Assembly (NCBI GenBank): GCA_002269645.1
Contig: NIVC01002235.1
Span: forward strand, 62,001-126,000
DNA length: 64,000 nt
Direction of reading: 5' to 3'
From: Macrostomum lignano
Taxonomy: Eukaryota
Positions 1 through 64,000 of this stretch are shown piece after piece (positions within the stretch are counted from its first letter, which is position 1; the number at the start of each line of letters is the position of its first letter). The notes beneath the pieces are model-generated. The model was not told the DNA's origin, did not search any database, and worked only from the letters and a program-made list of their open reading frames with translations. The translations under genes and the position numbers were made by a program.

Positions 1-405
1 AACTTTCGATACATATCGGCAAGTTGTTTAAAATTTTCGATGCATATCGGCAAATTGTTTAAAACCTCCTATCGTAGAGGCGAATATTTAAAATTTTCGA
101 TACATGGGTAAATTTTTCAATTTTGGTAGATATCGTCGAATATTTAAATGTTTCGATACATATCGGTGAATAATTAGAACTGTCGATATATATCTAATCA
201 GCAAATCATTAAAAAATTTCTATTTATAACTGCAAAAGTTTACAAGCGTAGAAATTTCGAAAAACATAGGCAATTATATTGAAAACTTTCCTGTATGTAT
301 CGGTGAATGTTAAAATTTTCGATACATATCGGCAAATAAAGTTATTTTCGATTGTCACTGCAAATGAAAACTCAATATATTGTTCACTTGTCCCATTTTT
401 TCAAG

Positions 406-648
406 ATGGTTGACATTGTCGATGAAGAGACGGCTGGCCAGCAGGCCGGCTCTGACATGTACCACGAGATGGCCGAGGCGACTCGCCGGGCTCGAGGCGA
501 ACGCGAGCGCGAGCGTCAGCGCCTCGTAGCCGCACAAGAGGCCGCTTTGGAGCAGCAGCAGCAGTTTGGCGCGGCCGATGGCGATCAGCAGGAGCGCGGA
601 CCGGTGCTGTTCCGACCGCTGCTTGACGTGGCTAGCCTGCACGTTAAG
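406..648 (+). CDS. BLTP1: BLTP1/KIAA1109 coding exon (first in window; gene begins upstream of window)
   Basis: Acceptor ttttttcaag|ATG at 405/406 and donor AAG|gtgcga at 648/649; 243 nt, phase 0/0; joins in frame to the next exon. Confidence 0.75.
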
Positions 649-1013
649 GTGCGAGAGTTATATATCTTTCAAAACATATCGGCAATGTACTCTTATATGT
701 CGCAGATTTTTCTACAAACATTTTGTATATAAAACTCGATGGGCCTATTTTAACAGCAGTGTATAATTTCATATTCGCTTGAAAAAATAATCTTTTAAGT
801 AAATTTTGATACATATCGGCTATAATGAAAAAAAGATTTTTCTAAATTGATTTTAATAATTTTGATCTCTATTATACTACTACTTTCCTATAGTAGTAGA
901 ACTGAACTTTTTCTGATAAATTTTAATTTAGACCAAACCGATCAAAGCAAACTTCAATAGAAATGTTTTCGATACATATCGGCAAATTAAGTTTTTTCGT
1001 ATCTCTTATCTAG

Positions 1014-1643
1014 GGCGTTCGCCGCACAACTCTAATGAAAAAATTCGGCGGCAGCCTATCCACCACCTTCGTATTGGACACATTCCGCATCGATATTGTC
1101 GAATCGTTCGCTAGGAACCCCCTGTTAGCGGCTTCCGGTTCTGGCAAGACGCCAACTGCACCAGCCTCGACTGGCGCCCCTGGCCTGGCGCCGATGCCGC
1201 CGCCAACTATTCGAGTCAAGCGCGGCGCCACGGCCGCATCAGGCGAGACCGCATTCCGTTGCAACACCTTCGTTGTTCGGCTAGCCCTCAGCGACGTTGT
1301 CGATTTAACGTCAGTCGATACGTCGAATTTAAATCCGGGCGATTTCAATATTCGCGGCACTACAACTCGAATGTACTGCACTGTCACAGTGGACGCGCTA
1401 GAGCAGTACGTTCGCACTCCTCTGTTGCGTCTGGTGCACCAGTTCGTCACTATGATCTATCATATACACGATCAACGGGAAGAGATTGAGACCAGGCATA
1501 GCGGAGTGGGCAGGCACGGCGGGGTTGCCGCCGGAAGCGGCAGCGGAAGTGGCGGCGGCGGCGGCGGCGCTGGCGGCCTAGGCTACAGCTCAATCTTGTC
1601 TAAGAAGGCCAGCTATCAGAAGCACAAGAAGCAGGACTCGAAG
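1014..1643 (+). CDS. BLTP1: BLTP1 coding exon 2 (in-window numbering)
   Basis: tag|GGC acceptor, AAG|gtttgt donor; 630 nt, phase 0/0; encodes GVRRTTLMKKFGGSLSTTFVLDTFRIDIVES. Confidence 0.85.
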
Positions 1644-1774
1644 GTTTGTGGTGTAAACTGAGGGGCAGTACAAAAAAATACTTTGAGTTCCAAGATCGCA
1701 GTTCATATTACAGATCCCAACAATAAATTCTTATTCGGATCCCAGATCCCAGCTACCAACCTCATCTTTCATCT

Positions 1775-2605
1775 CAACCCCATTTTTTATCCCAACCTCA
1801 TTTTAGATCCCCATTCCATCTTACATCCCAACCCCATCTCTGATCCCCATTCCATCCCAGATCCCAATCCCATCCCAGATCCCAACCCCATCCCAGATCC
1901 CAATCCCATCCCAGATCCCAACCCCATCCCAGATCCCAATCCCATCCCAGATCCCAACCCCATCCCAGATCCCAACCCCATCCCAGATCCCAATCCCATC
2001 CCAGATCCCAACCCCATCCCAGATCCCAACCCCATCCCAGATCCCAATCCCATCCCAGATCCCAACCCCATCCCAGATCCCAATCCCATCCCAGATCCCA
2101 ACCCCATCTCAGATCCCAATCCCATCCCAGATCCCAACCCCATCCCAGATCCCAACCCCATCTCAGATCCCAACCCCATCCCAGACCCCAACCCCATCCC
2201 AGATCCCAACCCCATCCCAGATCCCAACCCCATCCCAGATCCCAACCCCATCCCAGATCCCAACCCCATCCCAGATCCCAACCCCATCCCAGATCCCAAC
2301 CCCATCCCAGATCCCAACCCCATCCCAGATCCCAACCCCATCCCAGATCCCAACCCCATCCCAGATCCCAACCCCATCCCAGATCCCAACCCCATCCCAG
2401 ATCCCAACCCCATCCCAGATCCCAACCCCATCCCAGATCCCAACCCATCCCAGATCCCAACCCCATCCCAGATCCCAATCCCATCCCAGACCCCAACCCC
2501 ATCCCAGATCCCAACCCCATCCCAGATCCCAACCCCATCCCAGATCCCAATCCCATCCCAGATCCCAACCCCATCCCAGATCCCAACCCCACTCCATCCC
2601 AGATC
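1775..2605. repeat. 18-bp minisatellite CCCAACCCCATCCCAGAT (BLTP1 intron 2)
   Basis: About 40 near-perfect tandem units. Confidence 0.97.
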
Positions 2606-2725
2606 CTAATGCACCGAAGCAATAGAATCAACCCTGGCAACAAAACTGTTGACATGGGATGCATTTAAGGGATTTTGGGGGATTCGATTTTCAAAAACAA
2701 ACAAATCCAACAACGCATTTTGCAG

Positions 2726-3705
2726 GGCTCCTCGTCAACTAATCGAAGCACTCTGCCATCGAATCGCAGCGCCAAAGGCTCCAGCGGCGGCGGCATCAGC
2801 GATGTCGGCCTGCCGTCGCCGAGCGACTCGTCCAATCGGGAATTCGCGCCCGAAGCTCGCGCCCTGTGCTGGAACCTGCTAGACGACTTCATCAACTGGT
2901 ATAGGAAAGGTCGAGTCGTGATCGGCGGTGACACAGTTGCTAAGCAGAAACAACTGCGCCCGATTCAAGAAGATCCGGAGGCTTCAGCTGCTGCCACCGC
3001 CGCCGCTGCCGCGGTTGGTCAACAGTCTGAAGGTGTCGATCTCGACGGGCTCGAAGACGAATCCTCGGACGTTGTTGGGCCTCAGCTGGTTCGATCGCAG
3101 GGCAGCTTCAAGCATCAGCATCCTTATCAGCATCAGGCATCGAGCAACAGTCAGCAGCACAGGCGGACTCCGTCGCATCGAGTCTGCTACTACAGTCCAG
3201 TACGGACTCCGCTGTTGATTCTGTTGTCATTCAAAATCCAGCGGGTGTTGATCAAAGCCAACATCAGAGAGTTGACCCTGGATCTGGAGGTCAACTCGGC
3301 TCACGGGATGTTCAGCTTTCGCAAAACTGCCAAACAGAAGCACCGCGAGATGGCCTTTCAAACTTGTACTAGTCTACATATCGGCGAGACTAAAGGCCGG
3401 TTTGTTGAAGCCTTCAAAGCCTCGGAGCAGGTTGTGTGCCAACTGACTGTGCACAAGTCGCACGCTTCGTTGCCTTATAATCGAAATCTAAGCGTTCGCG
3501 GTATCAACGAGAAATCGTCTTTGTACATCGGTTTGGGTCGCATAGAGATTCGAATACCGCATCATCCCGTGATGCTGCACGATGTTGTCCAACGGAGTAG
3601 CAAGATTATGACGTCAGAGTTGCAGGAGTTTATGATGCCGCCGCAGTTGGCTAAGGCTAAAGCTTCCGCGCCTATGTCGCCTGCTGACATGTCTAATAGT
3701 GCTCG
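2726..3705 (+). CDS. BLTP1: BLTP1 coding exon 3
   Basis: ttttgcag|GGC acceptor, CG|gtatgg donor; 980 nt, phase 0/2; includes IRIPHHPVMLHDVVQRSSKIMTSELQEF. Confidence 0.88.
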
Positions 3706-3714
3706 GTATGGATA

Positions 3715-5250
3715 TGGGTAACCTGGGTATCTGATTTCCTGGGTATCTGCTTGTCTGGGTATCTGATTTCCTGCTGGGTATCTGCTTGTCTGGGTATCTG
3801 ATTTCCTGGGTATCTGCTTTTCTAGGTATCTGATTTACTGGGTATCTGCTTGTCTGGGTATCTGCTTGTCTGGGTATCTGATTTCTTGGGTATCTGCTTG
3901 TCTGGGTATCTGATTTCCTGGGTATCTGCTTGTCTGGGTATCTGATTTCCTGCTGGGTATCTGCTTGTCTGGGTATCTGATTTCCTGGGTATCTGCTTTT
4001 GGGTATCTGATTTCCTGGGTATCTGCTTTTCTAGGTATCTGCTTGTCTGGGTATCTGATTTCCTGGGTATCTGCTTGTCTGGGTATCTGATTTCCTGGGT
4101 ATCTGCTTGTCTGGGTATCTGATTTCCTGCTGGGTATCTGCTTGTCTGGGTATCTGATTTCCTGGGTATCTGCTTTTGGGTATCTGATTTCCTGGGTATC
4201 TGCTTTTCTAGGTATCTGCTTGTCTGGGTATCTGATTTCCTGGGTATCTGCTTGTCTGGGTATCTGATTTCCTGGGTATCTGCTTGTCTGGGTATCTGAT
4301 TTCCTGGGTATCTGCTTTTGGGTATCTGATTTCCTGGGTATCTGCTTTTCTAGGTATCTGATTTACTGGGTATCTGCTTGTCTGGGTATCTGCTTGTCTG
4401 GGTATCTGATTTCCTGGGTATCTGCTTTTCTAGGTATCTGATTTACTGGGTATCTGCTTGTCTGGGTATCTGCTTGTCTGGGTATCTGATTTCTTGGGTA
4501 TCTGCTTGTCTGGGTATCTGATTTCTTGGGTATCTGCTTGTCTGGGTATCTGATTTCATGCTGGGTATCTGCTTGTCTGGGTATCTGATTTCCTGGGTAT
4601 CTGCTTTTGGGTATCTGATTTCCTGGGTATCTGCTTTTCTAGGTATCTGATTTACTGGGTATCTGCTTGTCTGGGTATCTGATTTCCTGCTGGGTATCTG
4701 CTTGTCTGGGTATCTGATTTCCTGCTGGGTATCTGCTTGTCTGGGTATCTGATTTCCTGGGTATCTGCTTTTGGGTATCTGATTTCCTGGGTATCTGCTT
4801 TTCTAGGTATCTGATTTACTGGGTATCTGCTTGTCTGGGTATCTGATTTCCTGCTGGGTATCTGCTTGTCTGGGTATCTGATTTCCTGGGTATCTGCTTT
4901 TGGGTATCTGATTTCCTGGGTATCTGATTTCCTGGATATCTGATTTCCTGGGTATCTGCTTGGCTGGGTATCGGATTTCCTGCTGGGTATCTGCTTGTCT
5001 GGGTATCTGATTTCTTGGGTATCTGCTTCCGTTGGCATCTGATTTTCTGGGTATCTGCTTCCCCTGTGTATCTGCTTTTCTGCTAGGTATCTGATTTCCT
5101 GCTGGGTATCTGCTTTCCTGGGTATCTGATTTCCTGGGTATCTGATTTCCCATGGGTACCTCCTTCCCTGGGTATCTCCTTCCCAAGGTATCTAATTTCC
5201 TAGGTATCTGCTTGTTTGGGTATCTAAGTTCCTGGGTATCTAAGTTTTTT
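3715..5250. repeat. About 16-bp compound minisatellite TGGGTATCTG(ATTTCC/CTTGTC) (intron 3)
   Basis: Alternating variants sharing a GGGTATCTG core. Confidence 0.95.
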
Positions 5251-5406
5251 GGTAACACTTCTTAATGTGTTCACTTTCTGTGTATATTCTTTCAAGTCTT
5301 TCTAGTAATTATTAATATAGACCAGTATCTATTTTTGCACTACCCCATTTAGTTCCTACTTGAAAAACAGAATTCATTTTTTATCCCACGCAACTCTCCC
5401 GAGCAG

Positions 5407-5980
5407 ATTGAGCTCGCCTCCTGGCGGCGACAGAGTCGACTCGGCGGCGCCAAAACAGCCGGGCTCCTCGGCTTCGGGCGCCGCTGGCGCCGCCACCGGT
5501 TCAAGCGGTGCCGCGGCCTTCGCAGCAGCAGCCGCAGCCGCCGGCGGCACCGCCGCCTCCTCTGCCGCGGCAAACCCGGCAGCTGCCGCCGCTGCATCGG
5601 CTGACAGAGCGGAGCTGAAAGAGCCGCCGTTACGCGTGAAGGTCAAAGCTCAACTAGCCGGCCTGATGATCGAAGCCGCTCTGAACTCCAGTTTATGCGC
5701 TAGATACGAAATCGATCCAATTAGTCTAATTGGTCAGGTGGGACCGTGCACCAGATTCCAGATGCTAGTTCCGGCTCAGAGTCTGCAATTCTCCATCAAT
5801 TCATCTAGTAGCGGCGGACTGCTCAATCGAGATCCGGACATACCGAACTCGGTTCGGGTGGCCTTCCCGTCTTGCTACCTGGTGACTGAGCACCGGCCCT
5901 ACGAATTGGAAGACGATATTGGCAAGGACGATCTCACTCAGGGATTGAAATATGTGTCCGGCGGATTCTTGGATGTTCAG
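5407..5980 (+). CDS. BLTP1: BLTP1 coding exon 4
   Basis: gagcag|A completes the CGA codon; CAG|gtgaga donor; 574 nt, phase 2/0. Confidence 0.85.
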
Positions 5981-7035
5981 GTGAGAGATTTGTGTCATAG
6001 AGATTTCAGGTGAGACTAGAGTAGATTTATTAGGGTGAGATTTGTATTATAGAGATTTCAGGTGAGACTAGAGTAGATTTATTAGGGTGAGATTTGTGTT
6101 ATAGAGATTTCAGGTGAGACTAGAGTAGATTTATTGGGGTGAGATTTGTGTCATAGAGATTTCAGGTGAGACTAGAGCAATTTATAGGGGTGAGATTTGT
6201 GTTATAGAGATTTCAGGTGAGACTAGAGCAATTTATAGGGGTGAGATTTGTTATAGAGATTTCAGGTGAGACTAGAGTAGATTTATTGGGGTGAGATTTG
6301 TGTCATAGAGATTTCAGGTGAGACTAGAGTGGATTTATAGGGGTGAGATTTGTGTTATAGAGATTTCAGGTGAGACTAGAGTAGATTTATTGGGGTGAGA
6401 TTTGTGTTATAGAGATTTCAGGTGAGACTAGAGTAGATTTATTGGGGTGAGATTTGTATTATAGAGATTTCAGGTGAGACTAGAGTAGATTTATTGGGGT
6501 GAGATTTGTGTTATAGAGATTTCAGGTGAGACTAGAGTAGATTTATTGGGGTGAAATATGTGTTATAGAGATTTCAGGTGAGACTAGAGTAGATTTATTG
6601 GGGTGAGATTTGTGTTATAGAGATTTCAGGTGAGACTAGAGTAGATTTATTGGGGTGAGATTTGTATTATAGAGATTTCAGGTGAGACTAGAGTAGATTT
6701 ATAGGGGTGAGATTTGTGTTATAGAGATTTCAGGTGAGACTAGAGTAGATTTATTGGGGTGAGATTTGTATTATAGAGATTTCAGGTGAAACTAGAGTAG
6801 ATTTATTGGGGTGAGATTTGTGCTATAGAGATTTTTCAAGGTGAGACTAGAGTAGATTTATAGGGGCGAGATTTGTATTATAGAGATTTCAGGTGAGACT
6901 AGAGTAGATTTATTGGGGTGAGATTTGTGTTATAGAGATTTCAAGGTGAGATTAGAGTAGATTTATTGGGGTGAGATTTGTGCTATAGAGATTTTTCAAG
7001 GTGAGACTAGAGTAGATTTATAGGGGCGAGATATG
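5981..7035. repeat. 52-bp minisatellite AGAGATTTCAGGTGAGACTAGAGTAGATTTATTGGGGTGAGATTTGTGTTAT (intron 4)
   Basis: About 20 units, beginning at the splice donor. Confidence 0.97.
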
Positions 7036-7206
7036 TGTTTTTTGTATCTTTTGTGTCTTTGTATCTCGGGGTGAGATTTTTATCTCACCTAGAGATGTCT
7101 GGTGAGATTAGAGTTGATTATTTTAGCGGTGAGAACTGAGATAACCCAAACCTACATAGTAGGAATATTGATTATATTATTATTATACAAAAAACCTTTG
7201 CTGCAG

Positions 7207-7590
7207 GCTCGAGTTGAAAAATTTCGTCACACGGTGTCTACCAGCGACCTCTACTATCTAATCATTGTTGTCCGCGTGTTCATGAAAGAGATTAACGAAA
7301 TTATTCAAAAGATGGCTGGCGATGCTGCAGCCGCTAACAATCTGGAGCAGGACGAGCAACAGCAGCAACAGCAGCAGCAGCAACAGTCTTCAACGCGTGC
7401 CCAGCAGCAACAGCAGCAACATCAGCCTCTTCTACTAACTACTCAAACTTCATTTGGGGCCAACAACAGTCCCGGGTTTCTCAGCAGCGTTCTGTTCAAT
7501 TTTAACGCAGTCTTTCGCGGCATCCGAGTGTCCGCCACGAGTCCGTCTTCGTCCGAGATTAAATATAAATCTGGCGAATTCTCTGTTCAG
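7207..7590 (+). CDS. BLTP1: BLTP1 coding exon 5
   Basis: ctgcag|GCT and CAG|gttagt; 384 nt. FMKEINEIIQKM and FRGIRVSATSP match human KIAA1109 FMKEVNEVIQKV and FKGIQVTATTP as recalled. Confidence 0.9.
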
Positions 7591-7629
7591 GTTAGTTTTG
7601 TGGGGCGTCCCGACGGCCCATCTGACTCC

Positions 7630-8190
7630 CTATCTTGACGGCCTGACACCCCATCTTAATGGATCTGACACCCAATCTTGACGGCCTGACACCCTATCTT
7701 GACGGCCTGACACCCCATCTTAATGTATCTGACACCCTATCTTGACGGCTTGACATCCTATCTTGACGGCCTGACACCCTATCTTGACGGCCTGACACCC
7801 CATCTTGATGGATCTGACGCTTCATCTTGACAGCCTGACACCCCATCTTGACGGCCTGACACCCCATCTTAATGTATCTGACACCCTATCTTGACGGCTT
7901 GACATCCTATCTTGACGGCCTGACACCCTATCTTGACGGCCTGACACCCCATCTTGATGGATCTGACGCTTCATCTTGACAGCCTGACACCCCATCTTGA
8001 TGGATCTGACACCCCACCTTGATGGATCTGACACCTCATCTTGACAGCCTGACACCCCATCCTGACAGATCTGACACCCCATCCTGACAGATCTGACACC
8101 CCATTCTGACAGATCTGACACCCAATCCTGACAGATCTGACACCCCATCCTGACGAATCTGACACACTACATGTATCTTGACTAACCCCT
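7630..8190. repeat. 21-bp minisatellite ACGGCCTGACACCCTATCTTG (intron 5)
   Basis: Tandem units that diverge toward the 3' end. Confidence 0.95.
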
Positions 8191-8233
8191 GACACCTGAC
8201 GCCTTCTACATGTATGCTCAATAACTAATTTAG

Positions 8234-8449
8234 GTGTCCAACCGAGTGCAATCTGAGCAAGAGTTCGTGCAACAGGCCAGCAACGAGTTATTCTTCAAAG
8301 CCAATCTCCCACTGCGGCTGGAACTCAACAGTCCGTTGAGCACGTTGGCCTTCTTCTACACTCAGATTCGGGCCAGGAATAACATGGTTACGGAGAGGAC
8401 TAGCGGACAGAATCAGAAGGCGTTCCTGTTCTCTGTACATCGGCCTCAC
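8234..8449 (+). CDS. BLTP1: BLTP1 coding exon 6
   Basis: tttag|GTG and CAC|gtgagt; 216 nt, phase 0/0; VSNR...LFSVHRPH resembles LSNR...LITLNRP. Confidence 0.88.
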
Positions 8450-8499
8450 GTGAGTCTAAATTCTGATATTCAATCTATTATGTGAATGGATTTTTTATC

Positions 8500-9350
8500 T
8501 CGTGAATGCCGACTCTCCGATCCCGTGAATGCCTATTAGCAAATCCCGTGAATGCCAATTAGCAAATCCCATGAATGCCAATTAGCAAATCCCATGAATG
8601 CCAATTAGCAAATCCCGTGAATGCCAATTAGCAAATCCCGTGAATACCGATGAGCAAATCCCGTGAATACCGACTAGCAAATTCCCTGAATACCGATAAG
8701 CAACTCCTGTGAATGCCAATTAGCAAATCCCATGAATGCCAATTAGCAAATCCCATGAATGCCAATTAGTAACTCCCGTGAATACTGATTTTCAAATCCC
8801 GTGAATGCTGATTAACAGATCCCATAAATATCAATAGCAAATCCGTGAATGCCAAGTAGCGAATCCCGTGAATGCCAATTAGCAAATCCCATGAATGCCA
8901 ATTAGTAACTCCCGTGAATACTGATTTGCAAATCCCGTGAATGCTGATTAACAGATCCCATAAATATCAATAGCAAATCCGTGAATGCCAAGTAGCAAAT
9001 CCCGTGAATGCCAATTAGCAAATCCCATGAATGCCAATTAGCAAATCCTATGAATGCCAATTAGTAACTCCCGTGAATACTGATTTGCAAATCCCGTGAA
9101 TGCCGATTAACAGATCCTGTAAATATCAATAGCAAATCCGTGAATGCCAATTAGCATATCCCTTGAATGCCAATTAGCAAATCCGTGAATAGCGATTAGC
9201 CAATCCTTGAATACCAACTGGCAAATCCCGTGAATACCGATTAGCAAATTCTGTGAATACCGATTAGCAAATCCCGTGAGTACCGATTAGCAAATCCCGT
9301 GAATACCGATTTGCAAATCCCGTGAGTACCAAGAGCAAATCCGTGATTGC
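8500..9350. repeat. 23-bp minisatellite GTGAATGCCAATTAGCAAATCCC (intron 6)
   Basis: Tandem diverged units. Confidence 0.95.
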
Positions 9351-9392
9351 ATGCTAATCAGCCAATCCTGTGAACGCACTCCCCCGTCACAG

Positions 9393-9668
9393 ATCTACAT
9401 CGAAGCCGAGGCGGTGAACAAAGCCTTAGTATTGCTAAATTACAACTACGCAAAAACCTGGGAGAAATGCGAAAACTATTTCAACGCGTTGGATCGAGAA
9501 GCGGCCAAGACTGCGGCCAGAGGCTACCAGCATCAGCATCATCTGAGGCCCACTAGCACTGCCCCAGTTCTAGCCAATGTTAGTCCTCCAATCCGAATCC
9601 GCCAAGCCAAGGACGCCCCGGTGCCGGTGCAAACGGACGAGTCGTCTACAGTGTTTTTGCAATTGACG
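9393..9668 (+). CDS. BLTP1: BLTP1 coding exon 7
   Basis: cacag|ATC and ACG|gtaatt; 276 nt; ends FLQLT (human FLQLTV). Confidence 0.9.
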
Positions 9669-9784
9669 GTAATTGGTTGTCGTTCATCTTGGATTAATGC
9701 TGAGTGTAGGGCTCAGTATCAGTGTATCCGGGGAGTCCCATGGTTGGATCTGAGGTTTCCCGGGAATCTTATACATGTATCTTC

Positions 9785-10795
9785 ATCGGGGGTTTCCCTC
9801 CCGGGAATATCATTTTCATTGGGATTTCCCTCTAGGAACTCCCATGTCTGCGCCCGGGGTTTCCCTCCCGGGAATCGCATATCCGTATTGGGGTTTCCCT
9901 GCCCGGGAATTCCATATCTGCGCCCGGGGTTTCCCTCCCGGGAATCCCATATCTATATTGGGGTTTCTCTGCCCGGGAATTTCATATCTGCGTGACTGCG
10001 TCTGGGGTTTCCCTCCCGGGAATCCCATATTTTTATTGGGGTTTTCCTACCAGAATCCATATTTTTATTGGGGTTTTCCTCCCGGGAATCCCATATCTTT
10101 ATTGGGGTTTTCCTCCCGGAACCCATATTTTTATTGGGGTTTTCCTCCCGGGAATCCCATATCTTTATTGGGGTTTTCCTCCCGGAACCCAATATTTTTA
10201 TTGGGGTTTTCCTCCCGGGAATCCCATATCCATATTAGGGTTTTCCTCCCGGGAATTCCATATCTTTATTGGGGTTTTCCTCCCGGGAATCCCATATCTG
10301 TATTGGGGTTTCCCTGTCCGGGAATTCCATATCTGCGTTAATGCGTCTGGGGTTTCCCTCCCGGGAATCCCATATTTTTATTGGGGTTTTCCTACCAGAA
10401 CCCATATTTTTATTGGGGTTTTCCTCCCGGGAATCCCATATCTTTATTGGGGTTTTCCTCCCAGAACCCATATTTTTATTGGGGTTTTCCTCCCGGGAAT
10501 CCCATATCCAATATTAGGGTTTTCCTCCCGGAAATTCCATATCTTTATTGGGGTTTTCCTCCCGGGAACTCCACATCTGTATTGGGGTTTCCCTGCCCGG
10601 GAATTCCATATCTGCGTGACTGCGTCTGGGGTTTCCCCCGGGAATCCCATATCTGTATTGGGGTTTCCCTGTCCGGGAATTCCATATCTGCGTGAATGCG
10701 TCTGGGGTTTCCCTCCTGGGAATCCCATATCTTTATTAGGGTTTTCCTCCCGGAACCCAATATTTTTATTGGGGTTTTCCTCCCGGGAATCCCAT
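9785..10795. repeat. About 34-bp minisatellite TTATTGGGGTTTTCCTCCCGGGAATCCCATAT (intron 7)
   Basis: Tandem units containing CCCGGG. Confidence 0.95.
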
Positions 10796-10841
10796 TCTTG
10801 ATTGACAAATAATCCATAAAATCACGAACCCGTGTCTCCAG

Positions 10842-11638
10842 GTGGAAGACTTCGGCATCGCCCTGCACACCGGGTCAATCGCATGCGTGGACAAAGTGGA
10901 CAGTCCCACAGCCCTGGTGCTAACGCTGGAATCCAGCCGCATCTCCGCAGTCTATAAAAACGCCTCGTTCGCTTCCGAAGGCTCGTTCGCTAATTTCTGT
11001 CTCCGTTTTGAAGACGATTTCAACCAATCCTCGGAGGACTGGAAGCCGGAAGTCTCAACGGTGTCAAATTTCGATCGGATCGTGTTCAACGCCTGCGCCG
11101 TGCCCGAAGGCTCGTTCAAAATCTGTTCTAGCAGTAAGAATTCCGACACAGAATTAGCCGCTACCCTAGTCAAGACTATGCTAGATTTCCACTGGCAAAT
11201 GCACGGCTTGGACATTCATCTCGACATTAATATTGGCAAACGGCTTAAGCATCTGTTCTATACGTTGAAAAAGATTATGACTGGTGACGACAGCCAGACT
11301 GGCGGCGACTCCGGCCGCCCTGGCGACTCCTCGGCGGCTACGGACAGACAGACAGTGGTGAGCCAGATTGATCAGCGCAAAGTGGAACTGGAGCAGCTGC
11401 TAGCAGACAATACTCTGGACTCCAGAGCCATACAACTAGCTGGCACTAAAAAGATGGAGATCGACAACTTTGAGGATATATTGTTGAAGCGTACGAAAAA
11501 GTCGTTAATTAGCAAGTTAAGGAAGCGCGGCAGGCAGCATTCAGTGTTTAATGAGGCCTCTGCTGGCGGGCTAAGCGGCGAAGTCGGTCCTAGCGCCGCA
11601 GGCGGCGTCGCCAGCGTTTCTCGGCGATCCAGCGACAG
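10842..11638 (+). CDS. BLTP1: BLTP1 coding exon 8
   Basis: ctccag|GTG and AG|gtaagc; 797 nt, phase 0/2. NFCLRFEDDF, DWKPE, NACAVPEG and WQMHGLDIHLDINIGKRL match KIAA1109 NFCIRFADGF, DWKPE, NACVVPDG and WKMCGIDVHMDPNIGKRL. Confidence 0.93.
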
Positions 11639-12327
11639 GTAAGCAAAAACCAGCCCTTCCCCTTCTTTTATATTCTATTTTACTCATAAAATTAGAAATT
11701 AAACTGCATGCTCGAATTAGACTACTTATCGAAACTTTTTGAGTAGAAATATTAGAATTTTATCGCAATATGATTTTAAAATCTATATTAATAAATGTTA
11801 TAAATTCCATTTTTGCGTACTTTATTAAAGAAAATATAGCTGGAGTGGTAGTGGAGAGACTTCACTTTGGTACGTTGTGTCTCTGTGCATGCTGTAATTC
11901 TGTTCTTAGCATGTTTTTGTAGTTAATGAAAATTCGTTTTATTGTTTTTGCTTCTACTAGCATGACGAACCTATACCAATATTTCCCAATCGTTTGTCTC
12001 ATTATTCTCTCATTTTTTGGTTTTTTATTTTCAGTTTCTCAGGCTTAGGCGCACTAATTCGATTGCGAAGGTATTTACCATAAATTGCGCACTGTCATTT
12101 TTCTATTGAGTAGCTTGGGTGTAAATTAATTTACTTCAGTCGGAGATTATACAGCTGAATACTATTTTTAAACCCGGTTCTGTGCTTCTACTCCAGTTTG
12201 TTGAGCTGCTTCTTACTAACAGGTGCTTAATCTAAGCATTTTTGAGCTTTTAATAAAAAACTGTTATAATTAGCTTAGTTACTTTTAGATATTGTATTGC
12301 ATATATACATGTGTATGCACTTTACTA

Positions 12328-14335
12328 GCCCTCCAATCCCACTTTGAGAATCGCCCTCCAATCCCACTTTGAGAATCGCCCTCCAATCCCACTTTGAGAA
12401 TCGCCCTCCAATCCCACTTTGAGAATCGCCCTCCAATCCCACTTTGAGAATCGCCCTCCAATCCCACTTTGAGAATCGCCCTCCAATCCCACTTTGAGAA
12501 TCGCCCTCCAATCTCTCTTTGAGAATCGCCCTTCAATCCCACTTTGAGAATCGCCCTCCAATCCCACTTTGAGAATCGCCCTCCAATCCCTCTTTGAGAA
12601 TCACCCTCCAATCCCACTTTGAGAATCGCCCTTCAATCCCACTTTGAGAATCGCCCTCCAATCCCACTTTGAGAATCGCCCTCCAATCCCACTTTGAGAA
12701 TCGCCCTCCAATCCCTCTTTGAGAATCGCCCTCCAATCCCACTTTGAGAATCGCCCTCCAATCCCTCTTTGAGAATCGCCCTCCAATCCCACTTTGAGAA
12801 TCGCCCTCCAATCCCACTTTGAGAATCGCCCTCCAATCCCACTTTGAGAATCGCCCCCCAATCCCACTTTGAGAATCGCCTTCCAATCCCACTTTGAGAA
12901 TCGCCCTCCAATCCCACTTTGAGAATCGCCCTCCAATCCCACTTTGAGAATCGCCCCCCAATCCCACTTTGAGAATCGCCTTCCAATCCCACTTTGAGAA
13001 TCGCCCTCCAATCCCACTTTGAGAATCGCCTTCCAATCCCTCTTTGAGAATCGCCCTCCAATCCCACTTTGAGAATCGCCCTCCAATCCCACTTTGAGAA
13101 TCGCCCTCCAATCCCTCTTTGAGAATCGCCCTCCAATCCCACTTTGAGAATCGCCTTCCAATCCCACTTTGAGAATCGCCCTCCAATCCCACTTTGAGAA
13201 TCGCCCTCCAATCCCACTTTGAGAATCGCCCTCCAATCCCACTTTGAGAATCGCCCTCCAACCCCTCTTTGAAAATCGCCCTCCAATCCCACTTTGAGAA
13301 TCGCCCTCCAACCCCTCTTTGAGAATCGCCCTCCAATCCCACTTTGAGAATCGCCCTCCAACCCCTCTTTGAGAATCGCCCTCCAATCTCTCTTTGAGAA
13401 TCGCCCTCCAATCTCTCTTTGAGAATCGCCCTCCAATCCCACTTTGAGAATCGCCCTCCAATCCCACTTTGAGAATCGCCCTCCAATCTCTCTTTGAGAA
13501 TCGCCCTCCAATCCCACTTTGAGAATCGCCCTCCAATCCCACTTTGAGAATCGCCCTCCAATCCCACTTTGAGAATCGCCCTCCAATCCCACTTTGAGAA
13601 TCGCCCTCCAATCCCACTTTGAGAATCGCCCTCCAATCCCACTTTGAGAATCGCCCTCCAATCCCACTTTGAGAATCGCCCTCCAATCCCACTTTGAGAA
13701 TCGCCCTCCAATCCCACTTTGAGAATCGCCCTCCAATCTCTCTTTGAGAATCGCCCTCCAATCCCACTTTGAGAATCGCCCTCCAATCCCACTTTGAGAA
13801 TCGCCCTCCAATCCCACTTTGAGAATCGCCCTCCAATCTCTCTTTGAGAATCGCCCTCCAATCCCACTTTGAGAATCGCCCTCCAATCCCACTTTGAGAA
13901 TCGCCCTCCAATCCCACTTTGAGAATCGCCCTCCAATCCCACTTTGAGAATCGCCCTCCAATCCCACTTTGAGAATCGCCCTCCAATCCCACTTTGAGAA
14001 TCGCCCTCCAATCCCACTTTGAGAATCGCCCTCCAATCCCACTTTGAGAATCGCCCTCCAATCCCACTTTGAGAATCGCCCTCCAATCTCTCTTTGAGAA
14101 TCGCCCTCCAATCCCACTTTGAGAATCGCCCTCCAATCCCACTTTGAGAATCGCCCTCCAATCCCACTTTGAGAATCGCCCTCCAATCTCTCTTTGAGAA
14201 TCGCCCTCCAATCCCACTTTGAGAATCGCCCTCCAATCCCACTTTGAGAATCGCCCTCCAATCCCACTTTGAGAATCGCCCTCCAATTCCACTTTGAGAA
14301 TCGCCCTCCAATCCCACTTTGAGAATCGCCCCCCG
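12328..14335. repeat. 25-bp minisatellite CTCCAATCCCACTTTGAGAATCGCC (intron 8)
   Basis: About 80 highly homogeneous units. Confidence 0.98.
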
Positions 14336-14776
14336 GTCGCCTTCGAGAAATTACCTGTAATAAACTTAATTTTCTAATTACATTTGGTATTGAATCTGTT
14401 GGAATAATTCCCTACTTTTTAATTCTTTAAAGTAAAATCGGTACTTTATAACAAAATAGGCGTTACATACAGCATACACGAACTTGTCAATCAAATTTGC
14501 TTTTGCTGGTTTGTCGGTTTTGCATCTCAAATGGTTTTGAAAAGTTTGGTATGAAATCAAAACAAGTTTTTTTCTATTTTAAGCGCTTCAGGCAAATTAT
14601 TTATTTTGTTTATTTATTTATCCAACTTTGAAGCTTTTTCGTACGAGAAGTTTTTTGTCACCGGAATTAATTAGCAAATTTTGTAGAGTAGCATGTAAAG
14701 CGTTTTTTAGTTAAATTTAAAATTTAATACGTAAAAAATATAATATTTTAACTTCCATACAATTTCTTTAACGCAG

Positions 14777-14857
14777 GAATCTTGCTACTAGAAGTCAGCG
14801 GTTGCCACCGCAACGATTCAAGAGTGTCACCGAGCAGTCTGACGAATTCGGGTCTAG
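14777..14857 (+). CDS. BLTP1: BLTP1 coding exon 9 (81-nt symmetric mini-exon, absent from ORF track)
   Basis: aacgcag|G acceptor and AG|gtgagt donor; stop-free (R)NLATRSQRLPPQRFKSVTEQSDEFGS; phase 2/2 bridges exons 8 and 10. Confidence 0.7.
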
Positions 14858-14989
14858 GTGAGTGGTGGTAAAGCTATAAAAATAGTTGATATTTACGGGA
14901 CTTTGCTGACTGATTATCTTTTAGAAGAAGATTTGGAGCTAAGAGAATAAAAGAGAAACAGAGATAAAAGAGAGGAAGAAAATGAGATA

Positions 14990-16445
14990 GGATATAGAGA
15001 CGGTGAGATAGGAGAAAGAGACACGTGAGATGAGAGATAGAGACGGTGAAATAGAGATAGAGACAGTGAGATAGGAGATAGAGACGGTGAGATAGGAGAT
15101 AGAGACGGTGAGGTAGAAGATAGAGATGTTGAGATAGTAGAGGGAGAAGATGAGATACTCGTAGGAGATGGAGACAGTGAGATAGGAGATAGAGATGGTA
15201 AGATAAGAGATGGAGACAGTGAGCTAGGAGATAGAGACGGTGAGATAGGAGATCGAGACGGTGAGATAGGAGATAGAGACGGTGAGATAGGAGATGGAGA
15301 CGGTGAGGTACGGGATGTAGATAGTGAGATAGTAGAGGGAGACAGTGAGATAGGAGATAGAGATGATAAGATAAGAGATGGAGACAGTGAGCTAGGAGAT
15401 AGAGACGGTGAGATAGGAGATCGAGACGGTGAGATAGGAGATCGAGACGGTGAGATAGGAGATCGAGACGGTGAGATAGGAGATCGAGACGGTGAGATAG
15501 GAGATGGAGACGGTTTAATAGGAGATCGAGACGGTGAGATAGGAGATAGAGACGGTGAGATAGGAGATGGAGACGGTGAGATGGGAGATAAAGACGGTGA
15601 GATAGGAGATAGAAACGGTGAGGTACGGGATGTAGATAGTGAGATAGTAGAGGGAGACAGTGAGATAGGAGATAGAGATGGTAAGATAAGAAATGGAGAC
15701 AGTGAGCTAGGAGATAGAGACGGTGAGATAGGAGATGGAGACGGTGAGGTACGGGATGTAGATAGTGAGATAGTAGAGGGAGACAGTGAGATAGGAGATA
15801 GAGATGATAAGATAAGAGATGGAGACAGTGAGCTAGGAGATAGAGACGGTGAGATAGGAGATCGAGACGGTGAGATAGGAGATCGAGACGGTGAGATAGG
15901 AGATGGAGACGGTTTAATAGGAGATCGAGACGGTGAGATAGGAGATAGAGACGGTGAGATAGGAGATGGAGACGGTGAGATGGGAGATAAAGACGGTGAG
16001 ATAGGAGATAGAAACGGTGAGGTACGGGATGTAGATAGTGAGATAGTAGAGGGAGACAGTGAGATAGGAGATAGAGATGGTAAGATAAGAGATGGAGACA
16101 GTGAGCTAGGAGATAGAGACGGTGAGATAGGAGATCGAGACGGTGAGATAGGAGATCGAGACGGTGAGATAGGAGATGGAGACGGTTTAATAGGAGATAG
16201 AGACGGTGAGATAGGAGATCGAGACGGTGAGATAGGAGATCGAGACGGTGAGATAGGAGATGGAGACGGTGAGATGGGAGATAAAGACGGTGAGATAGGA
16301 GATCGAGACGGTGAGATAGGAGATGGAGACGGTGAGATGGGAGATAAAGACGGTGAGATAGGAGATAGAGACGGTGAGATAGGAGATGGAGACGGTGAGA
16401 TGGGAGATAAAGACGGTGAGATAGGAGATAGAAACGGTGAGATAA
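14990..16445. repeat. 21-bp purine-rich minisatellite GAGATAGAGACGGTGAGATAG with higher-order blocks (intron 9)
   Basis: Tandem units; variant blocks recur. Confidence 0.95.
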
Positions 16446-16500
16446 GGGAGTCAGAATGTCAACTTAATCCTCCAATCCCCACCCCACGCCGTCAACTCAG

Positions 16501-16936
16501 CGATGACGTGTACTCGCACACCCTGGCAACTGTGCCATCGGCCGACGGCAGTCTGACCGCCGATTTGCCGCCAACTCCGCCGCCAAGACTTCGAAGTTTT
16601 GGCGCCGACGGTGCCGGAACCGCCGCATCCGGGGGCGTTGATTTTGACGAAGATTATTCACCCACATCGTCAGCTAATGAGCCGCTGCGCAGCCTGGACC
16701 TGTCTGTTATAGTTCGAGTCAACTCGGGCAAATGCCTGCTGCACCCGAGGCCGGCGGCGGCGAACGTCCGGCCGGGTCAGCAGCACGTCAAACCGTCTGT
16801 GCTGTCCGCTACGGCTTCGTGCGTTAGCGACTGCGGCGAGGAAGCCATCGGCGCTTTTGGCGGCCTGGAGAATCCGCAGCAGGATCGGGAGGAGCTTCTA
16901 GCTCGGTATAAGAAGTATAGAAGCTACCCCGGTCAG
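16501..16936 (+). CDS. BLTP1: BLTP1 coding exon 10
   Basis: ctcag|C and CAG|gtgagt; 436 nt, phase 2/0; LDLSVIVRVNSGKCLLHP resembles KIAA1109 LDIRVEIDSGKCVLHP. Confidence 0.9.
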
Positions 16937-16959
16937 GTGAGTCTTTCGCCGCTCTTCAG

Positions 16960-17745
16960 ACGTCCCCCATTTTTGGAGGAAATCCGCTCTTTCCGCCCCC
17001 CTCACTTTTGGAAGAAATCCGCTCTTTCCGCCCCCCTCACTTTTGGAAGAAATCCGCTCTTTCCGCCCCCCTCATTTTTGGAGGAAATCCGCTCTTTCCG
17101 CCCTCATTTTTAGAGGAAATCCGCTCTTTCCGCCCCCCCCCCCTCATTTTTTGAGAAAATCCGCTCTTTCCGCCCCCCCCCTCATTTTTGGAGGAAATCC
17201 GCTCTTCCGCCCCCCCCCCTCATTTTTGGAGGAAATCCGCTTTTTCTGCCCCCCCCTCATTTTTGGAGGAAATCCGCTCTTTCCGCCCCCCCCTCATTTT
17301 TGGAGGAAATCCGCTCTTCCGCCCCCCCCCCTCATTTTTGGAGGAAATCCGCTTTTTCTGCCCCCCCCCTTTGGAGGGAATCCGCTCTTTCCGTCCCCCC
17401 TCATTTTTTGAGAAAGTCCGCTCTTTCCGCCCCCCCTCATTTTTTGAGAAAGTCCGCTCTTTCCGCCCCCCCCCCTCATTTTTTGAGAAAATCCGCTCTT
17501 CCGCCCCCCTCACTTTTGGAAGAAATCCGCTCTTTCCGCCCCCCCCCCATTTCTCGGAGAAAATCGGTTCTTTCCGCCCTCTCATTTTTGGAGGAAATCC
17601 GCTCTTCCGCCCCTCACTTTTGGAGGAAATCCGCTCTTTCCGCCCTCTCATTTTTGGAGGAAATCCGCTCTTCCGCCCCCCTTACTTTTGGAGGAAATCC
17701 GCTCTCTCCGCCCCTCCCCCATTTTTGGAGGAAATCCACTCTTTA
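16960..17745. repeat. About 35-bp minisatellite TTTTGGAGGAAATCCGCTCTTTCCGCCCCCCCTCAT (intron 10)
   Basis: Tandem units with a variable C-run. Confidence 0.95.
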
Positions 17746-17898
17746 GCTCCCGTAATTCGTAAAATATACTTACGCATTTTTATCTACACTAACATTCTTT
17801 TTTCGCCTAATATTACCTCGCAACAGTTTTACGAGTCGTACTTTAATATTTACCTAACTACTCATTACAATCCTCCGCTTCTCTCCCTATCTGTCCAG

Positions 17899-18309
17899 GT
17901 CACCGAAATCACCGAATTCGTCATCCCCGCGCTAGACGTCGATTGTCGCTACGTGTCTGACGCCGATTCGTCTACTCGCCGACGCAAAGACAACGTCTAC
18001 GCTAGTTTTGTCCTGCAGTCTTTGTCTCGCGAGATGCTGGTCAGGCCAACTCTGCTAGACTATTTGGAACAATCGTTGGAACCGTTGCCAACTTTTTTTA
18101 CCGACGTATTCCCGGACGATACCGGATCAGATGACAAGTCTACGATGCTGACGGCGGCCGGGGATCGCGAGGATAGCTTCGATGTGCCAGTCGATGTTGT
18201 TGTTGCTATCCGAGTTGAACCGTCAACTGTACGATTCTCCTGTACCAGCGTTGAATGCTCGATTCTCCTGCCGGAAGTGGATCTGGTGTTCTCAACGCAA
18301 AGGAATCAG
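17899..18309 (+). CDS. BLTP1: BLTP1 coding exon 11
   Basis: gtccag|GTC and CAG|gtttgt; 411 nt; LLDYLEQSLE and PVDVVVAIRVEPSTVRFSC are KIAA1109-like. Confidence 0.92.
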
Positions 18310-18367
18310 GTTTGTAATTTGGAGAGGCATCTTAGCCGATATGTATCGAAACATGCGTTATATGTAT

Positions 18368-18660
18368 AGGGGTTGTAGCCTAGTGGTTAGAGCGTCAGGC
18401 TCGCGACTTGAAGGTCGGGGTTCGATTCCCGATCCCACTCGAAACAATTTGTGTCTTTGAGCAAGACTTAACTCTGCACTGCTTCAGTTCACCCAGCTGT
18501 AAAATGGGTGCCAGCATTAGCTGGGGGTAATTGAGGGTGTGTGTGGCGACCCCCCAATCCTTGGACTGAACAGCCGTACGCAGTCTTCAGATGCGCCGCG
18601 CAATAGCTGCGGCTGAGCTGTCGGTTGCACATCTGGCCATTAGGGCAGGTGTAGTCAATT
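18368..18660 (+). mobile_element. tRNA-derived SINE family A (CORE-like central domain), copy 1 in BLTP1 intron 11
   Basis: Pol III A-box TAGCCTAGTGG, B-box GGTTCGATTCC, CORE-like ttgagcaagac...cagctgtaaaatggg; second copy at 39201-39470. Confidence 0.85.
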
Positions 18661-18952
18661 TTTATTTTTATTATCGAAACAAAAAATGAGTGTGCGTCAC
18701 CATATATAGCCTATCCTATAGATTAAGCAAAAGTTTAGCCGATATGTATCGATAGTTATTTCATTTTCTTGAATATGATTCAGTTATTCTTATATCACAA
18801 CCAAGCCTATAACAAGAGGCTCGAATTATTTTTGCCGATATGTATCGACAATTATTTCATTTTCAAAATCCTATAAGACGACAAACCGAATAAGAAATTA
18901 TGATGTTTTAATCGTACTACTTATAAACTACTCATTAATTCAAATTTCTCAG

Positions 18953-19416
18953 GAGGGCCCAAATCCGGCTACATCTGGCGGCGGCCTGCTGGCCTCGTCG
19001 TCTCCACATCGACCGCAGTCGCCCCAACCCGGTCTGAGCGGCTCTGGCACAAGTTTGGCCAGTCGGACACTGTCCGAGAGTAGCGGCCTCCGCATGACCG
19101 GCTGTCTGCGCGGTTTCTCAGTCTACGTCTATCGAATCAACGTACTGCAACGCGATCGCGAACGGAGCAGCTTCGATCCGGCTAAGCACGGCGCCGATTC
19201 GCCCCTACAGTTGATTGTACGCGACATCTGCGTCGATTTGTCCCGATCAAGAGAGGCCGCCGTCACTGTAGACAGAAGTGGAGTCTCCCGATTGCACAAT
19301 AAAATCACGCTTAGCGCTCTGTGTTCGCTATCTGATGCTAAATTTGAGCACAATGTTGTTATGCTCTCGGACATACTCGAGTTTCCAAAGAGCTGGTATC
19401 GTCGGGCTCTGGTTAG
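18953..19416 (+). CDS. BLTP1: BLTP1 coding exon 12
   Basis: ttctcag|GAG and AG|gtaaga; 464 nt, phase 0/2; LSDILEFPKSWYRR resembles LSEILAFPRAWYRR. Confidence 0.92.
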
Positions 19417-19429
19417 GTAAGATGTTAAA

Positions 19430-19700
19430 ACGTGGCGATATGTATCGAAAAATACTCTATGGCGATATGTATCGAAAAGTACTTTATGGCGATATGTATC
19501 GAAAAATACTTTTTGGCAATATGTATCGTAAAATATTTTTTTCGGGGAAATGTATCGAAAAACACTTTTCGGCGATATATATCGAAAAAATTTTCGGTGA
19601 TATGTATCGAAAAATGCTTTTTGGGGATATGTATCGAAAAGTACTTTATGGTGATATGTATCGAAAAGTACTTTATGGCGATATGTATCGAAAAATACTT
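19430..19700. repeat. About 30-35-bp array built on GGCGATATGTATCGAAAA (intron 12)
   Basis: About 8 copies of the CGATATGTATCG core. Confidence 0.85.
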
Positions 19701-19765
19701 TTAGGCAGTATGCATCGGAAATGCGTCTAACGTGTCTAAAAAAATTCTGTGCTTTCCTGTTTCAG

Positions 19766-20060
19766 GCGCCTATTTCTTGGTGAAGAGTCCAAACCGCAGG
19801 TGTCCTCAGCTGCACCGGCCGCCAAATCAACCTGGGAGACTCTGGTCCTATTCAGCATGTCGGTGGACACGGTCCAGGTGCGCCTGTCGCTATTAAAAAC
19901 TCTTGGCACGGTGGTCTGGGAGACTCGAGACCTGCGCACTCACGGCCGCCTGCTCATGGACTCGAATGAATCGCCGCAGCTGCAGAGCAACGATTGGAAA
20001 ATGGCGGTGACCATTGGTCGATCCCAGCTGTCTACTACTCAAATTACCAGCTCTATTCAG
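19766..20060 (+). CDS. BLTP1: BLTP1 coding exon 13
   Basis: gtttcag|G and CAG|gtaatt; 295 nt, phase 2/0; contains RRLFLG, WETLVLF and GRSQL. Confidence 0.92.
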
Positions 20061-20597
20061 GTAATTATAGTAGTTCAATAGCCGATATGTATCGAAAATT
20101 CGTTTCTTAGACAGAAAAAGTTTCAAAATTTATCGAAACGTCACAAAACTTACCAACGAAGCACTCGTAGTTTTACAGCTGATATTTCCTAATTCCGATA
20201 TGTAACGAAAAATGTATAATTAAATTTTCATTGAAAGCATTCGCAAAGTTCAAGCGACGATAGGCATTGGAATATGGAATATGTGCGACGATAATAGTCT
20301 CTATTTTAATAACTAAACATCAGTTTAGTATCGGCACTGCACGTACCGATATGTATCGAAATTTAACGCCGGTTTTTATTGAAGACAAGCACTATGTTCC
20401 TATGAATTAAAAAAATTCAATGCAAATGAGTTTTTTTGGACCTATTGTTAATGTATTTTTATGTATGTTGCTAAATGCATGAATGTGTAATGCTATCAGC
20501 ATTTATTTGGATATATATTACTATACTCGTCGTATGCCGATATGTATCGAAGAATAGTATATCTCAATGCATACAATATAAGCAAGAAGTATTTTTG

Positions 20598-20845
20598 GGA
20601 CGCTGTAGCCCAGTGGTCTGGTGCGGCGCTCTGATGTGCCAGCGGCCCAGGCTCGATTCCAAGTGCAGTCACTTTAATTTGGGGCTGAATTGGAATCTCG
20701 GCTTGGCTCTGCTCGAGCAATTAACGGCCTTGAGTGCCAACCCCCATGGCACAGTGAAGTGTACATGCCTAACGATAAATAAAGTTAGGGCCGCTGTGCA
20801 CTCCTGTGTGAGTGTGTGCACACAGCCCCTGTATATAATATAAAA
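20598..20845 (+). mobile_element. Putative tRNA-derived SINE family B in BLTP1 intron 13
   Basis: A-box GTAGCCCAGTGG and B-box-like GGCTCGATTCC, with a GC-richer body ending in an AT-rich tail; single copy in the window. Confidence 0.55.
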
Positions 20846-20896
20846 ACCAGCATTTAATATTTATACGCCGATATGTATCGAAATTGCCGTATGCAG

Positions 20897-21358
20897 GTGG
20901 CTACCTTTCTGCAAAATCTTCACGCCTGGGTTCACGTGCTCGAACCGCGCGGCTCGGCGCCGAAGCATTCGTTTGGCGTCCAACTATCCGCACTGGAGCT
21001 CAATCTGCAGTTCCTAGGCCTGCACATCCTGTTTGCACAGCTCAGCGGCTTGGATGCCTCATTCCGGGACCAGTGGATTGTTCGGGACAGCACAGACGAT
21101 CATGTTGGCACTCAGCGACCTCTGTCCGTGTCAGTCAGCGGTCACCTAGTCTGGGACCAGATGCACCTGCTAATGAACCAGTACACCTCGTCTCACTTAG
21201 TTAGCACCTTCGATAAATTACACAATTTCTACACCACCTCTTTTAAGAAGCCATTTGTTGAGCTTAATGACGAGTTTAAATTCACCATCGAAGAGCTGCC
21301 TGGCAAGAGGAACAGCCAGTCCAAAGCTGAGCACGGGGTGCATCATCGGCACTGGCAG
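20897..21358 (+). CDS. BLTP1: BLTP1 coding exon 14
   Basis: atgcag|GTG and CAG|gtaggg; 462 nt; contains GHLVWDQ and HHRHW (human HHRHWP). Confidence 0.9.
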
Positions 21359-21464
21359 GTAGGGGCAAAATTTTTTGTGCGAAATATTCATTTTTACTAC
21401 TGTGTACACGATGAGTAGTTTTGTTCAGAGATTATCCTTAATTTTGTCCACAGATGCTAAAATT

Positions 21465-21835
21465 ACAACTAACAATTTAACTAGATGTACACAAGCGAAT
21501 GAAAGACCTAGAGGGCAGGCTCAATCTAGCTGAGCCAATGAGAGAGCAGTAAGGAGAGAGGTCAAAGTCAGACGGACGAACCTCAGCCTAGGGGCGGGGA
21601 CGGGCCCAAACTAGCTCAGCCAATGAGAGAAGTAGGGAGAGAGGTCAAAGTCAGACGGACCAAACAGCCTAGGGGAAGGCCTAATCTGGCTCAGCCAATG
21701 AGAGAGCAGTAAGGAGAGAGGTAAAAGTCAGACACAAGCGGGCAAGAAAAAAGCCTATCTGTTTATCGGCCTGGCTAGGTCGCCACCCCTTTTCTCTCTT
21801 GCTCGCTATGCACACGCACTGGATTTGGCTTTTTC
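21465..21835 (+). repeat. Dispersed repeat (about 370 bp, internal AGCCAATGAGAGAGCAGTAAGGAGAGAGG subrepeats), copy 1
   Basis: Diverged reverse-complement match to 25055-25430. Confidence 0.85.
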
Positions 21836-22297
21836 AAGTTTTCCAGCAGTTTTCAGTCTTAACTTAACTCAGTTATGTAAAGTTCAAGTCTGGGGCTGTC
21901 TAGAGTCGGGTAAAAAGAGGATGAAGATTCTGATTTAATGGATCAAATTATAGAAAGCTAGAGGCGATGAAACAAGGCAGATGAAACAAAGGTGTAGATA
22001 AGTGCATTTTTGTGAGTGACATATCTAGTGAATTATGGTAAATGTACTTTTGTCTGAAGAAATATCGTTTAGAGAAAAATTTAGTTAAAATTGCCTTTGA
22101 GGATAAGTTTTTATTCGTTGTTTTTCTGTCGTTAAAAATTACAAAGAAAAAGCTAGCATTTCTACTGATGATAGGGTATAAGTAGTGTAATTTAGACGTG
22201 GCTTTTAATTTTCGATGTAACATTTTTCTTTCATCTACTTATTAATGCAAAGCTGAATAGTATAAATCGATTTACTCTATCCACGCACACTATTCAG

Positions 22298-22729
22298 CTA
22301 CCCACGATTGTCCTACAAAACGCGAAATTACGAATGGCGCCAAAACCGAACTCGGATCATCCGAATCTCTACGGCGAACTAAAAATGCACGGTCGCCATT
22401 CCGCTCTGGCACTGTTCCAAGGCGACTTCTCAGCCAGGCGTTGGGGCGTGTTTATGCTGCGCGATCTGCAATTGAGCTTCGAATCCGAGGCCAGGCACAA
22501 GTTCGACTTGGAGGACAGCCGATTGGACCTGAGACAGTTGGATCTGTGCATCAATCAGCAGTTAAAATGCTCACTTGGCGGCGATATTCGACAGGATCGA
22601 AGCCAGAAAATTCTAGCCGTAATTGCCTGCGTTAGCAATCAGAATAACAAGCATCCGTCACTGACTAACGCGGTTGCTAGGCAGTGGTTTCAGTATAGCA
22701 TCGGCTGCGTCTGCTCCGAGGATATGCAG
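22298..22729 (+). CDS. BLTP1: BLTP1 coding exon 15
   Basis: attcag|CTA and CAG|gtgagg; 432 nt; GELKMHGRHSALALFQG resembles GSMSLHGNHMTLACFHG. Confidence 0.9.
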
Positions 22730-22764
22730 GTGAGGCTTTGGCGCTTATGTGCTAGTTGTTTTTT

Positions 22765-23140
22765 ATATTAGCCGATATGTATCGAATTACACATAATCAG
22801 TCTTCATATAGTTGTTGTTTTATATTAGCCGATATGTATCGAAGTACACATAACCGCAGTCTACATATTGTTTTATATATTAGCTGATATATATCGAAGT
22901 AAACATAACCGCAGTTTACATATACAGTAGTTGCTTTTCATATTAGCCGATATGTATCGAAGTGAACATACTCGTAATCACAGTCTACATATAGTTGTTT
23001 TTTTATATTAGCCGATTTGTATCAAAGTACACATAACCTCAGTCTACATATTGTTTTATATATTAGCCGACATTTATCGAAGTACATATAATCACAGCCT
23101 ACATGTACATTAATTTTATATATTAGCCGATATGTATCGA
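22765..23140. repeat. About 58-bp array built on TATTAGCCGATATGTATCGAAGT (intron 15)
   Basis: About 7 diverged units. Confidence 0.85.
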
Positions 23141-23183
23141 AAATAACTTATAAAAAATTATCTGTCCACGCTACTCTGACTAG

Positions 23184-23870
23184 GCCTTCCCCAAGCTGGA
23201 GTACATCAATCCGCCAGAGCTGGCCGGCCGAGCGCCCGCCAGTTTCCCGGTCACGCCGGAGTACATCTTCCGCTTGCCGCAGCTGCAGATTGTCCTCATC
23301 ACGGATCACGATCAGACGTACGCTGTGCCCCGTTTAGATGGCGATCGGCCAGTGGTGCAGTGCACTTTTATCGGCTCCAGCACCGGCAACATTATCTATA
23401 GCAACAATAGCCAGCACCTGCTGTTCCTTCGCAATCTAATTCTGGACAGCATTGGCGAGACTCGGTCGGCTCGAAGCGCCAAAGAGTCGGACGAAGGCGC
23501 CTCTGCAGCGGCCGCCGACGCCACCAGCACGCAGAGTCCGTTGCTGCGCGATTTTCGGGCCTTTCAAACTCGCCAATTCGATAGCACGTTTCGTATTCGA
23601 ACCCAGGAGACTAGCTCCTCGAATATTGTTGTGCTGGACTATATATTGAACAATATCGGTATCAAGCACTTCAAAGAGACCATACCGAAATGGATTCAAC
23701 GGGGCCTAATGGACAATCTAGATTCGGTCCTGGCCGGCCTCATGCACAAATCCATCGACTACATGACCGAGGGCGGCTGTCAGGAGGACGAGGAAGAGCT
23801 GCTGGGCTCCGCCGCCGCTTCAAGCGTTGCCACTTCGTCGCTGGCTACTGCTGTTGTGAAATCGAAATGA
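23184..23870 (+). CDS. BLTP1: BLTP1 terminal coding exon 16 (FSA_C / KIAA1109 C-terminus)
   Basis: gactag|GCC acceptor, TGA stop at 23868-23870; LDYILNNIGIKHFKETIPKWIQRGLMDNLDSVL resembles VDYILQKLGFHHARTTIPKWLQRGVMDPLDKVL. Confidence 0.95.
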   Translation, partial: AFPKLEYINPPELAGRAPASFPVTPEYIFRLPQLQIVLITDHDQTYAVPRLDGDRPVVQCTFIGSSTGNIIYSNNSQHLLFLRNLILDSIGETRSARSAKESDEGASAAAADATSTQSPLLRDFRAFQTRQFDSTFRIRTQETSSSNIVVLDYILNNIGIKHFKETIPKWIQRGLMDNLDSVLAGLMHKSIDYMTEGGCQEDEEELLGSAAASSVATSSLATAVVKSK

Positions 23871-25054
23871 TTTGTTTTTTTCTAATTTAGACTAGGCCCC
23901 GCTAACTGCACTACTTGTCAGTAGGATGTCTTGGATTTGCTCATTTAAAATCCTTGAAAAGTAATAGAAAAATCGTCTGTTTATACCAGATATATCATTC
24001 GAAAATCGCTAATAATACTAGTGGTGTGCAATTTTATAGTAGCATAATACGCATTTTAAGAAAATTAAAATTTGATTTAGTAAATTTTAGCGACTACTTA
24101 AAGTGTGCATTTTTAGTAGCAAAATACGCATTTTAGGAAATAAATAAATATTCGATTTCATAAATAATTAGCTATTTTACGAGCTGTTATGTTAAGAAAA
24201 AATAAGAAAAATCGACCAATATTTGAATGCTATTATTAGTTAACTTATTTAATATGTGAACGCCAAAAATTAAAGTTCTATATTTCATACGTGATATTTA
24301 CTGCTTGTGTTTTATGATTTCGCAAATGCTACTACTACTATACTGCAGTAGTATGATTTATCGGTGATAAACGTAGGAAAACTAATTAGTTTTTAATTAC
24401 TTTATTTATACGCGCTCTCAGTTAGACTATTCACTTTTACTTTCTCATTGTCATTGCTTGATCGAATAACTTCTTATTGAATATTAATGCTAATATTTAT
24501 ATATGCATATTTTGCTACTCACATTGAGTAGTCTAACGCCGCTTGTCAGTATCGTTACTTTGCGTACCTATAATCTATTAAAAGTTTTGCTTTAAGGTAC
24601 CTTTACTGTTTTCAAACTGCGTTGCTTGTGTTCCAGAATTGTTGGTGAATTCTGACACGTTATAATGACATAGCAATATTATTTAAAATGCTGCCTGTAT
24701 ATGGAAAAATTAAAAATACTTCAATATAAATTTTGCCTCTGCGTTGGCAATAATTCTTTTTTATTGATCAAAAGTTTGCCGAAATGTCGCCTTAAACGTT
24801 TCAAAAGCGAGTAGGGTTGTCTTTGTCTTTCTGTAGGGTCGAGCTCGCGTACTAACCACGACCAAGTCTGCTTAACTTAGGAGATGTTGGCCTTGAATAC
24901 CCTCGATTTTAGTGGTGATCCGACGACTGGTTTCGCGAGGTTTAGTCAGTTACCAGAACAACTAGTTATGACACATAAAAATGCGCTTTTTTATTTGCTC
25001 TTTTCAGTAGCAGCAATAGCGTTTTAAGATTGAAGAATGCAAGAAAACTTAACG

Positions 25055-25430
25055 AAAGCCAAATCCAGTGCGCGTGGATAGCGAGCGAAAGAGAAGAGGG
25101 GTGGCATTCCAGGCCCCAGCCAGGGCGATAAACAGTGTGGCTTTCCTCTTGCCCGCTTGTGTCGGACTTTCACCTTTCTCCTTACTGCTCTCTCATTGGC
25201 TGAGATAGATTGGGCCTTGCTCCCCCCTCACTCATCTAACTTTGACCTCTCTCTCCTTACTGCTCTCTCATTGGCTGAGCTAGATTAGGCCTTGCTCCCC
25301 CCTCACACATCTAACTTTGACCTCTCTCTCCTTACTGCTCTCTCATTGGCTGAGCTAGATTGGTCCTGCCCGCTAGGCTGAATTTCCGTCTTGCGTTTAC
25401 TTATTTACATCGAGTTAAATTCTTGTTGTT
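25055..25430 (-). repeat. Same dispersed repeat, inverted copy 2
   Basis: CCTTACTGCTCTCTCATTGGCTGAGCTAGATT subrepeats, inverted relative to 21465-21835. Confidence 0.85.
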
Positions 25431-26134
25431 CATTATTAACCCATGTGCTCCTGAGGCCGCAAACCCTGAGTAACGAAAAGAATTTTTTGCTGCCACATTA
25501 AATTTAAGTGACACTGCGCAGGCAAACTACTGAATAAGAGTATAGACGCTCTGCTTTTCCTAAATTTAGTTGCGCCTGGCATATCTATTTATTCTGGTAT
25601 CTGTGGGTTTATAAGGCTGCAATAATAGTTCTACATGTAGTATTACAACTGCTTGAAACTTTTTGAGCCTGTGTAAATATGCTGTTAAAGTACTTTTTAC
25701 AACTTTAATTTTATGGGCTCTACTGGAGGGCGAACAAAACGGCGAAGCAATTTGCAACCAAAGAAGATTTTTGACTGCCTATTATAAGGAAAAAACTTTT
25801 TTAGGCGCTTCTATTATCTGCAGAGCTGCTTTTTTGTCTCTTTTATTGTGCATAGAGAACGGGGGTTAGGTTGTTTATTGCACTCATATATGAGCCCCTT
25901 GTACAGTAGTAGAGTTTGATACAAGATCCCCTGAGGCGCTATAGTCTCTTAAAGCTACTTAAGTCTTTTCTCGTTCAGACTCGAAAACAGCTATGGAATT
26001 AAAAAAGGCGGTTTTTAACTCAACTCTTGCCGAGAAAGCCAGAAGTTTTCTTCAATTAATTCTATCGTGAAAATAATTATGTCGAGGCGCGGGGGTTCTA
26101 GAGTTTGCTTTTATTGCATCAGAGCGGCCATGAA

Positions 26135-26640
26135 GTAAGATGAGTTACAGAGGCGCAAAACACCAAAATGAGTTACAGTGGCGCAAAACACCAAGATGAG
26201 TTACAGAGGCGCTAACAACAATAAGATGAGTTACAGAGGCGCAAAACACCAAAATGAGTTACAGTGGCGCCAACAACAATAAGATGAGTTACAGTGGCGC
26301 CAACAACACCAAGATGAGTTACAGTGGCGCCAAACAACACCAAGATGAGTTACAGTGGCGCCAAACAACACCAAGATGAGTTACAGAGGCGCCAAACAAC
26401 AACAATATGAGTTACAGTGGCGCCAACAACACCAAGATGAGTTACAGAGGCGCCAAACAACAACAAGATGAGTTACAGTGGCGCCAAACAACAACAAGAT
26501 GAGTTACAGAGGCGCCAAACAACAACAATATGAGTTACAGTGGCGCCAAACAACAACAAAATGAGTTACAGAGGCGCCAAACAACAAGATGAGTTACAGA
26601 GGCGCCAAATAATAAGATGAGTAACAGAGGCGCCAATCAA
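26135..26640. repeat. About 28-bp minisatellite AAGATGAGTTACAGAGGCGCCAAACAAC, array 1
   Basis: Tandem; same family at 28220-28545. Confidence 0.95.
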
Positions 26641-27689
26641 ACACGCAGAGACCACTAAGAAAAGCCTTCAGGTCGCACGAACTGAAGTTCTATTTAAATT
26701 TTCATCCACTATTTTACTGGTTGTTAAAAATGTACTAAAAGCTAAAGCCACTATACAGCTGCATACTATGTATAGAAAGTATTTACATATTGCCCCCTGT
26801 GCGCCTCCACGCCGCATAGACAGAACATGGAGTAGAAATCGAAATATGCTCTCGAGAGCCAGAGCAGTCATAGCTTATACGAGAGCTATAATATAGTTTG
26901 ATGGAATTTCTGCGCAACCAAACTATTTAAACAAGCAGAGCGGGTAAAGCATTTAAAATTGCCGGAGCAGCAAGTATGACTCTGCATGGCCACGACTTGA
27001 TCAGAATGTTTTATTATATATTGAAGCCAACTACATAGTGTATGACTTTTTTACATTTAGCTCAACACATCAACTCTCTTCTGTTGTCGAGCAGAAAACT
27101 CTCTCCATAATTAGCGCATGTGACTCATGTTGGGCCTTGGCCATTTTGCTTGCGCCTGTGGGAGCGGGTCACACGCCTGCAGTAACGATCATTAAAATGC
27201 TTTCTTTCTTTGAAGGCTTTTTTAGTTTGTATGGCTTTAAGTCACGAAAGTTGATCATTTTGATCATTACTGCATGGTTTTTATGAGCTCAAAAAAATTC
27301 AATGCCTATGGCCCGATTTTCATGGGTTTATGGCCATAGACAAAGTCGGTAAAATACACTAATTAAGAGATGATGGAACAACATCACTTTCGCCCGGAAA
27401 TTTCGCTTTTTTGCTCCCCGAACTCCGACAGCAAATTTCAGTGGCAAAAATTGCTGGATAAACTTGTGAGTATTGTTAGATAAGCAGTTAGATAAGAGTA
27501 TTGGGAATTTAGGTGAGTGGTGATTCGCTTGATAATGATGCTACATGTATATAGGTTGGCATGTAGAAACTAAATTTATGTTGGTATACTGTAGGTAAGC
27601 TTACAGCTAGCCACATTGGTAGATAAGTAAATATGTAGGTGGATATTTGGTTTGGTAGATAGGTGGGGAGGTGCATAATTGAATAAGCA

Positions 27690-28690
27690 GAGAGTTAGGT
27701 TGGTAGATGGGTGGTTGGTAGATAGTTCAGTTGGTAGATAGTTCAGTTGGTAGATAGGTGGGTTGGTAGATAGTTCAGTTGGTAGATAGGTGGGTTGGTA
27801 GATAGTTCAGTTGATAGATAGATTGGTTGGTAGATAGGTGGGTTGGTAGATAGATGGGTTGGTAGATAGGTCGGTTGGTAGATAGGTCGGTTGGTAGATA
27901 GGTCGGTTGGTAGATAGGTGGGTTGGTAGATAGGTGGGTTGGTAGATAGGTGAGTTGGTAGATAGATGGGTTGGTAGATAGGTCGGTTGGTAGATAGATC
28001 GGTTGGTAGATAGTTCAGTTGGTAGATAGGTGGGTTGGTAGATAGGTGGGTTGGTAGATAGGTCGGTTGGTAGATAGGTGGGTTGGTAGATAGGTCGGTT
28101 GGTAGATAGGTGGGTTGGTAGATAGTTCAGTTGATAGATAGATTGGTTGGTAGATAGGTGGGTTGGTAGATAGATGGGTTGGTAGATAGGTCGGTTGGTA
28201 GATAGGTCGGTTGGTAGATAGTGGCGCCAAAGAGCAACAAGATGAGTTACAGAGGCGCCAAACAAGATCAGTTACAGAGGCGCCAAACAAGATGAGTTAC
28301 AGAGGCGCCAAACAAGATCAGTTACAGAGGCGCCAAACAAGATCAGTTACAGAGGCGCCAAACAAGATCAGTTACAGAGGCGCCAAACAAGATGAGTTAC
28401 AGAGGCGCCAAACAAGATCAGTTACAGAGGCACCAAACAACAACAATATGAGTTACAGAGGCGCCAAACAACAACAATATGAGTTACAGAGGCGCCAAAC
28501 AACAACAATATGAGTTAAAGTGGCGCTAAACAACAACTACTACAACAACGAGTTACGGTCGGTTGGTAGATGGGTCGGTTGGTAGATAGGTCGGTTGGTA
28601 GATAGGTCGGTTGGTAGATAGGTCGGTTGGTAGATAGGTCGGTTGGTAGATAGGTCGGTTGGTAGATAGCAGGGTTGGTAGATAGATGAG
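27690..28690. repeat. Nested arrays: 16-bp GGTTGGTAGATAGGTC (27690-28220 and 28555-28690) interrupted by the GGCGCC 28-mer (28220-28545)
   Basis: Abrupt junction at ...gtagata|gtggcgcc...; the 16-mer resumes after about 28555. Confidence 0.93.
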
Positions 28691-28779
28691 ACAGTAGTAG
28701 ATAAAGTAGCTTAAAAACGCAAAGAAAGTAAATGAAAAGATTTAGGAACATTATTCAGTGATATACAGCATTGAATCCA

Positions 28780-28970
28780 AAAGAGCCTTAGGCAAAACTC
28801 TCAAACCAGATGCAGCAGCGCCCAGCAGCGACGCCCTTTTTTTAAAACTCTCATTGGCTGTCAAAAAGCTACCCGCCAACTCAAATAGATGGCGCGCTGG
28901 CTCGCGGTAAACATTTTTAAGCTCTTGTTGAAAGTTGCATAACTGCAGCAGATTATTAACAAAATTCACG
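28780..28970 (+). promoter_or_regulatory. Possible promoter/5' UTR of the TPR-like gene
   Basis: GC-richer unique island between a satellite and the ATG, with ATTGG (CCAAT) and CCCGCCAA/GGCGCG motifs; motif evidence only. Confidence 0.25.
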
Positions 28971-31224
28971 ATGACAGCTACAGAGGGAGACTCCGAGCCC
29001 CCAGCAACGCAGCAGCTGGCCTGCAGCAGCTTTTCAGCGACCTCCGACTCGAAAGTCGACGAAGCCGACGATGCGGAAGAGCGACTGCGTCGGCGCTATC
29101 TCGACCTGTCCTGCGCCAGCGCGCACATGCGGCGCGGGAACCTCGTCGCCGCGGAGCCGCTCTACCGTCGGGTGCTTGCTGACGTCTTCATCGATGATGC
29201 CGATGCCAGCGCCGACGCGAATGGCGACGCTGACGACCAGCTGGCGTTCGGCGTCGAAGCTCGACTCGGCCTGGTTGAAATCGACCTCGCCAGATTGCGC
29301 GACGACGCTTCGACCGATGAGGATTCGAGCAGCGGCGCCGACGACAATCACCGACGCCTCATGGGCCGCTGCCGCCTGCTGCTGCGCGCCCTGTCGCACG
29401 CGCACGCCGCTCAGGATGCGCTGAGCCGGTCAAGCGTCTCCCGGCGCCGGCTGCAGCTGCGCCTGCTACTCGGCAGCGTCGACATTAAACGACGCCTGAT
29501 GGAGGCACGGCTGCAGGCGCTGCTCCAACAGGCTGTCGGCGGAGCGTCGACGACAACTTCAAGTCGTCGGAGTAGTCGCCCGGCTCAGAGACGCCGGCTG
29601 AGTCAGGGCGGCGCCGACGTCGCTGCAGGTCAAGGCAGCCGCCAGGCGGAGGCGGAGAAGCGACCCGCAGCTTTCACCGGAGCCGCTGTCAGGCGGTCGC
29701 CTTCGCTGCAGCAGCGCCACCTTCAGCAACAGCAGCAGCAGCAGCAGCAGCAGCGCAATCGGCGACGCCATCAGCGGAACGCATCGACTCTGGCCGACTT
29801 CGTCCGCCAGCTGCGCGACTTTCTGGTAGCCAGCGACAGCAACGATGCTAAAAATGCTGGCGGCGGAGGCGGCGGCGAAACCGGCGCCGGGGAGGCCGCT
29901 AGCGGCGCCGACGAAAGCGACGCGGCAGCAGGTGGTCCCGAAGCGACGGAGACCACCGCTGCCGCCGATCCCGACCAGATCTCGGTTCAGCAGCTGGACA
30001 GCCTCATCGGAAAGTTTGTCGAAGACAGTCTGCAACGGCTGAAGGACACTTGGTCGCCGCCGCGCGATCTGGTCGTCAGCAGCCTTCGCCGCGACCAGTC
30101 CCGGCAGCACTACCTGCAGTACAGCCGGGAGTACCTCAACTTCACCCAGTCGCTCGTCAGCGACTCCGAGCACCTTCGCGACGACATGGAGAGCGCGGCA
30201 AGCGGACTGCTCGGCGATATCCGACGCCAGCGATTGGATCTGGCCATCACGGAGCTGCAAAAGAAACTGGACGCCGCCGCTGATGACGGGCCCGCGTCGA
30301 CTCTGCCGGTGACTGGGCGAGAGAAAGCGGCAGTCAGGCTGGGCCGCCTGCCACACACCCGGGACAGCAGCCGTCTGAGCCCCTCCTCAACAGGCAGCGC
30401 AGTCTACGACGAGAAAGACGTCGCTGCGATGCTGAAGACACTTCTGCGCAGCCTCCTGGACATATCCCAGTCAGCCATGGACTCCGACCAGCTGTCCGAA
30501 GCTGCCGAACTATTCGAAGCCTGTCTGGACCTCTGTCGATCGTTGAGTCGTCAACTCGGCGACACCAAAGTTGAGCGCTACGAGGCGCCGAAAATTCATC
30601 GCCAATTAGGCGCCATTCACTGCCGCCTTGGCGACCGGAGGCGCGGCGTCAGCATGATGATCTTCGCGGCTGATCTGTTCGAGCAGCGCTTGAGAGAATC
30701 CGCGACCAGCTTAGCGACGTCAGCAGCGGACGACGATGCTGGCGATAATGACGAAGCCGAAGAGCTGGGGCGGCGCGGCACCCTGGGCCTGGCCGAGACC
30801 TGGTACGACATCGGCTGCGTTCTGCTCGGTGCCAGCGGCGAGGGCAGATGCGGCGAGCGGCTGCTGGACTGTCTGAGCGAGCGCCTTCGCCACCGCTGCC
30901 TCATCGACCTGCTGTTGCAGCTTCCGACGTCGCAGCAGCAGGCGCTTGTTACGTCGGCGTCGACAACGTCTACAGACGCTACCGACGCTTTGAAAGCCTT
31001 CGCCAGGTGTCGGGATCTGCTAGCCGGCGAGGCTAGGAGACGAAGTGGCGTTCGGGGACATCGGCAGCAGCAGCTGGGTGAGGTGGAGGTCAGGGTGACA
31101 GCCCGGCTGGCCGACTGCTGCTTCTTGGCCGGACGGTTGAAACGGGCGCAGGGATTCTACGAGGAGGCGCTGACACTGCTCGGTGGCGGAGGCGACTCAG
31201 CGAAGAGCGGAGGCTGTGGAGGCG
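28971..31224 (+). CDS. Uncharacterised TPR-like alpha-solenoid protein, exon 1
   Basis: 766-codon GC-rich ORF with first ATG at 28971; TPR-like helices (GNLVAAEPLYRRVL, LAETWYDIGCVL, LADCCFLAGRLKRAQGFYEEAL); donor G|gtgagg at 31224/5, phase 1 (alternative GAG|gtttaa at 31229). Confidence 0.75.
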
Positions 31225-31329
31225 GTGAGGTTTAAGAAAATGAATTTCTTTCGATACATATCGGCGGATAGATGTAGATGTCTAAAATCAGTGAAAAATA
31301 TACTGACACGAAATTGTCAACTAGGGTGA

Positions 31330-31710
<381 letters not shown>

Positions 31711-31728
31711 CCCAACCCATCCCTGCAG

Positions 31729-32303
31729 AGGCATCGGGCCTGTCCGAGTCGCAAGGCGGGGGCCGAGTGATTGACCACGGTCACGTGCTCCGAATGCTGG
31801 GCTGCTGCCGCGTGCTGCTAGCTGAGAACGCCAGCCAAGCGGCAGCCCTGCTAGAAACCTCTCTAATCATGTTTCAACACCTGGCCAAAGTGAATCAGCA
31901 GCAGGCGGCGACAACAACTGGCTTATTAGACGAAGGCGACAACGATGAAGAGCAGGGAAGCTGGGATAACGAGCTGCTGTGGGTGCTGACTCCGCTGTTA
32001 GCGTGTCACTTGACTAGCGGGCACCACCCCAGAGCCTTGCACTGCGCCAAGCAGATCCTGGCCGCCCCTGCCGCCAGTCCTTGGCTCATATTCTATGGCA
32101 ATTTTGCGGCCGGTCGAAGCGCTAGAAAATTGCGCGACTATTCGACGGCGAAACGACATCTGGAGCTGGCGGCGAAGTCGGCGCTGCGTGTCGGAGGCGG
32201 CGGCGGCGGGGGGGACTCCGTCGGCGTGACGAGACTGTTGGCTTGCCTGGCAGAAGCCGATTCCGCTGAAACTGCGGCGGCCGATGATGACAATGTCGAA
32301 GAG
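31729..32303 (+). CDS. TPR-like protein exon 2
   Basis: cctgcag|AG (phase 1) and GAG|gtaatg; helical TPR-like sequence ([21 protein letters not shown]). Confidence 0.75.
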
Positions 32304-32369
32304 GTAATGATTTTAATGAGTAGTATCTAACGGATTTATTGTAAGTAGTACTTATAAAAAGTTGCCATG

Positions 32370-34450
32370 AGTAATGACTGATGAGTAGTGACTGATGAGT
32401 AGTGACTGATGAGTAGTGACTGATGAGTAGTGATTGATGAGTAGTGATTGATGAGTAGTGACTGATGAGTAGTGATTGATGAGTAGTGATTGATGAGTAG
32501 TGACTGATGAGTAGTGATTGATGAGTAGTGATTGATGAGTAGTGACTGATGAGTAGTGATTGATGAGTAGTGACTGATGAGTAGTGATTGATGAGTAATA
32601 ACTAATGAGTAGTGACTGATGAGTAGTGACTGATGAGTAGTGATTGATGAGTAATAACTAATGAGTAGTGACTGATGAGTAGTGACTGATGAGTAGTGAT
32701 TGATGAGTAATAACTAATGAGTAGTGATTGATGGGTAGTGACTGATGAGTAGTGATTGATGAGTAGTGATTGATGAGTAGTGACTGATGAGTAGTGACTG
32801 ATGAGTAGTGATTGATGAGTAGTGACTGATGAGTAGTGATTGATGAGTAATGACTGATGAGTAGTGATTGATGAGTAGTGACTGATGAGTAGTGATTGAT
32901 GGGTAGTGACTGATGAGTAGTGATTGATGAGTAGTGACTGATGAGTAGTGATTGATGAGTAATAACTAATGAGTAGTGATTGATGAGTAGTGATTGATGA
33001 GTAATAACTAATGAGTAGTGATTGATGAGTAGTGATTGATGGGTAGTGACTGATGAGTAGTGATTGATGAGTAGTGATTGATGAGTAGTGACTGATGAGT
33101 AGTGATTGATGAGTAGTGATTGATGAGTAGTGATTGATGAGTAATAACTAATGAGTAGTGATTGATGAGTAGTGATTGATGAGTAGTGACTGATGAGTAG
33201 TGATTGATGAGTAATAACTAATGAGTAGTGATTGATGAGTAGTGATTGATGGGTAGTGACTGATGAGTAGTGACTGACGAGTAGTGATTGATGAGTAGTG
33301 ACTGATGAGTAGTGATTGATGAGTAATAACTAATGAGTAGTGATTGATGAGTAGTGATTGATGAGTAGTGATTGATGAGTAGTGATTGATGAGTAGTGAC
33401 TGATGAGTAGTGATTGATGAGTAATAACTAATGAGTAGTGATTGATGAGTAGTGATTGATGAGTAGTGACTGATGAGTAGTGATTGATGAGTAATGACTA
33501 ATGAGTAGTGATTGATGAGTAGTGACTGATGAGTAGTGATTGATGAGTAATAACTAATGAGTAGTGATTGATGAGTAGTGATTGATGAGTAGTGACTGAT
33601 GAGTAGTGATTGATGAGTAATAACTAATGAGTAGTGATTGATGAGTAGTGATTGATGAGTAGTGACTGATGAGTAGTAATTGATGAGTAATGACTAATGA
33701 GTAGTGATTGATGAGTAGTGACTGATGAGTAGTGATTGATGAGTAATAACTAATGAGTAGTGATTGATGAGTAGTGATTGATGAGTAGTGACTGATGAGT
33801 AGTGATTGATGAGTAATAACTAATGAGTAGTGATTGATGAGTAGTGATTGATGGGTAGTGACTGATGAGTAGTGATTGATGAGTAGTGATTGATGAGTAG
33901 TGATTGATGAGTAGTGATTGATGAGTAGTGACTGATGAGTAGTGATTGATGAGTAATAACTAATGAGTAGTGATTGATGAGTAGTGATTGATGAGTAGTG
34001 ACTGATGAGTAGTGATTGATGAGTAATGACTAATGAGTAGTGATTGATGAGTAGTGATTGATGAGTAGTGACTGATGAGTAGTAATTGATGAGTAATGAC
34101 TAATGAGTAGTGATTGATGAGTAGTGATTGATGAGTAGTGACTGATGAGTAGTGATTGATGGGTAGTGACTGATGAGTAGTGATTGATGAGTAGTGACTG
34201 ATGAGTAGTGATTGATGAGTAATAACTAATGAGTAGTGATTGATGAGTAGTGATTGATGAGTAGTGACTGATGAGTAGTGATTGATGAGTAATAACTGAT
34301 GAGTAGTGATTGATGAATAGTGATTGATGAGTAGTGACTGATGAGTAGTGACTGATGAGTAGTGATTGATGGGTAGTGACTGATGAGTAGTGATTGATGG
34401 GTAGTGACTGATGAGTAGTGATTGATGAGTAGTGATTGATGAGTAATGAC
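32370..34450. repeat. 14-bp minisatellite TGATGAGTAGTGA(T/C) (TPR-like gene intron 2)
   Basis: About 150 units with recurring AATAACTAA variants. Confidence 0.98.
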
Positions 34451-34548
34451 TATTGGTATTGGCACGCTTGTCTGTGCTCAGCAGTCAGCGGGATGGGCCG
34501 AGTTGCTGCCACCTAACAGAAAGCGGAACTTTTCATTAACCATGTCAG

Positions 34549-35195
34549 GTGGCCAGGCACTACGCTCAGCTATTGAATCACCTGGCCCCAGCATCCAGCA
34601 GCAGCCGGCTTCATCATCAAGAAACGTCGAGCGTGACTCTTCGCAGTGCTGCCCTGTCAGCAGCTTGCCTTCGCGGCGCCGAGCTGCTGCAGTCGGCTGG
34701 CCGTCCAGAGGACTGCGCCCGCCTGTTGGAGGTCGCCGCCAGGTGCTCCGCTCCCGTTGGAGACTCGCACTTCAACTCGGAGAGCTTGACTCGTCGACTA
34801 GCCGAACTGGGACTCGAACTAGGGACCGCCGCGATGCGTTCCGGCGAATGGGACCGAGCCCTGGCTCATCTGAAAGGCGCCCTGGATGCCTGCGCTCGTC
34901 GAAGCGTTGATGGCGACGTTGGACCTGAGGCGGCGCCAATTCTCGCGCGCCTCGGCGCCCTGCACCACGCGCTCTACTGTCTGGCAAGGACGGACATTCT
35001 GTTTGAACATGCCGAAGTTCAAGACAGTCAGGACCGCTGCGCTTTCAACTATCTGCAGTCTCTGCAGCTGGCCTGGTCTCCTGATGCAGCTCTGCGGTTG
35101 TCCAGCTTCCTGCTGACAACTGGGCAGCCCGCTGAGGCTGAGAAGTACGCGATGGAGGTTGAGAACTCCGAGGGAGACTGCGGAGAAAGCTGCAT
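34549..35195 (+). CDS. TPR-like protein exon 3
   Basis: atgtcag|GTG and AT|gtgagc (phase 2); contains LGTAAMRSGEWDRALAHLKGAL. Confidence 0.75.
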
Positions 35196-35224
35196 GTGAG
35201 CTGCTTATTGAGTCTGTTGTCTTG

Positions 35225-36612
35225 GCACTGTGGAAAAGTGGACATCCATGTCAGTTTGGAAGTGGACACCCTAGTTTTTCAAGTGGACATCCATGTCAGT
35301 TTGGAAGTGGACACCCTAGTTTTTCAAGTGGACACCCTAGTTTTTCAAGTGGACACCCTAGTTTTTCAAGTGGACACCCTAGTTTTTCAAGTGGACACCC
35401 TAGTTTTTCAAGTGGACACCCTAGTTTTTCAAGTGGACACCCTAGTTTTTCAAGTGGACACCCTAGTTTTTCAAGTGGACACCCTAGTTTTTCAAGTGGA
35501 CACCCTAGTTTTTCAAGTGGACACCCTAGTTTTTCAAGTGGACACCCTAGTTTTTCAAGTGGACACCCTAGTTTTTCAAGTGGACACCCTAGTTTTTCAA
35601 GTGGACACCCTAGTTTTTCAAGTGGACACCCTAGTTTTTCAAGTGGACACCCTAGTTTTTCAAGTGGACACCCTAGTTTTTCAAGTGGACACCCCTTAGA
35701 TTTAGAAAAGGACACCCTGGATTTTTAATTGGACACCCCATTGATTTAGAAAAGGACACCCTGGATTTTTAATTGGACACCCCTTAGATTTAGAAAAGGA
35801 CACCCTGGATTTTTAATTGGACACCCCTTAGATTTAGAAAAGGACACCCTGGATTTTTAATTGGACACCCCATTGATTTAGAAAAGGACACCCTGGATTT
35901 TTAATTGGACACCCCATTGATTTAGAAAAGGACACCCTGGATTTTTAATTGGACACCCCATTGATTTAGAAAAGGACACCCTGGATTTTTAATTGGACAC
36001 CCCTTAGATTTAGAAAAGGACACCCTGGATTTTTAATTGGACACCCCATTGATTTAGAAAAGGACACCCTGGATTTTTAATTGGACACCCCTTAGATTTA
36101 GAAAAGGACACCCTGGATTTTTAATTGGACACCCCATTGATTTAGAAAAGGACACCCTGGATTTTTAATTGGACACCCCATTGATTTAGAAAAGGACACC
36201 CTGGATTTTTAATTGGACACCCCATTGATTTAGAAAAGGACACCCTGGATTTTTAATTGGACACCCCATTGATTTAGAAAAGGACACCCTGGATTTTTAA
36301 TTGGACACCCCTTAGATTTAGAACTAAAGAGTGTCCACTTTCAACTCGAGGGGTGTCCACTTCTAAATCTAAGGGGTGTCCAGACAAACCATTTTGTATA
36401 ATGGAAGTGGACACCCTTAGATTTGGAAGTGGACACTTTTAGATTTGGAAGTGGACACTTTTATATTTGGAAAAGGACACTTTTAGATTTGGAAGTGGAC
36501 CTCTTTAGATTTGGAAGTGGACCTCTTTAGATTTGGAAGTGGACCTCTTTAGATTTGGAAGTGGACCTCTTTAGATTTGGAAGTGGACCTCTTTAGATTT
36601 GGAAGTGGACAC
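35225..36612. repeat. Compound GGACAC-core arrays: 21-bp (35225-35695), 42-bp dimer (35696-36325), 21-bp (36405-36612) (TPR-like gene intron 3)
   Basis: All share a GGAC(A)C core; a short inverted GTGTCCAC segment lies at 36328-36385. Confidence 0.95.
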
Positions 36613-36657
36613 CCCTAAGCGACGCCTGAAAGACACCCCCGCCACCAATATTTTCAG

Positions 36658-37192
36658 CACCCTGGAAGCCTACGAGGCGCCCACGCTGCCCTGGGGCCTC
36701 GGTGCAGTTTGGCCGCTACTGCCGTCGCCGTCTTCAACCTCGCCGCCAGCATGGATTCGACCTCGCCGAAGAGTCCTGGCCGCTGCTATCCTGACGACTA
36801 GCAACTGCGGATCATCTGACCCCAGCAGCAGCGTGATGGAGAGCCGGGCGAAATCCCTACTAGCGCTGGCAATGGACGCACAGGGTCGCCTTGACGACCG
36901 ACTGGTGGCAGCGCTGGCCCTGCTGCACCTGGGCCTGGCCTGGGAGTCCGCCTGCCTGCTGAATACTACTACTATTAGTAGTAGTGAACTCGACTTTCTG
37001 AGAGTCTGGTGCGCCGATTTGACTTTTATTAATCTGGCTGTTGCTATGGTAACGGCTTTCTGCTGTTTCCTTCACCTTACTAACGCGTTAGCCAGATTGA
37101 CCTCTTCTGGGCGTAATGCTGACGAAGAATCGAGCGACAGTGAAGACCGAGAATCGAACTCCGGACCCATAGCTGAGTCGACTAGATTGTAA
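36658..37192 (+). CDS. TPR-like protein terminal exon 4
   Basis: attttcag|C completes the ATC codon; TAA stop at 37190-37192; spliced CDS is 4011 nt (1336 aa plus stop). Confidence 0.7.
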
Positions 37193-37304
37193 AAGTGCAT
37201 AAAAACACACTGATTCCATTTCTGTTATTCATTAACCTGGAATTATGCGACCAAAGTAAAATCGTTGTATTACTTCGATTCAAAGCTACGAGCTAGAATC
37301 AAAC

Positions 37305-37750
37305 CCTGAGTCAAACCCTGAGTCAAACCCTGAGTCAAACCCTGAGTCAAACCCTGAGTCAAACCCTGAGTCAAACCCTGAGTCAAACCCTGAGTCAAAC
37401 CCTGAGTCAAACCCTGAGTCAAACCCTGAGTCAAACCCTAAGTCAAACCCTGAGTCAAACCCTGAGTCAAACCCTGAGTCAAACCCTGAGTCAAGCCCTA
37501 AGTCAAACCCTGAGTCAAACCCTGAGTCAAACCCTGAGTCAAACCCTGAGTCAAACCCTGAGTCAAACCCTGAGTCAAACCCTGAGTCAAACCCTGAGTC
37601 AAACCCTGAGTCAAACCCTGAGTCAAACCCTGAGTCAAACCCTGAGTCAAACCCTGAGTCAAACCCTGAGTCAAACCCTGAGTCAAACCTTGAGTCAAAC
37701 CCTGAGTCAAACCTTGAGTCAAACCCTGAGTCAAACCCTGAGTCAAACCA
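37305..37750. repeat. 12-bp minisatellite GTCAAACCCTGA
   Basis: About 37 near-perfect units downstream of the TPR-like gene stop codon. Confidence 0.97.
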
Positions 37751-38274
37751 CCAATGGTCAAACCTGCTGCAACACCTTGAGTTACAATCACTTTCATACC
37801 CAAGCTAAATACCCTAGGCAAGTATGTCGAGTCTCGCCTACATTCATTGCTTAACGCTAAGTCAATTATTGAGTCAAATTGTGCCCCCTTCATAAAATAA
37901 GATTCAAATTTTAACTCCAACGCCAGTTTGCAAGCGATGATAAAAGTTAAATATAACATTTCGTTTTACTAATAATGATGATTTATATTGTACTTTTCGC
38001 AACAGAGATTCAACCACAAATAAAAAAAATGCGGTGTACAGGTCTTATTTCAGTTTTTCACCCTTCTGCTTACGCAAAAACACGACAGAACGTTCCAGCA
38101 TTCTACTTTGCAACAAGTAGTAGTGTATTTGTACATAAATTTCCAGATTTAAATTGTTTAGACTTTGATAGAGGATATTAACTGCGTTGATAAGGTCTGT
38201 TCTCCTCTCCCTCAAATTTATTTTGTAAAGAGTAATGAAGTTTGACTACACTAAGAAAGAACCTAAGAAAGACG

Positions 38275-38940
<666 letters not shown>

Positions 38941-39017
38941 TACAGTAACTTGCCACAGAAACTTGTAGCAATAGGTAACTTCCATAGAAACTTTGCATTG
39001 AAAAAAATTACATCGCA

Positions 39018-39210
39018 GAGAGCGGTTCGGGCAAAACCGGCACCGTCAAGTACCTGACTGTTGCCGAGGCTGAAGCTCGAAGCTTTCGGCACTCGGGCGG
39101 CTTCGACAATCGAGAGCTCAGGCCGCCGGGCAGAGGCCTCGATCTACCTGTTGAACGAGCAGTATCAGTATGAAGTGCTGATCTCTTATTTCTCCAACAT
39201 TGTTGTAGCC
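39018..39210 (+). pseudogene. Degenerate myosin motor-domain fragment
   Basis: Ordered motifs ESGSGKT (P-loop), KYL, then after a 1-nt frameshift LEAFG and IYLL, recalling myosin GESGxGKT / LEAFGNA / YLLEKSR; spacing is collapsed and the sequence runs into a SINE. Confidence 0.5.
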
Positions 39211-39470
39211 TAGTGGTTAGAGTGTCAAACTCAGGACTTGAAGGTCGGGGGTTCGATTTTTAACCCAACTCGGAACAATTTGTGTCATTGAGCAAGACAC
39301 TTCACTCTGCAATTGCTTCAGTTCACCCAGCTGTAAAATGTGTGCCAGCATTGCTGGGGTAATTGAGGCTGTGTGTGGCAGCCGTACGCAGCCTTCAGAT
39401 ACGCCGAGCAATAGCTGCGACTGAGCTGTCGGTCGCACATCTGGCCCAATTGTGACAGGTGCAATCAGTT
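39201..39470 (+). mobile_element. tRNA-derived SINE family A, copy 2
   Basis: Collinear with 18368-18660 except for an internal deletion of roughly 25 bp; B-box is degraded. Confidence 0.85.
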
Positions 39471-39513
39471 ATTACATGTAGTATAGTTGTTCATGCGACA
39501 TGCAAAAAGCATG

Positions 39514-39757
39514 TTAGGGGTTGTTAGGGCAAAGACGGCGGCCCGTGAAGCCTCTCTATCCGGCGCTCGCGGGTCCTTTGTGATTTCACAATAGCTCGAG
39601 TTTTGTGTCTCTTCTCAGCTCCCTAGTCGAATCTCTCCTCTCGTCTCCTCTTCTCTCTTCACCTCTCTTTTCCTCCCCTCCTCTGGCCGCAGTCATAGGC
39701 TCTCTATATACGAGCCGTATCTGGCCCTTTAGGTAAAAAAACGTTTGCCCACCCGTG
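39514..39757. mobile_element. hAT-like MITE remnant
   Basis: Right end GTTTGCCCACCCGTG resembles hAT CAGGGGTGGGCAAAC termini; left end is degenerate (taggggt..gggcaaag..ggcccg); no TSD confirmed. Confidence 0.4.
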
Positions 39758-39929
39758 GCTTGGGGTAATTAGATCAGGGTTATAGAGTTAGGGTTAGGGT
39801 TTTAAGGTTAGGCTCGGTGGTTAATTCGTGGCTGTAAAATTGCATGAATTCTTTGCATCAATTTTAGTAAGATGTTAAAAATGCAACATTTAAAGATTTT
39901 CTATAACAATATTCATTTATTCATTGCAG

Positions 39930-40388
39930 GAATATCCGGCAAATCTGTAATGGACGGAACAAATTCTTTATTTTATTATTCAGCTGAAAATACTGGAGCT
40001 GGCGGCAAGGAAGGTCGGCCGGGCGAAATTCCGGCATCGCGGCACACTTACAATGCTCCTTACTATACTTATTGTATTGGCGGTCCCGGCGCTGGTTGGC
40101 TCGGCTCGACAATCCCAGACAGCTCTTCATTCTACGATTTCGACGGCACTGGTGGCAGCAGCCGCAACGGCAACCCGCCGTGGCTGGAGACGGCGGCTAT
40201 GGAGGCGGCGGCGGCGGAGTCAAGGGGAGCGATTCTGGACGAGACTATGGCGCCAGCGGCGGCGGCGGAGGCTACAGCGGAGGCGGCGCTGGCCGGCTGT
40301 ACACTGTCTTCGGTAGCGCCTGCGTCACCATGTCTCTGGTGGCAACTTCGCGGACAGCGATGGACGAGTGATCTTTAGCAGAACTTAG
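39930..40388 (+). pseudogene. ALK/LTK-type glycine-rich domain exon with two frameshifts
   Basis: Acceptor attgcag|GA. Frame A gives GGPGAGW, frame B gives GDGGYGGGGGG...DYGASGGGGGYSGGGAG, frame C gives SGGNFADSDGRVIF-stop; this is the motif order of invertebrate ALK/LTK-like Gly-rich proteins. Confidence 0.6.
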
Positions 40389-41059
40389 CTGGGCGCGTGT
40401 AGTGGCTGAGTTCAACCTGACCCGGCCTGCTCTCATTGATATGGGGGATATGGAGAAGCTTTCGCAGGTTTGGCTACGTGAGGGACTATAGTGGGGGCAG
40501 CTATAGAATAGCTCTCGGTGGTAAACGCACCTGATTCTCGTGCCACAACCCTTGTCTGAGAAGTGTCAGAAATAAAAAAAATGTGTTTTGGGAGATCATA
40601 TGAAATTTTCGAAGATATGTGAGCACCCCCCTTTTAAGTAATGTATAGTGATGCGAAAAATACATGCAGCAGTTTCACACTGCATGCCTCTTGTTGGGTG
40701 TTGTGCACCACTCCTGTCTTCATGCACATGCGCACTTATAATATTCGAAACAGGACATATTACTCATAAATGTACTCTATTTTGCTTTTTTTATCGATTT
40801 TCACATTTTTTTCTGCATCACATGTATGTTCCAATTAATTATTTTGTTTTTATGTTTTTTTATGTTTGCCTGGCCTCCTAATTGTTTTTGTGTCGACCAG
40901 CACTGCTATAAATTCGGAGGAATACTATTTCAAAACAAAACTTTAATGCTATCCTGCAGTTGATGCCGACTATATGCGGTATAACTGTGTACAATTTTTT
41001 TACTTTTTGGCAGTCCATTCCCCAGCCTCTAACATATATCTAGCTGTTTGCTTACATAT

Positions 41060-44000
41060 CCCACTGGGAAAAACGATGTCGAAACGACGTCGTTTTGCGA
41101 TGTCGTTTCGATGTCGTGGTTTTTCCCCGCCCTACTACGTCGTTTCGACATCGTGTTTATATCGTTTCGACGTCGTATGTATGTCGTTTTGACATTGTAT
41201 GTACGTCGTTTTTACATCGTATGTATGTCGCAATGTCGTATTCAATTTCATGTAGTTTTCGCGGCCCTCGCGTGTCGTAAAATGCAATTTAATCTATCTG
41301 CTGCTGATCGATAATGTCCTGCTAAAAATTTCTAAGCCATAAAAAAACTATCATATACAAGTAGAATAGCTTAAAATGATTCTTTGCTAGATGGTAAATG
41401 TACTATTGGTTCAACTTCACTCGAGCTCCGGTATAAAATGATAGACAAGCGCACAGAATCACACAGATCATACAGACATACCATTTTGTGCCAGTACGCT
41501 ATAGCTAGTTGTAGAAAAACCGGTAAATTCAATTATTGTGCAAGTTACAAATATTGAAATGAGTAAAGGGATGTATGTAAGACAAACCATTTTTAGTATA
41601 TGGACGATATAATCGTGTTTTAATATAATGGCACACAAGGTAACAGCAGAAGATGAATTACAGAAAAGTATAATTTGTATTATTTTTCTGTAAACTACGA
41701 GCTTTTTGGTAACAGTGACAGTGATAACAGTCAACTAACTGCATAAAAAATTGAAGCATAGATAACAGGGCTCAATGAGCTATAGCGAGCATTATAGATG
41801 AACTGTGAAAACATTGCACTGCAAAATAAAGAGGAAAACTTCTTCGAAAAAGAAGAAAAATCAAATTCGATAACAGCAAACAGCGAGAACTATGTGAGAA
41901 AAAGAAGTACTGATTAAATGGCTCAATGAGCTGGCATCTAAATAATCTTAAATTAGTATTATAATCTGTAGGGTTCTTCTGTATGGTTACATCTTACAAT
42001 AGGGTTAGCCCATATTTCTAATTGGTAATTAACCAAGGTGGTGCAGTGACGTCACGACAGATTAGGAGAATCGGCAGTGAGTGACAGGTAAGGACGCTGC
42101 GGTTGATGACAGGATTTTAATAGTGAGAACAGGAGTAACAGGTGGATCTTGAAAGTGGGAAAAATCACATTGAAAAGGCATGGCGACTACAATGGCTGGG
42201 ACTTAGGGAGCATGAGGATTCGCGGTTGAAGAGGATCAAACATCTGTACTGGGTGCGAAGAGAACGATAAGGTCAAAGATGACCTGGAGGAGTGTGGCAC
42301 CTGGGCATGTCGGCTTTAAGAAGCAATGGACAGAGGCTGGATAGGTTCACTGACAGCTGTCATGTAAAGTAGGTCTGAGCCTATGAAGGATTTTGGACCA
42401 CCTCCAATGAGGGGAAAATAAGCAGTGTGCAGGTTGTTTTTTGTCACTGTTGCACTTCATTCCTCCTCCCCAGTCGCTGATTCGCATCTCGCAGGTACCA
42501 ACCAATGCGTGCCCCGATGGCTGCATCTGCCATTTGGGTACTTGGTATCACGTCTGAAAAGAAGGGTGATATGTAAAAGGACTGTTTGTAGATGACATTT
42601 TTCTTAACAAATCTCTTATTTTTAAATTTGTGTCAAAATGTATGCTTTACAAAAACAACATTGTAATACATGAAAAATTATCACTCATAAAGTAGATTAG
42701 TGGGATTAGAAAAAGCGAACTATTTGACAATGATCAATGGTTCAATAATGCTAACCTTTGTGCCTCCTATTGGTCAGCCCTTCACTTGGTAGTCCTGGCC
42801 AGTTCTATTACACATGGTCTGGTAGTCTGGAACATAGAATCAAGTTTATATTTGGTTTATAGGCCTATATTTGGAGTCCTAGTTTACTTTCATAATCTAA
42901 TTTTATTTTCATATAAAAATAATTATTTATAAGCTTAATAAATAACTTGATAAATAGATCACAATAAAATAGTTGTTGAAAGAGGAATCTAAGAGGCTAA
43001 AATCTTTTTCTTTTAAAGCTATTATTAAGTTAATATAGTTGTCAATTTTGAACTGAAATCATGCAAAAAAGTTTAATATTATAAAAGAACTTTATAATTA
43101 TATTAAGCTATTCATTCTTGTTACGAATTCAATTTTTTAAAATGACAAAAATAAGCAAAAATAGTATTCTTTTTTAATTATATCTGGCAATTTAACATAA
43201 TTCACATAGGTATTGGACTATTTGTCTAATAGGCCTAGCTATTTATTTGCTAATAGACAGATAATTCTAGGGCTAGGCTTAGTCTAAATTGAAAAGTTAA
43301 GAAAAATTAAAAAGGTATAGACCTAAAAATAATTTATAAGGAAACTTGTTCTAATTTTTTTCTTAACTAAATAATCAAATAGTCTAATATTATTGAAATT
43401 TTAAAGATGCAAAAAACAAAGCTAGGCCTACACTATATACCAACACAATAGTGCACAAATTCACCATGGCATAGTAGCACTATACTATCATTGTAGTATG
43501 CTAGATATTATATACCAAGCATATTCTAAGGTCAATAGTACACTTAAAACCAATTGAATATAGCTTTCAAATAAATTTGCTAATCTATTAGAATTAGATA
43601 TTTAAATTTAATAACATTAGCACAAGTATTATTAGGCCTAGTTATATTTATATTGTAGCATGGACAAAACTGATAGGCCTAAGGTCAATCATTAAAATTT
43701 CAATTAAAAATAAAAAAGATTCATTTAAATTTTTGATCAAGATTGATGATCAAGATTTGAAAATAGATTATAGGCCTAGCTAGTCTAGTCAGTGTAATGA
43801 TTTTAGATAACATGCACATGTTTGAAAAAAATTTACTAATAGAACCATGTACATGAAGCATGATCATATCTACTGTAAACTGAATTAACTTGTAATGTGT
43901 GCAGTAGCAGTAGCTAGGCCTAGCCAGTGTGGATTTGCACAACTAATACAATTAATACAGATCTAAATAAGTAAAACTCCTCAGCCTGCTCACTAAGAAT

Positions 44001-44380
44001 TGTTTATTGACTAAAGCATGACGTGAAATAGCAATTTCATTTTGAACTGTCACTGGAACGGAGAACTGTGATGCCGTGTGTAACCAATGTCGTTTCGACA
44101 ATGTCAGTACGTCATGCTTTGGATATGGGTTCAATTGCAAAAAATGATGTCGTTACAACATCGATACGACATAATACTTCGATGTCGTACAAAACGACTT
44201 ACTTATGACATGGAAAAAATACCCAATTTAAGCCAAATAAATACGAAAAAGGCTAAAAAAGGGACAATTATGCAATAATTAATCGTTTTTTCGATCCCAT
44301 TTTCATTTTTAAAAAAACGACATGATTTCGATATCTTGATGTCGTTTCGACGTCGTTTCGATGTACCCTTTCCCAGTGGG
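41060..44380. mobile_element. Non-autonomous CACTA/EnSpm (CMC)-like DNA element, 3321 bp
   Basis: Terminal inverted repeats CCCACTGGGAAA / TTTCCCAGTGGG, 2-bp AT duplication (41058-59 and 44381-82), subterminal GATGTCGTTTCGAC repeats at both ends; no transposase ORF. Confidence 0.75.
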
Positions 44381-46153
44381 ATGTGTATAATGCAAGCTGC
44401 AGCACAGCTGCAGCAATTCAGCGTTGGCGACGTCCGATCGACCGACGTTTCCGAATTCTATCAATGAACGTCATGATCGACAAGTAAGTGTATATGTACT
44501 TTTTACATAAACCGCGACGTTCAGCTGACGTATGAGATTCCGTTTTATATCTGTCGATGTAATGTAAAAGCTACACATTGATTATTTGTCAGCGGCGATA
44601 ATAGACGGTTGGAAAGTCGCTGACGTTGGATTGCTGTACGGGATAAATAAAGTCACAACCCTACAGCTGCTCTACATGTATGTATGAACGGCCGCGCTTG
44701 TACCAGCTGTGCATGTACCTGTACGATCAAATTTTATAGTGTACTGCATGTATGCAAACGTATCAAAGGACCTTGAAATGTACATATATGTACAGTATAC
44801 ATGTAAAGTAATATATGATTTATAGCATCTAAGCTTAAATTAGCTAATTCATTCATACATGTATGTTTACATGTATGATGCGAGGCTGGACGAATGGCAT
44901 GGACAGCGTCTACTAGCTAAATTACCGCGCCCACAAAGGCTTTGCGCATAAAATGACTTATCCAAGAGCAACGAGTGCATTGTCTAATTAAGTATACATG
45001 TACATGTATACGTTTATGAAATTATCTTTTACATTTACAGTAATTGCATCGTCCCTACCGGTTACGGTAGCTATATGGCATATATATAGCATTTATACAG
45101 TGTGTACAATGACTAGCTGTTAATTCTATACTTACACGCCGGGTACAAAATTTACAAGTCGGTGTGGGCGCATATACAGTTATGGAAGGCTGATGCGGTA
45201 AAAAATTACATTACATGCAATTACAAACACATTACATTACATTAGATTACATGCCAACAATGCGTGTATCTTGTAATAGGAATCATGACAGCTTTTATTT
45301 TCCATGGATCTGTCTTTTGAAACTTAGAGGTGGTAATAGCAACTAAAACTGTTAAACTACTCGTAGAAAGCTTTCATAAGGTAGAAAATTTGTTTTAACC
45401 ACATAAAGTTTCCAGTAATCCAGTACCCCGCTTCGAATCCATCAAACTCGCTTTTTTTCTAAATTAATCGACTTATTTTGAGCTAATGTATCTATCTACT
45501 GTCTATGTACTATTCGCTAACTACACAGTACACAATGCAGTAAGTAAATAATAGTAAATTGACAGCAATCTCTGTCAAATTCTGCCAAAGCGCGTCCGCC
45601 CTTTCATTAAAACATCGTTGCTTAATAGTCGGTCCAAAATCCAAATTTCTTTGTGGATGCCGATGGCTCGTATTATACTATATAGTGGCCCCCTGTTCAT
45701 TTTTTACAATCACCTAGTCCTAATTAATATTAAGTCTATTTATCTTAGTCTTCATTGACCTTAAAATATCATGTATAGTTGTGGGCAAAAATTGTTCCAA
45801 TCTTTATCTTAAAAATATGGTTGGACAAGGGCCTCTGTGCCTGGCTGACTGGCTAGGCCCATTGCCTTGGCTAGGCCTACCCTTAAGGCTTAGGGCCTAC
45901 ACTATGTTAAATGTGTTTATAGACATTGGTTTCTTAATCTTAATCTTAGTTGACTTCCTATCCTATCCCATCATTAGCATTGAAAATGATTCGGCATAAC
46001 TAGAACTAGATGGTTTAGTTTGTTATATTATTTCTTGTTTTGAATTTGTTCCAGCGCACATATAAATGGCTGGACAACCATTGGCTCCTATGACAATCAT
46101 TCCGGTAGGCAATTTGCGTCCACTTGCAGAGCTGTGCCAACTGGACCTCACTC

Positions 46154-46378
46154 ACAATGAGGGACCTGGCAGCCATAACAACAGATTCGCTGGCTATTAT
46201 TTGTTGGTTGGCCACCTACAGGCTGCTTTCCAATGAACAGCAGTGTGGATGCCAGCCGGGTGCTCAAATGCGTTTGCAACACCAAGAAGGTGCCCAGTTT
46301 ATTGATAACTTGGCCTGGGCCTACAAAGACTATCGTGCCCAAGTTTCTATAAGGGTGTCACACTATTATCCCATCTAA
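46154..46378 (+). pseudogene. Merlin/ISXO2(IS1595)-like transposase N-terminal Zn-ribbon relic
   Basis: CWLATYRLLSNEQQCGCQPGAQMRL...IDNLAWAY..Y...VSIR resembles the WLxxxxLLxxxxxCxxCxxxMRL...DGxxWxC..C...SIR pattern, with several Cys lost. Confidence 0.5.
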
Positions 46379-46574
46379 TTATCTTTCTCGTGACTTTGAA
46401 CTCTAATTTGAACTTTTTTGATGGTGGATTGGTGGGTCATCTTTTTTGAACTTAAAATAATATAACGAGCCATTTCTATATGTGCTTGCTAAAACAGATT
46501 TGAAACAAGAAATAATATAACAAACGAAACCATAGTGATGCCAATGATTCTTTTATATATTAGGCCCTAGTATA

Positions 46575-47925
46575 GTACCAGGGTCCAGATCGTATAGTAG
46601 TGTACACTGGAACAAGAATCCTATCTCAGCTAAATGTATGCCAGTATATGCCAAAAACAAAAAATTTCTCAAAGATATAGGCCTACACTAAAAATTCCTC
46701 CTAAAAAGGTCATTTGGTTTTCACAAGTAGAGTTTTCTTAGAAGGCTTTTATGCAAAAAGTCTTTAAATATTATTACAAATATTTTCATTTTAAACAAAC
46801 TTAAATTAAACCTACAGAAAATATGATAAATGTCTTAGCATTCATTTATACTAATTTTATTAAAAAGCAAAAATTTTATCACTGACTTTCTACACTATAT
46901 AAATTTTCCTTTATTTTATGTAAAAAGGTTAATTTACATTACAATTTTCATGCACATCATAAATTTATTCACCAAAATTGGTACGCCAAAAAATGGCATG
47001 AATTTGTGCGCTGAAATTTGTATACCAAAAATTATATGAATTTGTACGCCAACTTTGAAAGGGGTCATTTGTATGCCAGAATTTTCCAAGATACATGTAA
47101 CCTTCTGGAGTCTAGTATTAATAGCCTAGGCGGTGCCTATAGAAGTCCCCATTAGACTATGCTATTTAGAAAATTAATTTAGTAGGCCTAAAGCCTATCC
47201 CAAAGTAAAAGCTAAGATATCAATATACAAAAGGCCTATCAAATCAAGATATACATTAAATAGGCCTAGGCCTAACTAAATTCATATGTAAATTGTCTCC
47301 ATAGTCCAGATCATAGTAGGCATAGGGCCTATGTTAGAATGAAAATTCTAGGCCTAGTTTTTCTAGTTTTTTCTTTGTTAGAACCTGGTATTTGTTTTAT
47401 TTTTGTTTTCCTTATAAGTTGTATTAAAATTTTCTATTGTTTCTTTATATTTAAAAAAATAGCTCTCTTTGATATTTAACTACACTATATATACTTAGCC
47501 TAGGCCCTACCTTACACTCTATGACTCCAGATCATGTAGGCTACTAGGGTCCAGCTTGTGTAGTAGTGTATACTGGAACAAGAATCCTGTCTTAGCTAAA
47601 TATATACCAAAAACATACAATTTACCTAACATATACATAAAAACTTTCTCATAAAAAGGTCATTTGGTTTTCACTTTTCATAAGTTAAGTTTTCTAAGAA
47701 AGGATTTTGTACAAAAAGTCTTTAAAAATGAGTTTTTTTTATTTTAAACAAACTTAAATTATTAGGATTACAATTTTCATGCATAGCATGAGTTTATTTT
47801 CCAAAATTTATGCCTATGCACAAAAAATCAGCATGAATTTGTATACCAAAATTTGTATGCCAACTTTGAAAGGGGTCATTTGTCTGCTAGAATTTTTGGT
47901 ATACATGTAACCTTCTGGAGTCTAG
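46575..47925 (+). repeat. Diverged direct duplication (about 46575-47115 and 47548-47925)
   Basis: Shared collinear blocks: actggaacaagaatcct, aaaaaggtcatttggttttcac, gccaactttgaaaggggtcatttgt, catgtaaccttctggagtctag. Confidence 0.85.
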
Positions 47926-49355
47926 GCAGGCTAATATATATCCAAACTTGTAAACAAGCATTTATACAAATTTTGTGTACACTGATTTTCCACTATAAAT
48001 ACAAGTTAATAATGGCAAGAATGCTAAATAATCAACCAAGTTAATAGCCAAAAGGGGTCCTTTGTACTACACAAAAAGGTTATTTATTGTTGCAACACTA
48101 GCCTAAGAGATTTGAGAATGTGAGCATACACACAATTTTTGGCATACATTTATAACTATTAAATTTTTGTTATAATATGCACTTACATGATCTGGACTAT
48201 ATAACTGGGTCCTAACCTTGGCAATTTTTTGTATATCAACTATATAAACAAATTTTATAAATTCTATAATTCTATAATTCTATAATTCATAAATTCTATA
48301 TGCCAAGTGTATGCCAAGATTGTTAGCAAGGGCAAAATATGCCAAAAAATTCTGGCATAAACTACCTTCCAGACTTTGGAATTGTCTATTAATATATAAT
48401 TTGTCTTTTGCTTTGCTATTTAAATTTTAAGACAAGGCAATAAGTCTATCTATATTATTTTATCATCTATGCCAATGATAGTTTTTTAAAAAAATAATCA
48501 TTTTGTAATATCTTTTTTACTATCTTTTCTATAGTAGCAAGTCAATATGCTAAAAGTCTATGCCAAAAGCTAAAAGCTAAAAAGTTATGGTATAGAGGTT
48601 ATTATGGTATTATTGTAGGTTTGGGTCCACCTTGTCTGCCTAAGAGCTTTAAGTCAAGGATTAGGTTTGAGTTTGAAAATTTTACTACTTAGGATAAAAG
48701 TTTCATTGATTGCAAACAAAATAAGCTGCTACTTTAGATATTGAAACAGCTAAGTAAGAATGATAAAATTAAGATCATTGGCTATGATAAAGGGTATAGA
48801 ATTGCTGTTCTTATTTGCTGACTTGGCCTTGGAGAATATTTGCTAGACCTAGCTCCCTGCATTTTTCTGTTCTTAAAGCTCAAAAAATGCTCAAAGGAAC
48901 TCATTTCCTAACACAGAAGCCAAAGTTTACTCCTTAAACTATTTTGACACAAGTTTCATTTATGTATCTATTTTTCTTATTTGTCTATTTAATTTTACCT
49001 AACCTTGTCCTAGATATATTGATTTGAAGAATAATCTTGTCATTATTGTCATTGGGGAATAAAACTTAGGATTAAAAAGGCTTTAAAGCAATATTTTAAG
49101 GGGTACATAGGAAAAAAACATTAAACATTAAATGAGTAAAAAATAAGGACAAACAATGGATAAAAAAGGAAAAAAGTTTATTTTAAGTTATCAAAGAATC
49201 AACAAATAAAACTGAGAAAGTGCATTTAAAAATAAAACTTTTTTTGTATTTTATGAAAAGCCATGTCATACTAGCTGGAAAAATTGTGCATATATGATTG
49301 TACTTTTCCAAGGAAGTATTCGTATAAAATTATATTCCTAATTAAACTACAATGC

Positions 49356-49684
49356 ATGCGTTCATTGACCTGCTGCACACTGGATCAGCTGGGGCAACAG
49401 CAGCCCCAACAACTGCGGCAGCAATGCAAAGTTAATGAACCTGCAGTTAAACTAAATAAAGAGCATTCCATGAGTGCAGATAATTTCGATCCTGTTTGTC
49501 AAATGATTATTCATAATCGAGTTTTGACTATACTTACTCGACAACATTCGTCATTGTTTGATGCTGTAGGAGACACTGGCAGTAGCTTACCTATTCGAGC
49601 TCATTCTTGCCAAGTGGTTGCTAAGCGGATGTGCAAAGCTACTGGTTTGGAGCACTTTCTAACTCGACTGTATCCTGTTGGATT
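49356..49684 (+). CDS. Uncharacterised two-repeat-domain protein, exon 1 (5' start uncertain)
   Basis: Part of ORF 49284-49688; consensus donor TT|gtaagt at 49684/5 (phase 2); encodes most of domain copy 1. Confidence 0.7.
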
Positions 49685-49794
49685 GTAAGTGTCTGCTTGA
49701 CAAATGAAAATGGATTAAGAAAGTATTGAAACACCCACTGAAGAATTAGAAAAGACGATTAGCATCCATTGGAAGATTAAGAGAGGGTCAGCTA

Positions 49795-50110
49795 AGGTAT
49801 TAGCGTGTGCTAAAGGATTATCTAGAGGATTAGCGTGTGCTGAAGGATTATCTAGGGGGTTGGCGTGTGCAGAAGGATTACCTAGGGGATTGGCGTGTGC
49901 TGAAGGATTATCTAGGGGATTGGCGTATGTTAAAGGATTATTTAGCGGATTAGCGTGTGCTGAAGGATTATCTAGAGAATTAGTGGGTGCTGAAGGATTA
50001 TCTAGAGGATTAGTGGGTGCTGAAGGATTATCTAGAGGATTAACGGGTGCTGAAGGATTATATAGAGGATTAGCGGGTTCTAGAGGATCTAGAATCTAGA
50101 AAATCTAGAG
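49795..50110. repeat. 27-bp minisatellite TAGCGTGTGCTGAAGGATTATCTAGAG (two-domain gene intron 1)
   Basis: About 10 diverged units. Confidence 0.92.
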
Positions 50111-50200
50111 GATTATCGTAAGGGTTTTTCATCTAGAATCTTTTCTTTACTGTTGCTAAGCAAGCATCGATCGATGCTTAACTATACCGAATCTCCGCAG

Positions 50201-50553
50201 AGCCGAAGACAGATGGCTGACCAAAGCAGAGCTAGCAGATCTGCAACAATCGCTCAGACCAATCCAAGAAGCTGATGAAGAGCCCACTGTTATCAGTTCC
50301 TCAATATCGGGATCAGCATCCCTGATATCCTATTGCTCTTCTTCATCGTCAGCATCCTCCACAGCTGGATCTTCTCTATCCTCAGCGTCTTCGACATCAT
50401 CAGCAATCTCAGAGGCAATTTCCGCGCCAACACCACCAACTCAGAACCTCGCGGATTCAACTTTCGCCGAACCAATTTCTGTTTCTTCTGCTTCTTCTAA
50501 AAGTAAAGTTAATATTAAACCGGCATCGAAAACTGTAACTGTTGGCAGTAAAA
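50201..50553 (+). CDS. Two-repeat-domain protein exon 2 (not in ORF track)
   Basis: ctccgcag|A acceptor and A|gtgaga donor; stop-free (L)AEDRWLTKAELADLQQSL followed by a Ser-rich linker. Confidence 0.75.
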
Positions 50554-50649
50554 GTGAGAATCTTTTATTGCATTGTAGCTTTTTTAACTTATGTCAGTCA
50601 GTTGTCATTTAATAACTTGCATTCTTTATTTTCTCTATTTTGTTTTAAG

Positions 50650-50712
50650 ATTCCAATTCCGCAACCCAAGAACGGTGCAAGCGGCGATGCAAGCGTTTCA
50701 GACATTTTACAG
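50650..50712 (+). CDS. Two-repeat-domain protein exon 3 (63 nt, phase 1/1)
   Basis: ttgttttaag|AT and G|gtaatt; encodes NSNSATQERCKRRCKRFRHFT (basic stretch). Confidence 0.65.
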
Positions 50713-50784
50713 GTAATTAAATCGAGTTAGTGTACTTGGCAATGATTCATCAAAGTGGGAACAATCTACTGCCACAAATATTTG

Positions 50785-51220
50785 AGGTAGGCGCCATTTT
50801 ATTTGAGGTTGGCGCCATTCCATTTTAGGTAGGCGCCATTTCATTTGAGTTAGGCGCCATTTTATTTGAGGTTGGCGCCATTCCATTTTAGGTAGGCGCC
50901 ATTTCATTTGAGTTAGGCGCCATTTTATTTGAGGTAGGCGCCATTTCATTTGAGGTAGGCGCCATTTTATTTGAGGTAGGCGCCATTTCATTCGAGGTAG
51001 GCGCCATTTCATTTGAGGTTGGCGCCATTTTATTTGAGGTTGGCGCCATTTCATTCGAGGTAGGCGCCATTTTATTTGAGGTTAGTGCCATTTTATTTGA
51101 GGTTGGCGCCATTTCATTTGAGATAGGCGCCATTTCATTCGAGGTAGGCGCCATTTTATTTGAGGTTGGCGCCATTCCATTTTAGGTAGGCGCCATTTCA
51201 TTTGAGGTAGGCGCCATTTA
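50785..51220. repeat. 21-bp minisatellite GAGGTAGGCGCCATTTTATTT (two-domain gene intron 3)
   Basis: About 20 units. Confidence 0.95.
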
Positions 51221-51331
51221 AATTGAAAATTTAGTTATTGCTATGCACATATTAAACCCCTATTTACAGAATTCATTGCTTAGCTAAAGTCTAATTCTGT
51301 ATTAAATAAATTTTGCCCATGTGCTGCGCAG

Positions 51332-51566
51332 TTCGAGCACCGGATTGTTACGATCGAGTTTGCCATCGGATTGTTCAGCACCAGATTTTGCACTCCAAGT
51401 CGGCTCAGTTGAAGCAGCAGCAGCACATGCAAAAACATCTGAGCGCCCAGAACGATTCTGCAAGTCGGACTCAGCTGTATCGGTGCACGACTGCCGTGGC
51501 AGTGGCAAAGCGCTCGCTGCCCAGCGCGGTAGCGCAGGTTCTGGTTCGGCACTATCCGCTGGGAGT
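51332..51566 (+). CDS. Two-repeat-domain protein exon 4
   Basis: ctgcgcag|TT and GT|gtgagt; CYDRVCHRIVQHQIL...VAKR...VLVRHYPLG is domain copy 2. Confidence 0.75.
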
Positions 51567-51609
51567 GTGAGTGGCTGATGGCTTTTGGATGTATGGCTAT
51601 CGCTTGGAT

Positions 51610-52060
51610 CCTCGGTAGCTGGGCCAGCCTCCCAGATCCTCAGTTGCTGGGCCAGCCTCCCAGATCCTCATTTGCTGGGCCAGCTTACCAGATCTCCAGT
51701 TGCTGGGCCAGCCTCCCAGATCCTCAGTTGCTGGGCCAGCCTCCCAGATCCTCAGTTGCTGGGCCAGCCTCCCAGATCCTCAGTAGCTGGGCCAGCCTCC
51801 CAGATCCCCAGTAGCTGGGCCAGCCTCCCAGATCCCCAGTAGCTGGGCCAGCCTCCCCGATCCCCAGTAGCTTGGCCAGCCTCCCAGATCCCCAGTAGCT
51901 GGGCCAGCCTCCCAGAGTGTCAGTTGGTGGGCCAGCCTCCCAGAGTGTCAGTTGCTGGGCCAGCCTCCCAGATCCTCAGTTGCTGGGCCAGCCTCCCAGA
52001 GTGTCAGTTGGTGGGGCAGCCTCTGAGATCCCCAGTTGTTAGGCCAGCCTCCCAGATCTC
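51610..52060. repeat. 28-bp satellite CTGGGCCAGCCTCCCAGATCCTCAGTTG, array 1 (two-domain gene intron 4)
   Basis: Same family at 52795-53380, 58163-58218 and 62649-64000. Confidence 0.96.
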
Positions 52061-52108
52061 CACGCATGGCCATTAACGCACTTTACACTCAATGTTTGCC
52101 CCTTGCAG

Positions 52109-52211
52109 TCTAAAAGAGCAATGGATGTCGGAAGCCGAGTTTGCCAAACTGAAGCTTCTGGAAGCAAAGCGAGCAAATTTATTAAACAGCAAAGATTCTG
52201 CAAACCCTTGA
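52109..52211 (+). CDS. Two-repeat-domain protein terminal exon 5 (not in ORF track)
   Basis: ccttgcag|T acceptor; (V)LKEQWMSEAEFAKLKLLEAKRANLLNSKDSANP-TGA, homologous to the start of exon 2. Confidence 0.75.
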
Positions 52212-52794
52212 TACAACCATTGTTTTCAATCCGCGAAGTTCACCAGATAGTGCTGTAATACTCCATATTTAGTCATTCATACTTTCAATTATTAAATACT
52301 GCTGAAGTACTTGGCATTGTTCTACTTTTGTGTGACTTTTCAAAAATATCGAAGCAAGCTTGGTTTGTTTTATTGGAGGAAAATAAACAAACTGCATGTT
52401 TTTCCGTGTTTGTAGAAAGTAATATGATTTTTCGCTCAACTGTCTAACGCCAGTTACTGACACTAGATACGATATCAGCCTGTGTTGCACCTCTTTGTTC
52501 TATTTCTTAACTCTTGTGTGTGCGTGACTGTTTGTTTTAAAAATGTATCCGTCCGTTTGTTGTTGCACTTTTAATGGTCTCATATGTCAAATTAGTTCTA
52601 TTCTAATTGTTTTAATGAATTGGTTAAAATTTGGTTGCATTTTAAAAATTTTTGCTTCTTTAGTTTAACTGTTAGGTATATGATAGGCTTACTTAAACTA
52701 GAATTCTTTTACTGGTGTGTCTAGTCCTCAATAACGTTATTATTTGTTTCTGATTTGAATTTTGAACTAAAAACTTCAACCAATGTAACAGCAA

Positions 52795-53380
52795 TCTCAG
52801 TTGCTGGGCCAGCCTCCCAGATCCTCAGTTGCTGGGCCAGCCTCCCAGATCCTCAGTTGCTGGGCCAGCCTCCCAGATCCTCAGTTGCTGGGCCAGCCTC
52901 CCAGAGTGTCAGTTGCTGGGCCAGCCTCCCAGAGTGTCAGTTGCTGGGCCAGCCTCCCAGAGTGTCAGTTGCTGGGCCAGCCTCCCAGAGTGTCAGTTGG
53001 TGGGCCAGCCTCCCAGAGTGTCAGTTGGTGGGCCAGCCTCCCAGAGTGTCAGTTGGTGGGCCAGCCTCCCAGAGTGTCAGTTGGTGGGCCAGCCTCCCAG
53101 AGTGTCAGTTGCTGGGCCAGCCTCCCAGATCCTCAGTTGCTGGGCCAGCCTCCCAGAGTGTCAGTTGGTGGGCCAGCCTCCCAGATCCTCAGTTGCTGGG
53201 CCAGCCTCCCAGATCCTCAGTTGCTGGGCCAGCCTCCCAGATCCTCAGTTGCTGGGCCAGCCTCCCAGATCCTCAGTTGCTGGGCCAGCCTCCCAGATCC
53301 TCAGTTGCTGGGCCAGCCTCCCAGAGTGTCAGTTGCTGGGCCAGCCTCCCAGAGTGTCAGTTGGTGGGCCAGCCTTCAAA
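52795..53380. repeat. 28-bp satellite, array 2
   Basis: Mixed ATCCTCAG and AGTGTCAG variants. Confidence 0.96.
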
Positions 53381-53849
53381 TTTGTCTGGGCAGAAAGGTG
53401 CGTGTATATACTGCTTAAAAATTGCACTACTTACTACTGACAATGTTAGTACATCGCAGACTTATAATTGTTTTGTACTTTTTTGGCCAAATCTAATTTT
53501 TTTTGCGCTTGAGTTTTACTGCTTTCAGTTTTTTGCTTGCTTTTATCGTATCGCAATGGCAAAGCACTTTTGTTGTCAGTGAGCCCTGAATTTGCACTGA
53601 TAGTTTGCTTGACTATTATTGTCATCACTTAAAATCGTTTCCTTAATTGAACGCTATAAAGTTTATTTGTTGGCTTCTGTAATTTTTAGTGGTTTCTAAT
53701 CAACATTTTAACCTGATTTGGCTAATCGCTCAGGACTTAATACTGTATTTAGCTCAATTTTTCAATTAAAAATATTAAATTTTAGCTCTAAATCATTTTT
53801 AGTAGATAGAAAGTAACGGCTGTAAGTTGTGCTTGTTTTTATTCGATAT

Positions 53850-55130
53850 TTCTGACCCCCATTCTTCCCTCTCTTCCCCTCTCTTCCCCATTCTTCCCCC
53901 TTCCCCATTCTTCCCCTCTTCCCTATTCTTCCTTCTCTTCCCTATTCTTCCCCATTCTCCCCCTCTTCCCTATTCTTCCCCATTCTTCCCCTCTCTTCCT
54001 TCTCTTCCCTATTCTTCCCCATTCTTCCCCTCTCTTCCTTCTCTTCCCTATTCTTCCCCATTCTTCCCCTCTCTTCCCCGTTCTTCCCCCCTTCCCCATT
54101 CTTCCCCTCTCTTCCCCATTCTTCCCCTCTCTTCCCCATTCTTCCCCCCTTCCCCATTCTTCCCCTCTCTTCCCCATTCTTCCCCTCTCTTCCCCATTCT
54201 TCCCCTCTCTTCCCCATTCTTCCCCTCTTCCCTATTCTTCCCCTCTCTCCCCCATTCTTCCCAATTCTTCCCCTCTCTCCCCCATTCTTCCTAATTCTTC
54301 CCCTCTCTCCCCCTCTCTTCCCCATTCTTCCCCCCTTCCCCATTCTTCCCCTCTCTTCCCCATTCTTCCCCTCTCTTCCCCATTCTTCCCCTCTCTTCCC
54401 CATTCTTCCCCTCTCTTCCCCATTCTTCCCCCCTTCCCCATTCTTCCCCTCTCTTCCCCATTCTTCCCCTCTCTTCCCCATTCTTCCCCCTTCCCCATTC
54501 TTCCCCTCTCTTCCCCATTCTTCCCCTCTCTTCCCCATTCTTCCCCTCTTCCCTATTCTTCCCCATTCTCCCCCTCTTCCCTATTCTTCCTTCTCTTCCC
54601 TATTCTTCCCCATTCTTCCCCTCTCTTCCCCATTCTTCCCCTCTCTTCCCCATTCTTCCCCTCTCTTCCCCATTCTTCCCCTCTCTTCCCCATTCTTCCC
54701 CCCTTCCCTATTCTTCCCCCCTCTTCCCTATTCTTCCTTCTCTTCCCTATTCTTCCCCATTCTTCCCCTCTCTTCCCCTCTCTTCCCCATTCTTCCCCCC
54801 TTCCCCATTCTTCCCCTCTCTTCCCCATTCTTCCCCTCTCTTCCCCATTCTTCCCCTCTCTTCCCCATTCTTCCCCTCTTCCCTATTCTTCCCCTCTCTC
54901 CCCCATTCTTCCCAATTCTTCCCCTCTCTCCCCCATTCTTCCTAATTCTTCCCCTCTCTCCCCCTCTCTTCCCCATTCTTCCCTATTCCCCCTCTCTTCC
55001 CCATTCTTCCCTATTCTTCCCCTCTCTCACCAATTCTTCCCCTCTCTCCCCATTCTTCCCAATTTCCCTCTCTTCTTCCCCTCTCTTCTCGATTCTTCCT
55101 CCTTTTTTCAAATTTTCCCAATTTCACTCT
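53850..55130. repeat. Polypyrimidine 21-bp repeat TTCTTCCCCTCTCTTCCCCA
   Basis: About 1.3 kb almost free of G on the + strand. Confidence 0.96.
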
Positions 55131-55749
55131 TTAATTCCCATTCCCTTTTTGAAAAGGAGTTTCCATCTAGCATTCAGCTTCAATTGCAAGTTTCTGCTAG
55201 ACCTGCAACTTAACTTAATTCGCTATTCATTTCGACCCAGCTCTGAGAAATGTGTAGTCATTTAGTTTATATTCATTTATTTACAAATATTATTCTAAGC
55301 TTGTAAAATCGTTAATGCTGTACAAATATGCTTTTTTGACAAGAAATGTCTTGCTTCCATTTATTAGTTCATATTTATTTTTTTCAATTTTCCTAATTTC
55401 TATTTGCATGCCAGTTGCTTTGATTGCGAGATAACCGCTTGTAAAACTGAATGTTTGTTTGTTATAATTGAATTTGTGTCAAAGTTTCTAATTTTGCTTG
55501 ACTTTTTTCTATTCCTTTTTTAAGCATAACAACGAGAGCTGTCCATGATTCTGACTGTTAGCTTGCAAATATTATTAATATTTAATTACTTTAATTTATT
55601 ACATAACTGTTTTCTGGGTTTGTCAATTGTTATAAATATAACATTTAGCAAACCTTGCTGTGCTAAACCGTTTCTCTTCCCTTGAAACTGATTCTTCAAA
55701 TGATACTGTATTTTTGATATCTGTGTTCATCTTTTTGAGACCAATTTGT

Positions 55750-56880
55750 GTCTCCAGCTTGTCTCTAGATTGTGTCTTCAGCTTGTCTCTAGATTGTGTC
55801 TCCAGCTCGTCTCTAGATTGTATCTTCAGCTTGTCTCTAGATTGTGTCTTCAGCTTGTCTCTAGATTGTGTCTTCAGCTTGTATCTAGATTGTGTCTTCA
55901 GCTTGTCTCTAGATTGTGTCTTCAGCTTGTCTCTAGATTGTGTCTTCAGCTTGTCTCTAGATTGTGTCTCCAGCTCGTCTCTAGATTGTATCTTCAGCTT
56001 GTCTCTAGATTGTGTCTTCAGCTTGTCTCTAGATTGTGTCTTCAGCTTGTATCTAGATTGTGTCTTCAGCTTGTCTCTAGATTGTGTCTTCAGCTTGTCT
56101 CTAGATTGTGTCTCCAGCTCGTCTCTAGATTGTGTCTTCAGCCTGTCTCTAGATTGTGTCTCCAGCTCGTCTCTAGATTGTGTCTTCAGCTTGTCTCTAG
56201 ATTGTGTCTTCAGCTTGTCTCTAGATTGTGTCTTCAGCTTGTCTCTAGATTGTGTCTTCAGCTTGTCTCTAGATTGTGTCTTCAGCTTGTCTCTAGATTG
56301 TGTCTTCAGCTTGTCTCTAGATTGTGTCTTCAGCTTGTCTCTAGATTGTGTCTTCAGCTTGTCTCTAGATTGTGTCTTCAGCTTGTCTCTAGATTGTGTC
56401 TCCAGCTCGTATCTAGATTGTGTCTTCAGCTTGTCTCTAGATTGTGTCTTCAGCTTGTATCTAGATTGTGTCTTCAGCTTGTCTCTAGATTGTGTCTCCA
56501 GCTCGTCTCTAGATTGTGTCTTCAGCTTGTCTCTAGATTGTGTCTCCAGCTCGTCTCTAGATTGTGTCTTCAGCTTGTCTCTAGATTGTGTCTTCAGCTT
56601 GTATCTAGATTGTGTCTTCAGCTTGTCTCTAGATTGTGTCTTCAGCTTGTCTCTAGATTGTATCCAGATTGTCTCTAGATTGTGTCTTCAGCTTGTCTCT
56701 AGATTGTGTCTTCAGCTTGTATCTAGATTGTGTCTTCAGCTTGTCTCTAGATTTTGTCTTCAGCTTGTCTCTAGATTGTGTCTCCTGATGTGTCTCTAGA
56801 TTGTATCCAGATTGTCTCTAGATTGTGTCTCCAACTTGCCTCTAGATTGTGTCTCCAAGTTGTCTTTAGATTGTGTCTCT
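55750..56880. repeat. 24-bp minisatellite AGCTTGTCTCTAGATTGTGTCTTC
   Basis: About 45 homogeneous units. Confidence 0.97.
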
Positions 56881-57376
56881 AGATTGTCTATAGATTTTTT
56901 CCGCAGACTGTCTTTAAATTGTCTACAATTTGTTTCAAAAAATCTTGTGCACATGCATTGTTTTAACTATGAAGTAATAAAATGTGTCTGCAGATTGTGT
57001 CCAGATTTGATGTTCCTTGTTGCTGTGGAGGGTAGCCGTGACAGTCAGTTACTTCATGCTGCTTACTGTTGTTAAAACTGCAGCAATTTTTTTTACTTCC
57101 GACAAGACAAGACCACCTTGTTGAAATCGAAATTGAAACTCCATTTTCAAATGACTAACTAATTAGCTTCCAGTCCAGATGCTATTTTTAGAGCTCCACG
57201 ATTTTAGACTTGGGGGGAAAGTACCGCGGCCATAGACATGATTTTCATCATCTTCGGTACAGTTTAGCCGCTGTGAATTAGTGAACTACAGACTGCTTAT
57301 TGCTCTCTTAATGTTTTAATTTATAAAAGCAGAGCCATTCAAGAGTTGAAGCAGCAACAGCAGCTACTTGAAAAAG

Positions 57377-57829
57377 ATGTCTTCTGGCCAGCAATCTCCA
57401 TCCCCTGCCGTAGCCGCCGCTATCAAGCAGATTCGAATACAAACTGGCGTAGTCAAACGCCTAGTCAAAGAGGTTCGAATGTACCAAACCGAATCTGCCA
57501 GTCTGCTAGCCGAACTTGAGCAGCTGAAAGTGAAGCAGGTGTCTTCTTCTTCGGCTAGCGAAGAAGCCGAGCATCGACTTCGCAAACGGCAGGAGGTGCT
57601 GCGCGAATCCCAGATGATGGTGCCGGATACGGAGAGACGTTTAAGCACCGCCAAAGAACGCTTAGACTCCCTGCTTCAGCAGCACAAAGGTCTGTGCGAC
57701 TCCGACCCGGTGTATCTGGAGGCTGTCGAAGAGTTGAAGAAATTGTCTGGCAATGATGAGGCAGCCTCTGCCGATGCTAGCGCTGGTAAAGCTGCCGAGC
57801 TGCCGCAGAAAGAAGCTGGAGACTGTTGA
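57377..57829 (+). CDS. TBCA: Tubulin-specific chaperone A (cofactor A), intronless
   Basis: IKQIRIQTGVVKRLVKE and QEVLRESQMMVPDTERRL match human TBCA VRQIKIKTGVVKRLVKE and AEILQESRMMIPDCQRRL; AATAAA at 58075-58080. Confidence 0.93.
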   Translation: MSSGQQSPSPAVAAAIKQIRIQTGVVKRLVKEVRMYQTESASLLAELEQLKVKQVSSSSASEEAEHRLRKRQEVLRESQMMVPDTERRLSTAKERLDSLLQQHKGLCDSDPVYLEAVEELKKLSGNDEAASADASAGKAAELPQKEAGDC

Positions 57830-58218
57830 TCGATCGCTGATTGATATTAATTGCTTACTATTATTATTAGTAAAAATTTCACATAGAGATGAATTAATGT
57901 ACTCTGATGCAGATTCAATCTGAGCTAACTAGCTTAGAATCAGTTTTATTTATAGCCCAAAAAGACTTATTCTTGATCTGCCTCTTAGGAACTATATTAT
58001 ACCCGATAAATGCCCTGAAGACTGTATGAATCCTTTATAGCCTTAGTGCGACGCTGTGATTAAACGAGAATATAAATAAAAAAGCTGGTTTTTATTGACT
58101 TTCATTCATTCTTTGATTCTCGAAGAAGCCAATCAAAGTTGCAAGTACACTAATACCTATGGTGAATGTGCCAGTCTCCCAGATCCTCAGTTGCTGGGCC
58201 AGTCTCCCAAATCCTCAG

Positions 58219-58409
58219 TGTAGTGACTGACGCGAGAGCCAGAAGTTTAGCTGAACCAAACGCTTACGGCCCGGACTTGGGCATGGGGTACGATTATATA
58301 TTTGAGCTCAAAGCTCTGTAATTGATTGCTCTAGACTCAGTGTACATCTACGACGCAATGTTACACAGGAGTTAAAATCAACGTGCCGAGAAGGGGGGTG
58401 CGGAGTACA
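58219..58409 (-). repeat. 3' LTR of the Gypsy element
   Basis: Direct repeat of 62440-62648; adjacent polypurine tract AAGGGGAAAGA on the minus strand at 58410-58420. Confidence 0.9.
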
Positions 58410-58816
58410 TCTTTCCCCTTCGCGGAGAATAACGGAGTGAAATCGGATTTAAGAAAAATAAATTCCATGCGCGAAAAAAATCAAAAAAGGTTTATAGGAT
58501 GGTCCGTCAGTTTGCATGAAAAAAATCAGGTTCTGTAATCGACTTGCGGTAGTTTGCAGCTTCTTTGATGCGGACGCTTCGCGACTGGCAGTTTCCCGGC
58601 ACCGTCTGCGGCCGGTGACGTCGCGGGTGCTGGAGCGGCCGTCAGGTCGCCTTCTGGACCGCCGGTCTTGTCTGGTCCGTCTCCTGTTGCTGCATGCAGT
58701 TGCTGCCGCCCGTGTTCTCCAGGATGACAGAGTCGCCTTTGAACTCCGTGACCGTCCAGGGCTGAATTTCGAATGGCGTGTCCGTTTTCGACGGCTGGAT
58801 TTTTCTGCGGAGGACT

Positions 58817-61184
58817 TTATCGCCAGCTTGGATGCGATGCTCTGTGGCTGATCTTGTCGCGTCGGCGTAGTGCTTCATGGCGGCCTTGCACTGAAGGAAC
58901 AATGTCAGGAACATTGTCTTTGTTCCTGACCGTATTTGCTAGAGCCTGCGGCTTGACTCCTGGAATGCAGTCTTGGACTGGTCTCCCGAACATCAGGTCG
59001 GCTGGGGCGACTCTTGTGGCCGTGTGCGGAGTGCTGCGGTACGCGGCAAGCCACTCCTGCAATGCCCTCCTCCAGTCGGTTCCTGGGGCGTTGAAGATGC
59101 GGAGCAGCTTTTTCAGGGACCTGTTGATCCACTCGGTAATGCCATTGCATGGCCTCTGGATGGTACGGTGTGATGCGCCGCGGTGACTGATTCTGTGTAT
59201 TGTGACGAAACTCCTGAAGGCTTCTGATGTGAATGTCGGACCGTTGTCCGTCACGATCTGCTGGGGAATCCCTAGGTCGCAAAGACCTGCTGTAACTGTC
59301 TGGTGGTGCGGTCAGCTGTGATCGACTTCATCGCCACAACGATGGGGTAGCGCGAGTAGTGGTCTACGATCACCAGGAAATGTTGGCCGTTGGCCGGTCC
59401 GAGAAAGTCGATGCCGATGGTGGACCAGGCAGACTCCGGCAGCTCAGTCGGTTGCAGTGGGGCTGCTAGAACTTCCGCTTGATGGTTGGTGGCCGCACAT
59501 TCCAGGCACTACGCCACCAGTTGCTTGGCCTCAGCTGACATTCCGGGCCACCAGACCTTGGAGTTGAGTCGGCGCAGCGTTTTGGTCTCGCCTTGATGTC
59601 CTTGGTGAGCCAGCTGGAGGACGCTGGGCTTTTGGGATTACCAATCGCTGGTCTCGCAGCAGAACGCCAGAAGCCTCTGTCAACTCGTGCCTGGTGGCGG
59701 ATGCTGCCATCCCGCAGATCCCCAATTGCCTGTTCTGAACGATGACAGCACAGTCGATAGGATGGCGTTACAAGCCGTGGCTTCCCGGACTTGCTGCAAA
59801 GACAGGCCTCTCGGCGTCGCCGCTTCTGCGATGCTGCCGATGAAGTTTGAGTCCAGGATCTCGCCGATGTCGATCGATGTCGGAGCGGGCTCTGGCTGCC
59901 GGGTGAGGATGTCCCTCGGGTTGAACGAGCCTGGCCGATAGATGACGTTGAACTGCATGTCCTGGATGCTGAGCACCATGCTTTCGATGCGTGGAGGTGG
60001 GCGCGAGCCAGGCTTGAGCATAAAGGTCAGCGGCTTGTGGTCGGTGACGACAATGAAGTTCGTGGCGCCGCTGAGATAGAGTCAAAATTTCAGGCAGCCG
60101 AACTTGATTGCGAGAGCCTCCCGTTCCGTCTGTGAGTACCTCGACTCGACTGCCGATAGGGCTCTGCTTGCGAATGCAACCGGCTTGGATGAGCCGTCGG
60201 ACTGAATCTGGCGGAGAATGGCGCCGAATCCGATGGGGCTGGCGTCGACAACGAGTTCCGTGTGCCGGTTCTTGTCGAAAAAGACCAGTGTACTGTCAAC
60301 TGCGACGCGATCTCGGACTACTTGGAAAGCCTTGGCCTGCTGCTCGCCCTAAAGCCAGCTTGCACTCTTTTTGGTCAGGTCGCGCAACGGCTTCGTCATG
60401 TTCGCCAGGCCTGGCATAAAGCGACTGACAAACGTAACCAGACCGAGGAAGGAGTGGACTTCGGAGGCGTTCATTGGTTCTTTGAAGCTTTTGATCTCCG
60501 ACACCTTGACTTCAGCTGGCTGGATTCCTTTTGCCGACAGTCGCATGGCCAGGAAGTTGACCTCTGGCACTGCGAATTTGCACTTGCACGGGTTGAGAGT
60601 CAGGCCGTGTCCCTGAAGACGCTGAAGGCAGCTGGCTAGGCGACTGTTGTGCTCCTGGATGTCGCGGGCATGCACACCATAATGCGTCGTGCACCCATTT
60701 CACTCCTGGCAGGCCTCTGAGTACTGTATACATCACACGCTGTAGGGATTTCTGAAGCCGACGTGAAGCCCATACAGAGTCGCGTGAGCCTCATCAGGCC
60801 CAGTGGTGTCGAGAAGGTTAGAAACTTGCGTGACTCCTGATCGACCTTGATTTGGTGAAAGGCTTTATTGATGTCTAGCTCCGAGAAGAAGTGTGAACCG
60901 GCCATTTCGTCTGTGACCTCTTCAAAGGTCGGAATCGGCTGTTTCTCCGGCACTACGTATTGATTGATGTCTCGAAGGTCTTGGGTGATTCGCACCTGGT
61001 TCGGAGTGCTTTTTGGTACCACCACCATTCTAGCGACCCATTCGGAAGGCTCGGATACTCGCTCGATGATGCCTTCGCTGAGCTGGGCGTCGAGCTCTTT
61101 GATGGCTGCGTCTCGTAGGTGGATTGGCACTCGGCTAGGCGGGTAGCACACTGGGATGGCGTTGTCCTTGAGTCGGATGTTCAC
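58817..61184 (-). pseudogene. Gypsy pol (RT, RNase H, integrase) in frameshifted pieces
   Basis: Pieces 60636-61184, 60349-60675, 59680-60021 and 58817-59254 carry RT, RNase H and integrase motifs in different frames. Confidence 0.9.
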
Positions 61185-61298
61185 TTCGACGTCCTTGACG
61201 CAGCCAACTCCTTGGAAGAGCGCCCGGTGCCTTTTGAGGATGTTGTCAAGCTGGTGGTTTGCTGGAAGGTTAGCCGAATTGGCCTCCGGACTCGAGGA

Positions 61299-62419
61299 CT
61301 ACATTTCTTTTGCCTTGCCAGCAACCCGGATGCTGTTGATGTGGGTTTCCGGTGCTGGACCCACTCGTAGTACTCCAAACTTCTCGCTCGTTGCCCTTCC
61401 GAGAATGGTGACGCCCGGGTCTTGCACTACTATGAAGTCCACCACTTCCCCGAGACCGCTGATTTTGACAAGGAGCTCAGCTCTGCCGGCGGTTGCCAGT
61501 GGTGTCTTCGAGTCGAACGGGTACAACTGCCGTGCTGATCGAAGCAGTGGCGTTTTGGTTGTTTTGAGATCTTGAAAGGTCACCCGGTCGATGACGTTGC
61601 AGCTGGCGCCACTATCGATAATTGCCTCGATCCGCTTACCGTTGATAGAGATGCTCATCAGCGGCAGCTTGGTCTCAGTTAGGCAGAATACCTCCCCTTC
61701 ATCGCTTGGTGACTTGCTGGATTCTTCCAGGTGTTGCTGCTGTTTCACCGCAGCGGTAAACTTGGACTTGCTGCCAGGCTTGTAGGATGGTCCATCTTGT
61801 TGCTCACCTCTGGTGTGCCTCATCGAGTTGACTGTCTCGTCGTGGCGTGACTCCATGGCTGCTGACTGGTGGCTCGCGGCTTCGAAGGCTCGGCACAGCT
61901 GCAGTGCATCCTGCAAGTTGATGCTGGCGGTCTGCAGTAGCCGTCGTCTGAGTTGCTCGGAGTTGCATCCAGCGACAATCTGGTCGCGGATGAGGGAGTC
62001 GCGCAGATTGTCAAAGTCGCAGCTTTCTGCAGCCTTGTACAGCTGGCTGACCCATGCGTCGATGCTCTGGCCTGGTTGCTGCGTGCAGTTTCGGAAATAC
62101 AACTCGTATTTTGAGAACGACACGCACCTGCGGCCTGTAAAGTGGTCCTTGAAAGCCTTGATGAGTTCTTCGACGGTGTTTCCGCTGTTGGTCAGCTGCT
62201 TGTATAGCTCAGCCAGCTCCCTCCCGCCTGTGTAGAACAGGACTTGTCTCTGCTGGGCTGGATCCTTGACTCCGGAAGCGTGGATGAAACACACCGCGAC
62301 GACCAATCTTCCCACCTTGATGACAGGGCGTGTGCTTCTTGGTTGACGTTGAGTTTCTTTGGTGGAGGCAGTTGCAGTTGAACGACCGTGCCTGTCTGGC
62401 CACTGTTTTCAATAGACAT
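61299..62419 (-). pseudogene. Gypsy gag-protease (frameshift near the 5' end)
   Basis: ORFs 62192-62419 and 61299-62315; gag-like LRDSLIRDQIVAG and aspartic protease IIDSGASCNVI. Confidence 0.85.
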
Positions 62420-62439
62420 AGCTTAGCTTGCGAAACCAG

Positions 62440-62648
62440 TGAGTGATTGACGCGAGAGCCAGAAGCTTAGCTGAACCAAACGCATACGGCCCCGACTTAA
62501 GCATGGGGTACGATTATACGAGCTACGAGCTATATTTGAGCTCAAAGCTCTGTAATTGATTGCTCTAGAGTCAGTGTACATCTACGACGCAATGTTACAC
62601 AGGAGTTAAAATCAAGGTGCCGAGAAAGAGGGGGTGTGGAGTACAACA
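62440..62648 (-). repeat. 5' LTR of the Gypsy element
   Basis: Direct repeat of 58219-58409 with about 9 substitutions and several indels by manual count; followed on the minus strand by PBS-like TGGTTTCGCAAGC (62438-62426) and gag ATG at 62419. Confidence 0.9.
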
Positions 62649-64000
62649 CTCAGTTGCTGGGCCAGCATCCCAGATCCTCAGTTGCTGGGCCAGCATCCCA
62701 GATCCTCAGTTGCTGGGCCAGCATTCCAGATCCACAGTTGCTGGGCTAGCCTCCCAGAGGGTCAGTTGCTGGGCCAGCCTCCCAGAGGGTCAGTTGGTGG
62801 GCCAGCCTCCCAGATCCTCAGTTGCTGGGCCAGCCTCCCAGAGTGTCAGTTGCTGGGCCAGCATCCCAGAGGGTCAGTTGCTGGGCCAGCCTCCCAGATC
62901 CTCAGTTGCTGGGCCAGCCTCCCAGATCCTCAGTTGCTGGGCCAGGCTCCTAGATCCTCAGTTGCTGGGCTAGCCTCCCAGAGTGTCAGTTGCTGGGCCA
63001 GCCTCCCAGATCCTCAGTTGCTGGGCCAGCCTCCCAGAGTGTCAGTTGCTGGGCCAGCTTCCCAGATCCTCAGTTGCTGGGCCAGCCTCCCAGAGTGTCA
63101 GTTGCTGGGACAGCATCCCAGAGGGTCAGTTGCTGGGCCAGCCTCCCAGATCCTCAGTTGCTGGGCCAGCCTCACAGAGTGTCAGTTGCTGGGCCAGCCT
63201 CCCAGAGTGTCAGTTGCTGGGCCAGCCTCCCAGATCCTCAGTTGCTGGGCCAGCCTCACAGATCCTCAGTTGCTGGGCCAGCCTCCCAGATCCTCAGTTG
63301 CTTGGCTAGCCTCCCAGATCCTCAGTTGGTGGGCCAGCCTCCCAGAGTGTCAGTTGCTGGGCCAGCATCCCAGAGGGTCAGTTGCTGGGCCAGCCTCCCA
63401 GATCCTCAGTTGCTGGGCCAGCCTCCCAGATCCCCAGTTGCTGGGCCAGCCTTTTAGATCCTCAGTTGCTGGGCCAGCCTCCCAGATCCTCAGTTGCTGG
63501 GCCAGCCTCCCAGATCCTCAGTTGCTGGGCCAGCCTCTTAGATCCTCGGTTGCTGGGCCAGCCTCCCAGAGGGTCAGTTGCTGGACAAGCCTCCCAGATC
63601 CTCAGTTGCTGGTCCAACCTCCCAGATGCTCAGTTGCTAGGCCAGCCTCCCAGAGGGTCAGTTGCTGGGCCAGCCTCCCAGAGGGTCAGCTGCTGGACAA
63701 GCCTCCCAGATCCTCAGTTGCTGGGCCAGCCTCACAGAGTGTCAGTTGCTGGGCCAGCCTCCCAGATCCTCAGTTGCTGGGCCAGCCTCCCAGATCCTCA
63801 GTTGCTGGGCCAGCCTCCCAGAGGGTCAGTTGCTGGACAAGCCTCCCAGATCCTCAGTTGCTGGGCCAGCCTCACAGAGTGTCAGTTGCTGGGCCAGCCT
63901 CCCAGATCCTCAGTTGCTGGGCCAGCCTCCCAGATCCTCAGTTGCTGGGCCAGCCTCCCAGAGGGTCAGTTGCTGGACAAGCCTCCCAGATCCTCAGTTG
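62649..64000. repeat. 28-bp satellite, array 3 (continues beyond the window; split from 58163-58218 by the Gypsy insertion)
   Basis: Same unit; the CTCAG TSD is part of the satellite unit. Confidence 0.96.

What the first reader, a model, noticed from the sequence alone, without database searches (positions are those of the whole stretch)
49356..52211. Hidden 5-exon gene encoding two copies of an unidentified domain, each split by the same phase-2 intron
Splicing gives a 1083-nt CDS (360 aa) with all phases matching. Copy 1 reads DNFDPVCQMIIHNRVL...VAKR...FLTRLYPVG^LAEDRWLTKAELADL and copy 2 reads DCYDRVCHRIVQHQIL...VAKR...VLVRHYPLG^VLKEQWMSEAEFAKL. The shared pattern is D-x-[FY]-D-x-V-C-x2-I, VAKR, L-x-R-x-Y-P-x-G-x5-W-x3-A-E-x-A-x-L. 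The intron falls in the same codon position in both copies, which shows an exon-pair duplication. The copies are joined by a Ser-rich linker and a basic KRRCKRFR mini-exon (possible NLS). Two exons are absent from the ORF track, so automated annotation could miss the gene. I recognise no family; copy 1 has only a loose resemblance to an OTU-like fold lacking the catalytic Cys. This is the best candidate in the window for an undescribed domain family.
Basis: partly seen in the sequence, partly recalled or inferred. Interest (0 to 1): 0.75.

Follow-up and report, generated by a model that had tools for sequence, protein, structure and literature searches.

The report
Annotated flatworm orphan gene, internal duplication
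The five-exon gene is real and carries an ancient internal duplication, but it is already annotated in GenBank as a hypothetical protein of the flatworm Macrostomum lignano, and it is one of the thousands of lineage-restricted genes of unknown function in that genome.

Summary
The five exons join through GT..AG introns into a 1083-nt ORF. The two ~90-aa copies are 29% identical (pairwise E 3e-10). Each is split after the second base of the codon that follows Y-P-x-G. The window is Macrostomum lignano contig NIVC01002235.1.

The gene is not hidden. That annotation was built from RNA-seq. The GenBank CDS begins at 49374, so the ATG at 49356 is unsupported. Met39 (49470) is the more likely start.

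Identity between the copies is 49/61/35% at codon positions 1/2/3. This shows long-term protein-level constraint.

No relative was found in Pfam, in PDB sequences, or in a profile search of 1.84 billion representative proteins. The OTU resemblance and UniProt's automatic 'Ras-GEF' name are not reproduced. AlphaFold2 models are low-confidence and all-helical, with a disordered Ser-rich linker.

It is a lineage-restricted orphan protein, and 35-44% of M. lignano genes fall in that class. A nuclear binding role is only an inference. Interest is low.

The parts
49323..49329 (+). TATAAAA, a candidate TATA box about 45-50 nt upstream of the annotated CDS/transcript start
   Evidence: the only TATAAA in 49200-49400. 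Its promoter role is inferred, not tested.
49356..49684 (+). The GenBank CDS (5' partial) begins at 49374. In-frame ATGs lie at 49356 (Met1, outside the annotated CDS) and 49470 (Met39, the likelier start). An out-of-frame ATG at 49352 overlaps Met1. Short uORF ATGs lie at 49424 and 49435.
49479..49684 (+). Copy 1 of the ~90-aa module, upstream part (residues 42-110, DNFDPVCQMI...VAKR...LTRLYPVG)
49685..50200 (+). Intron 1 (516 nt, phase 2). 54% of it is a 30-bp minisatellite (49799-50075).
50201..50553 (+). Exon 2. It holds the downstream part of copy 1 (50201-50246, LAEDRWLTKAELADL) and then the Ser/Thr-rich, predicted disordered linker.
50554..50649 (+). Intron 2 (96 nt, phase 1)
50650..50712 (+). 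Exon 3, a 63-nt phase 1-1 mini-exon encoding NSNSATQERCKRRCKRFRHFT. It is a basic, NLS-like patch. Skipping this exon would keep the frame.
   Evidence: The exon is present in PAA59748.1.
50713..51331 (+). Intron 3 (619 nt, phase 1). 72% of it is a 21-bp minisatellite (50780-51226).
51332..51566 (+). Exon 4. It holds the upstream part of copy 2 (from 51343; DCYDRVCHRI...VAKR...LVRHYPLG).
51567..52108 (+). Intron 4 (542 nt, phase 2, at the position homologous to intron 1). 83% of it is a 28-bp minisatellite (51607-52058).
52109..52211 (+). Exon 5. It holds the downstream part of copy 2 (52109-52154, VLKEQWMSEAEFAKL), a C-terminal tail, and the TGA stop at 52209-52211.
52291..52387 (+). Candidate polyadenylation signals ATTAAA (52291-52296) and AATAAA (52382-52387), 80-175 nt after the stop
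   Evidence: Their use is inferred.

Best explanation
This is a genuine, transcribed, already annotated protein-coding gene of the flatworm Macrostomum lignano: BOX15_Mlig028338g1, GenBank PAA59748.1, 'hypothetical protein'. It has no detectable relative outside its own sequence cluster. It contains two ~90-aa predicted all-helical modules. These arose by an old tandem duplication of a two-exon unit whose intron already existed, which is why both copies carry the same phase-2 intron after Y-P-x-G. Both copies have since been kept under protein-level purifying selection. A ~100-aa Ser/Thr-rich disordered linker and a 21-aa basic mini-exon join them. Shown here: the gene structure, agreement with a transcript-derived annotation, the duplication, the coding constraint, and the absence of detectable homologues. 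Inferred, with low confidence (about 0.25): the protein is basic overall (pI 9.5) and has a KRRCKRFR patch containing K-R-x-R. It is therefore most likely a nuclear protein in which the two helical modules act as an intramolecular pseudo-dimer, offering two similar binding surfaces for nucleic acid or for a partner protein. The Ser-rich linker would serve as a flexible spacer that can be phosphorylated. The confidence value given (0.8) applies to the shown part, not to the functional guess.
For:: the five exons give an intact 1083-nt ORF with canonical GT..AG sites. PAA59748.1 (354 aa) equals the spliced product from residue 7 to the end; the window equals NIVC01002235.1:62001-126000 with 0 mismatches over 22,838 nt, and the GenBank gene spans window 49374-52211. 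(PMC5730564): the GenBank annotation of Mlig_3_7 is the RNA-seq-based 'coregenes' transcriptome, with ORFs called by TransDecoder; the copies are 29% identical, E 3e-10; identity at codon positions 1/2/3 is 49/61/35%, and pN 0.44 is below pS 0.74 (saturated). That is the pattern expected of coding constraint and not of neutral decay; every retained intron gives an early stop; both models are helical in both copies, and the linker is disordered; pI values and composition; no homologue found.
Against: No expression, localisation or knock-down data were found for this gene. The ID is absent from the main text of the searched library and from the held supplements of four M. lignano papers. The structure models have pLDDT 44-48, so even 'all-helical' is provisional. 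The functional guess rests only on charge and a short basic motif. The GenBank model is flagged partial at the 5' end, so the N-terminus, and possibly upstream exons, are unresolved. 'No relative' is limited by the databases. No proteomes of other Macrostomum species appear to be in them, since the 90% cluster holds only the UniProt and GenBank entries.
Confidence: 0.8

Rival explanations
1. The two modules are extremely diverged members of an already described family, so the domain is not new. Candidates are the Cdc25-homology Ras-GEF domain suggested by UniProt's automatic name, the OTU fold suggested by the reader, or some other helical domain.
For:: UniProt/UniRef names A0A1I8HPZ9 'Ras-GEF domain-containing protein'. 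By eye, the first ~25 residues of copy 1 resemble the start of the SOS1 catalytic domain. My recalled SOS1 sequence was verified against PDB. One search lists a precomputed 'faint' PF26014 SH3_AEBP2_C hit. A two-sequence profile has little power for remote homology.
Against:: no RasGEF, OTU or SH3_AEBP2_C hit in Pfam even at E<=10; hhalign of the two-copy profile against the SOS1 catalytic domain gives probability 0.08%. BLASTP gives E 5.2 on an unrelated segment. Each module is ~90 aa, against >200 aa for a Ras-GEF catalytic domain. Copy 2 lacks the local resemblance. The predicted all-alpha architecture disagrees with OTU (alpha/beta) and with SH3 (beta). Foldseek finds nothing below E 4.
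Confidence: 0.1
2. The annotated model is only the 3' part of a larger gene. Upstream exons are missing, and the true protein carries further domains N-terminal to copy 1.
For:: PAA59748.1 is flagged 'partial' and starts without Met at window 49374; the UniProt model from the older assembly reads through upstream sequence (KLQFKRSL...) without a Met. The frame is open upstream to the stop at 49272. A pyrimidine-rich AG at ~49310-49312 could serve as an acceptor (read from the sequence).
Against:: the GenBank annotation has no other gene in the 10 kb upstream (window 39374-49373); a TATAAAA sits at 49323, about 45-50 nt before the annotated start, as expected for a promoter; there is no ORF >=120 aa between 40.4 and 49.3 kb. 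An in-frame Met39 directly precedes copy 1.
Confidence: 0.12
3. The transcript is non-coding, and the 360-codon ORF is fortuitous (a TransDecoder false positive).
For: There is no homologue anywhere. The structure predictions are low-confidence. Upstream ATGs or uORFs precede both candidate start codons. No peptide evidence is available.
Against: An ORF that stays open across four splice junctions, while every intron carries early stops, is unlikely by chance. The two copies retain similarity at the amino-acid level, with identity ordered by codon position as 2 > 1 > 3 (61/49/35%). Neutral non-coding decay would not produce that ordering.
Confidence: 0.05

Closest known systems
GenBank PAA59748.1 (BOX15_Mlig028338g1, hypothetical protein, partial; Macrostomum lignano Mlig_3_7) and UniProt A0A1I8HPZ9
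   Same: It is the same gene. A0A1I8HPZ9 covers exons 1-2 with the same first junction.
   Different: The GenBank CDS starts at 49374, not 49356. Neither record notes the internal duplication. UniProt's 'Ras-GEF' name is not reproduced.
Macrostomum-specific (taxonomically restricted) genes as a class, e.g. those catalogued by Grudniewska et al. 2018 (PMC5816591)
   Same: It has no homologue in human, Schmidtea or Schistosoma, or anywhere else in the libraries searched. It is transcribed and carries an ORF. 35-44.5% of M. lignano genes have this status.
   Different: This one has a clear, old internal exon-pair duplication that gives direct evidence of protein-level constraint. Most orphans lack such evidence. 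Its ID was not found in the germline or neoblast lists held for that paper.
Cdc25-homology Ras-GEF catalytic domain (Pfam PF00617; e.g. SOS1)
   Same: Both are predicted or known to be all-helical. There is a local by-eye resemblance over ~25 residues at the start of copy 1. UniProt's automatic name points to this family.
   Different: No Pfam hit. hhalign probability 0.08%. BLASTP E 5.2. The module is 90 aa instead of >200 aa. The resemblance is absent from copy 2.
OTU deubiquitinase fold
   Same: Nothing that could be verified.
   Different: No Pfam OTU hit at E<=10. There is no conserved Cys/His catalytic arrangement. The models are all-alpha. No OTU appears among the Foldseek matches.

Membership tests
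Internal tandem duplication of an exon pair | Significant sequence similarity between two adjacent segments of one protein | tested here: met
   26/91 identical, E 3e-10; each copy scores 177-186 bits against the joint profile, but this follows by construction.
Internal tandem duplication of an exon pair | An intron at the homologous position and in the same phase in both copies | tested here: met
   both introns interrupt the codon directly after YP[VL]G, after its second base (phase 2), in an ungapped stretch of the alignment.
Protein-coding gene under constraint | More divergence at third codon positions than at first and second positions between the duplicated copies | tested here: met
   identity 49% / 61% / 35% at positions 1/2/3 over 83 aligned codons. 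pN is 0.44 and pS is 0.74.
Protein-coding gene under constraint | Transcript evidence for the junctions | tested here: met
   This evidence is indirect. The RNA-seq-derived GenBank model has the identical protein across all four junctions. Raw reads were not examined.
Taxonomically restricted (orphan) gene | No detectable homologue outside the lineage | tested here: met
   an exhaustive HMMER profile search of 1.84 billion representatives finds only the gene's own cluster plus P0003. One search shows P0003 is an artefact: 8 identical repeats scoring 6-9 bits each over the least conserved profile columns; word-indexed searches find only the gene's own cluster. Limit: other Macrostomum species are apparently not in the libraries.
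OTU domain | Match to the OTU profile, with catalytic Cys and His in an alpha/beta fold | tested here: not met
   no hit at E<=10; the models are all-helical (low confidence); no OTU structure is matched.
Ras-GEF (Cdc25-homology) domain | Match to a Ras-GEF profile or sequence over a catalytic domain of ~200+ aa | tested here: not met
   no PF00617 or PF00618 hit; hhalign probability 0.08% against SOS1. BLASTP E 5.2. The PROSITE profile PS50009, the probable source of UniProt's name, could not be run.
SH3_AEBP2_C (PF26014) | A reproducible Pfam match and a beta-rich SH3-like fold | tested here: not met
   One search lists only a precomputed 'faint' hit. One search gives nothing at E<=10. The models contain no strands.
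Classical nuclear localisation signal | A basic cluster matching K-[KR]-x-[KR] that drives nuclear import | not testable with these tools
   The sequence KRRCKRFR contains K-R-F-R. The import function would need a tagged-protein experiment.

The most novel reading that the evidence does not exclude
The ~90-aa module (D-x-[FY]-D-x-V-C ... VAKR ... L-x-R-x-Y-P-x-G-x5-W-x3-A-E-x-A-x-L) is a genuinely new helical domain confined to Macrostomum or Macrostomorpha. It would have its own fold and a specific nuclear binding function, for example in the germline, where lineage-specific genes are over-represented in this species.
Probability: 0.3. Interest if true: 0.35.

Novelty: new member of a known kind. 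Interest (0 to 1): 0.2.

Why it matters
The practical value is mostly corrective.

- The gene is already in GenBank with the same junctions.
- UniProt's 'Ras-GEF domain-containing protein' label for its fragment looks like a false automatic name.
- The GenBank model's open 5' end probably resolves to Met39.

The internal duplication is a neat case. The two copies act as each other's outgroup, so the duplication gives evidence of coding constraint for a gene that has no homologues. This supports the view that at least some Macrostomum-specific ORFs encode real proteins.

Beyond that, the gene is one of roughly ten thousand lineage-restricted genes in this genome. Nothing yet points to an unusual mechanism.

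Tried and rejected
1. Pfam hmmscan of the full protein and of each copy at E<=10. The only hits were sub-threshold noise for copy 2: DUF4554, TetR_C_2 and TPR_Rlf.

2. Word-indexed homology searches.
   - The full protein was swamped by the Ser-rich linker.
   - The two-copy alignment returned nothing. It did not even return the gene's own cluster, so that result is uninformative.
   - The two copies without the linker returned only the gene's own cluster.

3. Exhaustive profile search. The single foreign hit, P0003, is a 1574-aa protein of eight near-identical zinc-finger-containing repeats. I rejected it because its 70 bits are a sum of 6-9-bit matches to profile columns 29-73, which contain none of the signature motifs.

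4. PDB sequence searches with the profile and with copy 1. The best hits were septin-3 (E 0.6) and McbR (E 0.87), which I treat as chance.

5. AlphaFold2 on copy 1 with a 3-row alignment (pLDDT 48) and on the full GenBank protein alone (pLDDT 44). Both are too poor for fold assignment.

6. The Ras-GEF lead from UniProt's name. I verified my recalled SOS1 catalytic-domain sequence against PDB. hhalign and BLASTP against it were both negative.

7. Transposon origin. There are no LTR or TIR repeats flanking the gene, no other copy in the window, and no TE domain hit.

8. Expression or phenotype data. 'Mlig028338' is absent from the full-text library and from the held supplements of PMC5730564, PMC7336406, PMC12896417 and PMC5816591.

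9. Exact look-up of the UniProt fragment on contigs. Nothing is on record.

I worked round this with exon-wise rows (alignment A2) and with P0002.
Full report
**What is in the sequence**

- The exons are 49356-49684, 50201-50553, 50650-50712, 51332-51566 and 52109-52211.
- The donors are GTAAGT, GTGAGA, GTAATT and GTGAGT.
- The acceptors are pyrimidine-rich, ending CAG, AAG, CAG and CAG.
- The ORF is 1083 nt (360 codons plus TGA).
- Intron phases are 2, 1, 1 and 2.
- If any intron is retained, a stop follows within 1-19 codons.

Three of the four introns consist mostly of minisatellite arrays with 30-, 21- and 28-bp units. These fill 54%, 72% and 83% of introns 1, 3 and 4.

**The duplication**

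Copy 1 (residues 42-125) and copy 2 (residues 253-342) align with 26/91 identities and E 3e-10 in a pairwise BLASTP. The stretch L-x-R-x-Y-P-x-G-x5-W-x3-A-E-x-A-x-L aligns without gaps. In both copies the intron interrupts the codon immediately after the Gly, after its second base (TT|A Leu110; GT|T Val327). A tandem duplication of a two-exon unit with a pre-existing intron is therefore the straightforward reading.

The duplication is old. Over 83 aligned codons, synonymous differences are saturated (pS 0.74) while pN is 0.44. Nucleotide identity is 49%, 61% and 35% at codon positions 1, 2 and 3, against about 25% expected by chance. The ordering 2 > 1 > 3 is what protein-level purifying selection produces. 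Neutral decay of a non-coding duplicate would not produce it. This is the best evidence available here that the ORF is translated.

**Where it comes from and whether it is 'hidden'**

The first protein search returned a 231-aa Macrostomum lignano entry, UniProt A0A1I8HPZ9. It covers exons 1-2 with the same junction. Its 90%-identity cluster also contains GenBank PAA59748.1, 'hypothetical protein BOX15_Mlig028338g1, partial', 354 aa.

The encoding contig is NIVC01002235.1 of assembly GCA_002269645.1. The fetched 22,838 nt match window 39374-62211 without a mismatch, and the annotated gene spans window 49374-52211.

According to Wudarski et al. 2017 (PMC5730564), the GenBank annotation of this assembly is a filtered, genome-guided transcriptome. 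It was built with StringTie, TACO, a de novo assembly and RNA-seq-derived boundaries, and ORFs were called by TransDecoder. The junctions therefore already have transcript-derived support, and automated annotation did not miss the gene.

**The 5' end**

- From my knowledge of TransDecoder, a 5'-partial call means the ORF runs open to the first bases of the transcript. The assembled transcript therefore probably starts at ~49372-49374.
- A TATAAAA at 49323-49329 fits a start site in that neighbourhood.
- The ATG at 49356 is overlapped by an out-of-frame ATG at 49352.
- In the UniProt fragment from the older assembly, the residues at that position read FK instead of CM, so there is no Met there.

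Together these make Met39 (49470, MSADNFDP...) the likelier initiator. It sits directly before copy 1 and would give a 322-aa protein. Two tiny uORFs (49424, 49435) would then lie in the leader. This is inference. 5'-end data would settle it.

Candidate poly(A) signals ATTAAA (52291) and AATAAA (52382) follow the stop.

No other gene is annotated in the 10 kb upstream. The next gene downstream is a single-exon TBCA homologue at window ~57377-57829.

**What the protein is**

No Pfam family matches the full protein or copy 1 at E<=10. Copy 2 gives only sub-threshold noise. It was searched by HMMER against 1.84 billion representative proteins. Only the gene's own cluster and one foreign protein, P0003, came back.

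P0003 is not a relative. It has eight near-identical repeats that each score 6-9 bits against the least conserved central columns of the profile and cover none of the signature motifs. The 70 bits are a sum over those repeats. A further word-indexed search without the linker again found only the gene's own cluster. PDB sequence searches gave nothing below E 0.6.

AlphaFold2 gave low-confidence models: pLDDT 48 for copy 1 with the shallow alignment, and 44 for the full protein alone. Both predict four to five helices per copy and no structure in the Ser-rich linker. Foldseek on such a model is not informative and returned nothing below E 4.

The OTU idea has no support. There is no profile hit, no catalytic arrangement, and the prediction is all-alpha.

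UniProt's name 'Ras-GEF domain-containing protein' prompted a specific test. The first ~25 residues of copy 1 look a little like the start of the SOS1 catalytic domain. I confirmed my recalled SOS1 sequence against PDB. However, hhalign of the two-copy profile against it gives probability 0.08%, BLASTP gives E 5.2 elsewhere in the sequence, and Pfam RasGEF does not hit. I treat the name as an automatic false positive. The caveat is that I could not run the PROSITE profile that probably produced it.

A precomputed 'faint' SH3_AEBP2_C flag was not reproduced either.

**How it most likely works**

The following are shown: a transcribed five-exon gene, two constrained helical modules, a ~100-residue linker with 42% Ser+Thr, and a 21-residue basic mini-exon (pI 11.4) containing KRRCKRFR. 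Overall pI is 9.5. Copy 2 is basic (pI 9.7) and copy 1 is near neutral.

My best guess is inferred from these features, with a probability of about 0.25. It is a nuclear protein whose two modules form an intramolecular pseudo-dimer that binds nucleic acid or a partner protein. The linker would serve as a flexible spacer that can be phosphorylated. The mini-exon is phase 1-1, so skipping it would keep the frame and remove the basic patch. This is a possibility only, with no evidence for it.

No expression or phenotype data were found for Mlig028338.

**Rivals**

- A very diverged known family: about 0.1.
- A longer gene with missing 5' exons: about 0.12.
- A non-coding transcript with a fortuitous ORF: about 0.05. 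The codon-position pattern argues against it.
- A transposon origin. I found nothing for it: no flanking LTR or TIR repeats, no second copy in the window, and no TE domain.

**Novelty and verdict**

The gene is already public as a hypothetical protein, and its lack of relatives is normal for this organism. Grudniewska et al. 2018 count 35-44.5% of M. lignano genes as Macrostomum-specific (PMC5816591).

The 'family' at present consists of two copies within one protein. The internal duplication usefully demonstrates coding constraint, and the annotation notes (start codon, dubious Ras-GEF name) are worth recording. Nothing here would surprise a specialist. Interest is 0.2.

Noticed in passing
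window 1-64000; e.g. 12328-14331, 32367-34451, 3722-5241, 53857-55099, 55746-56896: The window is packed with minisatellite arrays (units of 10-52 bp, up to 80 copies). Many of the long mechanical 'ORFs' are just translations of these arrays, for example 12533-14317 (-), 15581-17113 (+), 52755-53582 (+) and 55660-56799 (+). This fits the 15% simple/tandem repeat content reported for the genome.
   Followed up: partly
window 51607-52058, 52797-53375, 62649-64000: The same 28-bp unit (CTCAGTTGCTGGGCCAGCCTCCCAGATC and variants) forms three separate arrays. One is inside intron 4 of the gene, one lies 0.6 kb past its stop codon, and one is at the window's end.
   Followed up: no
window 2675-3721 (+) and 17188-18369 (+): Exon-sized ORFs match the Pfam BLTP1_M (E 2.6e-8) and BLTP1_C (E 1.7e-14) regions. 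A large bridge-like lipid-transfer protein (BLTP1/KIAA1109-type) gene therefore occupies much of the first third of the window on the + strand.
   Followed up: no
window 18368-18440 (+): There is a tRNA-Ala (anticodon CGC) gene: Rfam 42.8 bits, also found by ARAGORN. It starts exactly where the BLTP1_C-matching ORF ends, so it is presumably in an intron of that gene or just beside an exon.
   Followed up: partly
window ~57377-57829 (+): The next annotated gene downstream is a single-exon gene for a 150-aa tubulin-binding cofactor A (PF02970 TBCA) homologue (ORF 57368-57829).
   Followed up: no
window 61299-62315 (-): This ORF has weak retroviral-type aspartyl protease matches (Asp_protease_2 E 6e-5, RVP, gag-asp_proteas; all just below the Pfam cut-offs). 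It is probably a retroelement remnant.
   Followed up: no
window 28935-31235 (+): This 766-aa ORF has a single sub-threshold TPR match near its C-terminus (TPR_12 E 1.6e-6). Its identity was not established.
   Followed up: no
window 46010-46533 and 46576-47900: A 55-nt inverted repeat pair (82% complementary, 414 nt apart, MITE-like) and a diverged tandem duplication with a period of ~0.8-0.97 kb (four collinear matches, 86-94% identical) lie 1.5-3 kb upstream of the gene.
   Followed up: no
database records for window 49374-50553: UniProt A0A1I8HPZ9 (exons 1-2 only) is named 'Ras-GEF domain-containing protein'. No Ras-GEF similarity could be reproduced, so this is probably an automatic mis-annotation.
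   Followed up: yes
P0003 (library protein, not in the window): A 1574-aa protein with eight near-identical ~154-aa repeats reached E 1.4e-14 against a two-copy profile purely by summing 6-9-bit repeat matches. This shows how whole-sequence E-values can mislead for internally repetitive targets.
   Followed up: yes
The search for homologous proteins with alignment A1: The alignment-based word-indexed search returned no hit at all, not even the 100%-identical database entry that the single-sequence searches and the exhaustive search found. That negative result carries no weight.
   Followed up: partly
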